Origin: Acidimicrobiia bacterium
GTDB taxonomy: Bacteria; Actinomycetota; Acidimicrobiia; Spongiisociales; JAENVV01
Reading direction: 5' to 3'
Length of the DNA stretch: 64,000 nucleotides
Assembly (NCBI GenBank): GCA_041586155.1
Contig: JBFHAT010000009.1
Location: forward strand, 20,826 to 84,825
The position numbers and the translations under genes were made by a program. This document shows positions 1-64,000 of this stretch, in pieces. Within the stretch, counting starts at the first letter, position 1, and the number at the start of each line of letters is the position of its first letter. The notes beneath the pieces were generated by a model. The model searched no databases. It was not told where the DNA came from and saw only the letters and a program-made list of their open reading frames with translations.

Positions 1-237
1 TTTGATCGGCGCCGACCGAGCGCGCCAGTTGGTCCGCCTCCCCTGCGACGGGAGGTTCCGCTATACCTCCGTCGGATCCCTCCCCGGCGAGGGTTTCCTG
101 CGGCGTCGTCGCTTCGATTGCCGGTGCTCCTTCATCGCCGCCGGTCTCGCTGGCCGTCGGGTTTGAGGTACAGGCGGCCAGTGCCAGCATCAGAGCCGCC
201 GCCCAGGCCATCATCAGTCGGTGTCCGGTCGGCATGT
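1..237 (-). CDS. Lipoprotein, N-terminal part (gene runs off the left edge)
   Basis: Reverse-complement ATG at 237 gives MPTGHRLMMAWAAALMLALAACTSNP: signal peptide plus lipobox LAAC. The frame stays open to position 1. Not in the ORF track because it has no stop. Confidence 0.4.
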
Positions 238-322
238 TGGTCCTTCCCACTCGCTTCCAGCTTGGGACGGGCGCGCCGCACCTTCGGTTCCCGCACTGTT
301 CGACGTGGCATAGGGTGATGGC

Positions 323-1216
323 GTGCAGGCGAGCAACCCAGACCGTCTGATCTATCCCGACGACGGCATCACCAAGGGAAGCGTGGTCGACTATTACGCC
401 GCCAACGCCGACCTTCTCTTTCCTTTCGTCACCGAGCGGCCATTGACGCTCGAGCGGTATCCACGTGGGATCGGGGCGAAGGGATTCATGCAGAAGAACG
501 CCGCCAACCATTTCCCGGCATCGATCGAGAGGTTCGAGGTTCCGAAAGCGGAGGGAGGCGTCACTCGGTATCCGGTGGTGACCCAACATGATGACGTGCC
601 TTACCTCGCCAATCAGGGGACCATCACCTTTCACGTCTGGACCGCGAGGATCCAGCAGATCGATCGTCCGGACCATCTCGTCATCGACCTCGATCCCGAA
701 GAGGGCGACCTGGAAGGCGTCCGTACGGTCACCGCGACCGCCGGGCGGGTGCTGGAATCGTTCGGCGTCCGCAGCCTTCCGGTGGCGACGGGATCGAAGG
801 GATATCACGTGTGGGTGCCGCTCGACGGCACCGTCTCCTACGCCGACTGCGCCAAGGTCGCCAGGGCCGTGGCCGGGCTCATCGTGGCGGTGTCACCGGC
901 AGCGACGACCGAGTTCCTCAAACGCGAGCGGCGAGGACGGGTGTTCGTGGATTGGCTGCGCAACGCTCCTGGAGCCACGGTGGTGGCGCCGTTCTCGCTA
1001 CGCCCGCGCCCTGGCGCCCCTGTGGCGATGCCCCTGACCTGGGAAGAGCTCTTCGAGTTCCGGCCCGATACCTTCCGGCTTGACACTGTGCAGGCCCGGC
1101 GGCCGAATCTGCCGGATTGGCCGCCGCCGGAGTCGCTGCCCGTCGACGACATCGCCGCGGCGGCTCGCGCTGCCGGCGTCGACCTGGACACTCCATTCGA
1201 CCGGTTCGGGCGATGA
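323..1216 (+). CDS. Stand-alone LigD polymerase (primase-polymerase) domain, non-homologous end joining
   Basis: GTG start at 323. 297 aa with KGYHVWVPL and ERYPRGIGAKGFMQKN motifs typical of the LigD Pol domain. No ligase or nuclease domain is attached. Confidence 0.75.
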   Translation: MQASNPDRLIYPDDGITKGSVVDYYAANADLLFPFVTERPLTLERYPRGIGAKGFMQKNAANHFPASIERFEVPKAEGGVTRYPVVTQHDDVPYLANQGTITFHVWTARIQQIDRPDHLVIDLDPEEGDLEGVRTVTATAGRVLESFGVRSLPVATGSKGYHVWVPLDGTVSYADCAKVARAVAGLIVAVSPAATTEFLKRERRGRVFVDWLRNAPGATVVAPFSLRPRPGAPVAMPLTWEELFEFRPDTFRLDTVQARRPNLPDWPPPESLPVDDIAAAARAAGVDLDTPFDRFGR

Positions 1217-1400
1217 CCGGCGAGTCGCTCGCTCTCGGCCGAGCTCTGCGTCGCCACGGCGAAACCGAAACGCTCCTTTGCAGGCTGTCCACCGTTGATT
1301 CTTCTCGAGGGGCAGCCGGGAGATCGATGACGATTCGGCCGGGGTGTTGATCGAACAACGCACTGGTCAAGGGGGCTTCGCAGACTGCCGATATTGAGGC

Positions 1401-4271
1401 GTGGCCGATCCGAGTCGCCGAGCTGGTTCCGACTTCATCGCGCGCCTCCTCCGGGGGCGGCTGGTCGTGTACGTCACCCTCATGCTCGTGTTGGCGACGA
1501 CGGAGGGAGTGGGCCTGGAGAAGCGGCTGATTGCCATCGCCCTGATGGCGCTGGCGTCCGCAGCGCCCTGGGCGGCCGATCTGTACGAGACGCGTATGGC
1601 GCGAGCAGCCGCAGCAGATCTCGCCTCGGCGTTCGTCGTGTGGATCGTCACCGGCGACACGCTCGTGAGTGTTCTGGTCACACTGGTCGGGCTAATGGCG
1701 CTTGCTTTCATGGAGCGAAGCGCCATCCAGACTCGCCTCCTTGCCGTGGCTCTTGGCAGCGAGATCGTCAAGCTGCCGCTGCTGGTTGCCGGGCTCACCT
1801 TCGGCGCAGACCACATCCTCGGCAACGACTCGGTCTCTCACGGCTTCGGCGAGCTGGCCGTGCAGAGTCTGGGTCGAGTGGGGATCGTGGCGGCCGGCTT
1901 CACGTTCCTCAGGCAGGTGGCCGACAGCCGTTTCGAGTCGCTGGCCCGCATTCGCGCCTCAGAGGAGCGGCACCTGGAGCTCTTGCGCAGGACTCCCTCG
2001 GCACTGCTGGTGCTCGATTATGGCCAGGTGGTCTACGCGAATCCGGCGGCGGCGTCACTGCTGGGGTATCCCGACGCCGGTGCGCTGGTCGGATCGTCCT
2101 TTCCCAAGCTGATCGACGCCAACCACCGGCGGGCTGTGAGCAACCTCTTCAAGGCGACGGTCGAGACGGGTCAGGCGCAGGAACTTCGCGACCTGCCCAT
2201 GACGGGCCTGGACAAGGTACGGCGCACCATCGATGTCGCAGCGACCACCGTGACGTTCGACGGCGCCCAGCGGCTGCAGGTGGCACTGAAGGATGTCACC
2301 GAGCAACACGCAGCCCGAGAAGCACTCGCCGAACGCGAGATCTGGTTCCGATCCGCCTTCGTCGATTCCGCCACACCATTCGCCATCGCAGATCTCGACA
2401 CCCGCTTGATCGCCGTAAACCGAGCACTCGAGGGCCTGCTCGGGGCAGAAGAGGGCACGTTGTTGAGCTGCTCGTGGGCGGACCTGGTCCATGAGGACGA
2501 TCGAGACAAGATGAACGAGTTTCTCGTCGACGCTCTGAAGGGAGCGACCGACCGGGTCAGCTCCGAGCTGCGTCTCTCGTCGAGTGATGGGCGGGTGATG
2601 TGGGTTCTGGCCAACGTGAATGTGATCCGCGACGTCAACGGACGACCAGTCCGCTTCTTCGCTCAGCTGTTCGACATCACCAAGCGCATCGCTGCCGAGC
2701 ATGCTCAAGCCGAGAGCGAAGCCCGCTACGAGAGCCTCTTCGAGGGGCTTCCGGTTCCGCTGTACCGCACCACCGCCGATGGCGAGTTCGTCGACGCCAA
2801 CCCGGCGATGGCATCGCTGCTGGGCGTCGACCGGCATGAGTTGTTCGACCGCCACGTTGGCGAGTTCTATGCAGATCCGGCGCAGCGAGATCGGTTCGTG
2901 TCCGAGATGACGCTGCACGGGTACGGCGGGGATCCCGAGGCCCGCCTCGTGACGGCGGCGGGCAGAGAGATCGTGGTTCAGAACTCCGCTCGCACCGTCG
3001 AGGTGGGCGGTCGATCGGTGTTCGAAGGGGCGTTGGTGGAGGTCACCGACCGAGTGGACGCGCAGCAGCAGCTGCGTCGGCGTGTAGCCCAGCAGGAGAT
3101 CGTCGCCGAGCTGGGCGAACTGGCTCTGCGCAGCGATCTCAAGCAGGTGTTCGAGGCGGCGGCGGGTGCGATGGCGACCCACCTCGGCGGTTTTCTCACG
3201 GGCGTGTTCTGCACGACAGACGATTCCGACCTGGCACTGCACGCCGGCCACGGCTGGCCCGAGGAGATGATGGACGGCTACGTCATCGCGCAGGGCACAT
3301 CAGACCAGATGCGCTATATCTTGTCAGCCGAGGCGCCGGTCATCACCGATTCGCTTCCGGACGAGACCCGGTTCCGACCCTCGGAATTCTTGCTGGAGAG
3401 AGGTGCTCGGGCCGGTGTCAGTGCAGTGATCCATGGCACCTCGTCCCCGCTGGGCGTCGTGGGCGTGTGGAGCGACCTCGACCGCAGCTTCGACGAGGCC
3501 GACGTGCACTTCGTCGAGTCGGTGGCCAACCTCCTGGCCGCCGCCATCGAACGACAGCAAGCTCAGGATCGGCTCGAGGGCCTCGTGCGATCCAAGGACG
3601 AGTTCGTCGCGTCGGTGAGCCACGAGCTGCGTACTCCGCTGACGGTGGTCAACGGCATGGCGCACGAGCTGCGTGAACGCTGGGCGGAATTCACAGGAGA
3701 CGAGATCGTCGAGTTTGTACGCCTCATCGCCGATCAGTCGGCGGACATGGCCAACCTCATCGAGGATCTGCTGGTCGCGGCGCGAGCGGAGATCGGAACC
3801 GTCGTCATCAAGAACCGTCCCTTCGAGATGCGCAAGGAGGTCGAAGCGGTTCTGGCGGGGTTCAAGGAGAGCGAGCAGATCACGCTCGACGTGCGTCCGG
3901 TGCCGGCGGTCGGCGATGCCGCCCGGGTGCGCCAGGTCCTTCGCAACCTGATCTCGAATGCGTTCCGCTACGGCGGAACCGAGATCACCGTGAGCGCCAG
4001 CCATGTGGGTGACCGAGCGTTGGTCGTCGTCTCAGACAACGGCGAAGGCGTCGCTCCTGAAGACGAGGATGCGATCTTCGAGCCATACCACCGTGCGCAC
4101 CATCATGCCGGACTCCCCGCCTCGGTTGGTCTCGGACTTTCGGTGTCGAAGACCCTGTCAGAGCTCATGGGCGGCACGCTGGAGTATCACCGGCGGGAAG
4201 GTCACAGCTACTTCGAGTTCTGGTTGCCGGCCACCCACACTGCCACCGCGCTGCGCGAGGTGGCGAGCTGA
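1401..4271 (+). CDS. Multi-sensor signal-transduction histidine kinase (membrane N-terminus, several PAS, GAF, HisKA, HATPase)
   Basis: 956 aa. Hydrophobic N-terminus, PAS-like repeats, H-box SHELRTPLT, C-terminal G-box GLGLSVSK. GTG start at 1401. Confidence 0.8.
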   Translation: MADPSRRAGSDFIARLLRGRLVVYVTLMLVLATTEGVGLEKRLIAIALMALASAAPWAADLYETRMARAAAADLASAFVVWIVTGDTLVSVLVTLVGLMALAFMERSAIQTRLLAVALGSEIVKLPLLVAGLTFGADHILGNDSVSHGFGELAVQSLGRVGIVAAGFTFLRQVADSRFESLARIRASEERHLELLRRTPSALLVLDYGQVVYANPAAASLLGYPDAGALVGSSFPKLIDANHRRAVSNLFKATVETGQAQELRDLPMTGLDKVRRTIDVAATTVTFDGAQRLQVALKDVTEQHAAREALAEREIWFRSAFVDSATPFAIADLDTRLIAVNRALEGLLGAEEGTLLSCSWADLVHEDDRDKMNEFLVDALKGATDRVSSELRLSSSDGRVMWVLANVNVIRDVNGRPVRFFAQLFDITKRIAAEHAQAESEARYESLFEGLPVPLYRTTADGEFVDANPAMASLLGVDRHELFDRHVGEFYADPAQRDRFVSEMTLHGYGGDPEARLVTAAGREIVVQNSARTVEVGGRSVFEGALVEVTDRVDAQQQLRRRVAQQEIVAELGELALRSDLKQVFEAAAGAMATHLGGFLTGVFCTTDDSDLALHAGHGWPEEMMDGYVIAQGTSDQMRYILSAEAPVITDSLPDETRFRPSEFLLERGARAGVSAVIHGTSSPLGVVGVWSDLDRSFDEADVHFVESVANLLAAAIERQQAQDRLEGLVRSKDEFVASVSHELRTPLTVVNGMAHELRERWAEFTGDEIVEFVRLIADQSADMANLIEDLLVAARAEIGTVVIKNRPFEMRKEVEAVLAGFKESEQITLDVRPVPAVGDAARVRQVLRNLISNAFRYGGTEITVSASHVGDRALVVVSDNGEGVAPEDEDAIFEPYHRAHHHAGLPASVGLGLSVSKTLSELMGGTLEYHRREGHSYFEFWLPATHTATALREVAS

Positions 4272-4272
4272 C

Positions 4273-4305
4273 GGGCGGGGGCCGTCAGGGCCTCCCGCCC
4301 GTCTA
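4273..4305. terminator. GC-rich hairpin between convergent genes (likely bidirectional terminator)
   Basis: gggcgggggcc ... ggcctcccgccc imperfect inverted repeat immediately after the kinase stop and before the stop of the minus-strand dehydrogenase. Confidence 0.35.
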
Positions 4306-4310
4306 CTGCC

Positions 4311-5657
4311 TCAGTCCGCGACGATGCGCCAGAGTTTGCCTGTGGCACCCGTCGGGGTCACGTTGTCCGAGGTCATCAAGTACACCTCACCCCGCCGGTC
4401 CTGCCCGAAGGCAATCACGAACACGTCGAGAGCTGCGAGCTCGGCGATGCTTCCGGAGTCGGTCAGGTGGAACACCCGTCCTTGGGGGCCGGCGAAGCTC
4501 CGTGTCAGGTCACCGAACACGTAGCTGCCCGACAGGGCGGGCACGGCCCTTCCCCGGTAGACGAAACCGCCGGCAACCGACACGCCTTCGTCGTGGTCGT
4601 ATTGAGCGATCGGGTCGATCATCCGGCTCGGAACGCCAGGGCTGTTGGTCGTGGTGAAGCCGGGTCCGCCTCTATTGGCGTCGAAGAGAAACGTGCCTTC
4701 CTTGACCGGCCAGCCGTAGTTGCCTCCGGCCACGACGACGTCTACTTCTTCGATGTCGTTTTGCCCGACATCTGCGGCGATCAGCGTGTCTCCGTCGAAC
4801 GACATGCGGAACGGGTTTCGGAACCCGAACGCGAAGATCTCGTCCGCACCCGGCCCGTCGACGAACGGGTTGTCGGCCGGGATTCCGTACTGGCCGTTGG
4901 CCGAGCTCGATCCGGTGGGGTCGATGCGGAGGATCTTGCCCAGCACGTTGCCTTCGGAGCGATCCTGACCGTTGCCGCGACCTGCGTGGCCGACGCCTTG
5001 ATCGTCGGCGGCGCCGCCGTCGCCAAGAGCGATGTAGAGCATCCCGTCGGGCCCGAACGTCAACGCGCCGGCGTTGTGGTTGAACTGGGGCTGATCGATC
5101 GTGAGCAACACCCGGCTCGATGTCGGGTCAACCGCCGCATTGGCTCGATTCGGATTGGGCACATGCCATTCGCGGATGACCGACTCGTGGTTGGCCGGCA
5201 CTCCCGACGGCATGGTGGAGAAGTCGGCCGTCCCGTCCGCGGGCTCCGACGTATACGTGTAGACGAGGCCGTTGGTGCGATAGTCCGGGTGAAAGGCGAG
5301 TCCGAGCAGCCCGCGCTCGTCGAAGGTTCCCGGGCCGAACGCGCCGAGGGGGACGAGCAGATCGAGACCGTCTACTCCAACGTCGAGAAACAGCGAGCGC
5401 AGCGCCGGGTTGCGGACGTGCACCGTCCACACCTTTCCGACTTGGTCGACGACGAAGAGCCGGTTGTTGCTGTTGGGAGCGTGGATCGCCCACAGCGGCG
5501 TCGTGAACCCGTCGGCAACGAGCTCAAAGTCGACCTGAACTTCACTGGCCGGTATTGGCTCTGGAATGACATCCCCGTGGGTTGCGCCGGCGGACAGCCC
5601 CGCCAGCGCGGTGACGGCCGTGACGACCGACACGAGCAGAATGCGCCTCGTGCGCAT
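4311..5657 (-). CDS. PQQ-dependent soluble sugar (glucose/sorbosone) dehydrogenase, secreted
   Basis: Start re-chosen at ATG 5657 (MRTRRILLVSVVTAVTALAG signal peptide). Beta-propeller SGDH-like sequence. The upstream 110 codons of the track ORF are Arg-rich non-coding. Confidence 0.75.
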   Translation of the reverse strand: MRTRRILLVSVVTAVTALAGLSAGATHGDVIPEPIPASEVQVDFELVADGFTTPLWAIHAPNSNNRLFVVDQVGKVWTVHVRNPALRSLFLDVGVDGLDLLVPLGAFGPGTFDERGLLGLAFHPDYRTNGLVYTYTSEPADGTADFSTMPSGVPANHESVIREWHVPNPNRANAAVDPTSSRVLLTIDQPQFNHNAGALTFGPDGMLYIALGDGGAADDQGVGHAGRGNGQDRSEGNVLGKILRIDPTGSSSANGQYGIPADNPFVDGPGADEIFAFGFRNPFRMSFDGDTLIAADVGQNDIEEVDVVVAGGNYGWPVKEGTFLFDANRGGPGFTTTNSPGVPSRMIDPIAQYDHDEGVSVAGGFVYRGRAVPALSGSYVFGDLTRSFAGPQGRVFHLTDSGSIAELAALDVFVIAFGQDRRGEVYLMTSDNVTPTGATGKLWRIVAD

Positions 5658-5836
5658 GAGTTCCCCTCTCGATTGGTCCCAGCCGTGACGCCGTAATTCG
5701 GCGCCTACCCGTGTCCTGTACGCATCGACTGGGGAACGCGGTTCGCGAGCCCGCGCGAATCCTCTTGGGATCGGGACCGTCGACCCTGGTTGTGAGAGCC
5801 CACCTGGCCCAGACTTCGCGTGAGCAAGGAGGATCG

Positions 5837-6310
5837 ATGCAACAGGTGTTCGTGCGCCAGCTGCCTCGCCAACCGACGTTTGTCGTACGGGGGCGCGTTG
5901 CCGTAGAGGACATCGGACAGTGGTTGGGACCCGTCTTCCATCGCACAGCCGCAGCCGCCGGCAGTTCGATCGTAGGGCCACCATTCGCCCGCTATCACAT
6001 GGTGGGCGAAGCGCCTACGGAGTTCGAAGTCGAAGCCGGCTTTCCGGTCGCCGTGGCGGGGACCGCCGAGAACGGAGTGGAAACTTCCGAGCTCCCCGGC
6101 GGGCCTGCGCTGGTGGTGACGCACATTGGGCCGTTCGATGAGATCGCATCGGCCTACGAGGCGGTGACCGAGTGGTTGGCAGAGCACGGCGACGAGACGG
6201 CCGGGGCACCGTGGGAGGTCTATCTGACCGACCCCGCGCAGGAGCCGGATCCGGCTCGATGGCGCACGGAGATCGTACAGCCGTACCGTCCCAAAGAAGC
6301 GGGCTCCTAG
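5837..6310 (+). CDS. GyrI-like small-molecule-binding domain protein (AraC effector-domain-like, no HTH)
   Basis: RBS aaggagg then ATG 5837. About 158 aa. Confidence 0.45.
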   Translation: MQQVFVRQLPRQPTFVVRGRVAVEDIGQWLGPVFHRTAAAAGSSIVGPPFARYHMVGEAPTEFEVEAGFPVAVAGTAENGVETSELPGGPALVVTHIGPFDEIASAYEAVTEWLAEHGDETAGAPWEVYLTDPAQEPDPARWRTEIVQPYRPKEAGS

Positions 6311-6361
6311 CGGGTAGATTCGAGCGTCACGGCTCGTAGGGGCCTGAGAGGAGGAGCGACG

Positions 6362-8014
6362 GTGGAGGGCGCGCGCGTCGTGAGGGCGCCGAGAGGTGTC
6401 TCGCTTTCCTGCAAGGGCTGGGAACAAGAAGCGGCTCTGCGCATGCTCATGAACAACCTCGACGCAGAGGTTGCCGAGCGACCCGACGACCTGGTGGTGT
6501 ACGGCGGCACCGGCCGTGCCGCCCGAAGTTGGGCGGCATTCGACGGCATCGTGGCCGCCCTACGGGACCTCGAGGACGATGAGACTCTGCTCGTCCAGTC
6601 GGGGAAGCCGGTAGGTGTCTTCCGGACCCACGAGTTCGCCCCGAGAGTGCTCATCGCCAACTCCCATCTCGTCCCCGAATGGGCCACCTGGGAAGAGTTC
6701 CGTCGGCTGGAAGCGTTGGGTCTCACGATGTACGGCCAGATGACGGCTGGGTCGTGGATCTACATCGGCACACAGGGCATCCTGCAGGGAACCTACGAGT
6801 GTTTCGCCGAGATCGCTCGCCGGCGATTCGACGGGAGCTTGAAAGGAACGGTCACTCTGACCGCCGGCTTGGGGGGAATGGGCGGCGCACAACCTCTGGC
6901 CGTCACCATGAACGAGGGAGTGGCTCTCGTCGTCGAGGTCGATCCTCATCGGATCCGACGACGGCTCGAGACGCGCTATCTCGACGAGGCGACCGACGAC
7001 CTCGCGGAAGCCGTGGACCTCTGTCGCGCCGCCAAGCGAGAAGGTGTGGCGACCTCGGTGGGTTTGCTGGGGAACGCCGCCGACGTGCTGCCCCGCCTGC
7101 TAGCGGCCGGCTTCGAGGCGGACATCGTCACGGATCAGACGTCGGCCCACGACCCGCTCTCGTACATCCCCGACGATCTCACCGCCGAGGCGGCGGATCG
7201 CCTCCGCCGCGAGGATCCCGATACCTATACCCGTCGGTCCCGATCCGCCATGGCGCGTCACTGCGAGGCGATGGTCGGGTTCCTCGATAGGGGCGCTGAG
7301 GTCTTCGATTACGGCAACAGTCTCCGAGCCGAGGCGGAGCTCGGTGGATTCGACCGAGCGTTCGCCTTTCCCGGCTTTCTGCCGGCCTACATTCGTCCCC
7401 TCTTCTGTGAGGGCAAGGGCCCCTTCCGCTGGGTGGCGCTGTCTGGCGACCCGGCCGACATCGAAGCAACCGACCAGGCTGTGCTGAGAACGTTTCCAGA
7501 AGACGAAGCCCTCGCCAGGTGGATCCGTCTGGCCGCCGAGAAGGTTGCGTTTCAGGGTCTGCCTGCGCGCATCTGCTGGTTGGGCTATGGAGAGCGGGCG
7601 AAGCTGGGCCTGGAGTTCAATGCCATGGTTGCGTCGGGGGAGGTGAGCGCGCCGATCGTCATCGGTCGGGACCATCTCGACTCGGGCTCGGTGGCCTCGC
7701 CGTATCGCGAGACAGAAGCGATGGTCGACGGCAGCGACGCCATCGCCGACTGGCCGCTCCTCAATGCGCTCGTCAACACTGCAGCAGGCGCGTCATGGGT
7801 GAGCATCCACCACGGCGGAGGCGTGGGGATCGGACGCTCGATCCACGCCGGGATGGTGGTCGTCGCCGACGGGAGTGCACGCGCTGCGACCCGCCTCGAG
7901 CGGGTGTTGACCACCGATCCTGGGACCGGCGTCATGCGTCATGCAGACGCGGGATACGACGAGGCAATCGAAGTAGCACGAGCGCGCGGGCTGTCCCTGC
8001 CCATGGTCGAATGA
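6362..8014 (+). CDS. hutU: Urocanate hydratase
   Basis: 550 aa. N-terminus [27 protein letters not shown] and GTGRAARSW are urocanase hallmarks. Confidence 0.9.
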
Positions 8015-9336
8015 CGCACACCTATTGGGCACCGGCGGCCTGGACCGGCACGGAGTGGGTCACGGGACTGGAATTCGAGGTCGACGCCGGGACCGTGACC
8101 AGTTCGGCACGCACCTCGCGGCCATCGCCCGCGGCGTCCCGGCTGGACGGTCCGGTGCTGCCCGGCTTGGTCAACACGCACTCCCACGCCTTCCACCGCG
8201 CACTGCGCGGACGCGTCCACGGGCCTGGCGACTTCTGGGGCTGGCGGCGCGACATGTATGCGGTAGCGAGCGCGCTCGACCCGGACCGCTATGAACTGCT
8301 GGCGACCGCCGTCTTCGGAGAGATGGTCGCCGCCGGGATCACCATGGTTGGGGAGTTTCACTACCTCCATCGGGGACCAGACGGAGTGGCGTACTCACAG
8401 CCGAACGAGATGGGCCAGGCGCTCGTTCGAGCGGCGAACGCCGCCGGCATTCGGTTGTGTCTCATCGACGCCTGCTACCTGGCGTCGGATGCCGACGGGT
8501 CACCGCCCGAGGGAGCCCAGCTTCGTTTCTCGGACGGCAGCTCCGAGGCATGGACTGAGCGCCATGCTGCCCTCACGGCTGCGCTTGCGCAGTCGCCCAA
8601 CGTGACGGTCGCCGCCGCGGTCCATTCGATCCGTGCGGTGCCGTCGGCCGATCTGCCCACCGTGGCGGCGGGAGCAGGCGATCAGCCGCTGCATGTCCAC
8701 GTCTCCGAGCAGGCCGCCGAGAACGAGCGCTGCATCGAGCTGTACGGGCAGACGCCCACCGAGCTCCTGTACGAGCACGGCGTGCTCGGCCCGGGGACCA
8801 CCGCGGTGCATGCGACTCATCTCGAGGCCGGCGACATCGCCCGACTCGCCACCACCGGCACCGGCGTGTGCATGTGCCCCACCACGGAACGCGACCTCGG
8901 CGATGGGTTGGGGCCGGCCATCGAACTGGCCAAGGCCGGCGTCGAGCTGTCCGTCGGGACGGACTCCCACGCGCAGCTCGACATGTTCGAGGAGATCCGT
9001 GGCGTCGAGATGAACGACCGAGCCCGGCTCCGACGCCGGGGGCTGCACTCGCCGAGCGACCTCGTGGCGGCCGCCACCAGCAATGGCGCCGCAGCGTTGG
9101 GTCAAAACGTGTGGGGCATCATCGCAGGCGCTCCGGCCGACTTCGTCGTGGTGGACGATGCTTCGGTCAGGACGGCGGGCGGCGAAGGCATCGACGCGAT
9201 GCTTTTCACGGCCACGTCTGCAGACGTGCGCGAGACGTACGTAGGTGGCGAACAGGTGTGGGGAAACGGCGAGCATGCCTCGCTCGGCGGGCTTGCTTTC
9301 CTGCTCGAGGAGGCGGTCCGGTCGGTGGCGCCATGA
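8011..9336 (+). CDS. hutF: Formimidoylglutamate deiminase (amidohydrolase family)
   Basis: ATG 8011 overlaps the hutU stop (ATGA). [15 protein letters not shown] metal-binding motif. About 441 aa. Confidence 0.8.
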
Positions 9337-10529
9337 TCGACCTCGCCATCACCGGGGGGGTGGTCGCGACGATGCAGAACGACCCCCTCGCGGCCGAGCA
9401 TGTGGCGGTGGGAGTCTCCGGGGGGAGAATCGTCTTCTTGGGTTCCGAGCAGGACGTCCCGAACGCCGCCGAGACGCTCGAGGCGGATGGGCGGCTCGTG
9501 ACGCCGGGGCTCGTCGACTGTCACACCCACTTGGTGTACGGAGGGGATCGCCTGGCCGACTTCTCGCGACGGCTCGGAGGGGAGACCTATACCGCTCTCG
9601 CCGAGTCCGGCATGGGCATCCTGTCCACCGTAGGCGCAACGCGGTCGGCTTCGTACGAGGATCTCTTGGCCGGCGCGACGCGCAGAGCTCGCTGGCTGGC
9701 CCGCAACGGCGTGACCACCGTCGAGATCAAGTCCGGATACGGGCTGACCGTGGAGGACGAGCTGCGGATGCTCCACGTCGGGCGACAAGCGGCTGCCAAT
9801 GCGGGTTTGCGTGTGTCACTGACGTTGCTCGCAGCCCACGTCGTCCCCCAAGACGAACGCCGCTCCGACTATGTCGAGATGGTGTGCCGGGAGATGATTC
9901 CCGCTGCAGTCGGATCCGCCGAAGCGGTCGACGTCTTCGTCGAGAAGATCGCATTCACCACAGCCGAGGCAGAAACCATCTTCGCGTCCGCCGTCGAGCA
10001 CGGATTCTCCGTCAAAGCCCACGTGGGACAGCTGACCGACCTGGGTGGGGCGCAGGTCGCCGCCCGATACGGGGCCACCAGTGTCGATCATTGCGAGCAT
10101 CTGGGAGAGCCGGCCGTCGAAGCCCTCGCCGTGTCCGGGACGGTGGCGGTGCTCGCCCCGGGCGCCAACATGTTCCTCGACGAGTCACGGCGCCCGCCGA
10201 TCGATGCGCTGCGCCGGCACGGGGTGCCGATGGCGGTGACCACCGACCTCAACCCTGGCTCGTCACCGCTCGCTTCGCTGCCGCTGGCGGCGGCGCTTGC
10301 CGTGCATCGATTCGGGTTGACCGCCGCCGAGGCGCTCGCCGCCATGACCGTCAACGGGGCGCGCGCCCTGGGGCGAGCCGACAGGGCCGGCATGCTCGCC
10401 GTCGGCCGACCCGCCGACATCGTCGTATGGGACCTCCAGCACCCCATCGAGCTGACGTATTGGCTGGGCGCGCCTGCGTGCTACGCCACCGTGGTGGGTG
10501 GCCTGGTCAGTGGGTGGGACGACGCATGA
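9333..10529 (+). CDS. hutI: Imidazolonepropionase
   Basis: ATG 9333 overlaps the hutF stop. 398 aa amidohydrolase with DCHTHLVYGG motif. Confidence 0.85.
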   Translation: MIDLAITGGVVATMQNDPLAAEHVAVGVSGGRIVFLGSEQDVPNAAETLEADGRLVTPGLVDCHTHLVYGGDRLADFSRRLGGETYTALAESGMGILSTVGATRSASYEDLLAGATRRARWLARNGVTTVEIKSGYGLTVEDELRMLHVGRQAAANAGLRVSLTLLAAHVVPQDERRSDYVEMVCREMIPAAVGSAEAVDVFVEKIAFTTAEAETIFASAVEHGFSVKAHVGQLTDLGGAQVAARYGATSVDHCEHLGEPAVEALAVSGTVAVLAPGANMFLDESRRPPIDALRRHGVPMAVTTDLNPGSSPLASLPLAAALAVHRFGLTAAEALAAMTVNGARALGRADRAGMLAVGRPADIVVWDLQHPIELTYWLGAPACYATVVGGLVSGWDDA

Positions 10530-11101
10530 CGGTTCGAGCGATCACCAAGCTCGGAGATCCGATACTGCGCGCACCGACCAGGCACGTCACCTCATCCGAG
10601 CTGGTAACAGCCGACTGCCAAGCGTTGATCGACGATCTCATCGAGACGATGCGGGCTGCCAACGGTGCCGGGATCGCCGCCAACCAGATCGGCGACCCGC
10701 GTCGCATTTGCGTCATCGAGGTCCGCCCGGGCAACCCTCGATACCCGTACAAGCCTCCGCATCCGCTGACGGTGCTGGTCAATCCCGTGCTGGAATGGCA
10801 GAGCGAAGCCCGATACGACAACAACGAAGGATGTCTGTCGGTGCCTGATCTGCGGGGCGACCTGACACGATCGGTGGAGGTGGTCGTGTCCGGCTACGAC
10901 CGCGACGGCGGTCCCGTGGAGCACCACCTGCGAGGCCTCACTGCGGGGACGGCGCAGCACGAGGTCGACCATCTGGACGGTATCGTCTTCGTCGACCGCG
11001 TCGACGACCCTCGTTCGTTGTCGACGTGGGAAGAATTCCAGAAGCATCGGGCCGGGCCGTTCGAGGCTCGGATCCGGAAGATGGTCGAGGAGATGACGTG
11101 A
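10526..11101 (+). CDS. def: Peptide-deformylase-fold metallo-deformylase embedded in the hut operon
   Basis: ATG 10526 overlaps the hutI stop. 191 aa with all three PDF motifs: GIAANQIG, EGCLSVP, HEVDHLDG. Confidence 0.8.
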   Translation: MTVRAITKLGDPILRAPTRHVTSSELVTADCQALIDDLIETMRAANGAGIAANQIGDPRRICVIEVRPGNPRYPYKPPHPLTVLVNPVLEWQSEARYDNNEGCLSVPDLRGDLTRSVEVVVSGYDRDGGPVEHHLRGLTAGTAQHEVDHLDGIVFVDRVDDPRSLSTWEEFQKHRAGPFEARIRKMVEEMT

Positions 11102-12612
11102 GTCGAGGTGTAGTCATCGACGGCGGACCTCTCCGTCGGGACGAAGTTGTGGCCGTGGCCGGCGGCGGCGTGGGTGTGACCCTCGACGAGGCGGCTGTCG
11201 GTTCGATGGAAGCCGCACGGACAACCGTCGAGAGCGCCATCGCCGAAGAGCGGGTCGTGTACGGCATCACCACCGGTTTCGGTGCCCTGGCGACCACCCA
11301 CATCGGGCGCGACGACGTCGATCGACTTCAGCACGAGCTGTTGCGGTCGCATGCGGCCGGGGTCGGGCCGCCGCTGCCCGATCCGGTGGTCAGGGCGATG
11401 CTGTTGCTGCGGGCGCGCACACTGGCACAGGGGCATTCCGGTGTGAGGACTGCAGTAGTCGAGCGCATCCTCGATCTTCTGGAGGCCGATATCCTGCCGG
11501 TCGTGCCGGCGCAAGGATCGGTGGGCGCCAGTGGCGACCTGGCCCCGTTCGCCCATCTGGCATTGCCGCTGATCGGCGAGGGGACGGTTCGGCTCGACGG
11601 TGAAGAGATGGCCGCCTCTGATGCCCTCGCCCAGTCGGGACTCGAGTCGCTCAGCCTTCGAGCCAAGGAAGGTCTCAGCCTCCTCAACGGAACCGAGGGG
11701 ATGCTAGCGATGGGAGTGCTTGCACTCGAGGAAGCGGAGCGGCTGGCGATGGTCGCCGACCAGGCCTGCGCGCTGACCGTTGAGGCGGTGCTCGGCTCGA
11801 ATACGCCGTACGATCCCCGGCTCCACGCGCTCCGCCCCCATCCCGGTCAGGTGACGTCGGCGCAACACATCGCCGCGCTGCTCGAGGGATCCGAGATCGT
11901 CGAGAGCCACCGTGAGGACCTGACCCACGCGGTCCAGGACGCCTACTCGCTTCGCTGTGCCCCGCAGGTGCACGGGGCGGTGCGCGACACGCTCTCCCAC
12001 GCCGCCCGGGTCTTCGAGACGGAGTTGGGTTCGGTGGTGGACAACCCGATCGTGTTTCCCGACACCGGCGATGTGCTCTCCGGCGGGAACTTCCACGGGC
12101 AGCCACTGGCGTTCGCCTTGGACTTCATGGCGGTGGCGCTCGAGGAGCTGGCCTCGATTTCGGAGCGGCGGACGGACCGGATGCTCGACCCTGATCGGTC
12201 GTCAGGGCTCACTCCGTTCCTGGCGACCCGGCCGGGACTGCACTCAGGTCTGATGCTCGCCCAATACACCGCGGCGGCGCTCGTGGCCGAGACGAGGATC
12301 TTGGCGCATCCGGCATCGATCGATTCGATACCCACCTCGGGGCTGCAGGAGGATCATGTGTCGATGGGCTTCGGTGCAGCCCGCAAGCTGTGGGATGTGA
12401 TAGGCGATGTCCGGCTGGTGCTGGCCATCGAATTGGTTTGTGGCGCCGAGGGGATCGATCAACGGGCCCCGCTCCGGCCCGGTGCGGGCAGCAGTCGTGT
12501 CCACGACGTCGTTCGTTCGGCGGTGCCGGTGCTGGAAGGGGATCGCCCGATCGGCGTGGACATCGAAGCGGTGGCCGGCCTCATCGCCTCCGGTGCATTC
12601 GACTCGCTCTGA
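11098..12612 (+). CDS. hutH: Histidine ammonia-lyase
   Basis: GTG 11098 overlaps the def stop (GTGA). MIO-forming ASG in SVGASGDLAPF. About 504 aa. Confidence 0.85.
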   Translation: MSRGVVIDGGPLRRDEVVAVAGGGVGVTLDEAAVGSMEAARTTVESAIAEERVVYGITTGFGALATTHIGRDDVDRLQHELLRSHAAGVGPPLPDPVVRAMLLLRARTLAQGHSGVRTAVVERILDLLEADILPVVPAQGSVGASGDLAPFAHLALPLIGEGTVRLDGEEMAASDALAQSGLESLSLRAKEGLSLLNGTEGMLAMGVLALEEAERLAMVADQACALTVEAVLGSNTPYDPRLHALRPHPGQVTSAQHIAALLEGSEIVESHREDLTHAVQDAYSLRCAPQVHGAVRDTLSHAARVFETELGSVVDNPIVFPDTGDVLSGGNFHGQPLAFALDFMAVALEELASISERRTDRMLDPDRSSGLTPFLATRPGLHSGLMLAQYTAAALVAETRILAHPASIDSIPTSGLQEDHVSMGFGAARKLWDVIGDVRLVLAIELVCGAEGIDQRAPLRPGAGSSRVHDVVRSAVPVLEGDRPIGVDIEAVAGLIASGAFDSL

Positions 12613-13770
12613 TCAGGAGAGCAGCTGCGCCATACGGTTGATGGCGCGCTCGATGTTCTCGGGGGCAGCCGCATAGCTGAGCCGCAGGAAGCCCTCACCG
12701 AATGCACCGAAACTGGTGCCGGCGATGACGGCCACTCCCGCCTCGGTCAGCAGCCGCTCCTCCATCTCTGCGGAGCCGATGCCTGTTCCGGTGATGTTGG
12801 CAAACGCGTAGAACGCTCCGCCTGGCATCACGCACGTGACTCCTGGAAGCGAGTTGAGCCCGTCCACGATGAGCTGCCTGCGCCTCTCGAAGGCTTCCAC
12901 CATTGTCTCCACATCGTCTTGTGGTCCGCGTAGCGCGGCCGCTCCGGCCACCTGGACCGCTGCCGACGCGCACGAGTTCGAATTGATCTGGAGGCGTTCC
13001 GCATCGTCGATGAAGGCTGCCGGCCAGATTCCGTAACCGAGTCGCCAGCCTGTCATCGAATATGTCTTGGACCACCCGTCGAGCATGATCAGACGGTCGC
13101 GCAACTCGGGATGTGCCAACAGGCTGGCGTGCAGCACACCGTCGTACACGACGCGGCTATAGATCTCGTCGGAGAGAATGGCGACATGCGGATGGTCAGC
13201 CAGGCCCTTCGCCAGCTGTCGGAGTGAGGGCTCGTCGATCACGCCTCCGGTCGGGTTCGCCGGCGAGTTGACGATCAACAGCCTGGTTCGATCGGTGATC
13301 TGGCCAAGGACCCGCTCAGCGTCGAACCCGAAGGCGTGGTCTTCGCGCAGTTCGACCGGCACCGGGGTGGCGCCGGTATAGCTGATCATCGATTCGTAGA
13401 TGGGAAAGCCCGGGTTGGGATACATGATCTCCGCCCCCGGTTCACCGAACATCTGGATCGCGAAGAACATCGTTGGCTTGCCGCCAGGTACGAGCATGAT
13501 GGTCTCGACGTCCACTACCACGCCGCGGCGCATGGCCACGTCGTCGCGGACGGCTTCGCGTACGTCGAGCAGACCTTTGGCGGGCGTGTAGAAGTGATAG
13601 CCGTCGGCCAGGGCCTTTTGGCCGGCTGCGACGATGTGGTGCGGCGTTCGAAAGTCGGGCGCGCCGATTCCCAGGTTGATGATGTCGTGCCCGGCGCGGC
13701 GTAACGCCTCAGCCCGTGCCAAGACCGCGAATGCGGATTCGGTGCCGAGGCGGGCCATCGCCGCGGCCAT
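12613..13770 (-). CDS. Class I/II PLP-dependent aminotransferase (aspartate/aromatic type)
   Basis: SKTYSMTGWRLGY PLP-lysine motif. Start chosen at ATG 13770 (the track starts at TTG 13806). The stop abuts the hutH stop with zero gap (convergent). Confidence 0.8.
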   Translation of the reverse strand: MAAAMARLGTESAFAVLARAEALRRAGHDIINLGIGAPDFRTPHHIVAAGQKALADGYHFYTPAKGLLDVREAVRDDVAMRRGVVVDVETIMLVPGGKPTMFFAIQMFGEPGAEIMYPNPGFPIYESMISYTGATPVPVELREDHAFGFDAERVLGQITDRTRLLIVNSPANPTGGVIDEPSLRQLAKGLADHPHVAILSDEIYSRVVYDGVLHASLLAHPELRDRLIMLDGWSKTYSMTGWRLGYGIWPAAFIDDAERLQINSNSCASAAVQVAGAAALRGPQDDVETMVEAFERRRQLIVDGLNSLPGVTCVMPGGAFYAFANITGTGIGSAEMEERLLTEAGVAVIAGTSFGAFGEGFLRLSYAAAPENIERAINRMAQLLS

Positions 13771-13781
13771 GGTTGGGGAAG

Positions 13782-14411
13782 TCACAGCGTGTAGCTCTCG
13801 CCCCAATCGAGCGGGACGAGCTCGATGTCCGACTCGGCGAGGACACCGGCTGCCATCGCCACGACGAACCTCCGCCCGGCGGCGCTCAGATAGAAGTCGT
13901 GAATGGGTATCACCTGCTTGGGGGCGAGCCGGCGGGCGAACTCGACCGACTTGGTGGTGGTGCCCCAGGGTGTCATGAGCGGAAGGGCGAGAACGGGGGC
14001 GGAGTAGGTCGGCTGATAGCTGTCGCCAGGATGGGTGATCGCCCCCTCCACGGTGTAGCTGCGGTTGGGCGGTGTCGCGCCGGTGGGGATGATCTCATGC
14101 GCGACGTCCTCGGAGGTGATGCCGCCGGGGTCGGTCGTGGCGACCTCGATGCCATGGCGCTCGAGCAGCGTCGCCACGGCCTGGTTCGCATGCACCCGGA
14201 CGTCGTCGCCGCGGTCGAGGATCCACCGCACGAAATCGGGTTTGACGTGATCTCTGTGCTCGTGGGTGATCAGCACGCGGTGCACGTCGCCAATCGAGGC
14301 CAGGTCGATTGCGGCGTCGTCGAAAGTGAAGAATCCGGGGTCGACGATCGTGACGAGCCCGTCGACGGTCACCAGTAGGCATGAATCGGCGAGCCGCCGG
14401 ATGGTGGTCAT
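13782..14411 (-). CDS. MBL-fold metallo-hydrolase
   Basis: HEHRDH motif. ATG 14411 (MTTIRRLADSC). Confidence 0.6.
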   Translation of the reverse strand: MTTIRRLADSCLLVTVDGLVTIVDPGFFTFDDAAIDLASIGDVHRVLITHEHRDHVKPDFVRWILDRGDDVRVHANQAVATLLERHGIEVATTDPGGITSEDVAHEIIPTGATPPNRSYTVEGAITHPGDSYQPTYSAPVLALPLMTPWGTTTKSVEFARRLAPKQVIPIHDFYLSAAGRRFVVAMAAGVLAESDIELVPLDWGESYTL

Positions 14412-14443
14412 GGTGCGAGCGTAGCTGTCCTGCACAGGGTGCC

Positions 14444-15013
14444 ATGGGGACAAGGTGCCACGGGTCTCGGCTGGCTACCCTCGGGGCCGTGACCATCTCG
14501 GAGCGTCGTCACCTGTGGCTGATCGGGATCACGGCGGTGGGCAAGACGTCGACCGGCCGCAGGCTCGCCAGGGCGCTGGATGTTCCCTTCTTCGACACCG
14601 ACGCCGAGGTGTCGCGACGAACCCATCGTTCGATCGAAGATCTGTGGCGAGAGGCGGGGGAGGCGGCCTTTCGAGCCGAGGAGCGAATCGCGGTGCGGAC
14701 TGCGGCGTCGCAGCCATCGCCGACGGTCATCGCCACCGGAGGCGGGGTGGTGCTCGCGCCCGAGTCGGTGGAGCTGATGCGCGCCACCGGCTGGGTCGTG
14801 CTCCTCACGCACGACTTGGACACATTGGCCGCCCGCCTGGCGGCGATGAGTGGGCGGCCGATCCTGGGGAGCGACCCAGCCGTTGCGCTGGCGCGCCTGT
14901 GGTCCGAACGGGAGGAGCGGTACCGGTCCGCGGCAGATCACGTGGTTGACACAACCGGCCGGGCGTCGACCGACGTCGTGTCGGAGATCGCCGTGCTGTG
15001 GCCGCGGGGGTGA
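14444..15013 (+). CDS. Shikimate-kinase-family P-loop kinase
   Basis: LWLIGITAVGKTSTGRRLARALDVPFFDTD matches the AroK N-terminus. Start is ATG 14444 or GTG 14489. Not within an aro operon. Confidence 0.55.
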   Translation: MGTRCHGSRLATLGAVTISERRHLWLIGITAVGKTSTGRRLARALDVPFFDTDAEVSRRTHRSIEDLWREAGEAAFRAEERIAVRTAASQPSPTVIATGGGVVLAPESVELMRATGWVVLLTHDLDTLAARLAAMSGRPILGSDPAVALARLWSEREERYRSAADHVVDTTGRASTDVVSEIAVLWPRG

Positions 15014-15050
15014 CCCGGCACTCGCGCGCCTACGGTCGTATCCTCTTGAC

Positions 15051-16274
15051 ATGTTCGATTCGATCCGCTCGCTGATCCGGTTGCAGGAGATCGAATGGGA
15101 TGCCACCGAGCGGCGGCTCTCGCGAGCCGCCAACATCGCCGATCTGCGGAACATCGCCCGACGGCGTCTTCCCGGTGGCGTATTCGACTACATCGACGGC
15201 GCTGCCGAGGACGAGCGCAGCGCCCGGCGCAACGTCGCTGCATTCGGCGACTACGAGTTCCGTCCGGCGGTCCTGCGTGACATCTCTCACATCGACACGT
15301 CTGCCACGCTCTTCGGTGCCCACCTGTCGATGCCGCTGGTGGTCGCACCGATGGGATTCATGCGCATCGCCCACCCGTTGGGGGAGCTGGCGGTGGCCGA
15401 AGAGGCCGCTCGGGCCGGTGTTCCGTTCACGCTTTCGACGTTCGGCACGAGATCGATCGAAGAGGTGGCAGCCGCCGGTGAGGGCACCAAATGGTTCCAG
15501 GTCTACGTGTGGAGAGACCGAGGGTTGGTCCGGGAGCTGCTCGATCGTGCCGGTCAAGCCGGATATCAGGCAATCGCCATCACCGTCGACACTGCAGTGC
15601 TCGGACGGCGCGAGCGTGATGTTCGCCGTGGCTTCACACTTCCTCCGCGAGTCGGTCCGGCCACGTTGGTGGAGGGTGCACTTCGCCCCGGCTGGACGTG
15701 GGAGCTCGTCCGAGCCGATCCGATCCGTTTTGCCAACCTCATCCACCGCGATCAAGGTGATGGGGTCGATCCGGTGAGTCTGGCCGCCCATGCCAATCGG
15801 CACTTCGACGGCTCGCTGTCGTGGTCGGACATCGACTGGTTCCGGGAAGTGTGGCCGGGCCCGATCATCGTCAAGGGCGTCCAGTCGGTGGCGGATGCCG
15901 TCCGATGCGTCGACGCCGGCGTGGAGGCGGTGTGCCTGTCCAATCACGGTGGCCGCCAGCTCGACGGGTCACCGGCGCCGGTCGAGCTCATCGAGCCTGT
16001 GGTTGAGGCCGTCGAGGGCAAGGCTGCCGTCATCAGCGACGGCGGTGTTCGCCGCGGATCCGACATCGTCAAAGCTCTGGCGCTCGGAGCCGACGCAGTG
16101 ATGGCAGGACGGGCGTTCTACTACGGGTTGGGAGCAGCCGGGCAAAGGGGTGTCGAATTTGCCCTGGCGACGCTTCGGGAAGAGATGGAGCGAGTCATGG
16201 CGCTGATCGGTGTCACTTCGGTGAAGGAACTCGACCGGGCACGGATTCGGCACCTGCCTACCGAGCCCATCTGA
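15051..16274 (+). CDS. FMN-dependent alpha-hydroxy-acid dehydrogenase (LldD / glycolate oxidase family)
   Basis: ATG 15051. TIM-barrel FMN motifs including SNHGGRQLD. About 407 aa. Confidence 0.8.
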   Translation: MFDSIRSLIRLQEIEWDATERRLSRAANIADLRNIARRRLPGGVFDYIDGAAEDERSARRNVAAFGDYEFRPAVLRDISHIDTSATLFGAHLSMPLVVAPMGFMRIAHPLGELAVAEEAARAGVPFTLSTFGTRSIEEVAAAGEGTKWFQVYVWRDRGLVRELLDRAGQAGYQAIAITVDTAVLGRRERDVRRGFTLPPRVGPATLVEGALRPGWTWELVRADPIRFANLIHRDQGDGVDPVSLAAHANRHFDGSLSWSDIDWFREVWPGPIIVKGVQSVADAVRCVDAGVEAVCLSNHGGRQLDGSPAPVELIEPVVEAVEGKAAVISDGGVRRGSDIVKALALGADAVMAGRAFYYGLGAAGQRGVEFALATLREEMERVMALIGVTSVKELDRARIRHLPTEPI

Positions 16275-17129
16275 TCAGTCCGAGACCCACCGATGCAGGT
16301 CATCTGCGATGACGATCTCGCCCCCATAGCCACCAGCCCGAACGTCGTCGACGAACACCATGCGCTGCTCGGGTACGGACGGCGGCGGAATGAGGTGGGT
16401 GAGCACCAACATGGGCACCGAGGACCGGGCCGCCATCGCGCCCAACTCGACGGTGTCGGCGTGGTACTCGGCCAGAGCGGCAGGGTCGCTCAACAGTCCC
16501 GGCGTGATCGCCCTTGCGGCGAACGCCTCGTGCACCAGCAGATCCGCCCCGGTGGCAAGCCGCTCCACTTCGTCGCAGACCCTCGTATCGCCCGACACAA
16601 CGACTGCGTTTCCGCCCGGCGCCGTCACTCGGTACGCCACGGCGGGCTCGATCGGCTCGTGGTGTACGGCAACCGCCTCGACCCGAAGGTGGTCACCCTC
16701 CCACACGGTGACGGGCCGCTCGGTGGGTGCGAACGGCCTCACGTCAGGCGTGGGATCGTCGGGGCGTTGCTGCATCTGTGCTCGCTGCCGGTATTCCGCC
16801 TCCCACGGGTCGAGCAGATGCCGGACGAGATCGGCCGCAGGACCCTCCGGAGCGATCACGGGTAGCGACGGCCGGCCTACGCGGCCGAGATCCTCCAACC
16901 ACCTTGTGAACAGGAGATCCGCAAGGCCTACCAGGTGGTCACTGTGATGGTGCGTGATGAGGACCGCCTCCAGGTCGGCCAGGTCGAAGTCTGCTTCGGC
17001 CATGCGCAGCGTGGTCGCCCTGCCTGCGTCGATCTGAACGGCCGAGCGCTGGTAGCGAACCAGCACGCCCGGGCCTGCACGACCCGGCTGATACATCGGA
17101 GTGCCGGTGCCCGTGATCACTACTTCCAT
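16275..17129 (-). CDS. MBL-fold metallo-hydrolase (RNase Z / ElaC-like)
   Basis: HHHSDH motif. ATG 17129 (MEVVITGTGTP). The track ORF starts at an upstream TTG. Confidence 0.6.
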   Translation of the reverse strand: MEVVITGTGTPMYQPGRAGPGVLVRYQRSAVQIDAGRATTLRMAEADFDLADLEAVLITHHHSDHLVGLADLLFTRWLEDLGRVGRPSLPVIAPEGPAADLVRHLLDPWEAEYRQRAQMQQRPDDPTPDVRPFAPTERPVTVWEGDHLRVEAVAVHHEPIEPAVAYRVTAPGGNAVVVSGDTRVCDEVERLATGADLLVHEAFAARAITPGLLSDPAALAEYHADTVELGAMAARSSVPMLVLTHLIPPPSVPEQRMVFVDDVRAGGYGGEIVIADDLHRWVSD

Positions 17130-17236
17130 GCCACCCACCAGCGCGACTGTACCCGACGCAGCTCGGTGACTAGTCACAACATGTTTTTCCAATCTGTGCC
17201 TGTAGTCACTCTGCGTGGTTGGCCGATAGAAGGAAC

Positions 17237-18850
17237 ATGCGGTTGATCAACGCGACATCGGGCAACGTACGGCAGGCGGCGGCACTACTGGCATTCCTGC
17301 TACTCCTCTCACTGACGGCCACGGCCGTCCCCCGCTCGCCCGGGGCCGGCATCACCAACATCATCCTCAGGGCGATGCCGGGCCACGATGCTGCGGCTTT
17401 GATCGAATCGGCCGGCGGCTCGGTCGACTTGGACCTCGACATCATCAATGGGGCATCCGGTGTGGTGCCCACCGGCGCCATAGACGACCTAGCCACCAAT
17501 CCGGACGTGCACTCCGTGGTGCGCGATGCTTCGTTGGCGCTGGCCGGCAAGAACGACAACGTGATCCCCGAGTACACGACGATGTACGACGTGGCCGAGA
17601 TCATGGGCATCGATCAGGTGTGGAAGGACGGCATCACCGGGCAGGGCGTCGGAGTGGCGCTCATCGACTCGGGTGTGGCGGTCGTCAACGGATTGACCAA
17701 GTCGGGCAAAGTCATCAACGGGGTCGACCTGTCGTTCGAGTCGCAGGACCCCGGTCGCCGGTTCATCGACACGTACGGGCACGGCACCCACATGGCCGGC
17801 ATCATCGCCGCCCGCGACGACAACAATGCCGCTCCCGGACATCTTCACAACGCCAACCGCTACAACGGCATCGCCCCCGACGCCAACATCATCAACGTCA
17901 AGGTCGCCTCGTACAACGGCGCCACCGATGTGTCACAGGTCATCGCCGGCATCGACTGGGTGGTCGATCACAAAGACAACCACAACATCCGTGTGCTCAA
18001 CCTGTCGTTCGGGACGGACGGTGTTCAGGACTACCTGATCGATCCGCTCACCTATGCGGTCGAGGTCGCCTGGCACAACGGCATCGTCGTGGTGGTGGCA
18101 GCCGGCAACGGCGGCAACAACAAGTTCCTGACGAACCCCGCCTACGACCCGTTCGTGATCGCCGTGGGCTCCGTCGACACGAACGTCGTGTCGAACTCCA
18201 ACGACGACGTCGTGTCCGACTTCTCGCAGTGCGGCAATGCCCTCCGAGGCGTCGACGTGGTGGCGCCCGGTCGCTCCATCCTCAGCTTGCGGGCCCCGGG
18301 CTCGTACAGCGATGTGCAGAACCAGTCGGCCGTCGTTGATCAGCGCTTCTTCAAGGGTTCGGGCACGTCGCAGGCGACGGCCGTGGTGTCGGGCCTGGCA
18401 GCGTTGATGATCCAGCGGGATCCGTCGCTGACCCCCGATCAGGTCAAGTGGATGATCGAAGAGACTGCAGCGCCGGTCGCCGGTTCGGACGCATGTCAAG
18501 GCGACGGACGGGCCTCGGCGGCGGCGGTCACCACCAAGCTCACCAAGCTCGGCACCCCCTACGTGCAGATGTTCCCCAAGGCAACCGGCCTCGGATCGCT
18601 CGAAGCCTCCCGCGGATCGGTGCACTTGGAACTCGATGGTGTCGCCCTCGAAGGCGAGATCGACATCTTCGGCAACGCCTGGGAAGGCGTCACCTGGAGC
18701 ACAACTCCATGGAGTGGTGTCACCTGGAGTGGTGTCACCTGGAGTGGCGTGACCTGGAGTGGTGTCACCTGGAGTGGTGTCACCTGGAGTGGCGTGACCT
18801 GGAGTGGCGTGACCTGGTCCGGCACCGGTTGGGCCACTCTGGCGGGCTGA
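17237..18850 (+). CDS. Secreted S8 subtilisin-like serine peptidase with C-terminal (WSGVT)n pentapeptide-repeat tail
   Basis: RBS gaagga, ATG 17237, signal peptide. Catalytic triad contexts DSGV, HGTHMAG, GTSQATAVVSG. Tail is WEGVT-WSTTP-(WSGVT)x7-WSGTG. Confidence 0.85.
   Translation: MRLINATSGNVRQAAALLAFLLLLSLTATAVPRSPGAGITNIILRAMPGHDAAALIESAGGSVDLDLDIINGASGVVPTGAIDDLATNPDVHSVVRDASLALAGKNDNVIPEYTTMYDVAEIMGIDQVWKDGITGQGVGVALIDSGVAVVNGLTKSGKVINGVDLSFESQDPGRRFIDTYGHGTHMAGIIAARDDNNAAPGHLHNANRYNGIAPDANIINVKVASYNGATDVSQVIAGIDWVVDHKDNHNIRVLNLSFGTDGVQDYLIDPLTYAVEVAWHNGIVVVVAAGNGGNNKFLTNPAYDPFVIAVGSVDTNVVSNSNDDVVSDFSQCGNALRGVDVVAPGRSILSLRAPGSYSDVQNQSAVVDQRFFKGSGTSQATAVVSGLAALMIQRDPSLTPDQVKWMIEETAAPVAGSDACQGDGRASAAAVTTKLTKLGTPYVQMFPKATGLGSLEASRGSVHLELDGVALEGEIDIFGNAWEGVTWSTTPWSGVTWSGVTWSGVTWSGVTWSGVTWSGVTWSGVTWSGTGWATLAG
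18680..18847 (+). repeat. Coding tandem 15-bp repeat (tggagtggYgtSacc)x~10 encoding WSGVT pentapeptides
   Basis: Direct reading of nt 18680-18847 and the protein tail. Confidence 0.9.
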
Positions 18851-18990
18851 TTCGGCCTTCCCACCCCCGCCGCCCAGCGCGCGAAATCCTCCTTCCACTC
18901 GGCCTGAGACTCGCGTAGATTTCGTGAGAACCGATCGGTCGCGTGAGGCCGTATTGGGGGGAAATTGGTGCGTTCTCAAGGGAGGAACAC

Positions 18991-19434
18991 ATGCGACGTA
19001 CTTTGATCGTGGCCGTGGTTGTGGGGATGACTGCCCTGGCGGTGCCGGCGATGGCCCGCACGCTGCCGCAGTATGCGGTTCTCAAGGCGACCAACGAGGT
19101 CGGCGGCGGAGACGGCAACGCCACGGGGCACGCCTCGCTGTCGGTGGACCCGCGAGCCGGAATCGTTTGCTTCGAGATCCGCACGCAGGGTCTCACCACC
19201 GACCCAGTGGCGGCACACATCCACTACGGGGCGGCCGGAGTCAACGGCCCCGTCGTCGTGGACCTCGATTGGGCGACAAACGGCAGCGGTGCCAATGCGT
19301 CGGGCTGTGTGAGCGGGGACCGGCCGACCCTCTCGGCCATCCAGCGGTATCCGTGGAACTACTACGTCAACGTGCACAACCCGACGGTGCCATCCGGTGC
19401 GGTTCGGGGCCAGGTCCAAAACGGGCAGATCTGA
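18991..19434 (+). CDS. Secreted CHRD-domain protein
   Basis: RBS ggagg, ATG 18991, signal peptide. CHRD signature AAHIHYGAAGVNGPVVVDL. Confidence 0.6.
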   Translation: MRRTLIVAVVVGMTALAVPAMARTLPQYAVLKATNEVGGGDGNATGHASLSVDPRAGIVCFEIRTQGLTTDPVAAHIHYGAAGVNGPVVVDLDWATNGSGANASGCVSGDRPTLSAIQRYPWNYYVNVHNPTVPSGAVRGQVQNGQI

Positions 19435-19456
19435 CGCCGAACCCGAGTAACTGACT

Positions 19457-19488
19457 GAACGAGCCACCGGATATCCGGTGGCTCGTTC
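19457..19488. terminator. Perfect 32-nt palindrome gaacgagccaccggatatccggtggctcgttc downstream of the CHRD gene
   Basis: 15-bp perfect stem around a central ta (itself within a palindromic ggatatcc). No U tract follows. Could be a terminator or a protein operator. Confidence 0.4.
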
Positions 19489-19552
19489 GCGTCGGCCCGA
19501 CATCCGGTGGTTGTGAGGGGTAGGTTCTCTCCGAGAACAGGGAAGGGGTTCG

Positions 19553-20788
19553 ATGATGAGGCGTTCGTTCGCCGTGCTCTTGGCCACATTCGCGTTGATC
19601 GCAGCAGGAGCGACACCCGCACTCGGGGGCAACTCGGATGATGACGTGCGCTTCGCGACGTTCAACGCTTCGTTGAATCGTTTCAGCGCCGGTTCACTCG
19701 GCGCAGAACTCGCCGCGCCCGGAAGCCCCCAGCCCGATGCAGTCGCCGAGATCATTCAGCGGGTTCGACCGGATGTGCTCCTGATCAACGAGTTCGATTT
19801 CGACCCGGCAGCCTTGGCCGCCTTCCAGGCCAACTATCTGTCGGTTCCTCACGGAAGCGCCGCACCCATCGTGTATCCGTACACGTTCATCGCTCCGTCG
19901 AACACCGGGATTCCGTCGGGCTTCGATCTCGACAACAACGACGTTGTCGGAGGTCCCAACGACGCGTTTGGCTTCGGGTTCTTCCCTGGCCAATTCGGCA
20001 TGGCCGTCCTGTCCATGTACCCGATCGACACGGCCAGCGTACGTACGTTCCAGAACTTCCTGTGGAAGGACATGCCTGGGGCGCTGCTGCCCGACGACCC
20101 CAACACGGCGGCACCGGCCGACTGGTATTCGCCCGACGAGCTCGGTGTGTTCCGGCTGTCCTCGAAGAGCCACTGGGACGTCCCCATCGAGATCGGCAAG
20201 AAGACCGTCCACTTCCTGGTGAGCCATCCGACTCCGCCTGTGTTCGATGGGCCGGAGGATCGCAACGGCACTCGCAACCACGACGAGATCCGCTTCTGGG
20301 CCGACTACATCCATCCGGCCCGCAGCGGCTACATCTACGACGACAACGGCGTCACCGGGGGCTTGGCCGCCAACGCCCTGTTCGTGATCGCCGGTGATCA
20401 GAACTCGGACCCGCTCGACGGAGACAGTATCCCCGGGTCGATCCAGCAGCTGCTCGATCACCCGAAGGTCAACACGAAGGTCACCCCGGCGAGCCCGGGT
20501 GGGACCGAGCAAGCGGAGCTGCAGGGCAACGCCAACACGCTGCACCTCAGCGACCCGGCGTTCGACACTGCCGACTTCTTCGACGGCTTCCCGCCGCCTC
20601 CCTTTGGAGGAGCGCCGGGGAACCTGCGGGCCGATTACGTGTTGCCGCGTAAGAACATGCCGATCACCGATGCAGGGGTCTTCTGGCCGCTCAGCACCGA
20701 CCCGCTGTTCCCGTTGGTGGGGACCTTCCCATTCCCCAGCTCCGATCACCGGCTCGTGTGGATCGACGTGCAGATCCGGCCTCGGTGA
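19553..20788 (+). CDS. Secreted endonuclease/exonuclease/phosphatase (EEP) family protein
   Basis: RBS ggaagggg, ATG 19553, signal peptide. EEP-like motifs including the C-terminal SDHRLVWIDV. Confidence 0.65.
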   Translation: MMRRSFAVLLATFALIAAGATPALGGNSDDDVRFATFNASLNRFSAGSLGAELAAPGSPQPDAVAEIIQRVRPDVLLINEFDFDPAALAAFQANYLSVPHGSAAPIVYPYTFIAPSNTGIPSGFDLDNNDVVGGPNDAFGFGFFPGQFGMAVLSMYPIDTASVRTFQNFLWKDMPGALLPDDPNTAAPADWYSPDELGVFRLSSKSHWDVPIEIGKKTVHFLVSHPTPPVFDGPEDRNGTRNHDEIRFWADYIHPARSGYIYDDNGVTGGLAANALFVIAGDQNSDPLDGDSIPGSIQQLLDHPKVNTKVTPASPGGTEQAELQGNANTLHLSDPAFDTADFFDGFPPPPFGGAPGNLRADYVLPRKNMPITDAGVFWPLSTDPLFPLVGTFPFPSSDHRLVWIDVQIRPR

Positions 20789-20796
20789 TAGCCCAG

Positions 20797-20830
20797 CGGC
20801 GGGACGGGCCCCGCCGGTCTGTCATTGACC
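20797..20830 (+). terminator. Hairpin gcggcggg-acgggc-cccgccgg followed by tctgtcatt
   Basis: Seen directly after the EEP gene stop. Confidence 0.35.
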
Positions 20831-20894
20831 TGCAGCGGGGCCGTCCGCGACGGCGAGCTCGAGCCTGACGGCGGGGTCCTCGCCAGGAGCGGCG

Positions 20895-21488
20895 TTGGTC
20901 GGCCTTGCCAAAGAGGCGAAGGCCTTGGGCGACGGCCGCGTGCTGCTCGGCGTTGCCGGTCCGCCTGGCGCCGGCAAGAGCACGTTCGCCGCCCGTCTGG
21001 CCGCCACGATCGGACCGGAAGCCGTCGTGGCGCCCATGGACGGATTCCATCGGTCGCACGAGGACCTCGAGCGCTGTGGGCTCCATTCGCTGAAAGGCAT
21101 TCCCGAGTCGTTCAATGCCGAAGCGTTCGTGGGCGCTGTCGAAGAGGTGCGCAGTCCCGGCGAACATTCGTGGCCGGCCTACGACCGGTCGGTGGAGAAG
21201 ACGGCGCCGGGAGCGATCAGCATCAACGCCGGGCACAGGTTGGTGATCGTCGAAGGGAACTACCTGTTACTGCCTACCCAGCCGTGGGTGCGATTGCAGG
21301 ACGTCTTCGACGCCGTCTGGTACCTCGACGTGGATCTCGCGACGATCCGGGAGCGCCTCATCGAGCGTCAGCAGGCCGATCGCAGCTTGGAGGACGCCCT
21401 GGCCAAGGTGGAGTCGACCGACTTGCCGAATGCCCGACTCGTCGCCGGCACGAAGCATCGAGCGCACCGAATCATCGACGAGTGGTAA
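20895..21488 (+). CDS. Uridine-kinase / phosphoribulokinase-family P-loop nucleoside kinase
   Basis: Walker A GVAGPPGAGKST. 197 aa. Confidence 0.5.
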   Translation: MVGLAKEAKALGDGRVLLGVAGPPGAGKSTFAARLAATIGPEAVVAPMDGFHRSHEDLERCGLHSLKGIPESFNAEAFVGAVEEVRSPGEHSWPAYDRSVEKTAPGAISINAGHRLVIVEGNYLLLPTQPWVRLQDVFDAVWYLDVDLATIRERLIERQQADRSLEDALAKVESTDLPNARLVAGTKHRAHRIIDEW

Positions 21489-21524
21489 GCACAGCGTCTC
21501 GGAGACTGCTGCAAGAATGACCCG

Positions 21525-22304
21525 ATGAGACCCAACCCTCTTCGACGCGCCTGGGCCGATGGCGAGGTGGCCCTCGGCGGCTGGCTGGCCATGCCGACCT
21601 CGATAGCGGCGGAGGCGATGGCCGCCCTCGACCTCGACTACGTATGCGTTGACACGCAGCACGGGCTGGTCGGATACGACGCATCGGTTCCCATGCTCCA
21701 AGCGATCACCCTCGGCACGGCAACCCCGGTCGTCCGGGTGCCGTGGAACGAGCCCGGCAGCATCGGCAAAGCGCTCGACGCCGGGGCGATGGCGGTGATC
21801 GTCCCCATGATCAACGACGCCGACGAAGCCGGCGCCGCGCTGAGCGCCACCCGCTACCCGCCTGCCGGCGGTCGCAGCTTTGGGCCGGGACGGGCCCAGC
21901 CGGTCGAAGGCGACGACTACTTCGAACGCGCCAACATCGACGTGGCTTGCATCCCCATGATCGAGACCTCCAGAGGAGTCGAACGTATCGACGACATCCT
22001 GACCATCGAAGGCGTCGATGCGATCTACGTCGGGCCCGCCGACTTGGCGGTGAGCCTCGGAGAGGTCCCTCGCACCAACGGTCCCGCCCTCAACGAGGCG
22101 CTGGATCGCATCGTGGCCGCATGCCGCCAACACGGGGTCGTTCCGGGTATCCACGGGAGCGCCGATCTACTACCTCAGCGAGTCGAGCAGGGCTTTCGGA
22201 TGGTGACCGTGGTGTCGGATCTGGTGGCTCTCCGTGTCAAGCTGGCGGCGGATGTGGCACAGGCGCGTGGCCTGGACGCCGAGGCTTCGAATTCGCTCTA
22301 CTGA
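21525..22304 (+). CDS. HpcH/HpaI-family 2-keto-3-deoxy-acid aldolase
   Basis: 259 aa. Family-typical DYVCVDTQHG ... PMIND (divalent-metal pyruvate aldolase). Confidence 0.7.
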   Translation: MRPNPLRRAWADGEVALGGWLAMPTSIAAEAMAALDLDYVCVDTQHGLVGYDASVPMLQAITLGTATPVVRVPWNEPGSIGKALDAGAMAVIVPMINDADEAGAALSATRYPPAGGRSFGPGRAQPVEGDDYFERANIDVACIPMIETSRGVERIDDILTIEGVDAIYVGPADLAVSLGEVPRTNGPALNEALDRIVAACRQHGVVPGIHGSADLLPQRVEQGFRMVTVVSDLVALRVKLAADVAQARGLDAEASNSLY

Positions 22305-22348
22305 TCGGGCGCTTCCGGTCGGAGAAGCCAACCCGGAAGCCATTCCGA

Positions 22349-25021
22349 TCAGCCGCCGAGTGCCACGTGGGCGGCGGCGAGGCGAGCGATCGGCACGCGA
22401 AATGGAGAGCAGCTCACGTAGTCGAGGCCCGTTTCGTGAAAGAAGGCGATCGATGCCGGGTCGCCTCCTTGCTCGCCGCATACCCCGACCTTGAGATCGG
22501 GCCTTGCGGCCCGGCCCCGGGTGACGCCGATCTGGACGAGTTCGCCGACACCTTCGCGATCGATCGAGCGGAATGGATCGTCGTCGATGAGGCCGCGACG
22601 GATGTAGCCGGGTAGGAAACGTCCGGCGTCATCACGTGACAGCCCGACGGTGCTCTGCGTCAGATCGTTGGTGCCGAACGAGAAGAACTCAGCGCGCTCG
22701 GCAATCTGTCCGGCCGCCAGCGCCGCCCGTGGCAGCTCGATCATGGTGCCCACCGTGAATTCGATGGTGATGCCGTGTTCGTCAAAGACTTTCTGGGCCG
22801 TCTCGCGGACGATCTTCTCCTGCGACGCGAACTCCGAAGCGAACGCCACCAGCGGAACCATCACTTCCGGTTGCACTGTCACTCCTCGATCGGCACAGTT
22901 CACCGCAGCGGTGAACAGCGCCCGCGCCTGCATCTCGGTGATCTCCGGGTAGGCGATACCCAGCCTGCAACCGCGATGTCCGAGCATCGGATTGGCCTCG
23001 GCCAACCGTTCGATCCTGTCCAGGACCGTTTCCAGCTCGTTGATCTCGTTGAGCAAGGAGTTGATCGTGTCCAGGTCGCCTGCCTCCCTCAGCTTCAGCT
23101 TCAGGTTGGTGATCTGGATGATCGTTTCGGTGCGATCGGGCAAGAACTCGTGGAGGGGAGGATCCAACAACCGGATGGTCACCGGATAGCCGTCCATGGC
23201 CTCGAAGATTCCCTCGAAATCCTTTGTCTGGAGCGGCAGGAGATGGCCAAGCGCATCGGCGCGTGCGACGGCATTGGGTGCCATGATCATCTCTCGCATC
23301 GCGGCGGTGCGGTCTTCGCCGAAGAACATGTGCTCGGTTCGGCAGAGGCCGATGCCCTCGGCGCCGAACCCGCGGGCGACGCCGGCGTCGTGCGGGGTGT
23401 CGGCATTGGTGCGAACCCGGAGGGTGCGGAACTGGTCCGCCCACGACATGAGCGTCGCATAGTCCTCGTCGAGTTCAGGGCTGGCCGTGTCGACCTTGCC
23501 GAGGTACACCTGGCCCGTTGTGCCGTCGACGGTGATCCAGTCTCCCTTGGTGACCTCCAGGGTGCTCGTGCGGAAGAGCTGTTCGCCGTAGTCGACCTCG
23601 ATGTCCCCACAGCCCACCACGCAGCTCTTGCCCATGCCCCGGGCCACCACCGCAGCATGGGACGTGACACCCCCACGCGTCGTCACGATCGCCTGAGCGG
23701 CGACCATACCGTGGAAGTCGTCGGGACTCGTCTCATGCCTGACGAGGACCACTTGTGCTCCCGTCTCGGCCAATTCCTCCGCCTCGTCGGGGTCGAACAC
23801 GACGATGCCGGCTGCACCGCCGGGAGACGCCGGCAATCCCGTGGCCAGCACGACATCATCGTCGGACGGCTTCACGACCGGATGAAGGAGCTCGTCGAGC
23901 CGGTCGGGTGTCACCCGCAGCACCGCCTCCTCTCGGTTGATGATTCCTTCTCGCTCGAAATCCACCGTGATGCGCACGGCCGAGCGTGCGGTGCGCTTCC
24001 CGGTACGGGTTTGCAGCATCCAGAGCTTCCCCTGCTCGACGGTGAATTCGATGTCCTGCATGTCGCGGTAGTGCGACTCGAGTCTGCCGGCGATTTCGGT
24101 CAACTGGCGGTGGGCGTCGGGGATCTGCTCGGCCATCACGTCGAGGGACAGCGGGGTGCGGATCCCGGCGACGACGTCTTCGCCTTGGGCGTTGGGAAGA
24201 TACTCTCCATATAGACGGCGCTCTCCGGTGGTGGGGTCCCGAGTGAATGCCACCCCGGTGCCGGAGTGTTCTCCGGAATTGCCGAAGACCATGGTTTGCA
24301 CGTTCACCGCAGTCCCGAGATCATCGGGGATGCCGTTGGCTCGTCGGTAGTCGACCGCCCGGCGCCCCATCCACGAGTCGAACACCGCAGCGATGGCCAG
24401 CTGCAGCTGTTCGCGAGGATCGTCCGGAATGGGTCGCCTGGCGTGGCCGAAGATGATGTGCTGAAGCCGGTCGATGGCGGTTCGTTCCGTCTCGGTCGTC
24501 ACCTCACCCGAACCGTGCACGGAGGCGACAGCCGCTGCCAGACGGTCGTGGGGGACGTGAAAGACGATGTCGCCGAACATCTGGACGAACCGCCGGTAGG
24601 ACTGCCAGGCGAAGCGTTCGTTGCCCGTCTGGGCGGCGAGCGCTTCGACCGTGGTGTCGTTGAGCCCGAGATTGAGCACCGTGTCCATCATCCCCGGCAT
24701 CGAGATCTTGGCCCCCGACCGAACCGACAGGAGGAGAGGAGACTCGGTGCCGCCGAACTTCTTGCCGGTCGTTTGTTCCAGCTCTTCGAGCGCCCGGTCG
24801 ACTTCTTTCCACATCCCGTCGGGGAAGACCTTGTGGCTGTCGTTGTACTGGCGGCACGCGTCGGTGGTGATCACGAATCCAGGCGGTACGGGAAATCCGG
24901 CGCGACACATGTCGACCAAGCCTGCCCCTTTGCCTCCCACCAGATCCTTGGTGACAGGCTCGGATGTGCTGAACGCGTATACCCAGCTCACGAGGCGATG
25001 CCCTCCCTTCGATGTTCGCAT
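22349..25021 (-). CDS. ppdK: Pyruvate, phosphate dikinase
   Basis: 890 aa. N-terminus VYAF...LVGGKGAGL, phospho-His domain GGVTSHAAVVARGMGKSCVVG, C-terminal PEP-utilising TIM barrel. ATG 25021. Confidence 0.9.
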   Translation of the reverse strand: MRTSKGGHRLVSWVYAFSTSEPVTKDLVGGKGAGLVDMCRAGFPVPPGFVITTDACRQYNDSHKVFPDGMWKEVDRALEELEQTTGKKFGGTESPLLLSVRSGAKISMPGMMDTVLNLGLNDTTVEALAAQTGNERFAWQSYRRFVQMFGDIVFHVPHDRLAAAVASVHGSGEVTTETERTAIDRLQHIIFGHARRPIPDDPREQLQLAIAAVFDSWMGRRAVDYRRANGIPDDLGTAVNVQTMVFGNSGEHSGTGVAFTRDPTTGERRLYGEYLPNAQGEDVVAGIRTPLSLDVMAEQIPDAHRQLTEIAGRLESHYRDMQDIEFTVEQGKLWMLQTRTGKRTARSAVRITVDFEREGIINREEAVLRVTPDRLDELLHPVVKPSDDDVVLATGLPASPGGAAGIVVFDPDEAEELAETGAQVVLVRHETSPDDFHGMVAAQAIVTTRGGVTSHAAVVARGMGKSCVVGCGDIEVDYGEQLFRTSTLEVTKGDWITVDGTTGQVYLGKVDTASPELDEDYATLMSWADQFRTLRVRTNADTPHDAGVARGFGAEGIGLCRTEHMFFGEDRTAAMREMIMAPNAVARADALGHLLPLQTKDFEGIFEAMDGYPVTIRLLDPPLHEFLPDRTETIIQITNLKLKLREAGDLDTINSLLNEINELETVLDRIERLAEANPMLGHRGCRLGIAYPEITEMQARALFTAAVNCADRGVTVQPEVMVPLVAFASEFASQEKIVRETAQKVFDEHGITIEFTVGTMIELPRAALAAGQIAERAEFFSFGTNDLTQSTVGLSRDDAGRFLPGYIRRGLIDDDPFRSIDREGVGELVQIGVTRGRAARPDLKVGVCGEQGGDPASIAFFHETGLDYVSCSPFRVPIARLAAAHVALGG

Positions 25022-25058
25022 GGCGGCCGCAGGGGCGACCTCGTTTCTAGTCGTTCGG

Positions 25059-25901
25059 TCACGGGTTGGCTCCCAGCGCTCCCAGAACCATGAGATCGTT
25101 CACCGGCTCGGAGATGTTGCACGTGCCGACCGCATGGAATATCCGTCGGACGGCGGCAGGTGGGACATTCTCGCCGTGCGCCCTCCATGTGGCCGTCGCA
25201 GCTTCGAACTCCGCGGGATCCTCCGCCGAGAGAATGGGGATGAGATCCACGGCAGGGTCGGCCAACCGCGCCCGCGTCGCGGCGAGCAGATTCATGAACC
25301 CGTGCTCGGTGGCACCTTCGACGGTCGAGGGGTGACGGAAGGGGTTATGGAGACCGGCGGTGGCCTTGTATGGGACGTCATGTGCGATGCAGTCGGCGAT
25401 GAAACGGGCAACGTCTTCCACCGAAGGAAACGCAGATGGCTCCTCGCCGCCCGTCCGAATCTTCGCCCTCACGTCGAACCCTGCTTGGCGAGCGTGGGCG
25501 ATACGGTTCACCATCTCATGGTCGGGAGCGAACGCCGCCTCATAGAACGCAGCCACGCCCGCCGGGGGGAGTCGAATCGGTTCATCCGGAGAGACCCGAG
25601 CCTCCACTTGGATCGGATCACGGGCGAACGCACCCATCTCGACGTCGAGGATCACTCCGAAAGGGATCGTGGCGTCGCTGAAGTCGTCGAGTTGCGACGC
25701 CCGCAGAAGGAAGGGGCCGAGCAGCCAGCCGTTCTCGCCAGATCGAGCTGCTCGGTAGTCGACCAGAGCGCTGTCCAGGGGCAACGAGGCAGGCGGGAAC
25801 ACGCCTGCGTAGTCGAAGAACTGCTTGAACAAGTCGTTGGCCACGCTTCTCGCGAAGCCTAGGCGGGGAGGGCGAGGGAGCACCCCATCAGGACAGGACA
25901 C
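25059..25901 (-). CDS. Hypothetical protein
   Basis: 280-aa ORF with coding-like composition (KATAGLHNPFRH segment). Start uncertain. Divergent from the riboswitch. Confidence 0.35.
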   Translation of the reverse strand: MSCPDGVLPRPPRLGFARSVANDLFKQFFDYAGVFPPASLPLDSALVDYRAARSGENGWLLGPFLLRASQLDDFSDATIPFGVILDVEMGAFARDPIQVEARVSPDEPIRLPPAGVAAFYEAAFAPDHEMVNRIAHARQAGFDVRAKIRTGGEEPSAFPSVEDVARFIADCIAHDVPYKATAGLHNPFRHPSTVEGATEHGFMNLLAATRARLADPAVDLIPILSAEDPAEFEAATATWRAHGENVPPAAVRRIFHAVGTCNISEPVNDLMVLGALGANP

Positions 25902-25924
25902 GCCGTGCTACGCTCCCACCACTC

Positions 25925-26095
25925 TCACAGCATCTGTGAAGCGTCACGAGATCAGCGAAGCCGGTGCGAATCCGGCGCTGTCCCGCAACTGTGTTGCCCG
26001 CAAGGCTGAGCCAGGTCGCCTGATTCGAGACGGTGGAACGTGCCTCCGGAGGAGGGGCCCAACCACGGTCGCGGTCTCCTCCACCAAACGAGGAG
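25925..26095 (+). promoter_or_regulatory. Cobalamin (B12) riboswitch with SD-sequestering expression platform
   Basis: gcgaagccggtgcgaatccggcgctgtcccgcaactgtg matches the conserved GGGAAnccGGUGnnAAuCCggnGCnGnCCCGCnACUGU core. B12-box-like agccaggtcgcctg follows. tctcctcc can pair with the RBS gaggagga just before ATG 26103. Downstream genes are a B12/siderophore-type ABC importer and a corrinoid adenosyltransferase. Confidence 0.7.
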
Positions 26096-26102
26096 GACGC
26101 CG

Positions 26103-27116
26103 ATGACACGAACTGCCCGCTGGCTGCTCCTGGTGGTCCTGCTCGCCGCATGCGGCGTGGAGGCATCCCCGGAGGGCCCGGCTCCCACCGACCCGCCCCC
26201 GGCGAGCGAACCGGCTGCGACGAGCACGGTCGCAACGACATCACCGTCCGCAACGAGTGATCCGACCACCACGACCACCACACCCGCAGCGTTCCCCGTC
26301 ATCGTGGCGACGAGCGCCGGGGACGTAGAGGTCCCGGCCCGGCCCGTCGCGATCGTGTCGTTGTCTCCGACGGCCACCGAGATGCTGTTCGCCGTCGGCG
26401 CCGGCGATCAAGTGGTGGCGGCAGACTCGTTCTCCAACTTCCCCCCTGAAGCGCCGACCACCGACCTGGCTGCCATCACCCCGAACATCGAAGCGATCCT
26501 CGCGTTCAATCCCGACCTGGTCGTCGCCTCATTCGATCCTGGCGATCTGGTGTCGGGGCTCGCTGCGGCCGGAGTGCCCGTCATCATCCAAGACGCAGCA
26601 GTGGTGCTGGACGACGTCTACGTCCAGATGGAACAGCTGGGTCTCGCCACCGGAAACCCCGAACCGGCCGACGATGCGATTGCGGAGATCCGTTCCCGGA
26701 TCGATCGAGCGGTGGCGTCGGTCCCCGACCTCGACCAGCCTCTGACCTACTACCACGAGTTGGACTCGTCGTTCTTCACTGCGACCTCACAAACGTTCAT
26801 CGGCGAGATCTACGGACTGCTCGGTCTCGAGAACATCGCCGATGCGGCCGATGCCGACGGGACCGCCTTCGGCTTCCCACAGTTGTCGGAGGAGTTCATC
26901 ATCGAAGCGGATCCCGACCTGATCTTCTTGGCCGACACCATATGCTGTGGCCAGACATCGGAGACGGTCGCCTCCCGACCTGGCTGGGAGAGTCTCACCG
27001 CAGTAGTGGAGGGACAGGTGATCGAGCTCGACGACGACATCGCATCGCGTTGGGGTCCCCGCATCGTCGACTATCTCGAGATCGTCGCCGCAGCGGTGGC
27101 GGAGGCGGCGGGCTGA
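26103..27116 (+). CDS. ABC transporter periplasmic substrate-binding lipoprotein, BtuF/FecB class (cobalamin/siderophore)
   Basis: ATG 26103 after RBS ggagga. Lipobox LLAACG. Class III SBP-like. Confidence 0.75.
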   Translation: MTRTARWLLLVVLLAACGVEASPEGPAPTDPPPASEPAATSTVATTSPSATSDPTTTTTTPAAFPVIVATSAGDVEVPARPVAIVSLSPTATEMLFAVGAGDQVVAADSFSNFPPEAPTTDLAAITPNIEAILAFNPDLVVASFDPGDLVSGLAAAGVPVIIQDAAVVLDDVYVQMEQLGLATGNPEPADDAIAEIRSRIDRAVASVPDLDQPLTYYHELDSSFFTATSQTFIGEIYGLLGLENIADAADADGTAFGFPQLSEEFIIEADPDLIFLADTICCGQTSETVASRPGWESLTAVVEGQVIELDDDIASRWGPRIVDYLEIVAAAVAEAAG

Positions 27117-27118
27117 CC

Positions 27119-28144
27119 GTGACCTCGCACCCCTCCCGTCTCCCGGCGCGTTGGGTGGTGACGGCGTCGGCCTTGGTGGCGATTGCCGCTGCCGTGGGGG
27201 TCATGGTGGGGCCTGCCTCGTTGACGGTCGGCAACATCATCGGCGCCGTCGGGGATCGATGGTTGGGGATCGAGGCGACTGTGCCCCTCACTCCGGCACA
27301 GGACGCGATCTTGTGGGACATCCGCCTCCCGCGGGTCGTGCTTGGCATGATCGTCGGCGGAGGGCTGGCGGTCTCCGGAGCGGCATATCAGGGCGTCTTC
27401 CGCAACCCTCTTGCCGACCCCTTCCTCTTGGGAGTGGCGGCCGGTGCCGGCCTCGGGGCCACGATCGGAATCGTGTTCGGCCTGGATCGAGCGCTCCTAC
27501 CGCTGCTCGCATTCGTCGGAGCGGTCGCCGGGGTGAGCGCCGCCTATCTCCTGGGATTCTCGCTTCGCACCGGCCGCTCGGCCGGGGCGCTTCTCCTCGC
27601 CGGTGTGGCGGTGGCCGCCTTCCTGACGGCGGTCCAGACATACCTGCAGCAGCTCAATTCGGATGCATTGCGCGACGTGTATTCGTGGATCCTCGGTCGC
27701 CTCTCGACGACCGGCTGGAGAGAAGTGGTGTTGGTGCTCCCGTACGTCGCCATCGGCATCGCCGTGTTGCTCGCTTCACGGCGCTGGCTCGACGTACTCG
27801 CTTTGGGCGACGAGGAGGCGTCCGCACTCGGTCTTGATGTGGGCAAGACCCGAACGGTGGTCATCGCGGCCGCCACCCTCGTGACGGCGGCATCCGTTGC
27901 CGTGTCCGGGTTGATCGCCTTCGTTGGGATCATCGTGCCCCACATCCTCCGGCTGCTGGTAGGGACGAGCTACCGGCGGCTCATTCCTCTGTCCATCCTC
28001 GGCGGCGGGGCGTTTCTGGCGCTGGCAGACGTGCTGGCGCGGTCGATCCAGCAGCCGGCCGAGTTGCCGATCGGAGTGGTCACTGCGTTCATCGGCGCGC
28101 CGTTCTTCGCCCTGGTGCTCCGCACGTCGGGGCGACAGCCATGA
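27119..28144 (+). CDS. FecCD-family ABC permease (BtuC-like)
   Basis: GTG 27119 three nt after the upstream stop. About 341 aa polytopic protein with FecCD-type motifs. Confidence 0.75.
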   Translation: MTSHPSRLPARWVVTASALVAIAAAVGVMVGPASLTVGNIIGAVGDRWLGIEATVPLTPAQDAILWDIRLPRVVLGMIVGGGLAVSGAAYQGVFRNPLADPFLLGVAAGAGLGATIGIVFGLDRALLPLLAFVGAVAGVSAAYLLGFSLRTGRSAGALLLAGVAVAAFLTAVQTYLQQLNSDALRDVYSWILGRLSTTGWREVVLVLPYVAIGIAVLLASRRWLDVLALGDEEASALGLDVGKTRTVVIAAATLVTAASVAVSGLIAFVGIIVPHILRLLVGTSYRRLIPLSILGGGAFLALADVLARSIQQPAELPIGVVTAFIGAPFFALVLRTSGRQP

Positions 28145-28938
28145 GCCACTTGAGTGCCCAGGGCATCACCGTCGAGGTGGATGGCCGGGTCCTGGTCGAC
28201 TCCTTTGCGTTTGACGCACCGACCGGCTCATGGACGACGATCATCGGACCCAATGGGGCGGGCAAGACCACGCTGATTCGAGCGATGCTCGGTCTCGTCC
28301 GCTATTCCGGCGGTGTCCTACTCGACGGGCGATCAGTGAACGGCCGTGCGCTGGCGCGAAGGGTCGCCTACGTGCCTCAAAGGCCGGAGCGGCCGCCCGG
28401 AATGAGGGTGGTCGATTACGTGACGTTGGGGCGTACGCCACACCTCGGCTATTTCGGCCGAGAATCGGAGCGGGACTGGGCGGCTGTCAACGAAGCGCTC
28501 GCCGTGATGGATCTCGGTGAGCTCGCCGCCCGCGACGTCGCCAGCCTGTCGGGTGGCGAGGCGCAGCGGGTGGCGCTGGCCCGCGCGGTCGCTCAGGAGG
28601 CCACGTTGTTGATTCTCGACGAGCCCACGACGGGGCTCGATATCGGCCGCCAGCAGGAAGTGATGGCGCTGATCGACGGCCTGCGGCGGGCACGCTCACT
28701 CACGGTGATCGCGACGATGCACGATCTGACCATCGCTGCGCAGGTGTCGGATGTCGTCATGCTCATGAACGGCGGCCGTCTCATCCATCGGGGATCGGCG
28801 GGCGACGTGGTCACACCCGACCTCATCGGAGAGCACTACGGTGCGGAGGTGGCAGTGATCACCGACGAGGACGGACACCTCCATGTCATCCCCAAGCGTT
28901 CGGGGACGGCGGGAAGATCGATGATGGAGCAACGATGA
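28141..28938 (+). CDS. ABC transporter ATP-binding protein (BtuD/FecE-like)
   Basis: ATG overlaps the permease stop. Walker A GPNGAGKTT, signature LSGGEAQR, Walker B LLILDEPT. Confidence 0.85.
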   Translation: MSHLSAQGITVEVDGRVLVDSFAFDAPTGSWTTIIGPNGAGKTTLIRAMLGLVRYSGGVLLDGRSVNGRALARRVAYVPQRPERPPGMRVVDYVTLGRTPHLGYFGRESERDWAAVNEALAVMDLGELAARDVASLSGGEAQRVALARAVAQEATLLILDEPTTGLDIGRQQEVMALIDGLRRARSLTVIATMHDLTIAAQVSDVVMLMNGGRLIHRGSAGDVVTPDLIGEHYGAEVAVITDEDGHLHVIPKRSGTAGRSMMEQR

Positions 28939-29498
28939 CCGAGGTTCCTCCCACCGAGATCGAACGCACGCCGTTGCGCACCGTCCCCTCGCTCGTGCTG
29001 GTCAACACGGGCGACGGGAAGGGGAAGACGTCGGCGGCGATAGGCGTCATGATCCGGGCGGTCGCACTGGGCTGGAAGGTGGCGGTGGTTCAGTTCCTCA
29101 AGTCGGGCGACTGGCACTCCGGCGAGGAGGAGGTCGCCCGCCGGCTAGGGGTCGATTGGTGGAGTCTCGGAGATGGCTTCACGTGGGATTCGGATGACCT
29201 CGACGAGTCGGAGGCTGTCGCTCGGGAGGCGTGGAAGCACAGTCAGCAATTGATCAGAGCGGGCCAGCACCGGCTGGTGATCCTGGACGAAATCACTTAT
29301 CCGGTGACTTGGGGCTGGATCGAGGTATCCGAGGTCGTGGACTCCGTGGCCCACCGTCCGCCCAAAGTGAACGTCATGGTCACGGGTCGAGACTGCCCAA
29401 ACGAGCTGATCGATCTGGCCGACACTGTGACGGAGATGGTCTCTGTGAAGCACGCTTTCGATGAAGGAATCGCTGCCAAGAAGGGCATCGACTACTGA
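28935..29498 (+). CDS. cobO: Cob(I)yrinic acid a,c-diamide (cobalamin) adenosyltransferase
   Basis: ATG overlaps the ATPase stop. VNTGDGKGKTSAAIG P-loop typical of CobA/CobO/BtuR. 187 aa. Confidence 0.8.
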   Translation: MTEVPPTEIERTPLRTVPSLVLVNTGDGKGKTSAAIGVMIRAVALGWKVAVVQFLKSGDWHSGEEEVARRLGVDWWSLGDGFTWDSDDLDESEAVAREAWKHSQQLIRAGQHRLVILDEITYPVTWGWIEVSEVVDSVAHRPPKVNVMVTGRDCPNELIDLADTVTEMVSVKHAFDEGIAAKKGIDY

Positions 29499-30217
29499 TC
29501 CGACGTCTTCGGGGAGCGCCCCATCCGCTTGGCGCCCCACACGAGCCGGGGATGAGCGTCGCGCGGCGGCCAGTAGCCATCACGCAGGTAAGCCCAGAAC
29601 TCGAATGGGTTGTTGAAATAGGCAGCCGTTTCGATCAGCTTGCCGAGTTGCTCGCGATCCCGGAGCCACGCCAGCAGACCCCAAGCCAACCCGACGACCA
29701 TCCAGCCCAGGTAGGAGAGCTGAAACAGCGGCCCGAAGGCTCGGTTCTGGAAGACGTGAAGGAATTCGTGGTTGCGAATGAACCGGAGCCGCCGTGCGGG
29801 GGCGCCGTCTCCGTCGAGGCCCACTCGGCCGCCCGCATTCGATACGACATTGCCGACAGAGAAGGCATAGGCGGGCTTCATAGCGAAACCCCCTTCATAG
29901 ACGTGGACGTTGGAGCGGTTCGACAGGTCGAACCGGTACCCGGAATCGCGTCTGGCCGCTTGCACACCGTGCAGGGCGAGGGCGACCGTCGTTCCCACGA
30001 GTGCCCAGGTCGAATCGAGCACGAAGGCGGTCCATCCGCGCCAGGAACGCCAGTGGTAGATCCCCGTGAGACCGGAGATCGCGCCGTTGATCGCAGCCAC
30101 GGGGATCAGCAACCACTCGAGTCCGATGAGGCCGGTCAGGGCCCATGCCAGGCCGCCGCCGCCCGCCGAAGTCAGGAGGGCCTCGACCCAGGCTGAGCTC
30201 GTCGGCCTCCTCGTCAC
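29492..30217 (-). CDS. Polytopic membrane protein with HEXXH motif (putative zinc metalloprotease)
   Basis: GTG 30217 forms a GTGA overlap with the CPBP stop. RNHEFLHVFQ inside a hydrophobic region. The upstream 104 codons of the track ORF overlap the CPBP gene and were discarded. Confidence 0.5.
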   Translation of the reverse strand: MTRRPTSSAWVEALLTSAGGGGLAWALTGLIGLEWLLIPVAAINGAISGLTGIYHWRSWRGWTAFVLDSTWALVGTTVALALHGVQAARRDSGYRFDLSNRSNVHVYEGGFAMKPAYAFSVGNVVSNAGGRVGLDGDGAPARRLRFIRNHEFLHVFQNRAFGPLFQLSYLGWMVVGLAWGLLAWLRDREQLGKLIETAAYFNNPFEFWAYLRDGYWPPRDAHPRLVWGAKRMGRSPKTSDQ

Positions 30218-31050
30218 AGCAGCCCGCGCTGGTACAGCGAGAGGAGATCCATCGAGCCCGCCACGGCGATATGTAACGCCGCGCCCCACCAGATCGAGCG
30301 AGTCTTGAGCGACAGGGTCCCCAGCGCCAGGCCGCCGCCGATCGCTCCCAACGCCTCCATGAGCGGCTTGCCGAAATGAATCATGTTGTAGGGGACGACC
30401 ATCACGAAGATCGCCGCATAGCCGAGCCGCCATTTGAGCCCGTGCACGAGAAAGCCTCGGAAGAAGAACTCGAGGGCCACGAACTGAATGGCGTACAACA
30501 ACCACCAGGCGAACATCCCCGGCCACAACGCCTCTCCCGAAGCCAGATCGTAGAAGGGGTACTTGGACTGAAACGAGGGAGCGAACGACGCCGCCACCAC
30601 CAACGGCGTGACCGCCACCAGCATGATCGTGTAGACCGGCCAGTGTGAGCCGATGCCTCGAACCCTGAGGCCGAAGTCGGCGATGGGCTGATCGAAGGCA
30701 ACGCGGATGGCGATCAGAGGGATGGCGACGTAGGCACCGACCTGCACCGCGGTCCAGATGCCCAGCCGCGTCAGCTGGCTGTCACCGATCAAGCCGGCCA
30801 CCGAGTCGGGATCAGCGCCCAGGCCCGCCGCCAGGCCGGGGACCCATCCCACCCGCTTGGCGTAGAAGTTGATGATGGTCAGCGACAGCGCTGCCACGAC
30901 CAACACCACGACCATCTGGCGGTCGGCTTTGGGTCTGCCCACCCGCAACCGATGGCTGGCGGCCAGCTCCTCCGCATCGCCGGCCACCTCTGTCACGTAC
31001 GAGCGCCAGAGTCCTGTCGGGCGGGCCCGCTCGACCACGGGGATGTCCAT
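30214..31050 (-). CDS. CPBP-family (CAAX-protease-like) intramembrane glutamic endopeptidase
   Basis: ALEFFFRGF (EExxxR motif), MIHFG (FxxxH), HIAVAG. 278 aa polytopic. Confidence 0.65.
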   Translation of the reverse strand: MDIPVVERARPTGLWRSYVTEVAGDAEELAASHRLRVGRPKADRQMVVVLVVAALSLTIINFYAKRVGWVPGLAAGLGADPDSVAGLIGDSQLTRLGIWTAVQVGAYVAIPLIAIRVAFDQPIADFGLRVRGIGSHWPVYTIMLVAVTPLVVAASFAPSFQSKYPFYDLASGEALWPGMFAWWLLYAIQFVALEFFFRGFLVHGLKWRLGYAAIFVMVVPYNMIHFGKPLMEALGAIGGGLALGTLSLKTRSIWWGAALHIAVAGSMDLLSLYQRGLL

Positions 31051-31079
31051 CGGTCGACGTTACCAAGCAGTGGTGAGAA

Positions 31080-31113
31080 GACGACGGCGGGCCGGTAGCG
31101 GCCCGCCGTCGTC
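31080..31113. promoter_or_regulatory. Perfect 14-bp-stem hairpin gacgacggcgggcc-ggtagc-ggcccgccgtcgtc in the divergent CPBP/DLH promoter region
   Basis: Seen directly 30 nt upstream of the CPBP start codon. Possible operator or attenuator. Confidence 0.35.
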
Positions 31114-31405
31114 AGTGGCGGAGGAGGCTAATTGCCTGTGCGCAATCACTACATTGCGACGGTCGGACCCTAGAACGACTTGATGAACGGATCCTGAATC
31201 CGGCCGTCCGGTGAATTTGCGACGACGCGTCGGCCGGCCGGATGCTTGACTCGGGTACGACCGCCCCCGCGGTGACCGGCAGGACGGCATCGGCTGGCTC
31301 TCCTCATCGGTTGGACACTGCCCTTCGTCGGTCGCGCAGCCAGTCGCCGCAGGTCGCCGCTGCCGGGTCGCTGCCGGCGGGGCTCGGAGGGAAAAGGAGA
31401 CGTGA

Positions 31406-32086
31406 ATGGGTGAAATCGTCCGGTTCGCCAGCAATGCGAAGACCGCCGAAGGCTATCTGGCGCTACCACCTCTGGGGGCGGGTCCGGCGGTGGTGGTCAT
31501 CCAGGAATGGTGGGGCCTGGTTCCGCACATCAGGGACGTTGCCGACCGGCTCGCGGCCGAGGGCTTCGTTGCGTTGGCGCCCGACCTCTACCACGGGAAG
31601 ACGACCACCGAGCCCGACGAAGCCGGCAAGATGATGATGAACCTCCAGCTCGAGACAGCGGCCAAGGACATGGCAGGGGCGATCGACTATCTACTCGGGC
31701 TCGACGCCACCACGGGCGCCGCTGCCGGAGCCATCGGATTCTGTATGGGCGGGGGACTGGTGTTGTGGCTTTCCACACTCGAGCCCCGTGTCGCCGCCTG
31801 CGTCCCCTTCTACGGAGCCATACCGTGGGATCAGGTCCAGCCCGACTATGAGCAAGCCGGAGCTGCGTATCTGGGTCACTACGCCGTCAATGACGCGTGG
31901 GCGACCATCGACGGTGCCCGTCGCCTCGAGCAGCATCTCACCGCGATCGGCAAGGAGGTCGAGATGCATTACTACGAAGGAACCGACCACGCCTTCTTCA
32001 ACGACGACCGGCCCGAGGTGTACGATCCGAGCGCTGCCGCGCTTGCTTGGGAACGCACGCTCGCCTTCCTCCGTGGCCGTTTGTGA
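31406..32086 (+). CDS. Dienelactone hydrolase family protein
   Basis: 226 aa. Nucleophile context GFCMGG. RBS aaaaggag. Confidence 0.75.
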   Translation: MGEIVRFASNAKTAEGYLALPPLGAGPAVVVIQEWWGLVPHIRDVADRLAAEGFVALAPDLYHGKTTTEPDEAGKMMMNLQLETAAKDMAGAIDYLLGLDATTGAAAGAIGFCMGGGLVLWLSTLEPRVAACVPFYGAIPWDQVQPDYEQAGAAYLGHYAVNDAWATIDGARRLEQHLTAIGKEVEMHYYEGTDHAFFNDDRPEVYDPSAAALAWERTLAFLRGRL

Positions 32087-32673
32087 GTGATCCGGGCCCT
32101 GACGCATGGTCGAGACGGTATGCCCAGGCCAACACGCCGTGGGATCTGGGTGCGGCCCACCCCGAGCTGGAGCGTCGACTCGAGATCGACCCCGCCCTGG
32201 GCGTGGGAGAGCTGGGCCACGCCTACGTGCCCGGGTGCGGCCGAGGCCACGACGCACTCGCCCTGGCGCTCGCAGGGTGGATGGTGGTCGCCGCCGATTT
32301 TGCTGAAATTCTCGCCAGCATCGTCACGGCCGCCTTGGCGCCGCACGGTGGGCTGTTCGTCGATGGCGATGCACTCGCCGTGGACCTCGAGGTCGATCTC
32401 TGGTTCGACCACACCTTCTTCTGTGCGCTTCCGCCCCAACGGCGCGCAGAACACGGCCGGCGGGCGAGTGAAGTCGTCCGGCCGGGCGGCTGCTTGGTTG
32501 CGATCGTGTTCCCCATCGGCATGCATCCTCAGCACGGCCCGCCCTATCCGATGACGGTCGCCGCACTCGGCGACGTCTTGGGTGACACGTTCACCCTCGA
32601 GGTCGACGAGCCCATCGTGCACGGTCGAGCGCGGAGTGCATCCGAGCGTTGGGCGATGTGGCGGCGGGTGTGA
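32083..32673 (+). CDS. SAM-dependent methyltransferase, thiopurine-S-methyltransferase-like
   Basis: GTG 32083 forms a GTGA overlap with the DLH stop. AYVPGCGRGHDALALA SAM-binding loop. Confidence 0.55.
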   Translation: MSDPGPDAWSRRYAQANTPWDLGAAHPELERRLEIDPALGVGELGHAYVPGCGRGHDALALALAGWMVVAADFAEILASIVTAALAPHGGLFVDGDALAVDLEVDLWFDHTFFCALPPQRRAEHGRRASEVVRPGGCLVAIVFPIGMHPQHGPPYPMTVAALGDVLGDTFTLEVDEPIVHGRARSASERWAMWRRV

Positions 32674-33317
32674 TGTCGGCCTACATTCCGTCTGTGACGG
32701 CAACACCGGAGAGAGGGCGAGCCATCCCCAATCGTGACGTGGCGCGCGCCCTGCCGTCGTCGCTCCTTTGGTCGTATGCCAGCATCTTGGCCGCAGCCGT
32801 GCTACTCGCCGCCGTCGGCATCCTCGCATTTGCCATGTACGGGGGCTTGTGGATCTTCGATCGGGGCAGACCGGTCGCCGTCCCCGCCTGGGAAGCACTG
32901 TCGGTGGCGGCATGGGTGGCCGGGCCAGTGGCGCTGGCCGGAGCGGTTTGGGGTGCGGCTTACGCGTCGACACTCGACCGCTCGGTACCTCGAACGATGG
33001 TCGGCACAGTCGTCGCGTTGATGGTTGGCGCCGGCCTCCTGGCGTTGGGATCCAGCGGATTCGCAGTGGCATCGCTGGCCATGGGCTGGGCCATCGCCAT
33101 TCCGTCCGATTCATTCGGCCGGGTGGGAGCGCGCGGCCTCGTGCCGGTGTTCGCAGCGTTGGCGCTGCTGGCCGCTGAATTCGGCCGGATTCGAGAGTTG
33201 AGATTGTGGCAGGTGATGGTGGCGGTGGGGCTGTCCCCGCTCCTCGCTGCGCTCTGGGTGTGGGTTTCCGACGCCTTGTGGACCGCTGCGGCCGCCGCAC
33301 GGAGCGGCGGCGACTGA
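32673..33317 (+). CDS. Hypothetical polytopic membrane protein
   Basis: ATG 32673 overlaps the upstream stop (TGATG). About 6 hydrophobic helices. Confidence 0.45.
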   Translation: MSAYIPSVTATPERGRAIPNRDVARALPSSLLWSYASILAAAVLLAAVGILAFAMYGGLWIFDRGRPVAVPAWEALSVAAWVAGPVALAGAVWGAAYASTLDRSVPRTMVGTVVALMVGAGLLALGSSGFAVASLAMGWAIAIPSDSFGRVGARGLVPVFAALALLAAEFGRIRELRLWQVMVAVGLSPLLAALWVWVSDALWTAAAAARSGGD

Positions 33318-33380
33318 GCCCGAAACCGTGGAACCCACTCGTTGCTACCGTGGTTTACCCGAGAGAGCACGGAGGGTGAG

Positions 33381-33986
33381 ATGACGAGCGCATACATCTT
33401 TGCAGCTGCCATCGGTTGGCCGCTTCTCGCCATCATGCTGTTCTTCGGCGGCGACTCCGATTTCGATCTCGATGCAGACGTCGATCTCGACCTCGACCTC
33501 GACATGGACGCCGACCTCGACACGGACCTCGATCTGGCCCACGGCGGCTTCGGCGACGTCTTTACCTCGATGCTCTCGATCCGCTCACTGATCTTCTTCG
33601 CCGCCTTCTTCGGCGCAGCCGGCCTGCTGTTCGGGATCGGCAGCGACTCGGATCTCGCCGTCTTGATCCTGGCGCTCGGATTTGGCGTTCTCGGAGCGTT
33701 CGCCAACGGATGGCTCACCACATGGTTGAAGAGGTCGACGACGTCGAGCATTCGCACTCGGCGAGACATCGAGGGTCAGGCCGCCCGGGTGACCGTGCCG
33801 CTCGGAGCGGATCACAAAGGACAAGTGGCGGTGATGATCGAGGGCCAGCCCGTTCGCATGACGGCGGCACCTTTTCGGGCGAGGGACGTGTTCGAGGTCG
33901 GAGATCAGGTCGTCGTCGTCGAGCTCGACGAGCGTGGTACGGCGCTCATCGCTCGACTCGATGAGCTTGCCCACGGAGATGGCTGA
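33381..33986 (+). CDS. NfeD-family membrane protein (flotillin partner) with acidic (D-L-D)n N-terminal tract
   Basis: RBS ggagggtgag, ATG 33381. C-terminal OB-fold-like GQAARVTVPL...GDQVVVVELDERG. N-terminus GGDSDFDLDADVDLDLDLDMDADLDTDLDL. Confidence 0.6.
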   Translation: MTSAYIFAAAIGWPLLAIMLFFGGDSDFDLDADVDLDLDLDMDADLDTDLDLAHGGFGDVFTSMLSIRSLIFFAAFFGAAGLLFGIGSDSDLAVLILALGFGVLGAFANGWLTTWLKRSTTSSIRTRRDIEGQAARVTVPLGADHKGQVAVMIEGQPVRMTAAPFRARDVFEVGDQVVVVELDERGTALIARLDELAHGDG

Positions 33987-34011
33987 AAACGGGTAAAGAA
34001 AGGAAGAGTTC

Positions 34012-35337
34012 ATGTGGTTTCTGATCGGCGGGTTACTGGTCGTCGTGTTGATCGTGATGGTGATCGCGGTAGCCAGCAACTTGGTCGTCGTCGTCCCGCC
34101 GAACCGGGTTGCGGTGATCTCGGGTAAGGGAGCGAAGGGCTACCGAATCATCAGAGGTGGTCGGGCATATCGCATCCCGATCTTCGAGCAGATCGAGTGG
34201 ATGGATCTCAGCACGCTGGCGATCGATGTCTCGGTGCACAACGCCTACTCGAAGGGAACGATCCCTCTCAACGTGCAGGGCATCGCCAACGTCAAGGTAT
34301 CCAGCCAGCCGGGAGTGCTCGAGAACGCCATCGAGCGGTTCTTGGGTCGTCCTACCGACATCGTTGCCCAGATTGCCAAAGAGACCTTGGAAGCCAATCT
34401 GCGCGGTGTCTTGGCGACCCTCACGCCCGAAGAGGTCAACCAAGATCGGCTCAAGTTCGCCAGCACGCTGATCGATGAGGCCGACGACGATGTCCGGACG
34501 CTCGGACTGGATCTCGACGTGCTCAAGATCCAGAACGTGACGGACGAGGTGGGTTACCTCGAGTCGGTCGGGCGCAAGCAGACGGCCGCCGTCATCAAGG
34601 ACGCCCGTGTGGCCGAAGCCGAGCGAAAGGCCGAAGCTGAGGAGAACGAGGCGGATGCTCGACGCCGCGCCGAGACGGCACGGGTAGGGGCCGACCTGGC
34701 CATCGTGGAGAAGGAGAACCTGCTCCGGGTCCGGACGGCCGAGCTCGAAGCAGAGGCGATCGTGAAGGAGGAGCAGGCCAAAGTTGCCGGTGAGAAGGCC
34801 CGTGCAGTCGCAGAGCAAGAACTCGAGACCGAGCGGATCGAGCTGCAACGCCGGAGACTCGAAGCAGACGTGATCACTCCTGCGCGGGCCCGCAAAGAAG
34901 CGGCCGAGCTGGATGCCAAGGGACAGGCCGCCAAGATCATCGAGGATGGAAGCGCACAGATCGAGGTGTTCAACCGACTCGTCCAGCAGTACCGGGCGGC
35001 AGGTGCAAATGCCGAGAAGATCTTCGTGCTGAACATGTTGCCTGAGCTGCTCGGCCAGATCACGGAAACGGTCAAGGGCGTGAAGATCGACCGCGTCTCG
35101 GTGATCGACAGTGGCGGGAACGGTGGCTCCGAAGGGATTCCGTCGCTGATGGCCCAACTGCCGGCCTCTGTGATCAAGATCACAGAGCAGATCGAGAACG
35201 CTACTGGCATCAACATCCTGTCGGCGCTGAATCGTTCGACACCGACCGAGGTCGAGCCGTCCGCTGCACAGGAGTCCGCTGCACAGGAAGCGGTCGAGGA
35301 AGAGCAAGGGTCGCCACCACCGCCGCCTGCGGAGTGA
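34012..35337 (+). CDS. Flotillin / SPFH (band-7) family protein, YqiK/FloA-like
   Basis: RBS aaaggaag, ATG 34012. N-terminal TM, SPFH domain, long Ala/Glu-rich coiled coil. 441 aa. Confidence 0.8.
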   Translation: MWFLIGGLLVVVLIVMVIAVASNLVVVVPPNRVAVISGKGAKGYRIIRGGRAYRIPIFEQIEWMDLSTLAIDVSVHNAYSKGTIPLNVQGIANVKVSSQPGVLENAIERFLGRPTDIVAQIAKETLEANLRGVLATLTPEEVNQDRLKFASTLIDEADDDVRTLGLDLDVLKIQNVTDEVGYLESVGRKQTAAVIKDARVAEAERKAEAEENEADARRRAETARVGADLAIVEKENLLRVRTAELEAEAIVKEEQAKVAGEKARAVAEQELETERIELQRRRLEADVITPARARKEAAELDAKGQAAKIIEDGSAQIEVFNRLVQQYRAAGANAEKIFVLNMLPELLGQITETVKGVKIDRVSVIDSGGNGGSEGIPSLMAQLPASVIKITEQIENATGINILSALNRSTPTEVEPSAAQESAAQEAVEEEQGSPPPPPAE

Positions 35338-35427
35338 CGTGATTGTTCGGGTGGGCCGCCGGGATCCGGCGGCCCACCGCTCGAGAGGCATGTTGCCCGC
35401 ACTTCGACAACTATCCTCCGCTCCCTG

Positions 35428-36426
35428 ATGGCCCGATTACGTCTCTTCGCCAACCTGCGCGAGCTCGCAGGCGTCGCCGCGGTTGAGATGGCAGGCGACA
35501 CGGTGGGGGAAGTGCTGCGAGCTGCCACCGAGACCTTTGGGCCGGCCTTTGCCAACGGGGTGGCCCATTCCAAGATCTGGCTGAACGGCGAGCCGGCGCA
35601 CGAGGCCGATCCCGTCACTGACGATGACGAGCTGGCGATCATCCCGCCGGTTTCCGGGGGGGTGCTGGCCGGCGTCGAGCCTTCGACGATCGTGTGGGTG
35701 GTGGCGGCGACGATAGTCGTGGCGGTGGCAAACGCCTTCTCTTCGGCTGCGGTGTTCGCTGCGGCGCTGATCGGAGTCACTGCTTTCTGGGCAGTGGACC
35801 TGTGGAGAGAGACCGGAGAAGGAGGCCTCGATCTTCAATTGGGGCCGATCCTGGCCACTGCACTGATCGGCGCCATCGCGGCGCTGGGGGCGCCGGGCGT
35901 GGGCGACCGATTCAGCGGATTTGGCATCGTTCTCGTGTTCGCCGTGTTCACCATGCTCGCCTGGGCGGTCGTCGTGCCGGAGGCTCGCGATCTCACCGTC
36001 GTCGGCGTCACGCTGACCGTGCAACTGGTCGTGGGCTTCGCGGCAGCCTCGATGATCACCATCCGCATAGGAGAGGGCGGCGCCCGCATCGTGGGGGTGT
36101 TCCTCATCCAGGTGGTCGTCGCCACCCTGGCGACGTGGCTCGCCACCCGACTGGCGATTCCCTACCTCGACCCGTATGTGGCAGGTGCCGCCGGGGCAGT
36201 GGTGGCCGGTCTCGCCGCCGCCGCGGTCTGGGACCTGTCGTTGGTGGCGTACCTGCTGGTTGGTGCGGTGGTGGCCCTGGCACTGATCGGCGGGCGAGGC
36301 TTCGGAGCGATGTGCCGGACTGGCGAGGTGTATCTGGTGGATCGCCCTCCAGGCCTGCTGTCCGATCTCGATGGCCCTATCGTCGCTGCCGCCGCGTTCC
36401 TGCCCGTGCTGCTGCTGGTCAGCTGA
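35428..36426 (+). CDS. Fusion: MoaD/ThiS-like beta-grasp domain ending ...PPVSGG, in frame with a ~250-aa polytopic membrane domain
   Basis: First 78 aa align to the MoaD pattern (MxxLxxFAxLRELxG ... DDELAIIPPVSGG). Immediately continues into 6-7 hydrophobic helices. G7 homopolymer 35656-35662 and an in-frame GTG at 35662 sit at the junction. Confidence 0.55.
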   Translation: MARLRLFANLRELAGVAAVEMAGDTVGEVLRAATETFGPAFANGVAHSKIWLNGEPAHEADPVTDDDELAIIPPVSGGVLAGVEPSTIVWVVAATIVVAVANAFSSAAVFAAALIGVTAFWAVDLWRETGEGGLDLQLGPILATALIGAIAALGAPGVGDRFSGFGIVLVFAVFTMLAWAVVVPEARDLTVVGVTLTVQLVVGFAAASMITIRIGEGGARIVGVFLIQVVVATLATWLATRLAIPYLDPYVAGAAGAVVAGLAAAAVWDLSLVAYLLVGAVVALALIGGRGFGAMCRTGEVYLVDRPPGLLSDLDGPIVAAAAFLPVLLLVS

Positions 36427-36774
36427 GCGCTCGACCGACCGCCAGACCGAGCGCCGCCAGTGCCAGGCCGGCGATCGTCGACACGAACACGTTGAGCGTC
36501 GCCCATTGCGGCCGACCGGCCTCCCACAACTCCACTGACTGGAGCGCGTACGTGCTGAACGTCGTGAATCCCCCGAGCAGCCCGACGGTGACGCCGTTGC
36601 GCAACGCCGGATCCACCGACCTAGCCGCCAGGTAACCGACGACTCCTCCCAGCAGGAACGAGCCGGCGAGATTCACCGCCCACGTCCCACCGGCGCGTTG
36701 GTCGTCGTCCACTGGCCCAGGTACCAGCGGGCGATCGAGCCGAGTGCGCCGCCCAGTGCGATGAACGTTGTCAT
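36419..36774 (-). pseudogene. crcB: Fluoride channel crcB/fluC, interrupted by an apparent 1-nt frameshift
   Basis: ATG 36774 gives MTTFIALGGALGSIARWYLGQWTTTNAPVGRGR then a stop. The adjacent frame continues (G)TWAVNLAGSFLLGG...GLLGGFTTFST. The two pieces together make one full-length CrcB (~118 aa). Confidence 0.6.
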
Positions 36775-36840
36775 CGCATCGGGCGACGTTAGCGACGCGA
36801 TCGTTTCAATCCGGGTAACCGGTGAGTACCCTACGGCCCG

Positions 36841-37932
36841 ATGCGTCGAGCATCTCCACGACTCGTTCTGGCCCTCACGATGCTCTTTCTCGTTGTCGTC
36901 GCGGCACCTGCCTCGTCGGTCACCGAGGACGAGGTCAAGTCGGCGTGTGCTGACAGCGAAGCCGCGCTCGCGCTGTTCGACGACGCTCAGCATCGGTTCG
37001 ACTCCGCCACCGCCGCTTACAACGAGGTTTCCTCGGAGTTGGAGGACGTGGCGTACCGACAGCTCGGCCTCCGCGCCCTGATCGACGAGAGGGAGGGCGA
37101 AGTGCATGAGACGCGCCAGGCCGTCAAGGAGAGGGCGGTCGAGGTGTACATGGCCGGCGGGCTCCCGGGGACCGAGGTCATCTTCGCCACGGAAAATGTC
37201 TCAGAGTTCTTGATCGCGGCAGAGCTGCTCGACGCGGTCACCAATCGTGATCTCGCTTCGGCCAGCCAACTGACTGCCCTCGCCAACGATGCGCAGCGTC
37301 TGCGAGACGAGCTACTGGTGTCGCAGACGCTCCTGGCCGAGCTACGGGCCGAGGCCGAGGACTTCCAGGTGGAGATGGAACAAGCGCTCGTGCAGGCGTC
37401 GAACTCCTACCAGGACCTGTCGGCTGAGTGTTCTCGCAAGCGGGAGGAGTACCAGCAGCAGCTCGCGCGGGAGCGAGCAGCTGCGGCGGCCCGCGCCGCC
37501 GGAGCCGCCGGTGGGCTGCCACCTGAGGCGACCCCGGGTTTCATTTGCCCGATGGCGCCCCCGATCTCGTTCATCAACGACTGGGGGTTCCCCCGCTCGG
37601 GTGGTCGCACCCACAAAGGCACCGACGTGTTCGCCGCGATGGGTCATCCTCAGGTGGCCGTGGCCGACGGCGTGGTCGAGCTGCGCAGCGGCGGGTTGGG
37701 GGGTGTGGCCGTCTGGATACGGTCTGATTACGGTGTCAAGTACTATTACGCCCACCTGAGCGCATATGCGCAGGGTCTGAGCAACGGTCAGCGCGTCGCC
37801 AAGGGTGACGTGGTCGGATACAACGGCAACACCGGGAATGCGCGCGGCGGAGCCCCGCATTTGCATTTCGGGATCGAACCGGTCGGTGGCGGCTGGGTCA
37901 ATCCGTATCCGACGCTGGCCCGCAACTGCTAG
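36841..37932 (+). CDS. M23-family (LytM-type) peptidoglycan endopeptidase with N-terminal signal and coiled coil
   Basis: HKGTDVFAAMGHP ... GNARGGAPHLHFGIEP. 363 aa. Confidence 0.75.
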   Translation: MRRASPRLVLALTMLFLVVVAAPASSVTEDEVKSACADSEAALALFDDAQHRFDSATAAYNEVSSELEDVAYRQLGLRALIDEREGEVHETRQAVKERAVEVYMAGGLPGTEVIFATENVSEFLIAAELLDAVTNRDLASASQLTALANDAQRLRDELLVSQTLLAELRAEAEDFQVEMEQALVQASNSYQDLSAECSRKREEYQQQLARERAAAAARAAGAAGGLPPEATPGFICPMAPPISFINDWGFPRSGGRTHKGTDVFAAMGHPQVAVADGVVELRSGGLGGVAVWIRSDYGVKYYYAHLSAYAQGLSNGQRVAKGDVVGYNGNTGNARGGAPHLHFGIEPVGGGWVNPYPTLARNC

Positions 37933-37936
37933 GAGC

Positions 37937-38470
37937 ATGGACTTGGAACAACATCGACGCCGTCTCGATCAGATTCTCGACCCGTCGTTCGTGGAGGGGC
38001 TCGAAGACCTCCCCCTCGACGAGTTGCGTCATCGCCGAGCGATGGCCAACGACGTCGAAACCGAGCTGTCGTTCTACCGCCGCATGCTGCACGGGAGAAT
38101 GGACCTGCTCAACTTCGAGCTGAGCAGGCGCCGCGGCGACGAGACGAGATCCCTCATCGAAGCCCTGCCTGAGATCCTCGCAGCCGGAGAGACGACCGGC
38201 GGCAACGTGGGAAGGGTACGGGGTGACTTCTTTCCCTTCCTCCCCGACGAGCGTCGCCGGCCCATCGACGACGTACTGGAGGACGACTTCCTGACGCGAA
38301 TGGCCGAGTTCTCAGACTCGGAGCTGTCAGAGATCCAGTCGACGTTGGCCGACACCGAAGCCGAGATCTCAACGAGCCGGCGCCAAGTCCAAGACGTCTT
38401 CGATCATCTTCACGCCCACATCACCGGCCGCTATCGGGAAGACCTGGACGACAAGCTGCCCCAGTCTTGA
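37937..38470 (+). CDS. Conserved hypothetical acidic coiled-coil protein
   Basis: RBS aggag, ATG 37937. About 177 aa. Confidence 0.45.
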   Translation: MDLEQHRRRLDQILDPSFVEGLEDLPLDELRHRRAMANDVETELSFYRRMLHGRMDLLNFELSRRRGDETRSLIEALPEILAAGETTGGNVGRVRGDFFPFLPDERRRPIDDVLEDDFLTRMAEFSDSELSEIQSTLADTEAEISTSRRQVQDVFDHLHAHITGRYREDLDDKLPQS

Positions 38471-39411
38471 CGGTCCTGGCCGAAGTACGCCGAAACGGCG
38501 TCCTTGAAGCCGAACACCGCGGCGCGGCCATGTTCCGATCAGTGGACGGCCTCGACCCGGTAGCGATCGGCGACGTCGATCGGCCGTTCTTCGTTCGATC
38601 GGCCGCCAAGCCCTTTCAGGCATTGGTGGCACTCGACGTGGGGGCATCGCTCACCGATCAGCAGCTGGCGGTGGCTTGTTCCAGCCATGGTGGTTTTCCT
38701 GCGCACGTTGCGTACGTGAGGTCCATCTTGGAGGAGGCGGGCCTGCATGAGGACATGCTCCGAACCCCTCCCGATTGGCCGCTCGATCGTGAGGCGCGAG
38801 ACCACTGGGTTGTTCGCGGCAAGCGTCCGGCGCCCATCTTCCACAACTGCTCTGGCAAGCATGCTGCGATGCTCGCCGCCTGTCGGGCGGCGGGATGGGA
38901 GGTCGCCACCTACACCGACCAGGAGCATCCTCTGCAGCTCCGGATACGGGAGCTGTGGGAGGATCTGACCAAGGCTCCGGTTGACGCGGTCGGTGTTGAT
39001 GGCTGTGGAGCTCCTGTCTTCACGACCACCGTTCGCCAGCTGGCCGGCCTGTATGCACGCCTCGCTGCAGAGCCTCGTTTCGAACGGGTGTGGTGGGCAA
39101 TGCACCGCTACCCGGCGCTGGCAGCCAGTAACGGCCGGATCGACGAGCGGATCGGCAAGACGATCGATGCGGCCGCCAAGATCGGGGCGGAAGGATGTAT
39201 CGGCGTTGCGATCCGGCATCACGGCGGTGCGGTGGTGAAATCTTGGGACGGGACGGATCGTGGCATGCAGGCGGGAATCATCGGCCTGCTTCGGCTGTTG
39301 GGGATGGCGGTCGGCGCGGCCGCGGATCGTTTGGTGCCCGGCCCGGCGGTGCTGGGTGGGGGCACGGCGCAAGGATCGATCGAACTGAAGGGTTTCGATG
39401 TCCACACCTGA
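38467..39411 (+). CDS. Asparaginase II-family protein
   Basis: TTG 38467 overlaps the upstream stop. HNCSGKHAAMLAAC motif. Confidence 0.6.
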   Translation: MTVLAEVRRNGVLEAEHRGAAMFRSVDGLDPVAIGDVDRPFFVRSAAKPFQALVALDVGASLTDQQLAVACSSHGGFPAHVAYVRSILEEAGLHEDMLRTPPDWPLDREARDHWVVRGKRPAPIFHNCSGKHAAMLAACRAAGWEVATYTDQEHPLQLRIRELWEDLTKAPVDAVGVDGCGAPVFTTTVRQLAGLYARLAAEPRFERVWWAMHRYPALAASNGRIDERIGKTIDAAAKIGAEGCIGVAIRHHGGAVVKSWDGTDRGMQAGIIGLLRLLGMAVGAAADRLVPGPAVLGGGTAQGSIELKGFDVHT

Positions 39412-40285
39412 GCTGCATCCGGTCGCTCCGGCCATCGGGCCTTTCGCATCGGCTGAGTTCCTCGAAGCCGTCGTCGGGGTGGGCCCTGATCCGGGCATCT
39501 TCGTTCTCCGGACGTCACCGACGGGCATGGTTGGTTTCGAGCGACGGCCCGAGCTCCTCAGCCTGGCCGGCCACGAGGACCTGGTCGACTACCGCTCGCC
39601 GCGAGGCGCCGGCAGCCCCGAACTCGTGGAGGTCGAGATGGCAGGGCTCGAGCCCGGAACGCGGTATGTCTTCGACTCCCTCCCTTCCGAGGCGGCTGAT
39701 GTCTTCTGCCGGACGTTGCGCGCGCTCGGGCTGGAATTCCTCGAAGAGATACACGCGGCGACCGCAGTCCTCGAGCTTCCGCCGACCTACGACGAGTACC
39801 TGGCTCGCCTCAGCAAGAAAGAACGGCATGAACTGAGGCGAAAAAGCCGCCGTTACATCGAAGCGATCGGCGAGACCACATTCGTACACGCCGCAGAGGC
39901 GGGAGAGCTGTTTGAGCAATTCATCCGATTCCACCGTCGGTCACCTGGCGAAAAAGGCAAGTTCATGACGCCAGGAATGGAGTCGTTCTTTGGCGAGCTG
40001 TTGGCGATGCCGGGATGGGGCATCGATGCCCTCGTCGACGATCGTGGGGCTGTCACGGCCGCCGGCTTCGGGTACCAGGACGACGACGGTTACTTCCTCT
40101 ACAACTCGGCGTATGATCCCGATCACGCCGACGCGTCACCGGGGGTGGTCCTCCTCGCCAGGCTGATCGAGCTGACCATCGAGCGAGGTTCGGCCATCTT
40201 CGATTTCCTGAAGGGGGACGAACCGTACAAACAACGGCTCGGGGCCCGGCCGCGGCCTCTGCATAGGATCAGTGGTGTCACATGA
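39398..40285 (+). CDS. GNAT-fold acyltransferase, CelD/BioF2-like (Acetyltransf_6)
   Basis: 295 aa. Overlaps the asparaginase end by 14 nt and is overlapped by mshA by 4 nt. Confidence 0.5.
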   Translation: MSTPELHPVAPAIGPFASAEFLEAVVGVGPDPGIFVLRTSPTGMVGFERRPELLSLAGHEDLVDYRSPRGAGSPELVEVEMAGLEPGTRYVFDSLPSEAADVFCRTLRALGLEFLEEIHAATAVLELPPTYDEYLARLSKKERHELRRKSRRYIEAIGETTFVHAAEAGELFEQFIRFHRRSPGEKGKFMTPGMESFFGELLAMPGWGIDALVDDRGAVTAAGFGYQDDDGYFLYNSAYDPDHADASPGVVLLARLIELTIERGSAIFDFLKGDEPYKQRLGARPRPLHRISGVT

Positions 40286-41502
40286 TCGAGCGGGTCGCCT
40301 ACCTCAGTTTTCACACGTCTCCCCTGTCGCAGCCGGGCACCGGCAACGCCGGCGGAATGAACGTGTACGTCGACGAACTGGCCCGGACGATGGCCGAGCG
40401 AGGCGTCGAGGTCGATGTGTTCACTCGACGCGAAGATGCGGAGGCGCCCGAGGTCGTGGAGGTGGCGCCCGGCTACCGAGTGGTCCATCTCGAAGCGGGC
40501 CCGATGAACCCACTGTCGATCGTCGAGCTTTCCGACCACGTCTTCGGGTTCGCCGAGCGAGTCGTGGAGTGGAGCCGGCGGCACAACCTCCGTTACGACC
40601 TCGTCCACAGCCATTACTGGCTCAGCGGCTGGGCAGGCCTGATGATCAAGCGGCTCTTGGGCATCCCTCTCGCCAACTCCTTCCACACCCTCGGCCGGGT
40701 CAAGGACGCCACGCGCCGGGCCGACCAACCTCCGACGGGCCTCATGCGTATCGCCGCCGAGCTCGACGTCATCGCCGGGTCTGATTGCGTCGTGGCAGCG
40801 ACACCGATCGAGATGGAGGATCTGCTCGAACACTATGGCGCCGACCCTGCCCGGCTTTGCCTCAATCCCCCGGGCATCAACCATGACTGGTTCTCGCCGG
40901 GCGATCAGGAGGCGGCGCGACGTCGAATCGGTGTCGATCCGACGCGTCGCCATGTTCTGTTCGTCGGGCGCATTCAGGCGATCAAGGGTCTGGACGTGAC
41001 GCTCGATGCGTTCGAGCATGTGGTGGGCGACGTCGCCGACGCAGACCTCCTGATCGTCGGCGGTGCCAGCGGGTCGAAGGGACCCGCCGAGCTGCGGGCG
41101 CTACGAGATCGGATCTCCGGCACGCGACTGTCCGATCGGGTGGAGCTGCGGACGCCGCAGCCGCATCGTGACCTCGCCGATTACTACCGGGCTGCTGACG
41201 TCTTGGTACTTCCGTCCCGGAGCGAGAGCTTCGGGCTGGTCGCCGTCGAAGCTCAAGCGTGCGGCGTGCCCGTCGTCGCTGCGGCCATCGGAGGCTTGAA
41301 CCACGTCGTGGTCGACGGCATGTCGGGTTTCCTCGTGGACGGCTGGGAACCAGCCGACTACGCCAAGCGGATTACCGCAATTCTCTGCGACCGGAACCTC
41401 GCCGAATCCTTGTCGACAGGCGCCATTGCTCACGCCGGGGCATTCTCCTGGGACCTCACCGCGAGCAGGTTGCTCGAGCTGTATGACGGCATCACCAGCT
41501 GA
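40282..41502 (+). CDS. mshA: D-inositol-3-phosphate glycosyltransferase (mycothiol biosynthesis)
   Basis: N-terminus RVAYLSFHTSPLSQPGTGNAGGMNVYV matches the MshA signature. GT4 C-terminal EX7E region. Confidence 0.8.
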   Translation: MIERVAYLSFHTSPLSQPGTGNAGGMNVYVDELARTMAERGVEVDVFTRREDAEAPEVVEVAPGYRVVHLEAGPMNPLSIVELSDHVFGFAERVVEWSRRHNLRYDLVHSHYWLSGWAGLMIKRLLGIPLANSFHTLGRVKDATRRADQPPTGLMRIAAELDVIAGSDCVVAATPIEMEDLLEHYGADPARLCLNPPGINHDWFSPGDQEAARRRIGVDPTRRHVLFVGRIQAIKGLDVTLDAFEHVVGDVADADLLIVGGASGSKGPAELRALRDRISGTRLSDRVELRTPQPHRDLADYYRAADVLVLPSRSESFGLVAVEAQACGVPVVAAAIGGLNHVVVDGMSGFLVDGWEPADYAKRITAILCDRNLAESLSTGAIAHAGAFSWDLTASRLLELYDGITS

Positions 41503-41911
41503 CCTCCCCGAACTGGTCGCCGAATGGACCGAAGACCCCGACAACCCGGTCGTCTATTGGGAGGTGGTCGACGGGCGGATCGCCGTACGGATGCGGCAGG
41601 AGACCCGTGATTTCACGACGGTGTGGTTCGAGGTTGGCGATCGATCCGTCCGGGTCGAGGCCTACGTTCTTCCGGCCGGCGACTCGCCTCCCGACCTCCT
41701 CCGCCAGTGTTTGGTTCGAAATCGGCGCACCTGGCGCACCCGTTATTGCATCGACGAGGAAAACGGCATCGTGTTGCGGGCCCGGGTGGCCACAGCACGG
41801 GCCGACCGGGACGAGCTCGAGTACGTGATGGCCGAGATCTACGAGCAGGTCGAAGAAGCGTTTCGGCCGCTCGTCGCAGCGCTTCGCACGGCCCGCTCCA
41901 CGCGTGCATGA
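41483..41911 (+). CDS. YbjN-domain protein (as downstream of mshA in mycobacteria)
   Basis: ATG 41483 inside the mshA 3' end. About 142 aa. Confidence 0.5.
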   Translation: MTASPADLPELVAEWTEDPDNPVVYWEVVDGRIAVRMRQETRDFTTVWFEVGDRSVRVEAYVLPAGDSPPDLLRQCLVRNRRTWRTRYCIDEENGIVLRARVATARADRDELEYVMAEIYEQVEEAFRPLVAALRTARSTRA

Positions 41912-42107
41912 GGGACGCCGAGATGGCGCCTGGAGGTGCGCCAAAGAGGCGGAAAAGTTTCTTTGGAAAGTTGTCTACAGCGTTTGTGCACAACCCCCTG
42001 GGGAAACCGGCGAATCCTGTGGACAACCGCTCGGTGAGCCCCAACTGAAGCGCCAATTGACTCGAAAAGACACTTGTTGAGATGAATAACGTTGGCAGTC
42101 GTACGGG

Positions 42108-42136
42108 TTGACGACCGCCTGCAGAGTTCGTACATT
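42108..42136 (+). promoter_or_regulatory. Sigma-70-like promoter TTGACG-N17-TACATT in a non-coding, lower-GC island
   Basis: Read directly. Near-consensus -35, 17-nt spacer, -10 with T at position 6. Confidence 0.4.
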
Positions 42137-42142
42137 CGGCGA

Positions 42143-42270
42143 GGGGCTGAGATCCGAGGTGCCGACCGCACGACGCCTTGTTCGGGGAAGTGCGGGGACT
42201 GAAGTGTTGGCCGGGTATGTCGGATGTTCAACCCGCGAGAACGGCGGCCTCTGGCCGCCGTTTCTCATTG
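42143..42270 (+). ncRNA. Candidate small RNA (~130 nt) from the promoter to an intrinsic terminator
   Basis: No ORF. Bounded by the promoter above and the hairpin ggcggcc-tct-ggccgcc followed by guuucucauug (42243-42270). Lies between convergent genes. Confidence 0.35.
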
Positions 42271-42807
42271 CCCCGGCGGCGGCTCGAGACCGACCAGCGA
42301 CCAGGCGAGGCCGGTGGCGTAGGGCTGTCTGGAATCGATCACCTCTTGCCCAGGCAGGGCGGTCTGCATGAACAGCACCGTGACGTAGATCGCCCCGTCT
42401 TGGGAGGTGTCGGCTCCGACCCCCACGCGATCGAATTCGTCGAGCACGTTCTTGCGATGTGACGGCGAGGCCATGAACGCGTCGTGCAGCTTCACCACCG
42501 ACGGCCCGAATCCGACATTCTCACCCAGCAGCGACCATCCGGTGGCGTAGCCGCCCAGCCGGTCGGAATGGAACAGGTCGCCGGACGCGATCATGCGGGC
42601 AGTATGAGCTCGAGCGTCGTCGGTGAGGTCGACGTATGGGCGCAGGGCTCCCAATCCCGCCTCGGCGCGGGCATCATTGATCGCCCCTACGAACCTGGAT
42701 TCGAGACCGGCGTCTTGACGTAGCCGGACATGGTGGGGGACTGCGGCGCTCGGCGAGGCCACGACACACACTGCCAGGACCGCGGCCACAGGCAGCACTC
42801 GGCGCAT
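42265..42807 (-). CDS. Secreted CAP (SCP/PR-1-like) domain protein
   Basis: ATG 42807 (MRRVLPVAAVLAVCVVASPSAA signal peptide) shares its A with the upstream TGA stop. Confidence 0.55.
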   Translation of the reverse strand: MRRVLPVAAVLAVCVVASPSAAVPHHVRLRQDAGLESRFVGAINDARAEAGLGALRPYVDLTDDARAHTARMIASGDLFHSDRLGGYATGWSLLGENVGFGPSVVKLHDAFMASPSHRKNVLDEFDRVGVGADTSQDGAIYVTVLFMQTALPGQEVIDSRQPYATGLAWSLVGLEPPPGQ

Positions 42808-43709
42808 CACAAGTCGACGCCGAACATCACCTGTCGCAGGTTGACCGGGGTGGTGGCGTACGTCTCCGGCTCGATTCGCATCGATCCGAGTCGCAAGCCC
42901 TGCATTCCCTCGCCGACGTTGGTCCGGACCCGCAGGATCTCGTGTTCGTCGAACGACAAGGTGCCCAAGCCGAGGCAACGGCCGGTGCCGTCGTGGACAC
43001 CCACCAGCATCCTGTCGAGCCGGCTGAGGTCGAGGCCTGCGGGGAGCGTGGGCGCGAAGACAGTCGGGCGCACTCGCCACGAGTCGAGCGGCTCGGCCAT
43101 CGCCATGGCAAGCTGCTTCGCCCGCAGGGCCGCCCGTGCATCAGCCGACTCGGGCACCAGGTCGGGCTCCACGCCCGTAGTGGTCACCTCGGCTGAGAAG
43201 AACCTTCTCAACATGCCAATGATGGGCTCCATCTCTGAACCCCGCTGAAGGCAAAGCACATGATCGGGCCGGGCGAGCTCCACCTTGTGATACTTGAGCG
43301 TTTGTCCGGTGACGCCTGACACGACGCCAGTGGTGTCGACGACGACGAGATCGGCTTCTGTGCGTGCGGCGGAAACCAAGGTGGCGGTGGCGGTGACCAT
43401 CTGCAGGACGAGGCGCGAGGGGTCGGTGGCCCCCACGAATCTGAGATCGTCGGCTTGCCACAGGCTCTGCAGGTCGGCCGTCGAACGCACCCAGCGCAGG
43501 CCGACACATGTCGGCGGCCCGACCGTCGACTGAGCGACGTCGGCGTCGACGTAGGCCGCCTTCATGCCCAGCTCCACCGCGGCGGCGAGCATCTTCTTGG
43601 CGAGAGTCGTCTTGCCCGTGTCGGGACCCCCCACCAGCATCGTCACGCCCCCGGCGGTCACGGTCCGATCGACGAATTGGTCGTGCGTCGCGTCGGCCAT
43701 CGGCGCCAT
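42807..43709 (-). CDS. Clp1/Grc3-like P-loop NTPase (putative polynucleotide 5'-kinase)
   Basis: MLVGGPDTGKTTLAKKM Walker A followed by YVDADVAQSTVGPP (Clp1 lid-like DxDxGQS). Later VVVDTTG and PDHVLCLQRG, as in Clp1_P. 300 aa. Confidence 0.5.
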   Translation of the reverse strand: MAPMADATHDQFVDRTVTAGGVTMLVGGPDTGKTTLAKKMLAAAVELGMKAAYVDADVAQSTVGPPTCVGLRWVRSTADLQSLWQADDLRFVGATDPSRLVLQMVTATATLVSAARTEADLVVVDTTGVVSGVTGQTLKYHKVELARPDHVLCLQRGSEMEPIIGMLRRFFSAEVTTTGVEPDLVPESADARAALRAKQLAMAMAEPLDSWRVRPTVFAPTLPAGLDLSRLDRMLVGVHDGTGRCLGLGTLSFDEHEILRVRTNVGEGMQGLRLGSMRIEPETYATTPVNLRQVMFGVDL

Positions 43710-43749
43710 GGTAGTTCTGTGCGATCTCGCACCGACCTAGCATGCGTCG

Positions 43750-44562
43750 ATGTCGCAGCCGATCAGCTTTCTGTCCGACTTCGGTCACGATGACGAGTTC
43801 GTGGGTGTCGTGCATGGCGTGATTGCACGCATCGCCCCAGAGGTGGCCGTGATCGATGTCAATCACGGGGTGGCTCGCGGAAATGTCAGGGCGGGGGCGC
43901 TGTCGCTGATGCGGGCTATCCAGTATCTCCCGAACGGTGTAGCCCTCGCCGTCGTCGATCCGGGCGTCGGAACCGCCCGGCGTGCGGTTGCGGTGGAAAC
44001 CGACTGGGGTTACTTCGTCGGCCCCGACAACGGGCTCCTCGCACCGGCGGTGGCCCTCATCGGAGGAGCGGGTCGGGCTCATCTCATCGCCAACGAAGAG
44101 CTGGTCATCCCGAGCGCCGGCGCCACCTTCGATGGTCGGGACCGGTTCGGCCCGGCTGCAGCGGTGTTGGCTTCGGGTCAGGCCGGCATCGAGGACATCG
44201 GCCCGGCGGTCCCCGTCGGGTCGTTGACGCCGAGCATGCTGCCCTTGCCGGCGGTCGAGACGGAGCGGGTGTCGGGAGTGGCATGGTGGGTGGATCGTTT
44301 TGGCAACGTCCAGACCAACGTCGGTCCCGACGAGCTTGCCTCCCTCGGCATCGGAATCGGCACCGAAATGACGGTGCGGATCGGCCCTGCCGAGCACGTG
44401 CTGCCGCTTGTCGCCGCATTCGGCGATGTGGAACCAGGGGAGGGGATGGTCGTGATCGACTCGCAAGGCCTTGCTGCTCTGGCGGTTCGAGATGGTCGAG
44501 CCGACGAGAAGCTCCGTCTCGGCGAAGGGCGCTCGGTGGTGTTCGAACCGATACGTCGGTGA
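43750..44562 (+). CDS. SAM hydroxide adenosyltransferase family protein (DUF62; fluorinase/chlorinase-related)
   Basis: N-terminus ISFLSDFGHDDEFVGVVHGVI typical of DUF62. 270 aa. Confidence 0.6.
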   Translation: MSQPISFLSDFGHDDEFVGVVHGVIARIAPEVAVIDVNHGVARGNVRAGALSLMRAIQYLPNGVALAVVDPGVGTARRAVAVETDWGYFVGPDNGLLAPAVALIGGAGRAHLIANEELVIPSAGATFDGRDRFGPAAAVLASGQAGIEDIGPAVPVGSLTPSMLPLPAVETERVSGVAWWVDRFGNVQTNVGPDELASLGIGIGTEMTVRIGPAEHVLPLVAAFGDVEPGEGMVVIDSQGLAALAVRDGRADEKLRLGEGRSVVFEPIRR

Positions 44563-44567
44563 TGGCG

Positions 44568-44660
44568 TCAGGCGGACAACAGCTGGAAGAGGAACACCGC
44601 TCCGGCGATCGTCAACGCTCCCAGAAGGGCGATGAGCACGATGGTGGTCGCCGGCCGCAT
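44568..44660 (-). CDS. 30-aa single-helix membrane peptide MRPATTIVLIALLGALTIAGAVFLFQLLSA (below the ORF-track length cutoff)
   Basis: ATG-to-TGA minus-strand ORF found by translating the reverse complement by hand. It sits downstream of the cbb3-like operon, where a CcoQ-like small subunit could be expected. Confidence 0.3.
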   Translation of the reverse strand: MRPATTIVLIALLGALTIAGAVFLFQLLSA

Positions 44661-44864
44661 CGTTCGATTGTAGGAAGCACCCCCTGTGTGCTCTGCGGGC
44701 TGATGCGATTTTCCAAAAAGTCTCTAAAGACATTCCGGGCCGATGCCGATACGATGGAACAAGGCGAACTCATTGACATCGAACCTATGCCTTGGGCACG
44801 TTCAGTACCCATGGTGTATCGGAAGCCTCCCAGCCCGCCCCGATGTCAACTGGGAGAGCCTGTT

Positions 44865-44892
44865 GAAGGGCGGACCCTCGGGTCCGCCCTTC
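44865..44892. terminator. Perfect 12-bp-stem hairpin gaagggcggacc-ctcg-ggtccgcccttc, T-rich on the plus side
   Basis: Seen directly 30 nt downstream of the stop of the minus-strand cytochrome c gene. Confidence 0.45.
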
Positions 44893-44919
44893 TAGGTTTC
44901 TGAGGAGGATGCCCGCCGC

Positions 44920-46005
44920 TCACTCGTTCAGGGATGCCGCCGCGGCCGGTGCGGTGGTTTCGGTGGGGGTTGATCCGCCGGGGGCGGTCCCGTCCGGTGC
45001 CGTCCCATCGGGCGCAGTCCCATCAGGCGTGGTCCCATCTGGCGCCTCACCGGCCGCAAGGCCGCAATCGACGAGGGCCTCCTCGGCGCTGGCGCCACCA
45101 AACACGACCCGCTCGTAGAGGACGACCTGGGCGAGTTGATCCGCACTCAGGGCTTGACCGAAGCCGGGCATGTTCCCGAATCCCCCGGTGGGCTTGGCCG
45201 TGTCGCCGTACGTGGACCCGATCTGGGCGGTCCAACCGGCCGTACCCAACTCCACCCATGTGATGTGATCGCCACACCCGCTGAAGGTCGCGAGCACCGA
45301 GCCGCCGCTCAGCTGCGGTCCGGCTGCGCCTCCGGCGCCGTTCGGCATGTGGCATGAGGCGCAATTGGCTGCGTACACGTCGGCTCCGGCCGCCACGAGG
45401 TTCCCGCCCCCGCCGCCGCCTGGTCCGCCGGCGCCCTCGTAGGCGGTCAAATCACAGTTGACGAGCTCGTTGCGGAAGTTCACCGCCAGCTGACCTGCTT
45501 CGCCGCACTCGGGCCCCGCCGATCCGACAGTGATATAGCCCACGGCCATGATGGGGATGACGACGAAGAACGCCATGAGCCAGCTGGGCACGACCCCGTT
45601 CGTGCGCTCTTTGATGCCCACCGACGGGACCGTGGTGACCACTTCCCACTCCGCGGCCTCCTCCAATGAGACCGTCTCCGGTGGCGGCGGACCCTGAACC
45701 ACCTGAACACCGCCAGCGCCGGCGCCGGCCGCCGCCGGTACCGGGGCGGCCTCGGCAGGCGTGGGGGCAGCCTCGGTGGGGGCATCCTCGATGGTTGCCT
45801 CTTCGGCGGCGGCAGGAGCACTTTCCGCCGATTCCACGGCCGGGGCCGCTGCCGTTGCCGCAGGGGCGGCTCCACCTCCGGCCCATGCCTGCAGGATGTC
45901 ATCGACCGATCCGCCGGTGGCTGCGGCGCGGGCTTTCGCCGACCGCTCTACCAGCGACTCCGGTACGCCCAGTGTTGCTGCAGCCGCCGCCAGGGTCTCG
46001 CTCAT
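44920..46005 (-). CDS. Membrane-anchored monoheme class I cytochrome c with conserved N-terminal module and C-terminal (PDGTA)n tail
   Basis: Single CASCH. Central TM. N-terminus MSETLAAAAATLGVPESLVERSAKARAAATGGSVDDILQAW. Tail TPDGTAPDGTAPDGTAPGG. Confidence 0.7.
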   Translation of the reverse strand: MSETLAAAAATLGVPESLVERSAKARAAATGGSVDDILQAWAGGGAAPAATAAAPAVESAESAPAAAEEATIEDAPTEAAPTPAEAAPVPAAAGAGAGGVQVVQGPPPPETVSLEEAAEWEVVTTVPSVGIKERTNGVVPSWLMAFFVVIPIMAVGYITVGSAGPECGEAGQLAVNFRNELVNCDLTAYEGAGGPGGGGGGNLVAAGADVYAANCASCHMPNGAGGAAGPQLSGGSVLATFSGCGDHITWVELGTAGWTAQIGSTYGDTAKPTGGFGNMPGFGQALSADQLAQVVLYERVVFGGASAEEALVDCGLAAGEAPDGTTPDGTAPDGTAPDGTAPGGSTPTETTAPAAAASLNE

Positions 46006-46850
46006 TGCGACTCCACCAGGTATTGGACCAGGGCATCGAGGTCTTCGTCCGATAGGTATGCAACTGCCGGTTGCTGTGTGTCGGGATTCACGCTCGAGGG
46101 GTCGACGAGGAACGAACGCAGATAGGCCGGGTCGCTGGTCGGCTCACGGCTCCCGACGTGGGTGAGGTCGGGGCCGATTCGCTGGTGACCGAACGTGTCG
46201 CCCGCAAGCGCAGCAGACGTGCCCGGTTCGGTCACGGTGCCCAGGCCCACATCCGTGACAGCCGACCGCACCATCTGCGTATGGCAGTAGAAACAACCTT
46301 CCTGCACGTACACCTGACGGCCCCGTTCGGCGAGATCGGTGAGCACCGGGGTGGTGCCCGGCAGTTGGTCGGCTGCGACGCTTTGCGCATCCTGGGCGGG
46401 GAGCACGACCGCGACCAACACCCCCAGCAAGAACAGCAGCACGATACCGACGACGTAGAGCTCCGGCCTGTCGACTCTCCCGGTGAGCACCGGCGCGGCG
46501 CCGGCACGGCGGTCGACGACGACGACGCCGCCGGGGTTCGGCGGCACCTGAGCCGATTGTGTCGAGGCTGCAGCGGTGGTCGCCGGCGCGTCGGCAGGAG
46601 CCTGGGCGGGCTGGGCGGACTCGACGGCCGGAGCCGGAGTCTCGCTCGCCGCTGCGATCTCGGCTTGGGCAGCCGCTTCGACCTGCGGAGCTGCGGCGGC
46701 GCTCCCCGAAGGAGCGGAGCCTCCGGCTGCCCAGGCCGCCAAGATATCCTCTACTGGAACGCCGGCCGCCTGCGCCCGCGCCTTCGCCGACCTGAGCACC
46801 AGCTCCTCAGGTCCTCCCATTGCGGCAGCGGCGGCAGCGAGGTCGCTCAT
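46002..46850 (-). CDS. CcoO/FixO-like monoheme cytochrome c (cbb3 oxidase subunit II homologue) with N-terminal module
   Basis: ATG 46850 forms an ATGA overlap with the CcoN-like stop. YVQEGCFYCHTQMVR matches CcoO YVREGCYVCHSQMIR. N-terminus MSDLAAAAAAMGGPEELVLRSAKARAQAAGVPVEDILAAW. Confidence 0.7.
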   Translation of the reverse strand: MSDLAAAAAAMGGPEELVLRSAKARAQAAGVPVEDILAAWAAGGSAPSGSAAAAPQVEAAAQAEIAAASETPAPAVESAQPAQAPADAPATTAAASTQSAQVPPNPGGVVVVDRRAGAAPVLTGRVDRPELYVVGIVLLFLLGVLVAVVLPAQDAQSVAADQLPGTTPVLTDLAERGRQVYVQEGCFYCHTQMVRSAVTDVGLGTVTEPGTSAALAGDTFGHQRIGPDLTHVGSREPTSDPAYLRSFLVDPSSVNPDTQQPAVAYLSDEDLDALVQYLVESQ

Positions 46851-48262
46851 GCGGCCTCCACGAGCACCTCTTGAGGGGCTGCCGCCCCGCTGGTAACGGT
46901 CCTCCACAGGTTGAGCACCATGATGATCTGGGCGGTGGCGACCACCAGCACGGCCAACAGCGCGAGGATGCCCAATGTCCGTGTGGAAGAGAGGGTGTGA
47001 GCGAATCCCTCGCCGACGCTGGCGAAAGCACCGGTATACGCCCCGGCCAGCCAGGTGTAGCCCGCCGCCAGCCCGGCGAGCCATGTGAATATCGTCACGC
47101 CGCCGACGCCCCAGAACATGAGTTGCAGCTGGCGACGGCCGGCCGTCTCGGAGTAGAGCTGGCGGCCGAACGCCTGCGGCAGTGCGTAGTAGAGGAACGC
47201 GGCGGCCAGCATCGACGCAGCTCCGTACAGGAGCCCATAGCGCGTGCCGGTGGAAAACTGTGTGAGGCCCACAACGGAGGCGACAGACCGGAAGCCTTCG
47301 GCGCTGCTCACGAATGAGAGGAACACCAGCACCACCGCGCCCGCAACGGCAAACCTCAAATCGGAGCGCTCGCGCACCAGCGACCACTTGCCTTGCAGGG
47401 TGCCGATGAAGTTGGCGAGCACCGCCAGGCCGGGCACGATCATGCCCATGGTGAAGATGATGGCCACCGACTCGATCCAGTTGGCGGCAGGCCCGTAGAT
47501 CATCGCCGCCGGACCCGTCCAGACCTGTGCGAACGCCAGCGACCAAAAGCCGGCCAGGGCGAGTGGACGGCTGAAGAGCGGGTTGTCGGTGACACGGGGG
47601 ATGAGGTAGTAGGCGGCTCCGATACCGACTCCCACCGACCACAGACCGACCATCCCGACGGTATAGAACGAGGTGGTCAACGCCGAACCGACACCGCCGA
47701 TCCACGGGTTGGCCCCCACCGCCGTCAACCCGACCAGCCAGATCAGGCCACCGACCACGTACCAGACGGAGATGTAGATACTCTCCACCTTGCGTTTGGC
47801 GATCGTCCTCAGTGCCACCGTCAGTGGCACCAGGTAGAACACGAGCAGCGCAAGGTCGAACCCCCAGTGGAACTCGCCCAGGAGCCGACCCTGGTTCGGC
47901 GAAGCGCCGGATGCGGTCAGTACGAGCGCGAGGACGGTGACCACCGCACCGGCCGCACCTGCCAGGCGAGCCAGGCCTTCCCCCCACATCTCAGTTGCGG
48001 TCAGCCTCGGCAGCAAGAAGTAGGCGGCGGCGAGATTGGTGAACGTCAGGAACCCGAACACGAGGGAATTGGTCGCCAGCGGAGCGAGCCGACCATACGA
48101 GAACAGGGGACTCGCCGCGCCGAATGTCGGGAACGCTGCTTTCAGTGCGGCCAGCACACCGACCACGGCGGCAACGGCGAGGAATGCCAGGGCGATGAGC
48201 ATGTGGGTACGCGCGGCGGAATCGAACTCGGCCACTCGGGTCGGATGCGATGTGGCAGCCAA
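46847..48262 (-). CDS. CcoN-like heme-copper-oxidase subunit I homologue lacking all canonical His ligands
   Basis: 471 aa, 12 predicted TM. Segment-by-segment similarity to cbb3 CcoN: YGRLAPLATN vs GRLRPLHTN, TIAKRKVESIYISVWY vs TLAKRKVKHIYVGNWF, YYLIPRVTDNPLFSRPLALAGFW vs YYFVPK...YSYRLSIVHFW, WTGPAAMIYGP vs AGPHHLHY. Only 4 His in the protein, none at ligand positions. Start is TTG 48262 or ATG 48202. Confidence 0.65.
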   Translation of the reverse strand: MAATSHPTRVAEFDSAARTHMLIALAFLAVAAVVGVLAALKAAFPTFGAASPLFSYGRLAPLATNSLVFGFLTFTNLAAAYFLLPRLTATEMWGEGLARLAGAAGAVVTVLALVLTASGASPNQGRLLGEFHWGFDLALLVFYLVPLTVALRTIAKRKVESIYISVWYVVGGLIWLVGLTAVGANPWIGGVGSALTTSFYTVGMVGLWSVGVGIGAAYYLIPRVTDNPLFSRPLALAGFWSLAFAQVWTGPAAMIYGPAANWIESVAIIFTMGMIVPGLAVLANFIGTLQGKWSLVRERSDLRFAVAGAVVLVFLSFVSSAEGFRSVASVVGLTQFSTGTRYGLLYGAASMLAAAFLYYALPQAFGRQLYSETAGRRQLQLMFWGVGGVTIFTWLAGLAAGYTWLAGAYTGAFASVGEGFAHTLSSTRTLGILALLAVLVVATAQIIMVLNLWRTVTSGAAAPQEVLVEAA

Positions 48263-48542
48263 GCCGCGCTCCTGTCGTCCGTCGTTCCGCGCTGAGACGC
48301 GCGGCTCCAGCTCGCGCCCCCGCCTTCATCCTGGGTGCGCTGCGGTCGGCATCATACTGGCTCGATCGTCGCCGCCGTCGGTTGCATCGCTCGATCGGCA
48401 ACACCCACGCTGGCGATTCAGCGCTCACCCCCGATTGTGCTACTAATCTCCTGCACGTGGGGCCCGCTACGGCCGTGCCCCCTTGTGAGAGGCGGACGAG
48501 AACAGACAGTAGGGCCTCGCGGTCCCCGACGAATCTGAGAGC

Positions 48543-49184
48543 ATGAACCGACTGGCGCACCTCGACGAATCGAAACGAAGAATCGGCGGTCTTGCGTTAT
48601 TGGCCATGGGCATCGTCGCAGTGGCGTTCGGCGTCATCTGGGCGCATTTCGCGCTGTTCCCACAGACCGAGTTTGTCGACGGGGTAGAGATCCCGGTCGA
48701 GGTCGACACGTTCCTCGGAAACATTCCCCGGCACTGGCTCTCTGTCACCTTCGGCCAGATCGTCGCCACGGCCGGATCGCAGTTCATCGTCGCCGGAGCC
48801 CTCATGGCGTGGGTGATCGGCAAGACGATGACGTGGGCCAGGGCCGGCATTACAGCATTCATCGCGTGGTTCGAGCTGGTGCTCTACTTCGGCATCATTC
48901 CGTCCGAGTGGCTCAACCTGGCGCAAGGCCCCCTCGCCTGGACTTCACAGAAGCAGTTCGTGGTGATCCCCGAGTCGCTGTCGTGGATCGTCCTCAACAA
49001 CGAGGTGGCCGTGAGCATGGCCGCCCTGAAGGACGCCATCTCCGGGGGTTATCACATGGTGGCGTTGGGAGCTGCCATCCTGTTTGCCTACAAGATCCAG
49101 GACTTTGGCAAGCAAGACAAGGTGGCCACGCCCGAAGCCAAGCTGTCGCCGTACGGAAGGCCTCTCACGAAAGGCAGCCGCTGA
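48543..49184 (+). CDS. Hypothetical polytopic membrane protein, first gene of the bc-type operon
   Basis: 213 aa. Stop overlaps the ferredoxin start (TGATG). Confidence 0.5.
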   Translation: MNRLAHLDESKRRIGGLALLAMGIVAVAFGVIWAHFALFPQTEFVDGVEIPVEVDTFLGNIPRHWLSVTFGQIVATAGSQFIVAGALMAWVIGKTMTWARAGITAFIAWFELVLYFGIIPSEWLNLAQGPLAWTSQKQFVVIPESLSWIVLNNEVAVSMAALKDAISGGYHMVALGAAILFAYKIQDFGKQDKVATPEAKLSPYGRPLTKGSR

Positions 49185-49636
49185 TGGCCGGAGGACGAGA
49201 CGTCTGGTTCGAGACGCCCCCCATCCGCGACGACTATCAGCTGGCGGTGGTCGACGGCGATTACCTCAAAGCCCAGGTCAAGCCGAAGCAATTTCTCCAC
49301 ATCGACCAATCCGAGTGCATCCTCTGTGAAGGTTGCGTAGACATCTGCCCGTGGAAGTGCATCCACTACCTCTCGCTCGACGCAATCCATGAGGCCAAAG
49401 GCGTCGTCGACCCCAATTCCGACCCCGATGCCATGGGGTTCTTCCTCGTCGATGAGAACGAGTGCACCCGCTGTGCGCTGTGTATCGACCGCTGTCCGAC
49501 GGGCGTGATCACCCTCGGCAAGTTCGAAGGGTCGTTGTCGGATGAAGCGGCGCAGGCCGATCTGATCGCGCCCTGGGACATCGACACCGGCCAGCGCGAC
49601 TACAAGAACGGGTACGTCTACGGATTGCGGATGTAG
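49184..49636 (+). CDS. 2x[4Fe-4S] ferredoxin-domain protein
   Basis: [12 protein letters not shown] and [12 protein letters not shown]. About 150 aa. ATG 49184. Confidence 0.7.
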
Positions 49637-49650
49637 AGGCGGAGGAACAG

Positions 49651-50439
49651 TTGGCCAACGGAAACGACAACACCACATTGCTGGAGCGAGCCAAGGGGCT
49701 CGCCACCGAAACGTGGGAACGCCTTCATGGCAGCCAGGTGATGGAGTCGATTCTCCGGCCTGGCTCGCCTTTCAAGAAGGGCTACTCCGACTCACCTCGC
49801 AACCGTTCCTACGTGGTCATGAACAACGTGCTGTATCACCTCCACCCGGTGAAGGTGAAACGCCATGGCGTCCGCCTTTCCTACACACTGTGTCTGGGTG
49901 GATTGAGCTTCTTCCTTTTCATCCTCCTGACGATCACGGGCATCTTCTTGATGTTCTATTACGCCCCCACCGCCGAGGCGGCGTACGCCGATGTGCAGGA
50001 GCTCTCGACCTCGGTTGCATTCGGCTCGCTGGTCCGCAACATGCACCGATGGGGAGCTCACTTCATGGTGCTCACGGTGTTCCTCCACATGTCGCGGGTC
50101 TTCTACCACGGCGCCTACAAGCCACCACGCGAGTTCAACTGGGTCGTCGGAGTCATCTTGTTGCTGCTGACGCTGCTGCTTTCGTTCACCGGTTACCTGC
50201 TGCCGTGGGATCAGCTGGCGCTGTGGGCTGTGACCGTTGGCACCAACATGGCCGGGTTCGTGCCTGTCTTCGGCGAACAGGTCAAGTTCGTCCTGTTGGG
50301 CTCGTTGGAGGTGTCCGCCGACACCATCCTCAGGTGGTACGTTGGCCACGTGCTGTTCTTGCCGTTCATCATTGTGATCTTCATGGCCGTTCACTTTTGG
50401 AGGGTGCGCAAGGACGGCGGCATCTCGGGGCCCCTGTAG
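49651..50439 (+). CDS. Cytochrome b6-type (split cytochrome b N-terminal, 4-helix, dihaem) subunit
   Basis: His pairs in [18 protein letters not shown] and [25 protein letters not shown]. 262 aa. Confidence 0.8.
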
Positions 50440-50448
50440 GAGACTGAG

Positions 50449-51432
50449 ATGGCTGAGATTCCCGAACATCTACTTCGCAGATCGGCCGAAGCCAAGGCCA
50501 AAGCTCTGGGCCTGCCGGTCGAGCAGGTGCTTGCCGAGATGAAAGGCGAAGCGCCGCCCACCCCGACAACCGAGCCCTCGGTTGCGGAGGCGTCGGCTCA
50601 GGCTGCGCCGGTTGCGGAGGCGTCGGCTCAGGCTGCGGATGCGCCAGTTGCGGAAGCGTCGGCTCAGGCTGCGGATGCGCCGGTTGTCGAGCCGGTGGCC
50701 GACACGGCAGCGGAGCCCGCCGCCCCGGCGGCTGTGGAGCAAGCGGTGCCCGCACCGGTGGCTACCGCCGTCACCGAACCTGCACCCGAACTTCCCGCAG
50801 GTGATGTGGAGCCGCCTTCGGGCAACGGTGGGCCAGCCGGCAACGGAGGCCGGGTCGCCACGTCCGTATCGCCCCGTCCGGTGGCTCCCGCGGAGAGCGG
50901 GCCGGAAGGCGTCCGGACCCAGCGACTGCTGACCGTCGTCAAGGCCAAAGCGATCCAGCAGGTCAAGGCCGAGCCCACCGACAAGGTCAGCACCTGGCCT
51001 CATCTGATGATCGCCGAATTCGCCTCGCTCCTGGCGGTGACTGCGGTACTGCTCGTGCTTTCGGTGATTCTGCAGGCGCCGCTCCTCGAGGCGGCCAACT
51101 TCAACGCCACGCCCAACCCCTCCAAGGCACCCTGGTATTTCCTCGGTCTGCAGGAGCTGCTGTCGTACTTCGATCCGCAGATCGCCGGTGTCACCGTGCC
51201 GACCATCGTCGGGTTGATCGGATTCATGGCGATTCCGTACGTCGACCGAAACCCGTCCATCAAGCCCTCCGATCGCAAGTTCGCCATCTTCATGTACACC
51301 TTCTTCTTCATGGGCTCGAGCGTCTTGACGATCCTCGGTGTGCTCTTCCGGGGCCCCGGCTTCAACTTCACCTACCCGTGGGCCGACGGGATCTTCTTCG
51401 ACGACCTCAAAGACTGGGTGAACTTCGAATGA
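50449..51432 (+). CDS. Cytochrome bc subunit IV (PetD / cytochrome b C-terminal domain) homologue with N-terminal module and (VAEASAQAADAP)x3 linker
   Basis: ANFNATPNPSKAPWYFLGLQELL matches the PetD PEWY region. N-terminus MAEIPEHLLRRSAEAKAKALGLPVEQVLAEM. Confidence 0.7.
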   Translation: MAEIPEHLLRRSAEAKAKALGLPVEQVLAEMKGEAPPTPTTEPSVAEASAQAAPVAEASAQAADAPVAEASAQAADAPVVEPVADTAAEPAAPAAVEQAVPAPVATAVTEPAPELPAGDVEPPSGNGGPAGNGGRVATSVSPRPVAPAESGPEGVRTQRLLTVVKAKAIQQVKAEPTDKVSTWPHLMIAEFASLLAVTAVLLVLSVILQAPLLEAANFNATPNPSKAPWYFLGLQELLSYFDPQIAGVTVPTIVGLIGFMAIPYVDRNPSIKPSDRKFAIFMYTFFFMGSSVLTILGVLFRGPGFNFTYPWADGIFFDDLKDWVNFE

Positions 51433-52328
51433 CCACGAACCAGCTGATCTTCGTCGTGATTGCCGCAGTCCTGCTGTTCGCAGCGCTGGCTGCGTTCGGC
51501 ATTGCCTTCCGCCAGTCGAAACGAGACGATGAATGGCGTCGAAATCTCGAAGAGGACGCCCGCCGCAGTGACGCCGGCGTACCAGCAGGGGTGATTGCGG
51601 CCACGCGAGCATCCGCCGGAGCCGCCGACGCATCGGCCGAGGCATTGGCAGTGGAAGCGCCGGATGTCGAGGAGCCGGTCGAAGCGGTTCCCGCGTATCA
51701 GACCGTAGAAGCGCAGCGCGTCCTCGAGGTCAGCCCCGAAGAGGCGGGCATACTTCGGCGCCAGTTCCTCAACCGGGCGATGGCCGGCACGTTCTTCTCG
51801 GTGTTGGGGATCTTCGGCCTGGCCAGCTTTGGCTTCATGTGGCCCCGCGTGAAGGGCGGGTTCGGCGCCGACATCGACGCCGGGGATGCGGATGAGATTC
51901 GTAACGCTGTCTTCAACGCCGACGGCTCGGTGACACCGTTGTTCTGGCCGGAAGCAAAGTCGTGGATCGTGCCCATCTCCGACTCGCAAGAGGCAGGGTC
52001 GCAGTTCTCGGACAACGCGACGGTGGCGGGGGGCCTCGCGGCCCTATGGCAGAAGTGCGTTCACCTCGGTTGCCGGGTGCCGTGGTGTCAGACCTCGCAG
52101 GGTTTCGAGTGTCCGTGCCACGGCTCGAAGTACAACGTCCTCGGGGAGTACGAGGCCGGACCGGCGCCGCGCAACCTCGACCGGTTCGTGGTCGAGATCG
52201 ACGAGAGCAATAGGTTCATCGTTCGCACCAGCCAGGTGATCCCCACCGAACGTGCTCCGGCCAAGAACGCCCGGTACCCGCTGGGACCGAGCTGCATCAC
52301 GATCAGCGCGACCCAAGAGGAAGCCTGA
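51429..52328 (+). CDS. Rieske [2Fe-2S] iron-sulfur subunit
   Basis: ATG 51429 (ATGA overlap). N-terminal TM. CVHLGC ... CPCHGS boxes. Confidence 0.85.
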   Translation: MTTNQLIFVVIAAVLLFAALAAFGIAFRQSKRDDEWRRNLEEDARRSDAGVPAGVIAATRASAGAADASAEALAVEAPDVEEPVEAVPAYQTVEAQRVLEVSPEEAGILRRQFLNRAMAGTFFSVLGIFGLASFGFMWPRVKGGFGADIDAGDADEIRNAVFNADGSVTPLFWPEAKSWIVPISDSQEAGSQFSDNATVAGGLAALWQKCVHLGCRVPWCQTSQGFECPCHGSKYNVLGEYEAGPAPRNLDRFVVEIDESNRFIVRTSQVIPTERAPAKNARYPLGPSCITISATQEEA

Positions 52329-52332
52329 CCAG

Positions 52333-53754
52333 GTGAGCAGCATCGTCATCGTCATCGTGGCGTTGGGCGCCCTCGGCTGGCTCGCCGTGCTCGTTGCATC
52401 GGGACTGCGCGGCCGCAACAAGGACGAGGTTCCTCCCAACCTCGATCCGTTCAAAACGGACGCCGAGTTGGAAGGTCGGCGCCTCGACCGTGTCATGTCG
52501 GTGGCGGTGATCTTGTCAGGGTTGCTGGCGATCTCTCTGCCGGTGTATTGGCTGGGCGAGATCGGGCGCCAGGAGGGCTTCGAAGAGCAATTCCACGAGG
52601 AGTCGGTCGAGCGCGGCCACGAGCATGTCGAAGAGTTCCAATGTGGCGCATGCCATGGTGCCGCTCTCGACGGGGGCGTGGCCGGGTTCGTGGACAAGCG
52701 CAGCGGGGTGGCCGTGTCGTGGGCGGCTCCGGCGCTCAACGACATCTTCTACCGCTACGACGAGGATGAGGTTCGCTTCTGGATCGTCTACGGGCGTCCG
52801 GGGAGCCCGATGCCTCCTTGGGGCCTCGACGGTGGTGGGCCCATGAACGAACAGCAGGTCCAAGAAGTCATCGATTACCTGAAGACGGTCCAGATCCCTC
52901 AGGCCGAGGCGGTGGCGGCAGTCGACACTCGCGTCGACCTGGCGCTGAGCAGCCTCGACGGCGCCGATGCCAGCGTGGACGCCCAGATCGCATCGCAACA
53001 AGAGCTGATCGCCGAGATCGAAGCAGCTCCCGGCCAGCTGGCGGCGTTGCGCCCCCTCGCCGAAGCCGCTGCGGCCATTCTCGCCGGCGCATCCGGGGTG
53101 GACGTCGACGAGGACGGTGTCACCGACCGAGTCGAGGCCGAGCTCTCCGCAGTTTCCGAAGACGCAGCCGCCATCGTCGCCGACCTGGCCCCGATCGTGC
53201 TCGACCCTCGAAACCCGGCTACGTCACCCGACGGGACGTCTGACCTGCGGGCCGCCGAGACATACGTCGCTGCGCTCGAGTCGGAGGTGTCGGCTCTGCA
53301 GCTCACGGTCGACCGCCAAGACGACCTGCTGGCCACCGCTGAGGAGGGCCTCGAGTTTCTCCAACAGGCGGGTGAGCAACGCAAGTACGCCGTCGATTTC
53401 CAGTCGGTGGCCGATGCCACGTTCGGCGGTGACGTCGACCAGGCACGAAGGGCCGTTGGCGTGTATCAGGCCTACTGTGCCCGCTGCCACACGTCAGGGT
53501 ATTCGGAAGGCCCGGCCTTCACGCAGGAGGTCGGATCGGGAGCCCTGGGACCTGCCCTGTGGGAGGGTCGAGCCAACGTTCAATTCCTCGATGCGGAATC
53601 GATGAAGAATTTCATCGCCAACGGCTCGGAGCTGGGAGTCGGGTACGGAGTGAATGGTGTCGGGCGCGGGTACATGCCCGGATTCGGACAGGTCCTGCCC
53701 GAAGAGGACCTCGACCTGCTCATCCAGTACTTGCGAGGGGAGGTGCTTCGCTGA
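52333..53754 (+). CDS. Membrane-anchored dihaem cytochrome c (cytochrome c1-equivalent) with long Ala/Asp-rich insert
   Basis: GTG 52333. CGACHG and CARCHT. 473 aa. Confidence 0.75.
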   Translation: MSSIVIVIVALGALGWLAVLVASGLRGRNKDEVPPNLDPFKTDAELEGRRLDRVMSVAVILSGLLAISLPVYWLGEIGRQEGFEEQFHEESVERGHEHVEEFQCGACHGAALDGGVAGFVDKRSGVAVSWAAPALNDIFYRYDEDEVRFWIVYGRPGSPMPPWGLDGGGPMNEQQVQEVIDYLKTVQIPQAEAVAAVDTRVDLALSSLDGADASVDAQIASQQELIAEIEAAPGQLAALRPLAEAAAAILAGASGVDVDEDGVTDRVEAELSAVSEDAAAIVADLAPIVLDPRNPATSPDGTSDLRAAETYVAALESEVSALQLTVDRQDDLLATAEEGLEFLQQAGEQRKYAVDFQSVADATFGGDVDQARRAVGVYQAYCARCHTSGYSEGPAFTQEVGSGALGPALWEGRANVQFLDAESMKNFIANGSELGVGYGVNGVGRGYMPGFGQVLPEEDLDLLIQYLRGEVLR

Positions 53755-54116
53755 TGCGTGAGCTGATGCGAGACATCCTGTCTCAGAATCTGTTGTTCAC
53801 GGGGATCTTCCTGTTCGTGGTGTCGATGCTGACGTTCTTCGGCACCGGCTACCTCATCACCGCCACCAACCTGGGCAAACGGCTCGCGTTCCTCGTGACG
53901 GGCGCCGGGATCTTCGGCTGGGGGGTTCTGAACTCTCTGCTGTTCGTGCTCTATGCGCCTCGCGGACCGAGGCCCGAGAACTTCGAGGGGCTGAACGCCT
54001 TCGAGATTCGGATCCTCCCGCTCACGTTCATGCTGGCATCCGCCATCCTGTTCGCCATGTTCCTGGTCGCCCTCAACCGCTACGAAGCCGACCAGAACCG
54101 TCAGCTCGAGTCCTGA
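53754..54116 (+). CDS. Small 3-TM membrane protein, last gene of the bc-type operon
   Basis: ATG 53754 overlaps the cytochrome c stop. 120 aa. Confidence 0.5.
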   Translation: MRELMRDILSQNLLFTGIFLFVVSMLTFFGTGYLITATNLGKRLAFLVTGAGIFGWGVLNSLLFVLYAPRGPRPENFEGLNAFEIRILPLTFMLASAILFAMFLVALNRYEADQNRQLES

Positions 54117-54155
54117 CGATTCCCTGCATCTCGGGAGCGGCGCTATCGTGCGCTT

Positions 54156-54785
54156 GTGAAAAAGGGCACAATCCCGAAAGCGACGGTGGCCCGGCTGCCG
54201 ATGTACCTCCAGTGCCTCGAATCGCTCCCTGACTCGGCCACCACCGTCTCCTCCGAAGCGCTGGCTGAGATCGCGGCAGTGACTTCCGCCAAGGTCCGCA
54301 AAGACCTGTCCTGTCTCGGCTCGAATGGGGTGCGTGGTGTGGGCTACGACAAAGAGCAGCTCTGCGTCCTCATCCGCCGTGAGCTCGGTCTGACGCAGGA
54401 TTGGCCCGTCGTCATCGTCGGGGCGGGAAATCTGGGCACGGCGCTGGCCAACTACGGGGGATTTGCCACCTCCGGCTACCGGATCGTGGCGATCTACGAC
54501 GCCGACCCCGACAAGATCGGCACCTTCGTCGACGGCCTGGCCATCCGCCCCGTCGACACCCTCGACGCCGACATCACAGCGGAAAAAGTCGCGATCGGCA
54601 TCATCACCACCCCGGTCGGAGCCGCGCAAGAAACGGCGAGTCGCTTGGCGGCGGCAGGGGTCCGGTCCATCCTCAACTTCGCACCCGTCGTGGTTCGTGT
54701 TCCATCCTCGGTGCAGGTTCGTCACGTCGACCTTGCCACCGAGCTCCAGATCCTCAGCTACTACTCGCTGCGGTCGGCAGGCTGA
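54156..54785 (+). CDS. rex: Redox-sensing transcriptional repressor Rex
   Basis: N-terminal wHTH (PKATVARLPMYLQCL), Rossmann VVIVGAGNLGTALANY. 209 aa. Confidence 0.85.
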   Translation: MKKGTIPKATVARLPMYLQCLESLPDSATTVSSEALAEIAAVTSAKVRKDLSCLGSNGVRGVGYDKEQLCVLIRRELGLTQDWPVVIVGAGNLGTALANYGGFATSGYRIVAIYDADPDKIGTFVDGLAIRPVDTLDADITAEKVAIGIITTPVGAAQETASRLAAAGVRSILNFAPVVVRVPSSVQVRHVDLATELQILSYYSLRSAG

Positions 54786-54800
54786 GCCGAGCGGTAACGT

Positions 54801-56048
54801 GTGGCGATGAGCGACTACGACGTGGTAGTGGTCGGAGGCGGCCCGGCCGGAGCGGCTGCCGCATACTGGCTGGCCCGGGGGGGCCGGTCCGTGCTGATGG
54901 CGGAGAAGTCCCGTTACCCGCGAGAGAAGACATGCGGTGACGGACTGACCCCGCGCTCCATCTACGAGCTGAGTCAGATGGGCTTCGACTTCTCGGCGGG
55001 GGAGTTTCACCAGATCGTCGGGCTACGCTCGTATGCGGGCGAGACCCTGCATCTGGAGATGCCGTGGCCGGACCACTCCCGGTACCCGAACTGGGGTGGG
55101 GTCATCCGCCGCCTGGACTTGGATCAGGCCGTCGCCCGCCTCGCCGAGAAAGAAGGGGCGGTGATACGGCAAGGCGTCACCGCAGTACCGCACGTCGTCG
55201 ACGGCCGGCTCGCCGGGATCGAGATGACGAATGGCGAAGACTCCGATGTGATCACGTCGACAGTGGTGGTCATCGCCGATGGATCGACCAGCCGATTCGG
55301 GCGTGCCCTCGGCACCGTCCGCGACAAGGACTATCCGCTCGGCCTCGCGGCCCGCGGCTACTACTCATCGCCACGATCGACCGACGCGTTCATGGAGAGT
55401 CAACTCGACATCCGTGACGAGCGGGGCGCGTCGATGCCCGGGTACGGCTGGGTGTTTCCGCTGGGCGACGGGACCGTCAACGTGGGCGTTGGCCTGCTTT
55501 CCACCTTCCGGCATTGGAAGGAGGTCAACACCACCAAGATGATGGGCGATTACGTCCGCTCGGCGCCCCGACATTGGGACCTGTCAGAAGCGCGCAAGCT
55601 GTCGGAGCCCCGCGGCGGCAAGCTATTGATGAGCTTCTCCAAAGGACCACGCGTTGGCCCGAACTGGGTGACCGTCGGCGATGCCATGGGAGCCATCAAC
55701 CCCTGGAACGGCGAGGGCATCGCATACGGCTACGAGACCGGACGGATGGCGGCAGAGCACATCGCGGCCGCGCTCGACGCCGACGACCTCGGACTGCTCC
55801 ACCGGTACGCCGACCACCTCGACGAGGTATATGGCGACTATTACCGGATGGCGCGAGTCTTCGTGAAGGCCATCGGGTACCCATGGGTGATGCGAACCCT
55901 CGCTCATACGGGCCTGCATTCCAAGCCGCTCATGGAATGGGTGCTCAAGGTCATGGCCAACCTCCTCGAGGAGGAGGATCGGGGAGTGGGCAGGCGTGCC
56001 TATGACCTCCTCGAGGGTCTGGTTCGGGTAGCGCCGCTCCGCGTCTGA
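54801..56048 (+). CDS. Geranylgeranyl-reductase-family FAD oxidoreductase (MenJ-like menaquinone/prenyl reductase)
   Basis: YDVVVVGGGPAGAAAAYWLA FAD fold. CGDGLTPRS. 415 aa. Confidence 0.7.
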   Translation: MAMSDYDVVVVGGGPAGAAAAYWLARGGRSVLMAEKSRYPREKTCGDGLTPRSIYELSQMGFDFSAGEFHQIVGLRSYAGETLHLEMPWPDHSRYPNWGGVIRRLDLDQAVARLAEKEGAVIRQGVTAVPHVVDGRLAGIEMTNGEDSDVITSTVVVIADGSTSRFGRALGTVRDKDYPLGLAARGYYSSPRSTDAFMESQLDIRDERGASMPGYGWVFPLGDGTVNVGVGLLSTFRHWKEVNTTKMMGDYVRSAPRHWDLSEARKLSEPRGGKLLMSFSKGPRVGPNWVTVGDAMGAINPWNGEGIAYGYETGRMAAEHIAAALDADDLGLLHRYADHLDEVYGDYYRMARVFVKAIGYPWVMRTLAHTGLHSKPLMEWVLKVMANLLEEEDRGVGRRAYDLLEGLVRVAPLRV

Positions 56049-56061
56049 CGTCATCGCGCCC

Positions 56062-58089
56062 TCAAGGCCCACTCGTCTCCAGTTCCCACAGCTGATCGGC
56101 AACCAGATCGCGCGCGGTCGCGACGTACCGGCGGAACGTGCTGTACGACATGTGCGCCTGACGAGCGGCCGCCTCGTGATTGGGCGCCGGGTTGAGGAAT
56201 CCGTGATACAAAGCCGGGTAGAGCTTGGCGGTGTCCTCGGAGCTGGTCGCCTTCTCGGCCGCCTCCTTGATCAACTGCCGCAAGCTCTCCACCGGCTCCC
56301 CGCCCGCCAGTCGGCGGACGACCAGCGACGAGCGCAGCAACGGGCTGGCCCGCAGCGCAGCTTCTCTCCCATAGTTGCGCAGTGCGTCATGAACGGCGCT
56401 CCGGAACTCCTTCTCGGCGAGGACCACCAGGTCCATCGCCGGTTCTTCGACGACGAAGACCGGCTCCTCCGCAACCTCGCGAGCTGCCAGCAGGTCGAGC
56501 CACGCCACCGGCGGACGCGCTCGCCAGTCGTGCCCGAAGACGCCGTAGCCCGGCCCTTCGAACATGGTGTGGCGGGGCATGTCTGCGTAGGCGAAGAGCG
56601 CCTCCCAGAACAGGGGCTCGGCGCAGATCAGGTAGGACTGGACAAGGCGGGGGGTTGTCAGGTAGCGATGCACCATTTCGATGAATATCCGGCTCTGAAC
56701 CGGTGAGATGCCCTGATACTCGCTGCCAGACATCCAATAGCGAAACAACAGTGCACTCTCGCCGTCGCGCAGGGCAACCGAGGTCGCTTCCACTATGGGG
56801 GCGGCAACCGGGTCGAACGCCACCTCGTGCGGCGTCAGCTCATGCAGGGGCAGCTGCAGGAAGAAGCCGGCCATCGAGGCCAGCGGCGCCCGCACGATGG
56901 TGAACCAAGACGGCGCGCGCTCGAGCCACCGCTGGGCGATTGCGGCGCTCTGACCGCCTTCGTGGGCTCGCACCATGGCGAGGATTGTTTCGGCGTCGTC
57001 GGGATGGAACACATCCATGTGCGCCTCGCCTTCGCCCGAAAAGTCCATGTAAGGCCCGACGAACGGGCTGTCACGATGCAGATAGACGTAGTCCATCAGC
57101 GTTTGGACATGATCCGTCGGCACCGTCTCGAGCCGGATGCGGTAGTGGGCGCGGGCTCGGTCGTGCAACTCGACGAACCGGTTCGGGTTCCGCCACTTGA
57201 GGTCACGAGCCAGCGCCTCGCGCGCAAGGTCGTGTGGGGCGACTCCGCGGGGATGAGTCTCGATGAACGACAAATCGGCCAGCCAGCTGAACAAGCGCAC
57301 CGGGTCGTCGATGCCAAGCGCAGTCGCCAGGAGCTCTTCCGTCGTGGTGCGGACGAGTGCCGAGAGTTCGATGGCGGCGCGCCGCTCAGGATCTGCCACG
57401 CTGTCCAGGAGGGTCTCGACCAGCCGATGAACGACGGCTGGTGCTTCCACGGGGTCGAAGCGGAGATCGGGATCCTGTTGGAAGAGTTCGGCCACCAGGC
57501 TCAGCGCGAGCGGGTGCCCGTGAGTGAAGTCGAGGATTGCGGCGTGCTCGCGATCGGGGACCTGGCGCCGCCGCAGTATCTCTCTGGAACTGGCGCGGTC
57601 GAGATTGCGGACCTGCAGCGAGTGGTGGAGGCCGGCGAGGCTGGGGCTGGTGAGCCACTCCAACGTCGGCTTGCTCCGCCCAGACAGCACGACGCGTGTG
57701 CTGCCGGGCAACAACGGAGTGAACCGCTCTCTGATCCACGGATCGAGGACGGACAAGGCCTCGTACGTGTCGACCATGATCACCGTCGGACGGTCCATCA
57801 GCATGTGGTCGAATGCATCGAAGTCGTCTACTCCGGCGGATGCGCACAGAGCCCGTACCAGGCCCGGTGGGGTCGCGTCGACGTCGCGACCGTCGACGGC
57901 CACGACCGCGAATCCCCTGTCCAGGGCACTGTCGGCGAACAGACCCAGCAGCGTGGACTTCCCCACTCCCGGGGACCCGTGCACGTGCAATGCGGCAGCC
58001 GACGGCGGGTCGCACAACACACGGTCGCGAAAGAGGTTGAGCTCGGCACGGCGCCCCACGATGAACTGGCGCCTGGCTTTGGACATCAT
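56062..58089 (-). CDS. STAND/AAA-type ATPase transcriptional regulator with C-terminal HTH
   Basis: Walker A GSPGVGKSTLLG near the N-terminus. About 675 aa. C-terminal MSYSTFRRYVATARDLV helix-turn-helix. Confidence 0.55.
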   Translation of the reverse strand: MMSKARRQFIVGRRAELNLFRDRVLCDPPSAAALHVHGSPGVGKSTLLGLFADSALDRGFAVVAVDGRDVDATPPGLVRALCASAGVDDFDAFDHMLMDRPTVIMVDTYEALSVLDPWIRERFTPLLPGSTRVVLSGRSKPTLEWLTSPSLAGLHHSLQVRNLDRASSREILRRRQVPDREHAAILDFTHGHPLALSLVAELFQQDPDLRFDPVEAPAVVHRLVETLLDSVADPERRAAIELSALVRTTTEELLATALGIDDPVRLFSWLADLSFIETHPRGVAPHDLAREALARDLKWRNPNRFVELHDRARAHYRIRLETVPTDHVQTLMDYVYLHRDSPFVGPYMDFSGEGEAHMDVFHPDDAETILAMVRAHEGGQSAAIAQRWLERAPSWFTIVRAPLASMAGFFLQLPLHELTPHEVAFDPVAAPIVEATSVALRDGESALLFRYWMSGSEYQGISPVQSRIFIEMVHRYLTTPRLVQSYLICAEPLFWEALFAYADMPRHTMFEGPGYGVFGHDWRARPPVAWLDLLAAREVAEEPVFVVEEPAMDLVVLAEKEFRSAVHDALRNYGREAALRASPLLRSSLVVRRLAGGEPVESLRQLIKEAAEKATSSEDTAKLYPALYHGFLNPAPNHEAAARQAHMSYSTFRRYVATARDLVADQLWELETSGP

Positions 58090-58254
58090 CTCGCCGAGAC
58101 GATCAGCCGTTGCCGCCTCCTAGCCGGCCCGCCCGATTCTATGGGACCGGTGACCGGTGCGGAGGATGAACAGTCGCTGAGCTTGAACGTGAGCAATCCG
58201 AGCGGATAGAAGTACCGGCTGGAGCCGAATGGCGGCTCGGAATGGAAGGGATCC

Positions 58255-59094
58255 ATGGGAAGCGACCTGAAGTCCATCGCCAAGCAGCTGTACGAGTCAT
58301 TCAACGACCGCGACTGGGAAGGTGCGTTGCGGGACGTGCGGGACGATGTGCATGTCACCATCGTCCCCTTCGGCATGAGCGTGAAGGGGCGCGAAGGTTT
58401 CACCCAGTTCATGCAGAACTGGGTCGCCATGTCGTCCGACCTGAAGGTCGAAGTGGTAGACCAGCACGAGAGCGACCGGGGCATCGTCAACGAGATCATC
58501 GCCACGGGCACTCACGACGGCCCGTTCGCGACTCCCGAAGGGGAGCTGGCATCCACCGGCCGCAGCCTCGAGATCCCTGCTGCGGAGATCTGGGAGTTCC
58601 GCGACGGCAAGGTCGCAACGCTCCGCAACTATGTGGATGCAGCGGCGATCTGGAAGCAGATCGTAGACGCCCCTCGGGTGGAGGCACGGATCCGTGCGTT
58701 CTACGACGAAGTCGCCAATCGGGGCAAGATCGATCTGATCCCCGAATACGCCACCGACAACTGGGTCGATCACGAAGCGTTTGCAGGCCTGTCGCCCGGC
58801 CGAGAAGGCATCGGCGAGTTCCTTGCGCTGATCAGGTCGGCGTTTCCCGATGTGAGGTTCACCGTTGACGAGGTCCTGGTGGCCGGCGACCGGGCGGTCT
58901 GCAGGGTTCGCATCTCAGGGACCCACCTCGGTGAGTTCATGGGAGCTCCACCGACTGGGAACAGCTTCGAGGTGCAGACGATCGACATCCTGCGCATGGA
59001 AGGCGATCGCGCCGCCGAGCATTGGGGGGTCACCGACATGATGTCGATGATGGAGCAGCTCGGGCTCGCTGAGCCCGCCGAGACCATCGGCTGA
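58255..59094 (+). CDS. Tandem SnoaL-like (NTF2-fold) ester-cyclase domain protein
   Basis: Two homologous ~130-aa halves (LYESFNDRDWEG... / FYDEVANRGKIDL...). Confidence 0.5.
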   Translation: MGSDLKSIAKQLYESFNDRDWEGALRDVRDDVHVTIVPFGMSVKGREGFTQFMQNWVAMSSDLKVEVVDQHESDRGIVNEIIATGTHDGPFATPEGELASTGRSLEIPAAEIWEFRDGKVATLRNYVDAAAIWKQIVDAPRVEARIRAFYDEVANRGKIDLIPEYATDNWVDHEAFAGLSPGREGIGEFLALIRSAFPDVRFTVDEVLVAGDRAVCRVRISGTHLGEFMGAPPTGNSFEVQTIDILRMEGDRAAEHWGVTDMMSMMEQLGLAEPAETIG

Positions 59095-59205
59095 TCGCGC
59101 TGCGAACGGCGGCCGGGGCGAGACCGTCTCGTGCTGGCCGCCATCACGGACTCGGAACCATCCTCGGCTCGACGTCGTTAGCCTGCAGAGTCGGATCGGG
59201 GAGGG

Positions 59206-60690
59206 TTGGCAATGTCCATGAAGGCGGTCGTCCCGCCACCGCTGCCGGCCGCGGCACGAGAGGTCTCCACGCCCGCGACGGTGGCGATCGCCAGCGTTGG
59301 GCTGGGGATCGCAGTGGACACATTGGCGTTGCGGCGGCCGCCCGGTGTCGGAGCGTCGCTGGCGATGGTCCTCGGCCTCGTCGCCGTGGTGATGGCTCGG
59401 CCCCCCGACCAACCGTTCCCCGTAGCCTTTGCCGGATTCGTGCCGGCGGTGCTTGTCGTAGCCGCCACCCCTGCTGTTCGGGCTTCGCAGGTGCTGGTGG
59501 CGATCTCCATCTCGGTGTACGCGATGTCGATCGCCATCATGCTGCGGCTGTACGACGGGCGTCCACTACGTACCTGGACATTGTCGGACTACGTGTGGCG
59601 CGGCAGCGGAGCTGCGGCTGGAATCGCGCTCGAAGGGGCCCGGTTCGTCCTTCACGACGTCTCGCGGATCGGATGGTCCGGGCTCGGTCGCTACCGACCC
59701 CACGTGATCGGGGTCCTGGCGGTGCTTCCGCTGCTTGCGCTGTTTGCGGTCCTGTTCGCATCGGCCGACGCCGTGTTCGCCGCTCGCGCCGCCGACGTGT
59801 TGAGCATCGACGCCGAATTCGCCCGACTGCTCGGTAGGTTCGTCAGCTCGGCGCTGGTCGCCTTGGCAGCGGCAGGAACCTGGCGTGCGATGCGCACGGG
59901 TTTCACGGCGGATCTGGCCGGGCCCGCCAAGTCTCCAGTCGCGGCTGCATCGGTGGCGTCCGCCCTGGCAGCGCTGGTGGTCCTGTTCGGGGCGTTCGTT
60001 GCGGTTCAGATCACTTACTTGTTCGGTGGGCGGGACGCGATGGCGCTGACCGGCCTCACCCGCGCCCAGTACGCACGTCGAGGATTCTTCGAAATGGTCA
60101 CGGTCGCCGCACTCGTCTTGATCGTTGTCACGGCGGCGGACTGGCTGGCGCATCGGGCCGGTGGCCGCTCGCGGGTGGTCGACGCCCTGTCAGCCGCGCT
60201 GGTGGGGCTCACGCTCGTCATCGTTGCGTCGGCGGCGCTGCGGATGCGCCTCTACACGGCAGCGTTCGGTCTCACGGAGCTTCGGTTCTACTCCTCGGTG
60301 TTCATGGCGTGGACCGCGATGGTGTTGATCTTGCACCCGGTGACGATCCTCCGGGGGTCGCGGGCCGGTCTGGCATTCGGCATGCTCGTGTCGGGCCTGG
60401 TGCTCGTCATCGGCGTGACCGCCGCCAATCCCGACGCGGTCGTCGCCGGCGTCAACATCGACCGGCACCTACGGGGAGCCGAACTCGACTACGACTACAC
60501 GGGGGGGCTGGGGGTAGACGCCATTCCCGTCTTGGCCAACTCCGTCGACGACGTCGGCGACTCTTGTGTGCTGGCGCGCCGGGTCCGAGCCTCATACGAG
60601 GCGGACGAGCGGACGTCATGGGGGTGGCGAAGCGCAACGTGGGCGCACAAACGGGCTGCGGCCTCGATGGCAAAGCTCCCTTCCTGCTGA
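59206..60690 (+). CDS. DUF4173-like polytopic membrane protein
   Basis: 494 aa, more than 10 hydrophobic helices. Confidence 0.45.
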   Translation: MAMSMKAVVPPPLPAAAREVSTPATVAIASVGLGIAVDTLALRRPPGVGASLAMVLGLVAVVMARPPDQPFPVAFAGFVPAVLVVAATPAVRASQVLVAISISVYAMSIAIMLRLYDGRPLRTWTLSDYVWRGSGAAAGIALEGARFVLHDVSRIGWSGLGRYRPHVIGVLAVLPLLALFAVLFASADAVFAARAADVLSIDAEFARLLGRFVSSALVALAAAGTWRAMRTGFTADLAGPAKSPVAAASVASALAALVVLFGAFVAVQITYLFGGRDAMALTGLTRAQYARRGFFEMVTVAALVLIVVTAADWLAHRAGGRSRVVDALSAALVGLTLVIVASAALRMRLYTAAFGLTELRFYSSVFMAWTAMVLILHPVTILRGSRAGLAFGMLVSGLVLVIGVTAANPDAVVAGVNIDRHLRGAELDYDYTGGLGVDAIPVLANSVDDVGDSCVLARRVRASYEADERTSWGWRSATWAHKRAAASMAKLPSC

Positions 60691-60732
60691 GGGCCGCGAT
60701 GCCTCCCACCGGGTCGGGACGGATCGGCTAAG

Positions 60733-61053
60733 TTGCTCGGCATGCCGCTGCACCCGGTGATGGAGTCGACGCTCGATGAGCTTTTGAGACGGTGGCGCCA
60801 CCACGACACGCTCCGCAGCAGAAAGGCTGCGCTGACGGAGCTCGCAGCGAGCCGCCGAAGCCTCGATCAGATCCGGACAGAAGCTCAGCGGCTCAGACAG
60901 GTGCTCTATCCGACCGGCATCGAAATGGAATCGGTAGCGGTCACCGCTCACTGCGACACCCTCGACACACTCGTCTTCTTTCAGTACCACGAGGCCAGAC
61001 CGGGCCGGAACGGCATCGAGTATCGGTGCCCATGCGGCGAGATGGTGGGTTGA
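60733..61053 (+). CDS. Hypothetical small protein with C-terminal CxC...CPCGE cysteine cluster
   Basis: 106 aa ORF directly upstream of the nuo operon. Confidence 0.3.
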   Translation: MLGMPLHPVMESTLDELLRRWRHHDTLRSRKAALTELAASRRSLDQIRTEAQRLRQVLYPTGIEMESVAVTAHCDTLDTLVFFQYHEARPGRNGIEYRCPCGEMVG

Positions 61054-61137
61054 TCCTCCCATCTCGGCCGACGGCGGCCGTTTTGGTTGTTCGTCTTTTA
61101 CGTTCCTAATCTGGCGGCCGAGTAGAGAGGATTACGG

Positions 61138-61575
61138 GTGGACCTGCCGGCGTACCTGCCGATCGCGATCATGTTCCTCTTGGCGCTGGGCTTCGTCGTT
61201 GCGGCGCTCTCGATTTCGTGGCTGGTTTCGCCCAAGAAACCAACTCCGGAGAAGCTCGCGCCGTACGAATGCGGGATCGTCCCAGAGGTGGATCCCAACC
61301 ACCGGTTTCCGATCCAGTTCTATCTGATCGCCATGCTCTTCGTCATCTTCGACGTCGAGATCATCTTCCTCTTTGCCTGGGCAGTGCTCTTTCCCGACCC
61401 GTCGTTCGGCTGGAAAGGCGTGCTCGAAATCGCCATTTTCACGGGCCTGATCGCCGGCACGCTTCTCTACGTATGGGGGAGGGGTGCGCTCGACTGGAAC
61501 GTGCCGCTACGCGAGCGCCGAATCCAGCAGAGCATCGAACCCGAGGCGCCGTCTGTCCCTCAAGAGGCGGCCTGA
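61138..61575 (+). CDS. nuoA: NADH-quinone oxidoreductase subunit A
   Basis: GTG 61138 after RBS gagagg. KLAPYECG motif. Confidence 0.85.
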
Positions 61576-62048
61576 TGGCACAGCCCGAGCGGGTGCCAGG
61601 AGTGCTGACGGCATCGATCGGCAAAGTGGCGCGCTGGGCGCAGACACGCTCGATGTTTCCGGCCACGTTCGGTCTCGCATGCTGTGCCATCGAGATGATG
61701 GCAACCGGCACCGCCCACTACGACCTGGCTCGGTTCGGTATGGAGGTGTTTCGCGCCTCGCCCCGCCAGGCCGACCTGATGATCGTGGCGGGGCGAGTCT
61801 CCCAGAAGATGGCTCCGGTTCTCCGCCAGGTGTACGACCAGATGCCCGAACCCAAATGGGTCATCTCGATGGGCGCTTGTGCTTCCACGGGCGGGATGTT
61901 CAACAACTATGCGCTCGTGCAGGGCGTCGATCAGATCGTGCCGGTCGACATCTACGTACCCGGCTGCCCGCCGGGCCCGCAGTCGTTGATGCACGGCATC
62001 CTCACCCTCCACGACAAGATCATGAGCGGAGAACTGGCCCGTGTCTGA
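61575..62048 (+). CDS. nuoB: NADH-quinone oxidoreductase subunit B
   Basis: ATG 61575 overlaps the nuoA stop. [10 protein letters not shown] and GACASTGG Fe-S cluster N2 motifs. Confidence 0.9.
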
Positions 62049-62595
62049 CCCGATCGAGCCCACCGAAGCGGTCGACGACGATGCGTCGGACGTCGCCGCC
62101 GAAGCGAGCCAGGTCCTCCCCGAGGTGCCGCTCATGGCCGAGCTGGCGGCCGGGTTTCCGGAATCGGTATGGGGCACCGCCGTAGGACAGACGATCGTCG
62201 AGCTCCCGGCCGCACAACTGCGCGCCTTTGGCGAAGCAGCCCGCGCTGCCGGATTCGAGATGCTGGCCGACCTCACCGCGGTCGACTACCTGGGGCACCG
62301 GCGCACCCGATTCGAAGTCGTCGCCAACTTCCTCAGCGTGGAGCACGGCCTTCGTATCCGGGTCCGTTGTCCGCTCCCGGCCGACGACCCCACGATTCCG
62401 TCGTTGGTGCCGGTGTACCCGGGCGCCAACTTCTTCGAGCGCGAGGTGTACGACATGTTCGGCATCACGTTTGAAGGGCATCCCGACCTCACCCGCATCC
62501 TGATGCCCGACGACTGGCAGGGTCACCCCCTGCGCAAAGACTTCGGCGTCGGCGACGTTCCCGTGCAATTCAAAGCAGCCAACAAGGTGACCTGA
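62041..62595 (+). CDS. nuoC: NADH-quinone oxidoreductase subunit C
   Basis: GTG 62041. [14 protein letters not shown] motif. Confidence 0.85.
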
Positions 62596-63950
62596 TGACG
62601 GACATGAAAGACCGCCGCAGCGCCGATGTCTGGCTGACCGGCACCGAAGAACCCGATCCCGAATGGATGATCCGAGGCACCGCCGAGGGCAGCCAGCTGA
62701 TGCGCCCCGAGGAGACGGCCGAGCGGCTCACCGAACAGCTCGGGACCCGAGTCGTCGACGACGTGCTCTACGAAGAGCAGATCGAGGACGACCGCATGAT
62801 CATCAACATGGGCCCTCAGCATCCCTCCACCCACGGCGTGTTGCGGCTGCACATGGAGCTCGAAGGCGAGATGGTGCGCCGCGTCAAGCCCATCATCGGT
62901 TATCTCCACACCGGTATGGAGAAGACCGCGGAGACCCTCACCTACCTGCAGGGCCCCACCAACGTGACCCGGATGGACTACCTCGCTCCGTTCCACAACG
63001 AGTTGTGTTTCTCGCTGGCGGTCGAGCGGCTGCTCGCAATCGAAATCCCGCCCCGCGCAGATGCGATCCGCGTCCTGCTCACCGAGCTGAACCGTGTGTC
63101 CAGTCATCTGGTTGCACTCGCCACCAACGGCATGGATGTCGGGGCACTGTCGATGATGCTCTACGGGTTTCGGGAGCGAGAAATGATCCTCGAATTCTTC
63201 GAGAAGACCACCGGTCTCCGTATGAACCACAACTTCATCCGCCCCGGTGGCGTCGCCGCCGACCTTCCCCCCGGAGGGGAAGACGACGTCGCCGAGATCC
63301 TCGACACGATGCCGTCCAAGCTGCAGGACTACGACGACCTGCTCAAAGCCAACCCCATATGGCTGCGCCGAACCCGTGACATCGGGGTGATCAGCGCGGA
63401 GGAGTGCCTCGCCTACTCGATCACCGGCCCCACCCTCCGCTCCACCGGGTTCGCCCACGACCTGCGCAAGACCGAGCCTTACTCCGGCATCGACAACTAC
63501 GAGTTCGACGTGGCCGTCGGTGAGCGAGGCGACGCCTACGACCGCTACCGGGTGAAGGTCAACGAGATCGAACAGTCGTTGCGCATCGTCCGTCAGGTCG
63601 CCGAAGCCATGCCTTCAGGCGACTACAAGACCGAAGACCGCAAAGTCGTCCCCCCGCCCCGCAAACGCATCGACGAGTCGATGGAAGCGCTCATCCACCA
63701 CTTCAAGATCTACACCGAGGGATTCAAAGTGCCCGAGGGGGAGACCTATGTGGCGGTCGAATCACCCCGCGGTGAGCTGGGCTGCTATTTGGTATCCGAC
63801 GGAGGCAGCAAACCGCTACGCATGCACACCCGGGCGCCGTCATTCGCCAACCTCCAGGCGATTCCCATCCTCCTCGCCGACTCGCTCGTCGCTGACACGA
63901 TCGCCTCCCTCGCCAGCCTCGATCCCGTGATGGGGGACGTCGACCGATGA
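62595..63950 (+). CDS. nuoD: NADH-quinone oxidoreductase subunit D
   Basis: ATG 62595 overlaps the nuoC stop. MIINMGPQHPSTHGVLRL motif. 451 aa. Confidence 0.9.
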   Translation: MTDMKDRRSADVWLTGTEEPDPEWMIRGTAEGSQLMRPEETAERLTEQLGTRVVDDVLYEEQIEDDRMIINMGPQHPSTHGVLRLHMELEGEMVRRVKPIIGYLHTGMEKTAETLTYLQGPTNVTRMDYLAPFHNELCFSLAVERLLAIEIPPRADAIRVLLTELNRVSSHLVALATNGMDVGALSMMLYGFREREMILEFFEKTTGLRMNHNFIRPGGVAADLPPGGEDDVAEILDTMPSKLQDYDDLLKANPIWLRRTRDIGVISAEECLAYSITGPTLRSTGFAHDLRKTEPYSGIDNYEFDVAVGERGDAYDRYRVKVNEIEQSLRIVRQVAEAMPSGDYKTEDRKVVPPPRKRIDESMEALIHHFKIYTEGFKVPEGETYVAVESPRGELGCYLVSDGGSKPLRMHTRAPSFANLQAIPILLADSLVADTIASLASLDPVMGDVDR

Positions 63951-64000
63951 TGCGCCACGACGAAGTCGTGGCGTTCGAGTTCGGCTCTGCCGAACTCGGC
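63947..64000 (+). CDS. nuoE: NADH-quinone oxidoreductase subunit E, 5' end only
   Basis: ATGA overlap with nuoD, expected position in the nuo operon. Only 18 codons visible. Confidence 0.4.
   Translation, partial: MMRHDEVVAFEFGSAELG

Follow-up and report, generated by a model that had tools for sequence, protein, structure and literature searches.

Histidine catabolism that proceeds through formimidoylglutamate deiminase (HutF) yields N-formyl-L-glutamate and ammonia, and the locus described here raises the question of which enzyme might carry out the deformylation that follows. The window (the whole 64,000-nucleotide stretch analysed, from an Acidimicrobiia bacterium) contains an uninterrupted series of genes in the order hutU-hutF-hutI-PDF-hutH, all on the plus strand between positions 6362 and 12612, of which the fourth encodes a protein of the peptide deformylase (PDF) family:

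6362..8014, + strand: hutU, urocanate hydratase (550 aa; GTG start with GAGAGGAGGAG upstream; TIGR01228 929 bits, cutoff 375)
8011..9336, + strand: hutF, formimidoylglutamate deiminase (441 aa; NF006681 547 bits, cutoff 362)
9333..10529, + strand: hutI, imidazolonepropionase (398 aa; TIGR01224 408 bits, cutoff 298)
10526..11101, + strand: PDF-fold gene, proposed N-formyl-L-glutamate deformylase (191 aa; PF01327 148 bits)
11098..12612, + strand: hutH, histidine ammonia-lyase (504 aa; GTG start; TIGR01225 655 bits, cutoff 539)
8011-8014, 9333-9336, 10526-10529 and 11098-11101, + strand: start/stop overlaps of 4 nt (ATGA or GTGA), at all four junctions

The hutU product additionally matches the Pfam families Urocanase_N, Urocanase and Urocanase_C, and the hutF product scores 437 bits against TIGR02022 (cutoff 413). 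With hutH, hutU, hutI and hutF co-oriented and all above NCBIfam equivalog cutoffs, the gene content is that of a five-step HutF-type operon. The first junction reads ATGA, the stop codon of hutU overlapping the start of hutF, and independent gene calls on three Logan contigs that encode an identical PDF protein (L091-L093) give the same boundaries and 4-nt overlaps. The identities of the genes and, from the overlaps, their translational coupling are established, as the initial annotation had argued in describing five consecutive genes with an overlap at each junction and in proposing their co-translation. No hutC (GntR/UTRA) gene adjoins the operon, upstream of which lies a GyrI-like gene.

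The sole Pfam match of the fourth product is to PF01327 (gathering score 22.8), and it surpasses the curated cutoffs of NF001159 (151.8 bits against 125) and TIGR00079 (112.8 against 103.95). All three PDF motifs (GxGxAAxQ, EGCLS and HExxH), with their metal ligands and catalytic residues, are intact, in agreement with the earlier description of a homologue with a complete metal site (G47-Q54, E101-S105, H145-H149):

10664..10687, + strand: PDF motif 1, G47-A48-G49-I-A-A-N-Q54, with A48 in place of E. coli Ile44
10733..10756, + strand: CD-loop insert, N70-P-R-Y-P-Y75-K76-P77, of which the Tyr-Lys pair is a family signature
10826..10840, + strand: PDF motif 2, E101-G-C103-L-S105, with C103 as a metal ligand and N100 preceding it
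10931..10972, + strand: HEXXH metal and catalytic motif, R136-G-L-T-A-G141-T142-A-Q-H145-E146-V-D-H149, with G141-T142 replacing E. coli Ile128 and Cys129

An AlphaFold2 model of the protein (pLDDT 94.8, pTM 0.90) retrieved only PDFs as top Foldseek matches (TM-score up to 0.87, rmsd 1.1 Å). The type 1A-like PDFs with a CD-loop insert, namely LiPDF of Leptospira interrogans (1sv2, 1y6h), the Burkholderia enzymes (5hgw, 5kob) and Arabidopsis PDF1A (1zxz, 4je6), adopt the same fold (TM-score 0.83-0.87, rmsd 1.1-1.8 Å, 37-45% identity), and have in common with the window protein the three catalytic motifs and an N-x-R-Y-P insert between strands. These canonical enzymes act on nascent fMet-peptides and are encoded outside hut operons. 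They differ from the family of the window protein at particular residues: R-Y-P is followed by G-T, D-A or E-A in place of an invariant Y-K, the G141-T142 pair corresponds to I, R or V followed by V or L, and EGCLS is preceded by Trp, where the hut-linked group has Asn.

The comparison of S1' pocket residues called for by the initial annotation revealed systematic differences from canonical PDFs. Ile44, Ile128 and Cys129 of E. coli PDF, which we take to form the hydrophobic pocket that holds the methionine side chain, are replaced by Ala48, Gly141 and Thr142 (I44A, I128G, C129T; E. coli numbering checked against PDB 1bs4), so that family-invariant residues of another kind stand where a functional PDF has a hydrophobic S1' pocket. 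All of the 49 hut-linked and 39 Myxococcota sequences have A48, no member of the family departs from Y75 and K76, and N100 is particular to the hut-linked group. Among 97 informative representatives, 31 carry both YK and GT, four carry only one and 62 neither; YK thus occurs together with G141-T142 in 31 of 35. By sequence comparison, the A48/YK/GT signature tracks hut association, and the Tyr75-Lys76 pair of the CD loop might bind a carboxylate of the substrate. We infer the role of each signature residue by homology with the E. coli and Leptospira PDF structures as described in the literature, rather than from coordinates.

Recurrence in other genomes places the association of the PDF-like gene with hut genes far from chance, since the same gene is embedded in hut clusters at 54 related Actinomycetota loci beyond the window. 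In the genome scan this held for 41 of 41 Actinomycetota loci (Solirubrobacterales, Thermoleophilaceae and Acidimicrobiia), and it held likewise for metagenomic loci L001-L007 and L088-L093. The hutI-def-hutH arrangement that was to be sought in relatives both recurs and survives rearrangement: four gene orders are found (hutH-U-PDF-F-I, hutU-F-I-PDF-H, hutH-U-F-PDF-I and hutH-U-F-I-PDF), every hut-linked locus that does not run off a contig end contains hutF, and the junction upstream of the PDF-like gene is a 4-nt overlap in 32 of 52 cases. At L088 and L089, hutC (GntR+UTRA) heads an overlapping string, hutC-hutU-hutF-hutI-PDF-hutH. As the 54 loci are drawn from two related classes, part of this conservation reflects inheritance. 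The scan also found relatives matching one of two family-specific peptide patterns in at least 588 species genomes, and close relatives (53-58% identity) occur at 39 loci labelled Myxococcota or 'Deltaproteobacteria' with no hut gene within 10 kb; in one genome (L036) the family member is evidently an extra paralogue, because a canonical def-fmt pair lies 5 kb away.

A HutG-like gene had not been visible in the original reading of the DNA, and this was borne out among the window ORFs covered: 30 neighbouring or unclear ORFs gave no Pfam match to PF05013 (HutG/FGase), M20, arginase or formyltransferase, and the remainder were judged by reading their translations alone. Neither the PDF-like protein nor the scanned neighbours match PF01546 (Peptidase_M20). 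A tblastn search detected no second PDF in the 64-kb window, a second PDF is likewise absent from 53 of the 54 hut-linked loci, and the typical housekeeping context of def beside fmt is lacking here, no formyltransferase domain being found among the scanned ORFs. Besides the hut and PDF-like genes, none is conserved across the hut-linked loci, and the operon is therefore one without an alternative HutG. The accompanying premise, that N-formylglutamate requires a deformylase, stands in qualified form: the need is not strict where histidine serves as a nitrogen source only, because N-formylglutamate could in principle then be the end product.

Further evidence comes from protists, in which PDF-like and HutF domains form single polypeptides. 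These occur in choanoflagellates, a chrysophyte and marine picoeukaryote contigs, group into 17 or more clusters at 90% identity (578-736 aa, one cut at 475 aa), and come from Stephanoeca, Acanthoeca and Paraphysomonas transcriptomes as well as from eukaryote-like genomic contigs in several samples. In one of them, P0170, the HutF part reaches 377 bits with NF006681, above the cutoff of 362. Such proteins are fusions of the 'Rosetta stone' kind; all of them, and all hut-linked proteins, retain the metal and catalytic residues and have A48, RYPYK and G-T in common. The eukaryotic PDF domains are 42% identical to the bacterial hut-linked proteins, and Leptospira PDF is at least as close to the latter overall; with no excess similarity over Leptospira PDF, the common signature may be convergent rather than inherited. 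In oomycetes, HutF is fused instead to an M20 amidohydrolase, and the step after HutF can therefore be filled by different hydrolases in different lineages.

Taken together, these sequence data make it very probable that the hut-linked PDF-fold protein is a non-homologous N-formyl-L-glutamate deformylase that replaces HutG. The recruitment of a PDF to this reaction, as first suggested from the operon alone, gains support from the recurrent hut linkage, the pocket changes and the eukaryotic HutF fusions. We infer the substrate from operon position, HutF fusion and chemistry, the PDF reaction being hydrolysis of an N-formyl amide and so the same chemistry as the proposed step. In the pathway envisaged, histidine is deaminated to urocanate by HutH and urocanate is hydrated to imidazolone propionate by HutU, ring opening by HutI gives N-formimino-L-glutamate, and loss of the imino nitrogen through HutF leaves N-formyl-L-glutamate, whose formamide bond the PDF-fold protein would hydrolyse in a fifth step to formate and L-glutamate. 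That step, if performed by this protein, would constitute a non-homologous replacement of HutG (EC 3.5.1.68). Catalysis would rely on the ordinary PDF apparatus (a metal on Cys103, His145 and His149, with Glu146 as general base, and Gln54), acting on a substrate site predicted to be remodelled by Ala48, Gly141 and Thr142 in place of E. coli Ile44, Ile128 and Cys129.

Three known or candidate enzymes offer points of reference. HutG of the Pseudomonas-type five-step pathway (FGase; PF05013, EC 3.5.1.68) is encoded among hut genes and performs the reaction proposed here at the same post-HutF position, but is unrelated in fold and family to the window protein, which matches PF01327 only. The HutG of the four-step pathway, a formimidoylglutamase of the arginase family (EC 3.5.3.8), is also a terminal, glutamate-yielding enzyme, but acts directly on formiminoglutamate in a pathway without HutF, whereas the window operon includes HutF. 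An alternative M20/COG0624 candidate occupies the same slot beside hutF in other Actinomycetota, and is fused to HutF in oomycetes, but belongs to a different superfamily from the PDF-like protein; it is still a candidate for that role, since work on the one from Streptomyces avermitilis reported a lack of deformylase activity (PMC3223725, Table 3).

That the protein is instead a genuine peptide deformylase (EC 3.5.1.88), housekeeping or accessory, which acts on nascent fMet-peptides and sits in the hut operon by happenstance, appears improbable. Its three motifs are intact, it is predicted to fold like the PDF1A-type enzymes, and some close relatives, those of Myxococcota, lack hut linkage; it may moreover have PDF activity, since it passes the NCBI curated thresholds of NF001159 and TIGR00079 and shares 36-43% identity with E. 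coli Def. Happenstance would nevertheless have to account for hut linkage kept across four rearrangements and 54 loci, for a relative in an operon with hutC at its head, for a PDF-like domain fused to HutF in eukaryotes, and for a methionine pocket whose equivalent residues are now Ala, Gly and Thr; it also seems implausible that an essential co-translational enzyme would be made from a catabolic operon alone.

The linkage and fusions place the role of the protein at the HutF step or adjacent to it in a manner that does not itself identify the substrate, and a hut-pathway amidase might conceivably act on N-formimino-L-glutamate directly, on formylisoglutamine, or on another N-formyl amino acid to which imidazolone propionate gives rise in a side reaction. 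We consider this unlikely, given that HutF, whose product is N-formyl-L-glutamate, is both the fusion partner and present in every untruncated hut-linked locus, that a direct formiminoglutamase would leave HutF redundant, and that PDF chemistry, by its established mechanism, concerns formamides and not amidines. A protective role, in which an extra PDF copy would make the cell resistant to natural actinonin-type PDF inhibitors or serve as their decoy, is very improbable: biosynthetic clusters of the actinonin and lydiamycin types include PDF paralogues for self-resistance, and orphan paralogues are present in Myxococcota, but biosynthetic genes are missing from the surroundings of the window gene and from all 54 hut-linked loci, and the HutF fusion would be left unexplained.

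N-formyl-L-glutamate deformylation is the preferred reading, and we consider it likely that PDF-fold proteins with A48, R-Y-P-Y-K and G-T form a widespread and hitherto unrecognised class of N-formyl-L-glutamate deformylases, analogous but not homologous to HutG, which Thermoleophilia and Acidimicrobiia encode in their hut operons and which choanoflagellates, chrysophytes and marine picoeukaryotes possess as a fusion with HutF; the unlinked Myxococcota genes may be further members. No earlier report of N-formylglutamate deformylation by the PDF family was found in the literature searched. If this reading is correct, the PDF scaffold, viewed as a dedicated co-translational enzyme and antibiotic target, would have been adapted to act on a free N-formyl amino acid, and to our knowledge no member of the PDF superfamily dedicated to the catabolism of small molecules, as opposed to the maturation of proteins, would have been described before it. 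EC 3.5.1.68 would also gain one more non-homologous enzyme. A published Streptomyces M20 candidate proved negative (PMC3223725), and the oomycete HutF::M20 fusion gives reason to revisit the M20 candidate. Entries at JGI and NCBI currently label such proteins 'peptide deformylase', and the signature A48, Y75-K76 and G141-T142 could be used to correct these annotations. In two large and mostly uncultured classes of soil and marine actinobacteria, and in several protist lineages, the proposed activity would account for the final enzyme of histidine catabolism, so far missing there.

Five consecutive genes in the window, which has a G+C content of about 65%, encode four enzymes of histidine utilization and a peptide deformylase (PDF)-family protein:

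6362-8014, + strand: hutU (TIGR01228, 929 bits)
8011-9336, + strand: hutF, formimidoylglutamate deiminase (NF006681, 547 bits, cutoff 362)
9333-10529, + strand: hutI (TIGR01224, 408 bits)
10526-11101, + strand: PDF-family protein, 191 aa (PF01327, 148 bits; NF001159, 151.8 bits, cutoff 125)
11098-12612, + strand: hutH (TIGR01225, 655 bits)

Profile matches and translations bear out the initial annotation of these genes as consecutive and overlapping at each junction; every junction is a 4-nt ATGA or GTGA overlap, and identical boundaries were returned by independent gene calls on at least 23 Logan contigs encoding an identical PDF protein. The accompanying observation that no HutG-like gene is visible in the window also stands, as Pfam scans of 30 further window ORFs detected no FGase-type HutG (PF05013), M20 peptidase, arginase or formyltransferase, and tblastn detected no second PDF in the window. 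We consider it highly probable that the operon specifies a five-step histidine pathway, with the PDF-fold protein as the predicted N-formyl-L-glutamate deformylase. In this scheme HutH would convert histidine to urocanate, HutU urocanate to imidazolone propionate, HutI the latter to N-formimino-L-glutamate, and HutF this intermediate to N-formyl-L-glutamate and NH3; the PDF-fold enzyme would then release L-glutamate and formate by the standard PDF mechanism, via a metal-activated water. An organism using histidine as a nitrogen source only could stop at N-formylglutamate.

Scanning the operon for promoters and terminators gave no signal exceeding shuffled expectation. The gene immediately upstream of hutU (5711-6310, +) encodes a GyrI-like small-molecule-binding domain; it is kept in two close relatives (loci L001 and L091), hutC taking its place in two more distant ones (L088 and L089). 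Downstream, a class I/II aminotransferase ORF (12613-13806, -) converges on hutH and ends one base past the hutH end (12612); as the two ORFs end on adjacent bases, a terminator has no space between them. Other window ORFs (PPDK, ABC transporter, cytochrome bc1/aa3 and Nuo genes) were identified by eye from translations. Elsewhere in the window, an S8 subtilase (17219-18850, +) has a C-terminus of approximately eight tandem GVTWS pentapeptides, as seen by Pfam and translation, and an ORF of 280 aa (25059-25901, -), coding-like in its codon bias but without a Pfam family, sits between the gene for pyruvate phosphate dikinase and a cluster (26040-29498) comprising vitamin B12/siderophore-type ABC-uptake genes and cobO. 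A further ORF (35428-36426, +) combines an N-terminal ThiS/MoaD-like ubiquitin-fold domain with a long hydrophobic, probably membrane-spanning, region.

The AlphaFold2 model of the 191-aa protein (pLDDT 94.8) aligns with PDF1A-type deformylases at TM-scores of 0.83-0.87 and rmsd of 1.1-1.8 Å, the structural matches being Leptospira LiPDF (1sv2), Arabidopsis PDF1A (1zxz/4je6) and a Burkholderia enzyme (5hgw). The three PDF motifs initially named are present in its translation. The E. coli Def reference sequence matches PDB 1bs4 exactly, which permits residues to be given in E. coli numbering; on that basis the catalytic residues Q50, C90, H132, E133 and H136 are conserved as Q54, C103, H145, E146 and H149. 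The S1' pocket comparison with canonical PDFs, also proposed at the outset, revealed that I44, I128 and C129, which we take to line the methionine pocket of E. coli PDF, are replaced by A48, G141 and T142, none of which varies among the 49 hut-linked and 39 Myxococcota sequences. An N-x-R-Y-P insert in the CD loop is common to this family and the Leptospira and Burkholderia enzymes, but RYP is followed by an invariant Tyr75-Lys76 in the former and by G-T or D-A in the latter. In LiPDF, where RYP contributes Tyr71, access to the substrate pocket is gated by the CD loop, and E. coli PDF is poor on N-formylmethionine without a following residue. It is reasonable to infer from these residues that a wider, more polar pocket and a gating-loop lysine could accommodate a free N-formyl amino acid bearing two carboxylates. 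Asn100 (E. coli E87) and Arg136 (E. coli D123) are typical of the bacterial hut-linked group only, position 100 being Trp in PDF1A-like enzymes and Tyr in the Myxococcota copies. Of 97 representatives whose catalytic motifs are intact, 31 have both the Tyr-Lys (YK) and Gly-Thr (GT) pairs, 4 have one alone and 62 have neither; these are raw counts, uncorrected for phylogeny.

Linkage to hut genes is conserved in actinobacterial relatives. The nearest database relatives are all 190-195 aa long, at 58-67% identity; two of six contexts have the window order hutU-hutF-hutI-PDF-hutH, one of them with hutC (GntR+UTRA) first in the same overlapping gene string, and the other four have hutH-hutU-PDF-hutF-hutI. 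When one genome per species was scanned with two peptide patterns specific to the family ([GD]NPRYPYK and GT[FA]QHE[VLT]DH), 599 stretches matched, 588 of which encode a relative. Neighbourhoods of up to 10 kb per side were searched by tblastn with the window Hut proteins for the best 80 of these 588: the PDF-like gene lies within a hut cluster at all 41 Actinomycetota loci (Solirubrobacterales, Thermoleophilaceae, Acidimicrobiia and Ilumatobacteraceae), and no hut gene was found within 10 kb at any of the 39 Myxococcota/'Deltaproteobacteria' loci. Over all fetched loci, hut linkage, of the type that the initial annotation had suggested seeking in related genomes, was recovered at 54 loci in four gene orders, with hutF at every untruncated hut-linked locus and a 4-nt overlap at the upstream junction in 32 of 52 cases. 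At one locus on an 805-kb long-read contig (L004:8576-11014), a single product of 812 aa is called for hutF plus hutI, and hutU and hutH are broken into fragments; this looks like frameshift noise rather than a true fusion. We also considered a conserved extra neighbour as the true HutG, and rejected it: no further conserved gene emerged when all other ORFs of the actinobacterial loci were clustered, and recurring neighbours (ABC ATPase, NfeD/Band 7, PGA_cap, FtsH, Usp and thiolase) each occur in at most eight of these loci. The PDF-like protein is thus the sole in-operon candidate for the step after HutF.

Searching 1.84 billion representative proteins returned PDF-like proteins 330-700 aa long, which were examined by Pfam and NCBIfam scans. 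One of these, P0170 (659 aa), comprises a complete PDF-like domain (residues 1-190) and a complete HutF (residues 211-657; 377 bits against NF006681, cutoff 362), and a homology search with P0170 placed the PF01327+PF01979 architecture in at least 17 clusters at 90% identity. These PDF-like::HutF proteins are 578-736 aa long (one is cut at 475 aa), with mutual identities of 55-70%, and A48, RYPYK and G-T are present in all the eukaryotic fusions. Several are transcriptome-derived EukProt entries, with hosts including the choanoflagellates Stephanoeca diplocostata and Acanthoeca spectabilis and the chrysophyte Paraphysomonas (MMETSP1103). Further fusions occur on eukaryote-like contigs in several marine samples, with wide spacers, AT-rich flanks, and neighbours encoding EF-hand proteins, a 1203-aa ankyrin/LRR protein, Oscp1, UDG and a full-length ABC transporter. 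Transcriptome entries and eukaryote-like contigs in several samples together indicate that the fusions are real genes, not read-through artefacts. A separate protein, P0198 (590 aa), joins a PDF domain to ankyrin repeats; its motifs are degenerate, with ECCPC for EGCLS and LHQYDH for QHExDH, and it is probably catalytically altered.

In oomycetes (Phytophthora, Pythium, Lagenidium and Globisporangium), the P0170 search showed an N-terminal HutF fused instead to Peptidase_M20 in proteins of 827-861 aa (P0346, P0303, P0291, P0327, P0340, P0381, P0385 and P0387). Two unrelated amidohydrolases joined to HutF according to lineage would be expected if each provides the next pathway step. The M20 (COG0624) partner is the protein encoded beside hutF in Streptomyces hut clusters, which SEED had put forward as another candidate N-formylglutamate deformylase; the S. 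avermitilis protein had no such activity (PMC3223725, Table 3), and the oomycete fusion argues for re-testing the M20 partner in this role.

The Myxococcota paralogue (39 loci, including L009, L015, L018-L021, L026, L031, L033 and L036-L038; hosts Polyangium, Nannocystis, Sorangium, Enhygromyxa and Kofleriaceae) has 53-58% identity and keeps the A48/RYPYK/GT signature with Tyr, not Asn, at position 100. It is never near hut genes at the 39 loci, nor near fmt apart from the def-fmt pair of L036 described below; neighbour clustering and Pfam scans gave no conserved or informative neighbourhood, the neighbours including SelA, a competence protein, CHAD, VWA and 5'-nucleotidase. A second PDF was detected by tblastn with E. 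coli, Leptospira and Burkholderia PDFs at only one of all fetched loci, L036, from a Myxococcaceae MAG, where a canonical def-fmt pair lies 5 kb from the family member (L036:10172-11667 (-) and L036:5874-6431 (+)). That genome therefore has the family member as an additional paralogue; it is the sole genome showing it together with a separate def-fmt pair and is not hut-linked. A neighbour-joining tree places the Myxococcota clade as sister group of the hut-linked proteins from Acidimicrobiia, which include the window protein; the Myxococcota clade could be an unlinked HutG analogue or have another specificity, given Tyr100. Monophyly of all YK+GT proteins gained no support: the neighbour-joining tree was not clean, overall identities were uninformative and no single clade emerged; the eukaryotic PDF domains share 42% identity with the bacterial hut-linked proteins, not above the Leptospira PDF. 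The YK+GT signature may be shared by descent or may have arisen twice; a double origin would tie it more strongly to substrate.

That the window protein is a genuine peptide deformylase merely carried in the hut operon would accord with its scores above the NCBI PDF thresholds and with Myxococcota paralogues unlinked to hut. However, linkage surviving four rearrangements, a relative in a hutC-headed operon, fusion to HutF and an altered pocket would all go unexplained, and we regard this reading as improbable. Equally doubtful, in our estimation, is a hut-related amidase acting on formiminoglutamate, formylisoglutamine or a different N-formyl amino acid. An inhibitor-resistance PDF copy, for which nearby biosynthetic genes are lacking, is more improbable still.

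Neither the hut pathway and HutF nor the PDF fold is new in itself; all are well known. The apparent novelty is the placing of an enzyme of the PDF superfamily in the role of HutG, a known pathway and a known fold brought together by a new recruitment. Naming sources label proteins of this family 'peptide deformylase', and full-text literature searches returned no paper tying peptide deformylase to hut genes, N-formylglutamate or HutF. The case for recruitment of the PDF fold to the HutG role is well supported and directly testable, and it touches a documented gap, the actinobacterial N-formylglutamate deformylase.

Follow-up and report, generated by a model that had tools for sequence, protein, structure and literature searches.

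What does subunit I of a cbb3-type oxidase do once it can no longer bind its metals? The question is raised by a 64,000-nucleotide stretch of an Acidimicrobiia genome (GCA_041586155.1; the whole stretch is referred to here as the window), in which genes for a CcoN-like protein (psCcoN), a CcoO-like protein and a further cytochrome c stand back to back with an operon for a Rieske/cytochrome b complex (Table 1).

Table 1. Features of the psCcoN locus, in window coordinates
Feature	Position	Strand	Basis or remarks
SAM hydroxide adenosyltransferase (SAM hydrolase), convergent to the 30-aa ORF	43750-44562	plus	Pfam SAM_HAT_N, SAM_HAT_C
30-aa single-helix peptide gene	44568-44660	minus	in 11 loci, homologues lie tail-to-tail with SAM_HAT genes
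Invariant non-coding core GGGGCGGGCTGGGAGGC...TGAACGTGCCC	44789-44848	none	always accompanies the hairpin; 10 related loci, either orientation
12-bp GC hairpin	44865-44892	none	starts 28 nt past the stop codon of the cytochrome c gene
Membrane-anchored monohaem class-I cytochrome c, CcoP position	44920-46005	minus	361 aa; CASCH, NMPGFG
Shared N-terminal cytoplasmic domain, cytochrome c copy	45862-46005	minus	HMM match, 89.4 bits
CcoO-like monohaem cytochrome c	46002-46850	minus	282 aa from ATG; N-terminal cytoplasmic domain, Ala/Pro linker, TM anchor, haem domain (CFYCH)
Shared N-terminal cytoplasmic domain, CcoO-like copy	46710-46850	minus	HMM match, 87.7 bits
psCcoN (CcoN-like, cbb3 subunit I homologue)	46847-48262	minus	471 aa; TTG start, AGGAG upstream; no haem or copper ligands
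Divergent intergenic region between pseudo-cbb3 and bc operons	48263-48542	none	read directly
213-aa membrane protein, bc operon gene 1	48543-49184	plus	same position kept in related loci
2x[4Fe-4S] ferredoxin-like subunit	49184-49636	plus	Pfam Fer4 families; position conserved in related loci
Cytochrome b6	49651-50439	plus	Pfam Cytochrome_B, 158 bits; NCBIfam ExtP, 305 bits (cut-off 290)
Subunit IV (C-terminal half of cytochrome b), with N-terminal extension	50449-51432	plus	Cytochrom_B_C; ExtQ-like
Shared N-terminal cytoplasmic domain, subunit IV copy	50458-50556	plus	HMM match, 58.0 bits
Rieske [2Fe-2S] protein	51429-52328	plus	CVHLGC...CPCHGS; Pfam Rieske; NCBIfam b6f iron-sulfur subunit, 66 bits
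Membrane-anchored dihaem cytochrome c	52252-53754	plus	CGACH and CARCH; two cytochrome c domains
About 120-aa three-helix membrane protein, last bc operon gene	53754-54116	plus	ORF read; 120-aa gene at the same position in L005

Three translationally coupled genes of cbb3 origin

An earlier note on this DNA had described a cbb3-like chain of four genes on the minus strand. Profile matches to the ccoN, FixO and cytochrome c families of Pfam and NCBIfam bear out the cbb3 origin of three of them, and the reading frames, with ATGA overlaps at both the psCcoN/CcoO-like and the CcoO-like/cytochrome c junctions, bear out their chain. The comparison of synteny in relatives that the note had suggested recovered the same three-gene arrangement in more than 20 related loci; it is therefore not a chance arrangement. 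No gene intervenes between the O and P positions, where the ATGA overlap leaves no room for a ccoQ.

The CcoO-like protein scored 63.6 bits with FixO and 72 bits with TIGR00781, against a cut-off of 201. It keeps the EGCxxCHTQ and GPDL motifs, and its haem motif reads CFYCH. The canonical distal Met (GSIMPP) is a Gln in the window protein (TQQPA), with no later Met in the domain; in relatives the position is occupied by Q, H or M. Another residue may serve as the distal ligand. The loss of this Met had been overlooked before. The third protein matched Cytochrome_CBB3 (35.8 bits), FixP_N only at E=0.015 and TIGR00782 at 32 bits against a cut-off of 180. Its single CASCH makes it monohaem, not dihaem, as had been noted, and the two motifs together agree with the previous reading that both c-type partners keep CxxCH.

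psCcoN has lost every metal ligand and kept its fold

psCcoN matched Pfam COX1 (133 bits) and scored 154 bits with TIGR00780 (ccoN), far below the equivalog cut-off of 583. A HMMER alignment to P. stutzeri CcoN (3MK7 chain A) shows other residues at each of the six His-ligand positions and at the cross-linked Tyr251. The haem b ligands H60 and H347 (P. stutzeri numbering) correspond to A63 and Y342, the haem b3 ligand H345 to T340, and the CuB ligands H207, H257 and H258 to V202, A252 and A253; the active-site Tyr aligns with Gln246. Only four His are found in the window protein (positions 6, 20, 132 and 422), none of them in TM2, TM6, TM7 or TM10, the ligand-carrying segments. The earlier claim that subunit I cannot bind metals thus agrees with the alignment at each ligand site. 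Ligand loss predicts that psCcoN has no O2-reductase activity; lacking haem b, haem b3 and CuB, it would therefore be unable to reduce O2 or NO. A role other than O2 reduction, for which the note had argued, is a sensible conclusion for a subunit I unable to bind its metals.

Ligand loss extends to every close homologue. Among the best 150 cluster representatives, at least 73 clusters (50% identity) lack His at every ligand site; psCcoN-CcoO fusions with one CxxCH make up 29 of these 73. The family is apparently widespread, actinobacterial and centred on Acidimicrobiia. The residues found at the ligand sites are mostly small or non-ligating and differ between clades, and the ligand-less alignments have no conserved His, Met, Cys or Lys column. 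These observations make it extremely unlikely that the module is still a terminal reductase whose cofactors are held by non-canonical ligands. Such a reading would fit the fully kept fold, and altered active sites are tolerated in other HCO families: gNOR, with Asp for one His, is the first HCO in which one active-site His is replaced, but the active-site His are completely conserved in the other HCO families (Murali et al. 2024, PMC11214002). In psCcoN six ligands are lost together, and the cross-linked Tyr with them.

The 12-helix fold is intact in the AF2 model (pLDDT 94.2, pTM 0.93). Foldseek superposed the model on 3MK7 CcoN with a TM score of 0.88, an rmsd of 2.6-2.8 A and 23% identity, and the model fits the CcoN chains of bc1-cbb3 supercomplex structures as well as those of free cbb3. 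Residues G57, R58, Y218, W240, W262 and T334 are conserved across the family and agree with the aligned P. stutzeri residues. Close pairs gave dN/dS ratios of 0.04-0.06 for psCcoN and higher ones, 0.10-0.19, for its haem partners; for distant pairs the psCcoN ratio was 0.18-0.24. psCcoN is under purifying selection and is not decaying. That the operon could be a functionless remnant of an oxidase operon, as the loss of the catalytic residues and of the CcoO distal Met might be taken to mean, is hardly credible and already contradicted: the reading frames are intact and coupled, dN/dS stays within 0.04-0.24, the structure is predicted with high confidence, and dozens of loci from many deep clades retain the genes, gene fusions included.

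The 30-aa peptide gene follows a SAM-hydrolase gene

The proposed chain had comprised a fourth gene, the 30-aa ORF, so that the operon would resemble ccoN-O-(Q)-P with the peptide as a CcoQ-like subunit. The chain holds for three of the genes; the peptide gene is set 259 nt further downstream, and a hairpin and a conserved non-coding element come in between. It is a real, conserved gene, although without a match in Pfam or NCBIfam; it and its L001 copy are 90% identical and differ by about 12 synonymous changes and 3 non-synonymous ones. Both cbb3 and b6f complexes commonly contain small single-helix subunits, and a conserved single-helix product encoded on the same strand as the window operon could be read in this way. 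The ORF, however, is not placed like ccoQ, whose position is between O and P, and in 11/11 related loci its immediate neighbour is the 3' end of the SAM-hydrolase gene. In L002 and L012 the peptide gene and the cbb3-like genes occupy opposite strands, and in L089 they are 8 kb apart, with the bc operon between them. Thus, it is the SAM-hydrolase gene, in either orientation, that the peptide gene follows; it is therefore not CcoQ-like, and we rejected it as a CcoQ candidate. The four-gene model as a whole appears very unlikely.

The hairpin is strong on both strands (-29.2 kcal/mol minus, -34.2 kcal/mol plus; z -5.5 to -5.7) and was found in 10/10 related loci, with differing sequences and pairing kept. 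The neighbouring core is separately conserved; it had no Rfam match and showed no covariation.

A bc operon adjoins the ligand-less genes

A complete b6-type Rieske/cytochrome b6 operon (48543-54116) is transcribed divergently from the psCcoN operon. Its first gene product had no Pfam or NCBIfam match, and the intergenic region had no match to a sigma-70 consensus or a Rex operator. A Pfam scan of the roughly 40 window ORFs found no FixS, FixG or other oxidase; one canonical locus (L026) carries both FixS and FixG. The divergent bc operon adjoins psCcoN in 23/26 ligand-less loci having upstream flank, and also in three loci looked up independently (L088-L090; two fused forms and one short form). 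In the ligand-less clade of L004 no bc genes adjoin, and the neighbours are FixO, a cytochrome c and a CuA-type COX2. The bc operon, conserved beside ligand-less CcoN genes across deep clades, had been missed by the earlier note.

The nearest canonical relatives of psCcoN are likewise linked to bc genes. A Rieske-cytochrome b-CcoN-CcoO arrangement is present in 31/31 canonical loci with enough flank, a sample biased by its recovery with peptide patterns from the pseudo-family; the one control for this bias is P0047, the top-scoring canonical CcoN in an unbiased profile search, which is 89% identical to CcoNs of such operons.

A second tie between the two operons is an N-terminal cytoplasmic domain of about 40 residues that is limited to the CcoO-like protein, the cytochrome c and subunit IV of psCcoN loci. 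Of the related loci, 32 have this domain; the canonical cbb3 loci all lack it. The CcoO-like copy had no Pfam match and the related copy in L089 no significant PDB sequence match. That one domain is common to the pseudo-cbb3 and bc operons had also gone unnoticed.

A proposed role for psCcoN

The ligands of psCcoN are lost, selection on it is strong and it is linked to a bc complex; it is therefore most likely a non-catalytic subunit of a Rieske/cytochrome b6 complex, misannotated as an oxidase. With a rough probability of 0.55, we see in the module what is left of a bc-cbb3 supercomplex: it would have shed its cofactors and would now serve the bc complex structurally or as an electron relay. 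psCcoN would persist as a 12-helix membrane protein that still folds but reduces neither O2 nor NO, and may serve as a structural scaffold remaining from the ancestral supercomplex. Its partners would be the CcoO-like protein and the monohaem cytochrome c, both membrane-anchored with haem domains predicted outside the cell. This cbb3-derived module may work with a divergent b6-type complex made of the membrane protein, the ferredoxin, cytochrome b6, subunit IV, the Rieske protein, the dihaem cytochrome c and the small membrane protein; gene linkage and the shared domain suggest that the two are physically associated, most probably as one supercomplex. Possibly, electrons pass from the bc complex through the two c-haems, which would lengthen the path to an acceptor encoded elsewhere.

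Some of the evidence bears on whether electrons need pass at all. In L090 the partner still has its TM anchor and the cytoplasmic region, but no CxxCH or other haem motif, so that psCcoN may have a role independent of c-haem. The distal residue of the CcoO-like haem varies among close relatives, which argues against a finely tuned electron wire, and since the bc operon encodes a dihaem cytochrome c of its own, the need for a further c-type relay is not obvious. It seems conceivable, then, although on balance unlikely, that psCcoN was reused without electron transfer, as an assembly or stabilising factor of the b6-type complex or as an ion/proton-conducting or other transport subunit, its c-type partners being dispensable accessories; the stronger constraint on psCcoN than on its haem partners in close pairs would agree with this. 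Against such reuse, CxxCH is kept in the CcoO-like protein of all complete ligand-less loci examined except L090 and in 29/29 fusions, we found no conserved polar or charged intramembrane motif suggestive of a channel, and the residues conserved across the family match those of P. stutzeri CcoN.

It is also possible, at slightly less than even odds, that a cofactor-free family of HCO subunit I, unfused or fused to CcoO, is integral to a previously undescribed b6-type Rieske/cytochrome b/ferredoxin complex. The family would then be the first pseudo-enzyme in the HCO superfamily, and a molecular fossil of a bc-cbb3 supercomplex that abandoned O2 reduction.

Comparison with known systems

The window module resembles the cbb3 oxidase (ccoNOQP; P. 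stutzeri 3MK7/5DJQ) in the 12-helix fold of subunit I (TM 0.88 at 23% identity), in the order N, O, membrane-anchored cytochrome c with translational coupling, and in the EGCxxCHTQ and GPDL motifs of its CcoO-like protein. It differs in that psCcoN lacks the six His ligands and the cross-linked Tyr, the distal Met of the CcoO-like protein is replaced, and the third subunit is monohaem whereas CcoP is dihaem. In addition, there is no ccoQ and no ccoGHIS nearby, all three proteins fall far under the NCBIfam equivalog cut-offs for ccoN, ccoO and ccoP, and the two c-type proteins have an additional cytoplasmic N-terminal domain.

As in the bc1-cbb3 supercomplexes (R. capsulatus 6XKW; P. aeruginosa 8SMR, 9G83), a Rieske/cytochrome b complex is paired with a CcoN/CcoO/CcoP-type module, and the nearest canonical relatives have their genes in one Rieske-cytochrome b-CcoN-CcoO operon. 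In those supercomplexes, however, cbb3 is an active O2 reductase, whereas the equivalent subunit here is cofactor-free and the association is one that gene linkage and a shared domain suggest. The actinobacterial bcc-aa3 supercomplex (QcrCAB-CtaCDEF; C. glutamicum 7Q21, M. smegmatis) comes from the same phylum, also has a dihaem cytochrome c in its bc operon and offers a precedent for an obligate III-IV supercomplex without soluble cytochrome c. Its haem-copper partner is an active A-family oxidase and its cytochrome b is unsplit; in contrast, the window has cytochrome b6, subunit IV and a ferredoxin, nearer to the b6f or the firmicute b6c complex.

The psCcoN family shares its superfamily with the variant HCO families (qNOR, NOD, eNOR, sNOR and gNOR) and, like them, would have lost O2 reduction, but those families retain both haems and a metal site whereas the psCcoN family replaces all six His. 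Another parallel may be enzymes turned into structural parts: NuoB and NuoD of complex I derive from [NiFe]-hydrogenase, and the core proteins of mitochondrial complex III from MPP. The structural role of those proteins has been demonstrated experimentally, whereas that of psCcoN we infer; as in them, a once catalytic subunit would have lost its metal or active site and been kept structurally within a larger energy-converting complex.

The three-gene operon

The closest relatives of the window are Acidimicrobiia MAGs; its G+C content is about 65%, and no tRNAs were found in it. On the minus strand, two ATGA stop/start overlaps connect three genes, coding for a CcoN-like protein (psCcoN, a name also used here for its ligand-less relatives), a CcoO-like protein and a cytochrome c. 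An earlier note had described four chained cbb3-like genes, the third coding for a monoheme protein. The ORFs, the two overlaps and the Pfam and NCBIfam matches agree with this view for three of the genes, and the single CASCH confirms the monoheme character of the third, but the fourth, a 30-aa ORF, did not hold up. No model in Pfam or NCBIfam is specific for psCcoN-type proteins.

Genes, elements and related loci (coordinates with an L number refer to that related locus, all others to the window)
Feature	Position	Strand	Characteristics
Gene 1, CcoN-like (psCcoN)	46847-48262	minus	471 aa; TTG start, AGGAG upstream; Pfam COX1, 133 bits; TIGR00780 ccoN, 154 bits vs cut-off 583
Gene 2, CcoO-like	46002-46850	minus	282 aa; CFYCH present; Pfam FixO, 64 bits; TIGR00781 ccoO, 72 bits vs cut-off 201
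Gene 3, cytochrome c	44920-46005	minus	361 aa; membrane-anchored class-I cytochrome c; single CASCH, Met in NMPGFG; ccoP, 32 bits vs cut-off 180
Conserved non-coding unit	44789-44892		downstream of cytochrome c gene
Same unit, other loci	L001 13631-13797; L002 13497-13612; L005 13288-13354		also in L012, L019, L020, L021, L025, L028
30-aa ORF	44568-44660		single-helix peptide; MRPATT...
SAM hydroxide adenosyltransferase (SAM-hydrolase) gene	43750-44562		convergent with 30-aa ORF, few bases between ORF and its 3' end, in Acidimicrobiia-type loci
bc operon	48543-54116	plus	seven genes
Cytochrome b6	49184-50439 (ferredoxin gene included)	plus	Cys in YTLCLGG; 2x[4Fe-4S] ferredoxin gene directly upstream
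Genes beside bc operon	54117-56048 and 61126-63950		Rex repressor, MenJ-like geranylgeranyl/menaquinone reductase, nuoA/C/D
Canonical cbb3 + bc genes, one operon	L026 3831-14549		FixS-like, Rieske, unsplit cytochrome b, 597-aa four-domain cytochrome c with FixO-like part, CcoN, CcoO, Fe-S flavoprotein, DsbD-like, FixG; about 50 similar loci (peat, soil, lake metagenomes)
Distant ligand-less CcoN (P0152)	L004 7298-13807		789-kb contig; pattern ANANQLT; away from bc genes; order cytochrome c, 375-aa membrane protein, 259-aa protein, psCcoN, FixO, cytochrome c, COX2; CuA-type motif of COX2 intact; COX1 absent nearby
psCcoN of 458-aa clade	L090 9001-10982		downstream partner keeps cytoplasmic region, Ala/Pro linker and one TM helix, no CxxCH; ccm (cytochrome c maturation) genes between psCcoN and bc genes

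Loss of the metal ligands and conservation of the fold

The ligand positions of psCcoN were read from a HMMER alignment to P. stutzeri CcoN (3MK7). In the window protein, the haem b ligands H60 and H347 are replaced by A63 and Y342, the haem b3 ligand H345 by T340, and the CuB ligands H207, H257 and H258 by V202, A252 and A253; the cross-linked tyrosine, Y251, is replaced by Q246. The replacement of all six histidines and of the tyrosine bears out the claim of the earlier note that the catalytic subunit cannot bind metals. The protein has four histidines in total, none of them in the ligand-bearing helices, and the same loss of ligands is found in its eleven closest homologues. Ligand-less sequences, aligned in sets of 12, 63 and 78, have no column of conserved His, Met, Cys or Lys. 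That psCcoN could be a cryptic reductase is poorly supported.

An AlphaFold2 model of psCcoN, based on a 63-sequence alignment, had a pLDDT of 94.2 and a pTM of 0.93, and matched CcoN structures, including chains from bc1-cbb3 supercomplexes, with a TM score of 0.88 and an rmsd of 2.6-2.8 Å. The dN/dS values of psCcoN were 0.04-0.06 for close pairs and 0.18-0.24 for distant pairs; those of the CcoO-like protein were 0.11-0.14 and up to 0.20, and those of the cytochrome c 0.10-0.19 for close pairs and similar for distant ones, so that psCcoN is under the strongest constraint of the three in close pairs. As modelled, and as judged from these substitution rates, psCcoN is a folded protein under selection; the alternative that the gene is a decaying pseudogene has poor support.

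Size and naming of the ligand-less family

In a profile search covering 1.84 billion cluster representatives, 311 proteins matched at E <= 1e-30. Of the 150 best matches, 73 lack His at all six ligand sites, and 29 of these 73 are psCcoN-CcoO fusions of 613-753 aa with one CxxCH. In the same 150, the canonical pattern (HHYHHHH, for the six His sites and the cross-linked Tyr site) appears only from about 280 bits downwards. Partly degenerate patterns, such as HHYHHHL, HHYHHHM, HHSHHHH, HHYHHAL and HHGLPQM, are also present among them (P0055, P0060, P0062, P0083, P0090, P0127, P0128, P0140, P0145 and others), and suggest that the ligand set may have been eroded stepwise or repeatedly within the C-family. 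The canonical sequences form one cluster in a neighbor-joining tree and the ligand-less ones several deep groups, in a tree too crude to tell a single loss of the ligands from several. A second word-indexed homologue search, with a 78-sequence alignment, added almost nothing new.

The fused forms were assigned to Actinomycetota only because of the neighbours that they have in common (Rex, SAM hydrolase and peptide, MenJ-like reductase, nuo). Every source that names proteins of this family, including NCBI and JGI, calls them "cbb3-type cytochrome c oxidase subunit I". Full-text literature searches of partial coverage yielded no description of a ligand-less CcoN; an earlier description may exist elsewhere.

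Linkage to a Rieske/cytochrome b6 operon

The seven-gene bc operon is divergent from the three-gene operon, with 280 nt between them. It codes, in order, for a 213-aa membrane protein that belongs to no known family, a 2x[4Fe-4S] ferredoxin, a cytochrome b6 that scores above the NCBIfam ExtP cut-off, subunit IV, a Rieske protein whose cluster motifs are intact, a dihaem cytochrome c with a membrane anchor and a membrane protein of about 120 aa. The Cys of YTLCLGG in cytochrome b6 corresponds in position to Cys35 of b6f, which binds haem ci. Together with the ExtP match and the soluble ferredoxin, this residue hints that an actinobacterium has a b6f/b6c-like complex whose ferredoxin partner is on the n-side. 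Genes for Rex, a MenJ-like reductase and nuoA/C/D come after the bc operon; they are also its neighbours in L005, L088, L089 and L090, and so form a conserved respiratory gene island. The Rex operator consensus had no match anywhere in the window, and scans of 44300-48700 for sigma-70 and terminator consensus sequences gave nothing informative.

Three related loci came from a genome scan, 80 more from a metagenome scan and others from looked-up contigs, and each was sorted by its ligand pattern (33 ligand-less, 54 canonical cbb3). Of the 33 ligand-less loci, 26 extend upstream by 700 nt or more, and 23 of these 26 have the divergent bc operon. This operon also adjoins psCcoN in the fused L088 and L089 and in the short L090, all looked up independently. 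Each of the 31 canonical loci with enough flank (of 54) has one co-directional operon, in the order Rieske, cytochrome b, 597-aa four-domain cytochrome c, CcoN, CcoO ... FixG, in a sample that is biased because it was recovered with peptide patterns from the pseudo-family. The profile search was free of this bias, and its best canonical match, P0047, shares 89% identity with the CcoNs of two of these canonical loci. Distant co-directional loci had been candidates for membership of the pseudo-family; a check of their ligands identified them as canonical cbb3, and they were rejected.

The CcoO-like protein, the cytochrome c and subunit IV, encoded in the two operons, all open with an N-terminal domain of about 40 aa (consensus G.P..LV.RSA.ARA...G..V..iL..WAG), with an Ala/Pro-rich linker between it and the first membrane helix. 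The topology established for CcoO and PetD would place the domain in the cytoplasm, and the cytoplasmic ferredoxin subunit is a candidate for what it binds. An HMM built from the three window copies detected it in 32 related loci, with 1-3 copies per protein, and had no other match in the window and none in the canonical-cbb3 loci. Two or three copies stand in tandem in subunit IV or cytochrome c genes of L002, L014, L039, L088 and L089. Pfam has no match for the domain, and the L089 copy had no significant counterpart in a PDB sequence search.

The 30-aa ORF and a conserved non-coding unit

The 30-aa ORF shares 90% identity with its L001 copy, and the differences between the two (about 12 synonymous, 3 non-synonymous) mark it as protein-coding. 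Its homologues, starting with MRPxT, are found in 11 loci, each tail-to-tail with the SAM-hydrolase gene wherever that gene is. In L002 and L012 the ORF and the cbb3-like genes are on opposite strands, and in L089 the ORF lies 8 kb off, past the bc operon. In the window, 259 nt separate it from the cytochrome c gene, and a GC hairpin (44865-44892; 12 bp, -29 kcal/mol, z -5.7) and a conserved non-coding element intervene. The ORF is therefore not the CcoQ-like operon member that the earlier note had suggested it might be. The convergent arrangement of the ORF and the SAM hydroxide adenosyltransferase gene suggests a functional or regulatory pairing.

The non-coding unit consists of a GC hairpin, which differs in sequence among loci and always pairs, and, 25-35 nt further, an invariant core, GGGGCGGGCTGGGAGGC...CACCTTGG...TGAACGTGCCC; this conserved element is 60 nt long. 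Each locus has a single copy of the unit, which may point either way with respect to the genes around it. An Rfam scan of 44300-45100 gave only chance-level matches, on the hairpin, and RNAalifold found no covariation in the core on either strand. A coding reading of the core was rejected because its indels are not multiples of three. The unit could be an sRNA, read from the plus strand of the window, in which a C-rich anti-SD-like stretch would precede the hairpin, acting as terminator.

A probable non-catalytic descendant of a cbb3 oxidase

One reading fits best the conserved fold, the loss of ligands, the constraint, the recurrent psCcoN-CcoO fusion, the presence of a complete b6-type bc operon alongside in nearly all loci, the common N-terminal domain and the existence of bc-linked canonical relatives. 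The three-gene module would descend from what was once the oxidase in a bc-cbb3 supercomplex, would no longer reduce O2, and would persist in the bc complex as a structural component or an electron relay. Both the physical association of the module with that complex and the path of electrons are what we infer. The interpretation in the earlier note, an electron-transfer or structural role distinct from O2 reduction, is supported in part. A simple "haem wire" is argued against by the dihaem c that the bc operon itself encodes, and by the variable distal ligand of the CcoO-like protein: at the site of the canonical Met (in GSIMPP; the fused clade has WSxMP), the window protein has Gln, and its relatives have Q, H or M. 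The L090 partner, moreover, has no haem motif at all. The main rival is therefore a role of psCcoN that is independent of haem.

Metal ligands are the defining feature of the haem-copper oxidase superfamily, and a large family under selection that lacks all six indicates that the scaffold is useful beyond catalysis. If the module does descend from a supercomplex, psCcoN is a testable case of how III-IV supercomplexes evolve once the oxidase function is gone. Its tight and ancient linkage to a ferredoxin-containing b6-type Rieske/cytochrome b complex points to a new complex III architecture. Annotation pipelines label these proteins cbb3 oxidase subunit I; as a result, metagenomic cbb3 counts may attribute to Acidimicrobiia and their relatives a high-affinity oxygen respiration that these genes are predicted not to support.

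According to the survey closest to this subject (PMC11214002), every HCO family fully conserves its active-site histidines, apart from gNOR, in which one is replaced. The "N2O red" family of Murali et al. was considered as the identity of psCcoN and rejected: it is cNOR-related and treated as a catalytic reductase, and loss of haem or metal ligands is not reported for it (PMC11214002). The psCcoN module appears to be a new, non-catalytic form of a known type of system, and its annotation as an oxidase is a systematic error.

Follow-up and report, generated by a model that had tools for sequence, protein, structure and literature searches.

The DNA analysed here, referred to as the window, is a stretch of 64,000 nt from contig JBFHAT010000009.1 of an Acidimicrobiia bacterium, and all coordinates below are window positions. 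It contains a divergent cluster of ten genes, in which the oxidase-side genes lie on the minus strand and a bc-side operon lies on the plus strand.

On the oxidase side, the CcoN-like haem-copper oxidase subunit I (46847..48262, minus strand) matches COX1 (PF00115) with 133 bits, and its score of 154 bits against TIGR00780 (ccoN), well below the cut-off of 583, marks it as a divergent member of the C family. The next gene encodes a CcoO-like monohaem subunit of 282 aa (46002..46850, minus strand). We place its start at the ATG at 46850 rather than at the start of the 661-aa open reading frame, and it overlaps the ccoN stop codon through ATGA. The protein has the features of a CcoO/FixO subunit: a match to FixO (PF02433; 63.6 bits, cut-off 29.6; residues 130-273), a single CxxCH (at 186), an N-terminal membrane anchor (helix 131-149) and a gene directly after ccoN. 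Since its NCBIfam equivalog score is 72 against a cut-off of 200, it is also a divergent family member. Position 8 of the TIGR00781 model aligns to residue 129, so that approximately the first 128 residues are an addition to the canonical family. The last gene on this side overlaps the ccoO stop by 4 nt and encodes an anchored monohaem cytochrome c of 361 aa in a CcoP-like operon position (44920..46005, minus strand). Cytochrome_CBB3 and Cytochrom_C match its residues 204-297, while FixP_N (PF14715) is not among its Pfam matches at E<=0.01; it has a transmembrane helix at 143-161 and a single CxxCH at 215.

The bc-side operon, all on the plus strand, begins with a 213-aa membrane protein that matches no family (48543..49184; present in 74 of the 80 related loci). 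It is followed by a 2x[4Fe-4S] ferredoxin-like protein matching Fer4 families (49202..49636; 76 of 80 loci, 72% mean identity), which has neither a transmembrane segment above threshold nor a CxxCH and is presumably cytoplasmic. A cytochrome b6-type subunit comes next (49651..50439; PF00033, 158 bits; NCBIfam ExtP, 304.9 bits against a cut-off of 290), and 10 nt past its stop begins the gene for a PetD/ExtQ-like subunit IV of 327 aa (50449..51432). Subunit IV matches Cytochrom_B_C (PF00032; 28.5 bits, cut-off 20.7), supported by ExtQ and b6f subunit IV matches. Like PetD, it has three transmembrane helices (186-204, 245-263 and 278-296), a PEWY-type loop (PSKAPWYF, 93% conserved) and a gene directly after that of cytochrome b6; position 6 of the ExtQ model aligns to its residue 184. 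The remaining genes encode a Rieske iron-sulfur subunit (51378..52328; PF00355 and the b6f Rieske models of NCBIfam), a dihaem cytochrome c with CxxCH at 131 and 409 (52252..53754; Cytochrome_CBB3 and Cytochrom_C) and a small three-helix membrane subunit (53754..54116; 58 of 80 loci); the start codons of the Rieske and dihaem cytochrome genes are uncertain. All cytochromes c of the cluster are membrane-anchored.

The shared N-terminal module and its linkers

Three of these proteins begin with the same module, which occupies residues 1-45 of the cytochrome c (45871..46005, minus strand), residues 1-44 of the CcoO-like subunit (46719..46850, minus strand) and residues 1-34 of subunit IV (50449..50550, plus strand). 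The CcoN-like subunit, the 213-aa protein, the Rieske subunit, the dihaem cytochrome c and the small three-helix subunit of the window do not carry it. An earlier note on this DNA had reported one pattern, E.L[VL].RSA.A.A.A.G.PVE.[IV]L..W, at the three N-termini. The N-termini read as quoted there and the core of the pattern is indeed shared, but its Trp occurs only in the two oxidase-side copies, whereas subunit IV has Met. We therefore write the core motif as hPExL[LV]xRSAxA[KR]AxAxGxxVxxhLAx[WM]xG and distinguish a Trp subtype, to which the cytochrome c and CcoO-like copies belong, from the Met subtype of subunit IV. The core residues common to both are P, E, R-S-A, A, G and L. The cytochrome c copy comprises three helices (H0-H1-H2), and the subunit IV copy comprises two, without H0.

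When the window is searched by phmmer as 1165 six-frame segments, each module matches just the other two: the E-values are 1e-10 and 4.5e-11 between the cytochrome c and CcoO-like copies and range from 7e-5 to 9e-3 for matches involving subunit IV; all other segments are at 0.06 or above. The window thus holds exactly three copies of one homologous module of 34-45 residues, and the similarity is due neither to chance nor to low complexity. The cytochrome c and CcoO-like copies are identical at 31 of 44 residues, and each compared with the subunit IV copy gives 15 and 17 of 34. Recent partial duplication, with identical DNA, had been named in the earlier note as the explanation that would undo its reading. 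The nucleotide identity is, in fact, 67% between the cytochrome c and CcoO-like copies and 50% and 52% between each of these and the subunit IV copy, and the same codon is used at only 9 of 31, 7 of 15 and 4 of 17 identical residues in the three pairs. The three window copies are not products of recent duplication.

In all three proteins the module precedes an acidic linker, rich in Ala and Pro and about 70-120 residues long, which leads to the first transmembrane helix; the composition, predicted disorder and helix positions agree with the Ala/Pro/Glu-rich linker described previously. The linkers are 29-36% Ala and 15-19% Pro, carry a net charge of -5 to -14 and contain almost no Lys or Arg. 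In the cytochrome c, the linker together with a juxtamembrane segment extends over residues 46-142 (45580..45870, minus strand), where residues 46-120 are 36% Ala, 16% Pro and 15% Glu with a net charge of -12. The linker of the CcoO-like subunit spans residues 45-112, and that of subunit IV spans residues 35-153 (50551..50907, plus strand; net charge -14) and includes a 36-bp tandem repeat at 50579-50686 (TRF: 3.2 copies, 88% matches). Among homologues of subunit IV, the distance from the first module copy to the GVRTQRLL motif is 77-253 residues, further module copies included.

The first transmembrane helix of each carrier is preceded by two Lys/Arg residues and followed by none. For CcoO, anchored cytochromes c and subunit IV the topology is established, and it requires both the PEWY-type loop and the haem c domains to lie outside the membrane. 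From this topology and the positive-inside pattern we infer that the module-bearing N-termini are cytoplasmic, in line with the earlier placement of the module on the cytoplasmic side of N-in anchors. The C-terminal parts and the N-in topology of the carriers are those of canonical CcoO, CcoP and b6f/b6c subunit IV (PetD, QcrC and ExtQ). In contrast to the canonical families, which align only from about residue 129 (CcoO), 184 (subunit IV) and 204 (cytochrome c), the carriers possess the module and linker as an N-terminal addition.

Family searches and predicted fold

Searches of Pfam and NCBIfam with the full proteins gave no match to the module at E<=0.01, and searches with the three modules and 18 aligned units at E<=10 gave only scattered single matches, such as MIF (0.21) and DUF1490 (0.036). 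A sequence-profile search of the PDB returned nothing below an E-value of 0.39, a fold search gave no significant match, and neither motif-string nor topic searches of the literature turned up anything on the module. As the earlier note had suspected, it is a previously undescribed domain without a name in Pfam, NCBIfam or the PDB, and at the least a new domain family.

A full unit of about 45 residues is predicted by AF2 to form a three-helix bundle (pLDDT 89.5 for the cytochrome c copy with 18 aligned units), with helices at residues 2-12, 16-30 and 34-42. Two-helix units are predicted with a pLDDT of 85-90 and disordered linkers. Judging from these models, where H0 is absent, the face that it hides in the three-helix bundle would be exposed. 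For a natural N-terminus with two copies, modelled from a shallow alignment, the copies did not pack against each other (pTM 0.32).

Several identities were considered and rejected. Membership of the tautomerase/MIF superfamily (PF01187) requires a beta-alpha-beta fold with a catalytic Pro1, whereas the predicted fold is all-helical. The MIF match is local (profile positions 10-44) and was obtained with one module; the 24.7 bits over P0148, a homologue of the small three-helix subunit, are summed from three repeats, with no single stretch passing; and the PDB tautomerase 5unq, at E 0.39 across 21 residues, reflects helix-loop similarity. The profile match and two-helix fold that define the peripheral-subunit-binding domain (PSBD, E3_binding; PF02817) were not found in the module, nor was the combination of profile match, three-helix fold and RNA-binding antiterminator architecture that defines ANTAR (PF03861), although the ANTAR three-helix domain (Rv1626, NasR, EutV and AmiR) is among the closest known systems compared. 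UBA, SAP/HeH, Rho_N, HhH and PSBD, considered as possible resemblances, turned up in no search. The RR of the subunit IV copy does not indicate a Tat signal, since the other copies lack a twin Arg, no h-region follows and copies also occur internally in arrays.

Distribution and conservation of the module

A genome-locus search, for which the subunit IV subtype was used as the query, confirmed the module in at least 222 GTDB species genomes, and an HMMER scan of 1.84 billion proteins yielded 435 cluster representatives at E<1e-3. The earlier note had allowed that the module might not be conserved beyond this genome; these profile and locus searches find it throughout the clade. With the three modules as queries, a word-indexed search of proteins gave only 28 short fragments. 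The best 80 loci all come from metagenome-assembled genomes (MAGs), mostly labelled Acidimicrobiia, and conserve the ten-gene divergent cluster. All 37 of the loci of 18 kb or more have module-bearing open reading frames at the same three positions, and the 120 best homologues of subunit IV all begin with the module at residue 1.

A chain may carry between one and seven module copies in tandem. All carriers that could be classified are membrane proteins, namely subunit IV, the anchored cytochrome c, CcoO, the small bc-operon subunit (seven copies in P0143 and three in P0148) and a multipass protein, the P0282 family, that is encoded beside a caa3 operon (COX2-COX1-COX3-COX4 and haem O synthase); no soluble carrier occurs among the 150 matches listed. 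The orphan subunit-IV-like protein P0145 has five copies of the Trp type, and no cytochrome b6 or oxidase gene lies within the 13.6 kb examined at its locus. At locus L085, where a CcoO-CcoN fusion leaves CcoO without a free N-terminus, five copies are found on the cytochrome c. The Trp subtype is found in all 45 oxidase-side copies; among 211 subunit IV copies, 195 have Met, Leu or Ile (185 of them Met) and 14 are of the Trp type.

The subunit IV module has 93% amino-acid identity against 78% nucleotide identity across 39 genomes. Its nucleotide diversity at codon positions 1, 2 and 3 is 0.12, 0.04 and 0.49, and that of the cytochrome c module is 0.23, 0.16 and 0.57; the third-position diversity is thus 4-12 times that of the second position, which indicates strong purifying selection. 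Between homologues of subunit IV, the module is 91% identical, the membrane domain 84% and the linker 38%. The Trp-type modules are 66-70% conserved, compared with about 93% for the Met type. Note that host proteins differ in the same sense (66-82% identity across loci for bc proteins and 34-45% for oxidase proteins), so that the conservation of the module follows that of its complex, and a partner is not specially indicated by how little the subunit IV copy varies. Of 39 other genomes, about 6 have cytochrome c and CcoO copies with 85-99% DNA identity, a sign of episodic gene conversion; as judged from the DNA, gene conversion rather than co-adaptation accounts for at least part of the concerted evolution of these two copies.

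These data bear on two explanations that need no binding partner. One is that the module has no function and is a neutral low-complexity repeat that duplication and gene conversion have spread. Its Ala-rich composition, its varying copy number, the near-identical DNA just mentioned and the 36-bp repeat in the adjoining linker would fit this idea; nevertheless, we consider it highly improbable, because the module is under strong purifying selection, occupies three fixed sites in every long locus and is retained while the linkers diverge freely, and because the window copies differ at most synonymous sites. The other is that a fast-folding N-terminus and an acidic arm serve as a biogenesis or topology device, or as an entropic-brush spacer. 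This is unlikely: canonical CcoO and subunit IV are inserted without a module, internal tandem copies would contribute nothing to topology, and a spacer needs neither 91-93% conservation nor an invariant R-S-A motif, even though the module, on carriers that are N-in proteins, always lies before the first transmembrane helix and is followed by a disordered, strongly acidic linker. Across a clade of uncultured Acidimicrobiia, the module has been kept under selection as a stable part of these complexes.

Possible roles in the respiratory chain

Its small folded domain, flexible arms and variable valency suggest a binding function. The interpretation that we favour, with the chances about evenly balanced, is that this undescribed helical domain is a multivalent cytoplasmic docking handle carried on flexible arms of both complexes. 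In this scheme, the three-helix unit, or the two-helix form on subunit IV, would sit in the cytoplasm, joined to the first membrane helix by a disordered acidic Ala/Pro-rich arm of about 70-250 residues; the hosts are a b6-type menaquinol:cytochrome c reductase and a cbb3-like oxidase. With one to seven modules, each chain would present a multivalent protein-protein docking surface. What it captures may be the matching module of a different respiratory complex or a cytoplasmic partner common to the complexes, and the capture would concentrate or co-assemble the complexes of the cytochrome-c-dependent chain. The AF2 model of the two-copy chain, with its shallow alignment and without sign of self-association, counts against the docking handle.

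The earlier note had offered both a supercomplex tether and a shared partner, and we regard a shared soluble partner and a tether as equally good readings. In a direct inter-complex tether, Met-type modules on the bc complex would pair with Trp-type modules of the cbb3-like oxidase and, through the P0282-family protein, of caa3 oxidases; held together from the cytoplasmic side, the complexes could pass electrons through membrane-anchored cytochromes c without a soluble carrier. We hold this only tentatively. The subtypes are split by complex, a single conserved divergent cluster, whose cytochromes c are all anchored, encodes both complexes, only respiratory membrane proteins, including the one beside the caa3 operon, carry the module, and it is multivalent, with one to seven copies; where the CcoO-CcoN fusion of L085 removes one free N-terminus, five copies occur on the cytochrome c. 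However, CcoO and the cytochrome c are already parts of the same complex, for a structural tether the arms are very long, and tandem copies have no predicted packing. The unequal conservation of the Met and Trp types, although it tracks that of their hosts, is unexpected for a tight complementary pair. In addition, 14 of the 211 subunit IV copies are of the Trp type, and P0145 keeps five Trp copies at a locus whose examined 13.6 kb contain no cytochrome b6 or oxidase gene. The more specific proposal, that the Met and Trp types are complementary partners clustering reductase and oxidases on arms of an estimated 20-30 nm with one to seven copies, appears rather doubtful.

Alternatively, the role of the module may be to bring a shared soluble factor to every complex of the cytochrome c chain, for example a redox protein, a regulator or a chaperone for assembly or cofactor insertion, with tandem copies raising avidity; this, too, is a possibility of modest weight. 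In the E2 component of 2-oxoacid dehydrogenases, a small helical peripheral-subunit-binding domain is carried, together with lipoyl domains, on Ala/Pro-rich arms and docks partner enzymes onto a large assembly. The module resembles the E3_binding domain of E2 in its length (about 35-45 residues), helical nature, long Ala/Pro-rich linkers and variable copy number, and by analogy its architecture would suit recruitment. Such a role would also agree with the core residues common to both subtypes, with the retention of the module on an orphan membrane protein at a locus without bc or oxidase genes, and with the face that the two-helix form would expose in the models. Against it, no candidate partner was found, and the listed matches include no soluble carrier. 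A search of the cluster for an unusually conserved cytoplasmic partner found nothing that ties the segments of 88-92% conservation (the N-terminal extension of cytochrome b6, the ferredoxin and the juxtamembrane segment of subunit IV) to the module, and conserved neighbours, such as a Rex-like protein and the ferredoxin, are circumstantial evidence.

The docking handle may be compared with known arrangements of bc-type reductases and haem-copper oxidases, which are among the best-studied membrane enzymes and whose association is debated. In the bcc-aa3 complexes, the contacts that join reductase and oxidase are transmembrane and on the outer face, and we know of no tethered cytoplasmic module described for them. 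In Paracoccus denitrificans, cytochrome c1 has an acidic Ala/Glu/Pro-rich periplasmic domain that has been discussed for supercomplex formation. The arms described here are likewise long, acidic, low-complexity extensions of a bc-complex subunit; unlike that domain, in which no conserved folded module occurs, they lie in the cytoplasm rather than the periplasm and end in a folded domain. An obligate actinobacterial bcc-aa3 supercomplex is reported for Mycobacterium and Corynebacterium (PMC8523172; PMC5040959). In that chain, as in the one considered here, a dihaem cytochrome c subunit replaces the soluble carrier, so that reductase and oxidase must stay together. The present chain differs in that its reductase, which includes a ferredoxin-like subunit, is of the b6 type and the oxidase encoded next to it is of a cbb3-like type.

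An environmentally common, uncultured clade of Acidimicrobiia has thus added one domain to two respiratory complexes and to a protein beside a caa3 oxidase. Should the module bring the complexes together or recruit a factor common to them, it would offer a modular, genetically tractable handle on respiratory-chain organisation and a ready-made tag for pulling the complexes from enrichments. Assembly of a supercomplex by complementary modules from the cytoplasmic side, if it occurs here, would be a principle that, to our knowledge, is known from no other respiratory chain. The module also explains the mis-annotation (for example, as 'TonB') or truncation of these genes in many MAGs.

Module copies in the respiratory gene cluster

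The module, an N-terminal helical domain of 34-45 residues, is found in a divergent respiratory cluster of ten genes (44920-54116). The GC content is about 65%. On the minus strand, the gene for a haem-copper oxidase subunit I resembling CcoN (46847-48262) is followed by that for a monohaem CcoO-like subunit, which runs from its true start codon, the ATG at 46850, to 46002 and has an ATGA overlap with the ccoN stop, and by that for a membrane-anchored monohaem cytochrome c (44920-46005), which overlaps the preceding gene by 4 nt. The bc-side operon on the plus strand encodes a membrane protein of 213 aa, a 2x[4Fe-4S] ferredoxin-like protein immediately upstream of cytochrome b6 (together 49202-50439), subunit IV (50449-51432), a Rieske protein, a dihaem cytochrome c and, as the last subunit, a small protein with three TM helices. 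Directly 3' of this operon are genes for a Rex-like redox-sensing regulator (54156-54785; Put_DNA-bind_N and CoA_binding) and then an FAD oxidoreductase; nuoA (61126) and nuoC (62026) are also flanking genes.

Oxidase subunit I scores 154 bits against the ccoN models (cut-off 583) and CcoO scores 72 against its own (cut-off 200); judged by sequence, the oxidase is a divergent C-family enzyme, with O2 or NO as its candidate substrate. Cytochrome b6 matches the NCBIfam model ExtP (304.9 bits, cut-off 290), whose name derives from a selenite/tellurite-reduction operon. Because this ExtP-type cytochrome and the ferredoxin-like protein, which has no TM helix, are kept as a pair in 76-79 of 80 related loci (the best 80 of at least 222), the bc-type complex is considered unusual, with an Fe-S subunit that is presumably cytoplasmic.

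The earlier note had reported a common N-terminal pattern on the cytochrome c, the CcoO-like protein and subunit IV. The three quoted sequences match exactly, and the pattern is borne out: the cytochrome c and CcoO modules are identical at 31 of 44 residues, and the subunit IV module is identical to each of them at 15-17 of 34. A phmmer search of the 1165 six-frame segments of the window with each module recovers only the other two copies (E from 1e-10 to 9e-3; next-best segment 0.06 or worse), and an HMM built from all three found no fourth copy in the window. Since the module DNA is only 67%, 50% and 52% identical between copies, with the same codon at only 9/31, 7/15 and 4/17 of the identical residues, the similarity is not due to recent partial duplication, a possibility that the earlier note had raised.

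Fold, linkers and placement of the module

Judged from internal copies, the full unit spans about 45 residues and comprises H0 (xxLLAAAAxxG), H1 (hPExLVxRSAEAKAKAxG) and H2 (xxVxxVLAx[WM]xG). For the cytochrome c copy of the window, aligned with 18 units, AlphaFold2 predicts a three-helix bundle (helices 2-12, 16-30 and 34-42; pLDDT 89.5). H0 is missing from the N-terminal copy of subunit IV and from some internal copies, and copies of this kind are predicted to form a helix-loop-helix (pLDDT 85-90).

The earlier note did not recognise a named domain here, and the module indeed has no match in Pfam or NCBIfam and no sequence match in the PDB, and we found no literature on it. No significant structural neighbour was found, Foldseek returning nothing at E < 1; RNA polymerase omega stands at about 3.8, with only designed helical toroids above it. 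A recurring weak match to MIF/tautomerase is a local helix-loop coincidence. We regard the module as a genuine, undescribed, clade-wide domain family on known respiratory complexes. Its nearest architectural analogue is the peripheral-subunit-binding domain, also small, that 2-oxoacid dehydrogenase E2 bears on Ala/Pro-rich arms; a test for membership in that domain family failed, and the likeness is an analogy of design.

In all three proteins the module is followed by a linker and then the first TM helix, in agreement with the earlier description of an Ala/Pro/Glu-rich linker. The linkers contain 29-36% Ala and 15-19% Pro, almost no Lys or Arg, and have a net charge of -5 to -14. Two Lys/Arg residues precede the first TM helix and none follows it. 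Established topology requires that both the PEWY-type loop and the haem c domains of these protein families face outside; the modules are therefore cytoplasmic, on N-in anchors as previously proposed. The family models of CcoO and subunit IV begin only at residues ~129 and ~184, respectively, so module and linker extend subunits that are recognisable in all other respects.

The subunit IV linker contains a 36-bp tandem repeat (50579-50686; 3.2 copies, 88% matches) encoding PVAEASAQAADA x3, and appears to grow by slippage next to a fixed module. A 15-bp tandem repeat (44979-45045; 4.5 copies) lies at the 3' end of the gene for the cytochrome c, whose extracytoplasmic C-terminal tail thereby contains an (A/T)PDGT repeat.

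Conservation across the clade

When 1.84 billion cluster representatives were searched in full by HMMER, a module profile matched 435 of them at E<1e-3, of which 151 also passed E<1e-10, and at least 222 module loci were confirmed when one genome per GTDB species was scanned. The best 80 of these loci, among which the ten-gene cluster is kept, all come from MAGs, with no cultured organism, and are mostly labelled Acidimicrobiia (including Candidatus Spongiisociaceae), with a few under other labels. Several MAGs whose contigs hold the cluster are labelled Acidobacteriota, Gammaproteobacteria or "bacterium" (L003, L008, L018, L028, L030 and others), which is probably due to wrongly labelled bins or to contigs that are contaminants. 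Module-bearing ORFs occupy the same three positions in 37/37 loci of at least 18 kb (one ORF is broken in five), and the module is at residue 1 in 120/120 best subunit IV homologues; conservation thus extends well beyond the window genome. In many database entries (P0008, P0009, P0013, P0197-P0209 and numerous more) a truncation or frameshift follows directly after the module, and one entry bears the name "energy transducer TonB"; assemblies and gene calls seem to be broken by the linker, which is repetitive and GC-rich.

Nucleotide diversity by codon position (0.12/0.04/0.49 in subunit IV, 0.23/0.16/0.57 in cytochrome c) shows that the module is under purifying selection. Across 117 subunit IV homologues, identity is 91% in the module, 84% in the membrane domain and 38% in the linker, and 77-253 residues, further module copies included, separate the first copy from the membrane domain. 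That the subunit IV copy is so strikingly invariant should be read with caution, because bc proteins overall (66-82% identity in the clade) are far more conserved than oxidase proteins (34-45%). Two explanations, that the module serves purely as a topology determinant or spacer and that it is a neutrally spreading repeat, fit this sequence conservation poorly.

Subtypes, further carriers and possible role

The module is a small folded domain that lies in the cytoplasm on arms that are long, acidic and disordered, with variable valency (tandem arrays of 1-7 copies with Ala/Pro-rich linkers between them), and occurs only on respiratory-chain membrane proteins; all classifiable carriers belong to, or are encoded beside, a respiratory-complex operon. 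We infer that it most likely acts as a docking handle, and the earlier proposal of a common docking domain linking the bc-type and cbb3-like complexes is plausible. In a sharpened form of that proposal, a module with Met in the H2 motif would bind one with Trp, holding the reductase to the oxidases. The subtypes do follow the complexes: all CcoO (12/12), cytochrome c (31/31) and P0282-family (2/2) copies are of the Trp type (..ARA..LxxW), and of the 211 subunit IV copies 185 are of the Met type and 10 others have Leu or Ile. Such a tether is also favoured by the cluster lacking any gene for a soluble cytochrome c and by the module adjoining a second oxidase: P0276 and P0282, unclassified multipass membrane proteins with the module, are encoded next to a caa3 operon (COX2-COX1-COX3-COX4) that has a haem O synthase. 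Against it stand two carriers that share one complex, the great length of the arms, the occurrence of the Trp type in some subunit IV copies, and a natural two-copy chain for which AlphaFold2 shows no packing (pTM 0.32), although this is a weak test. In addition, L084 (1699-3792) encodes an orphan subunit-IV-like protein, P0145, that retains five Trp-type modules and the APWY motif, and no cytochrome b6, Rieske or oxidase gene was found in the 13.6 kb analysed from this locus. A shared cytoplasmic factor bound by both module types would be about equally likely as the tether.

P0145 is flanked by small membrane proteins of 139 aa and 44 aa, and the Rex, FAD, SAM_HAT and CLP1_P neighbours of the window cluster are found again in L084. 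In L081 (8001-13291; also L082 and L083), P0282, which has a UbiA-family gene nearby, is convergent with the caa3-type operon (COX2 with a cytochrome c domain, COX1, COX3, COX4_pro) and may be an accessory protein of this oxidase that has so far gone unrecognised. The small last bc-operon subunit carries the module in P0143 and P0148; its window homologue lacks it. In L085 (5015-8793), CcoN and CcoO are fused into one protein of 641 aa, the ferredoxin gene is absent, and the cytochrome c bears five modules and subunit IV one.

The cytochrome c and CcoO copies evolve in concert, being 83% identical within a genome and 67% between genomes. About 6 of 39 genomes (L013, L062, L074, L050, L046, L069) have 85-99% DNA identity between the two copies, indicating that gene conversion has recently taken place between these adjacent genes; synonymous sites are randomised in others, including the window (67% DNA identity).

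Two further segments are 88-92% identical across the clade and are candidates for docking surfaces on the cytoplasmic side: the cytoplasmic N-terminal extension of cytochrome b6 (residues 32-80; 49651-49890) and, in subunit IV, the juxtamembrane segment (residues 151-187; 50899-51009).
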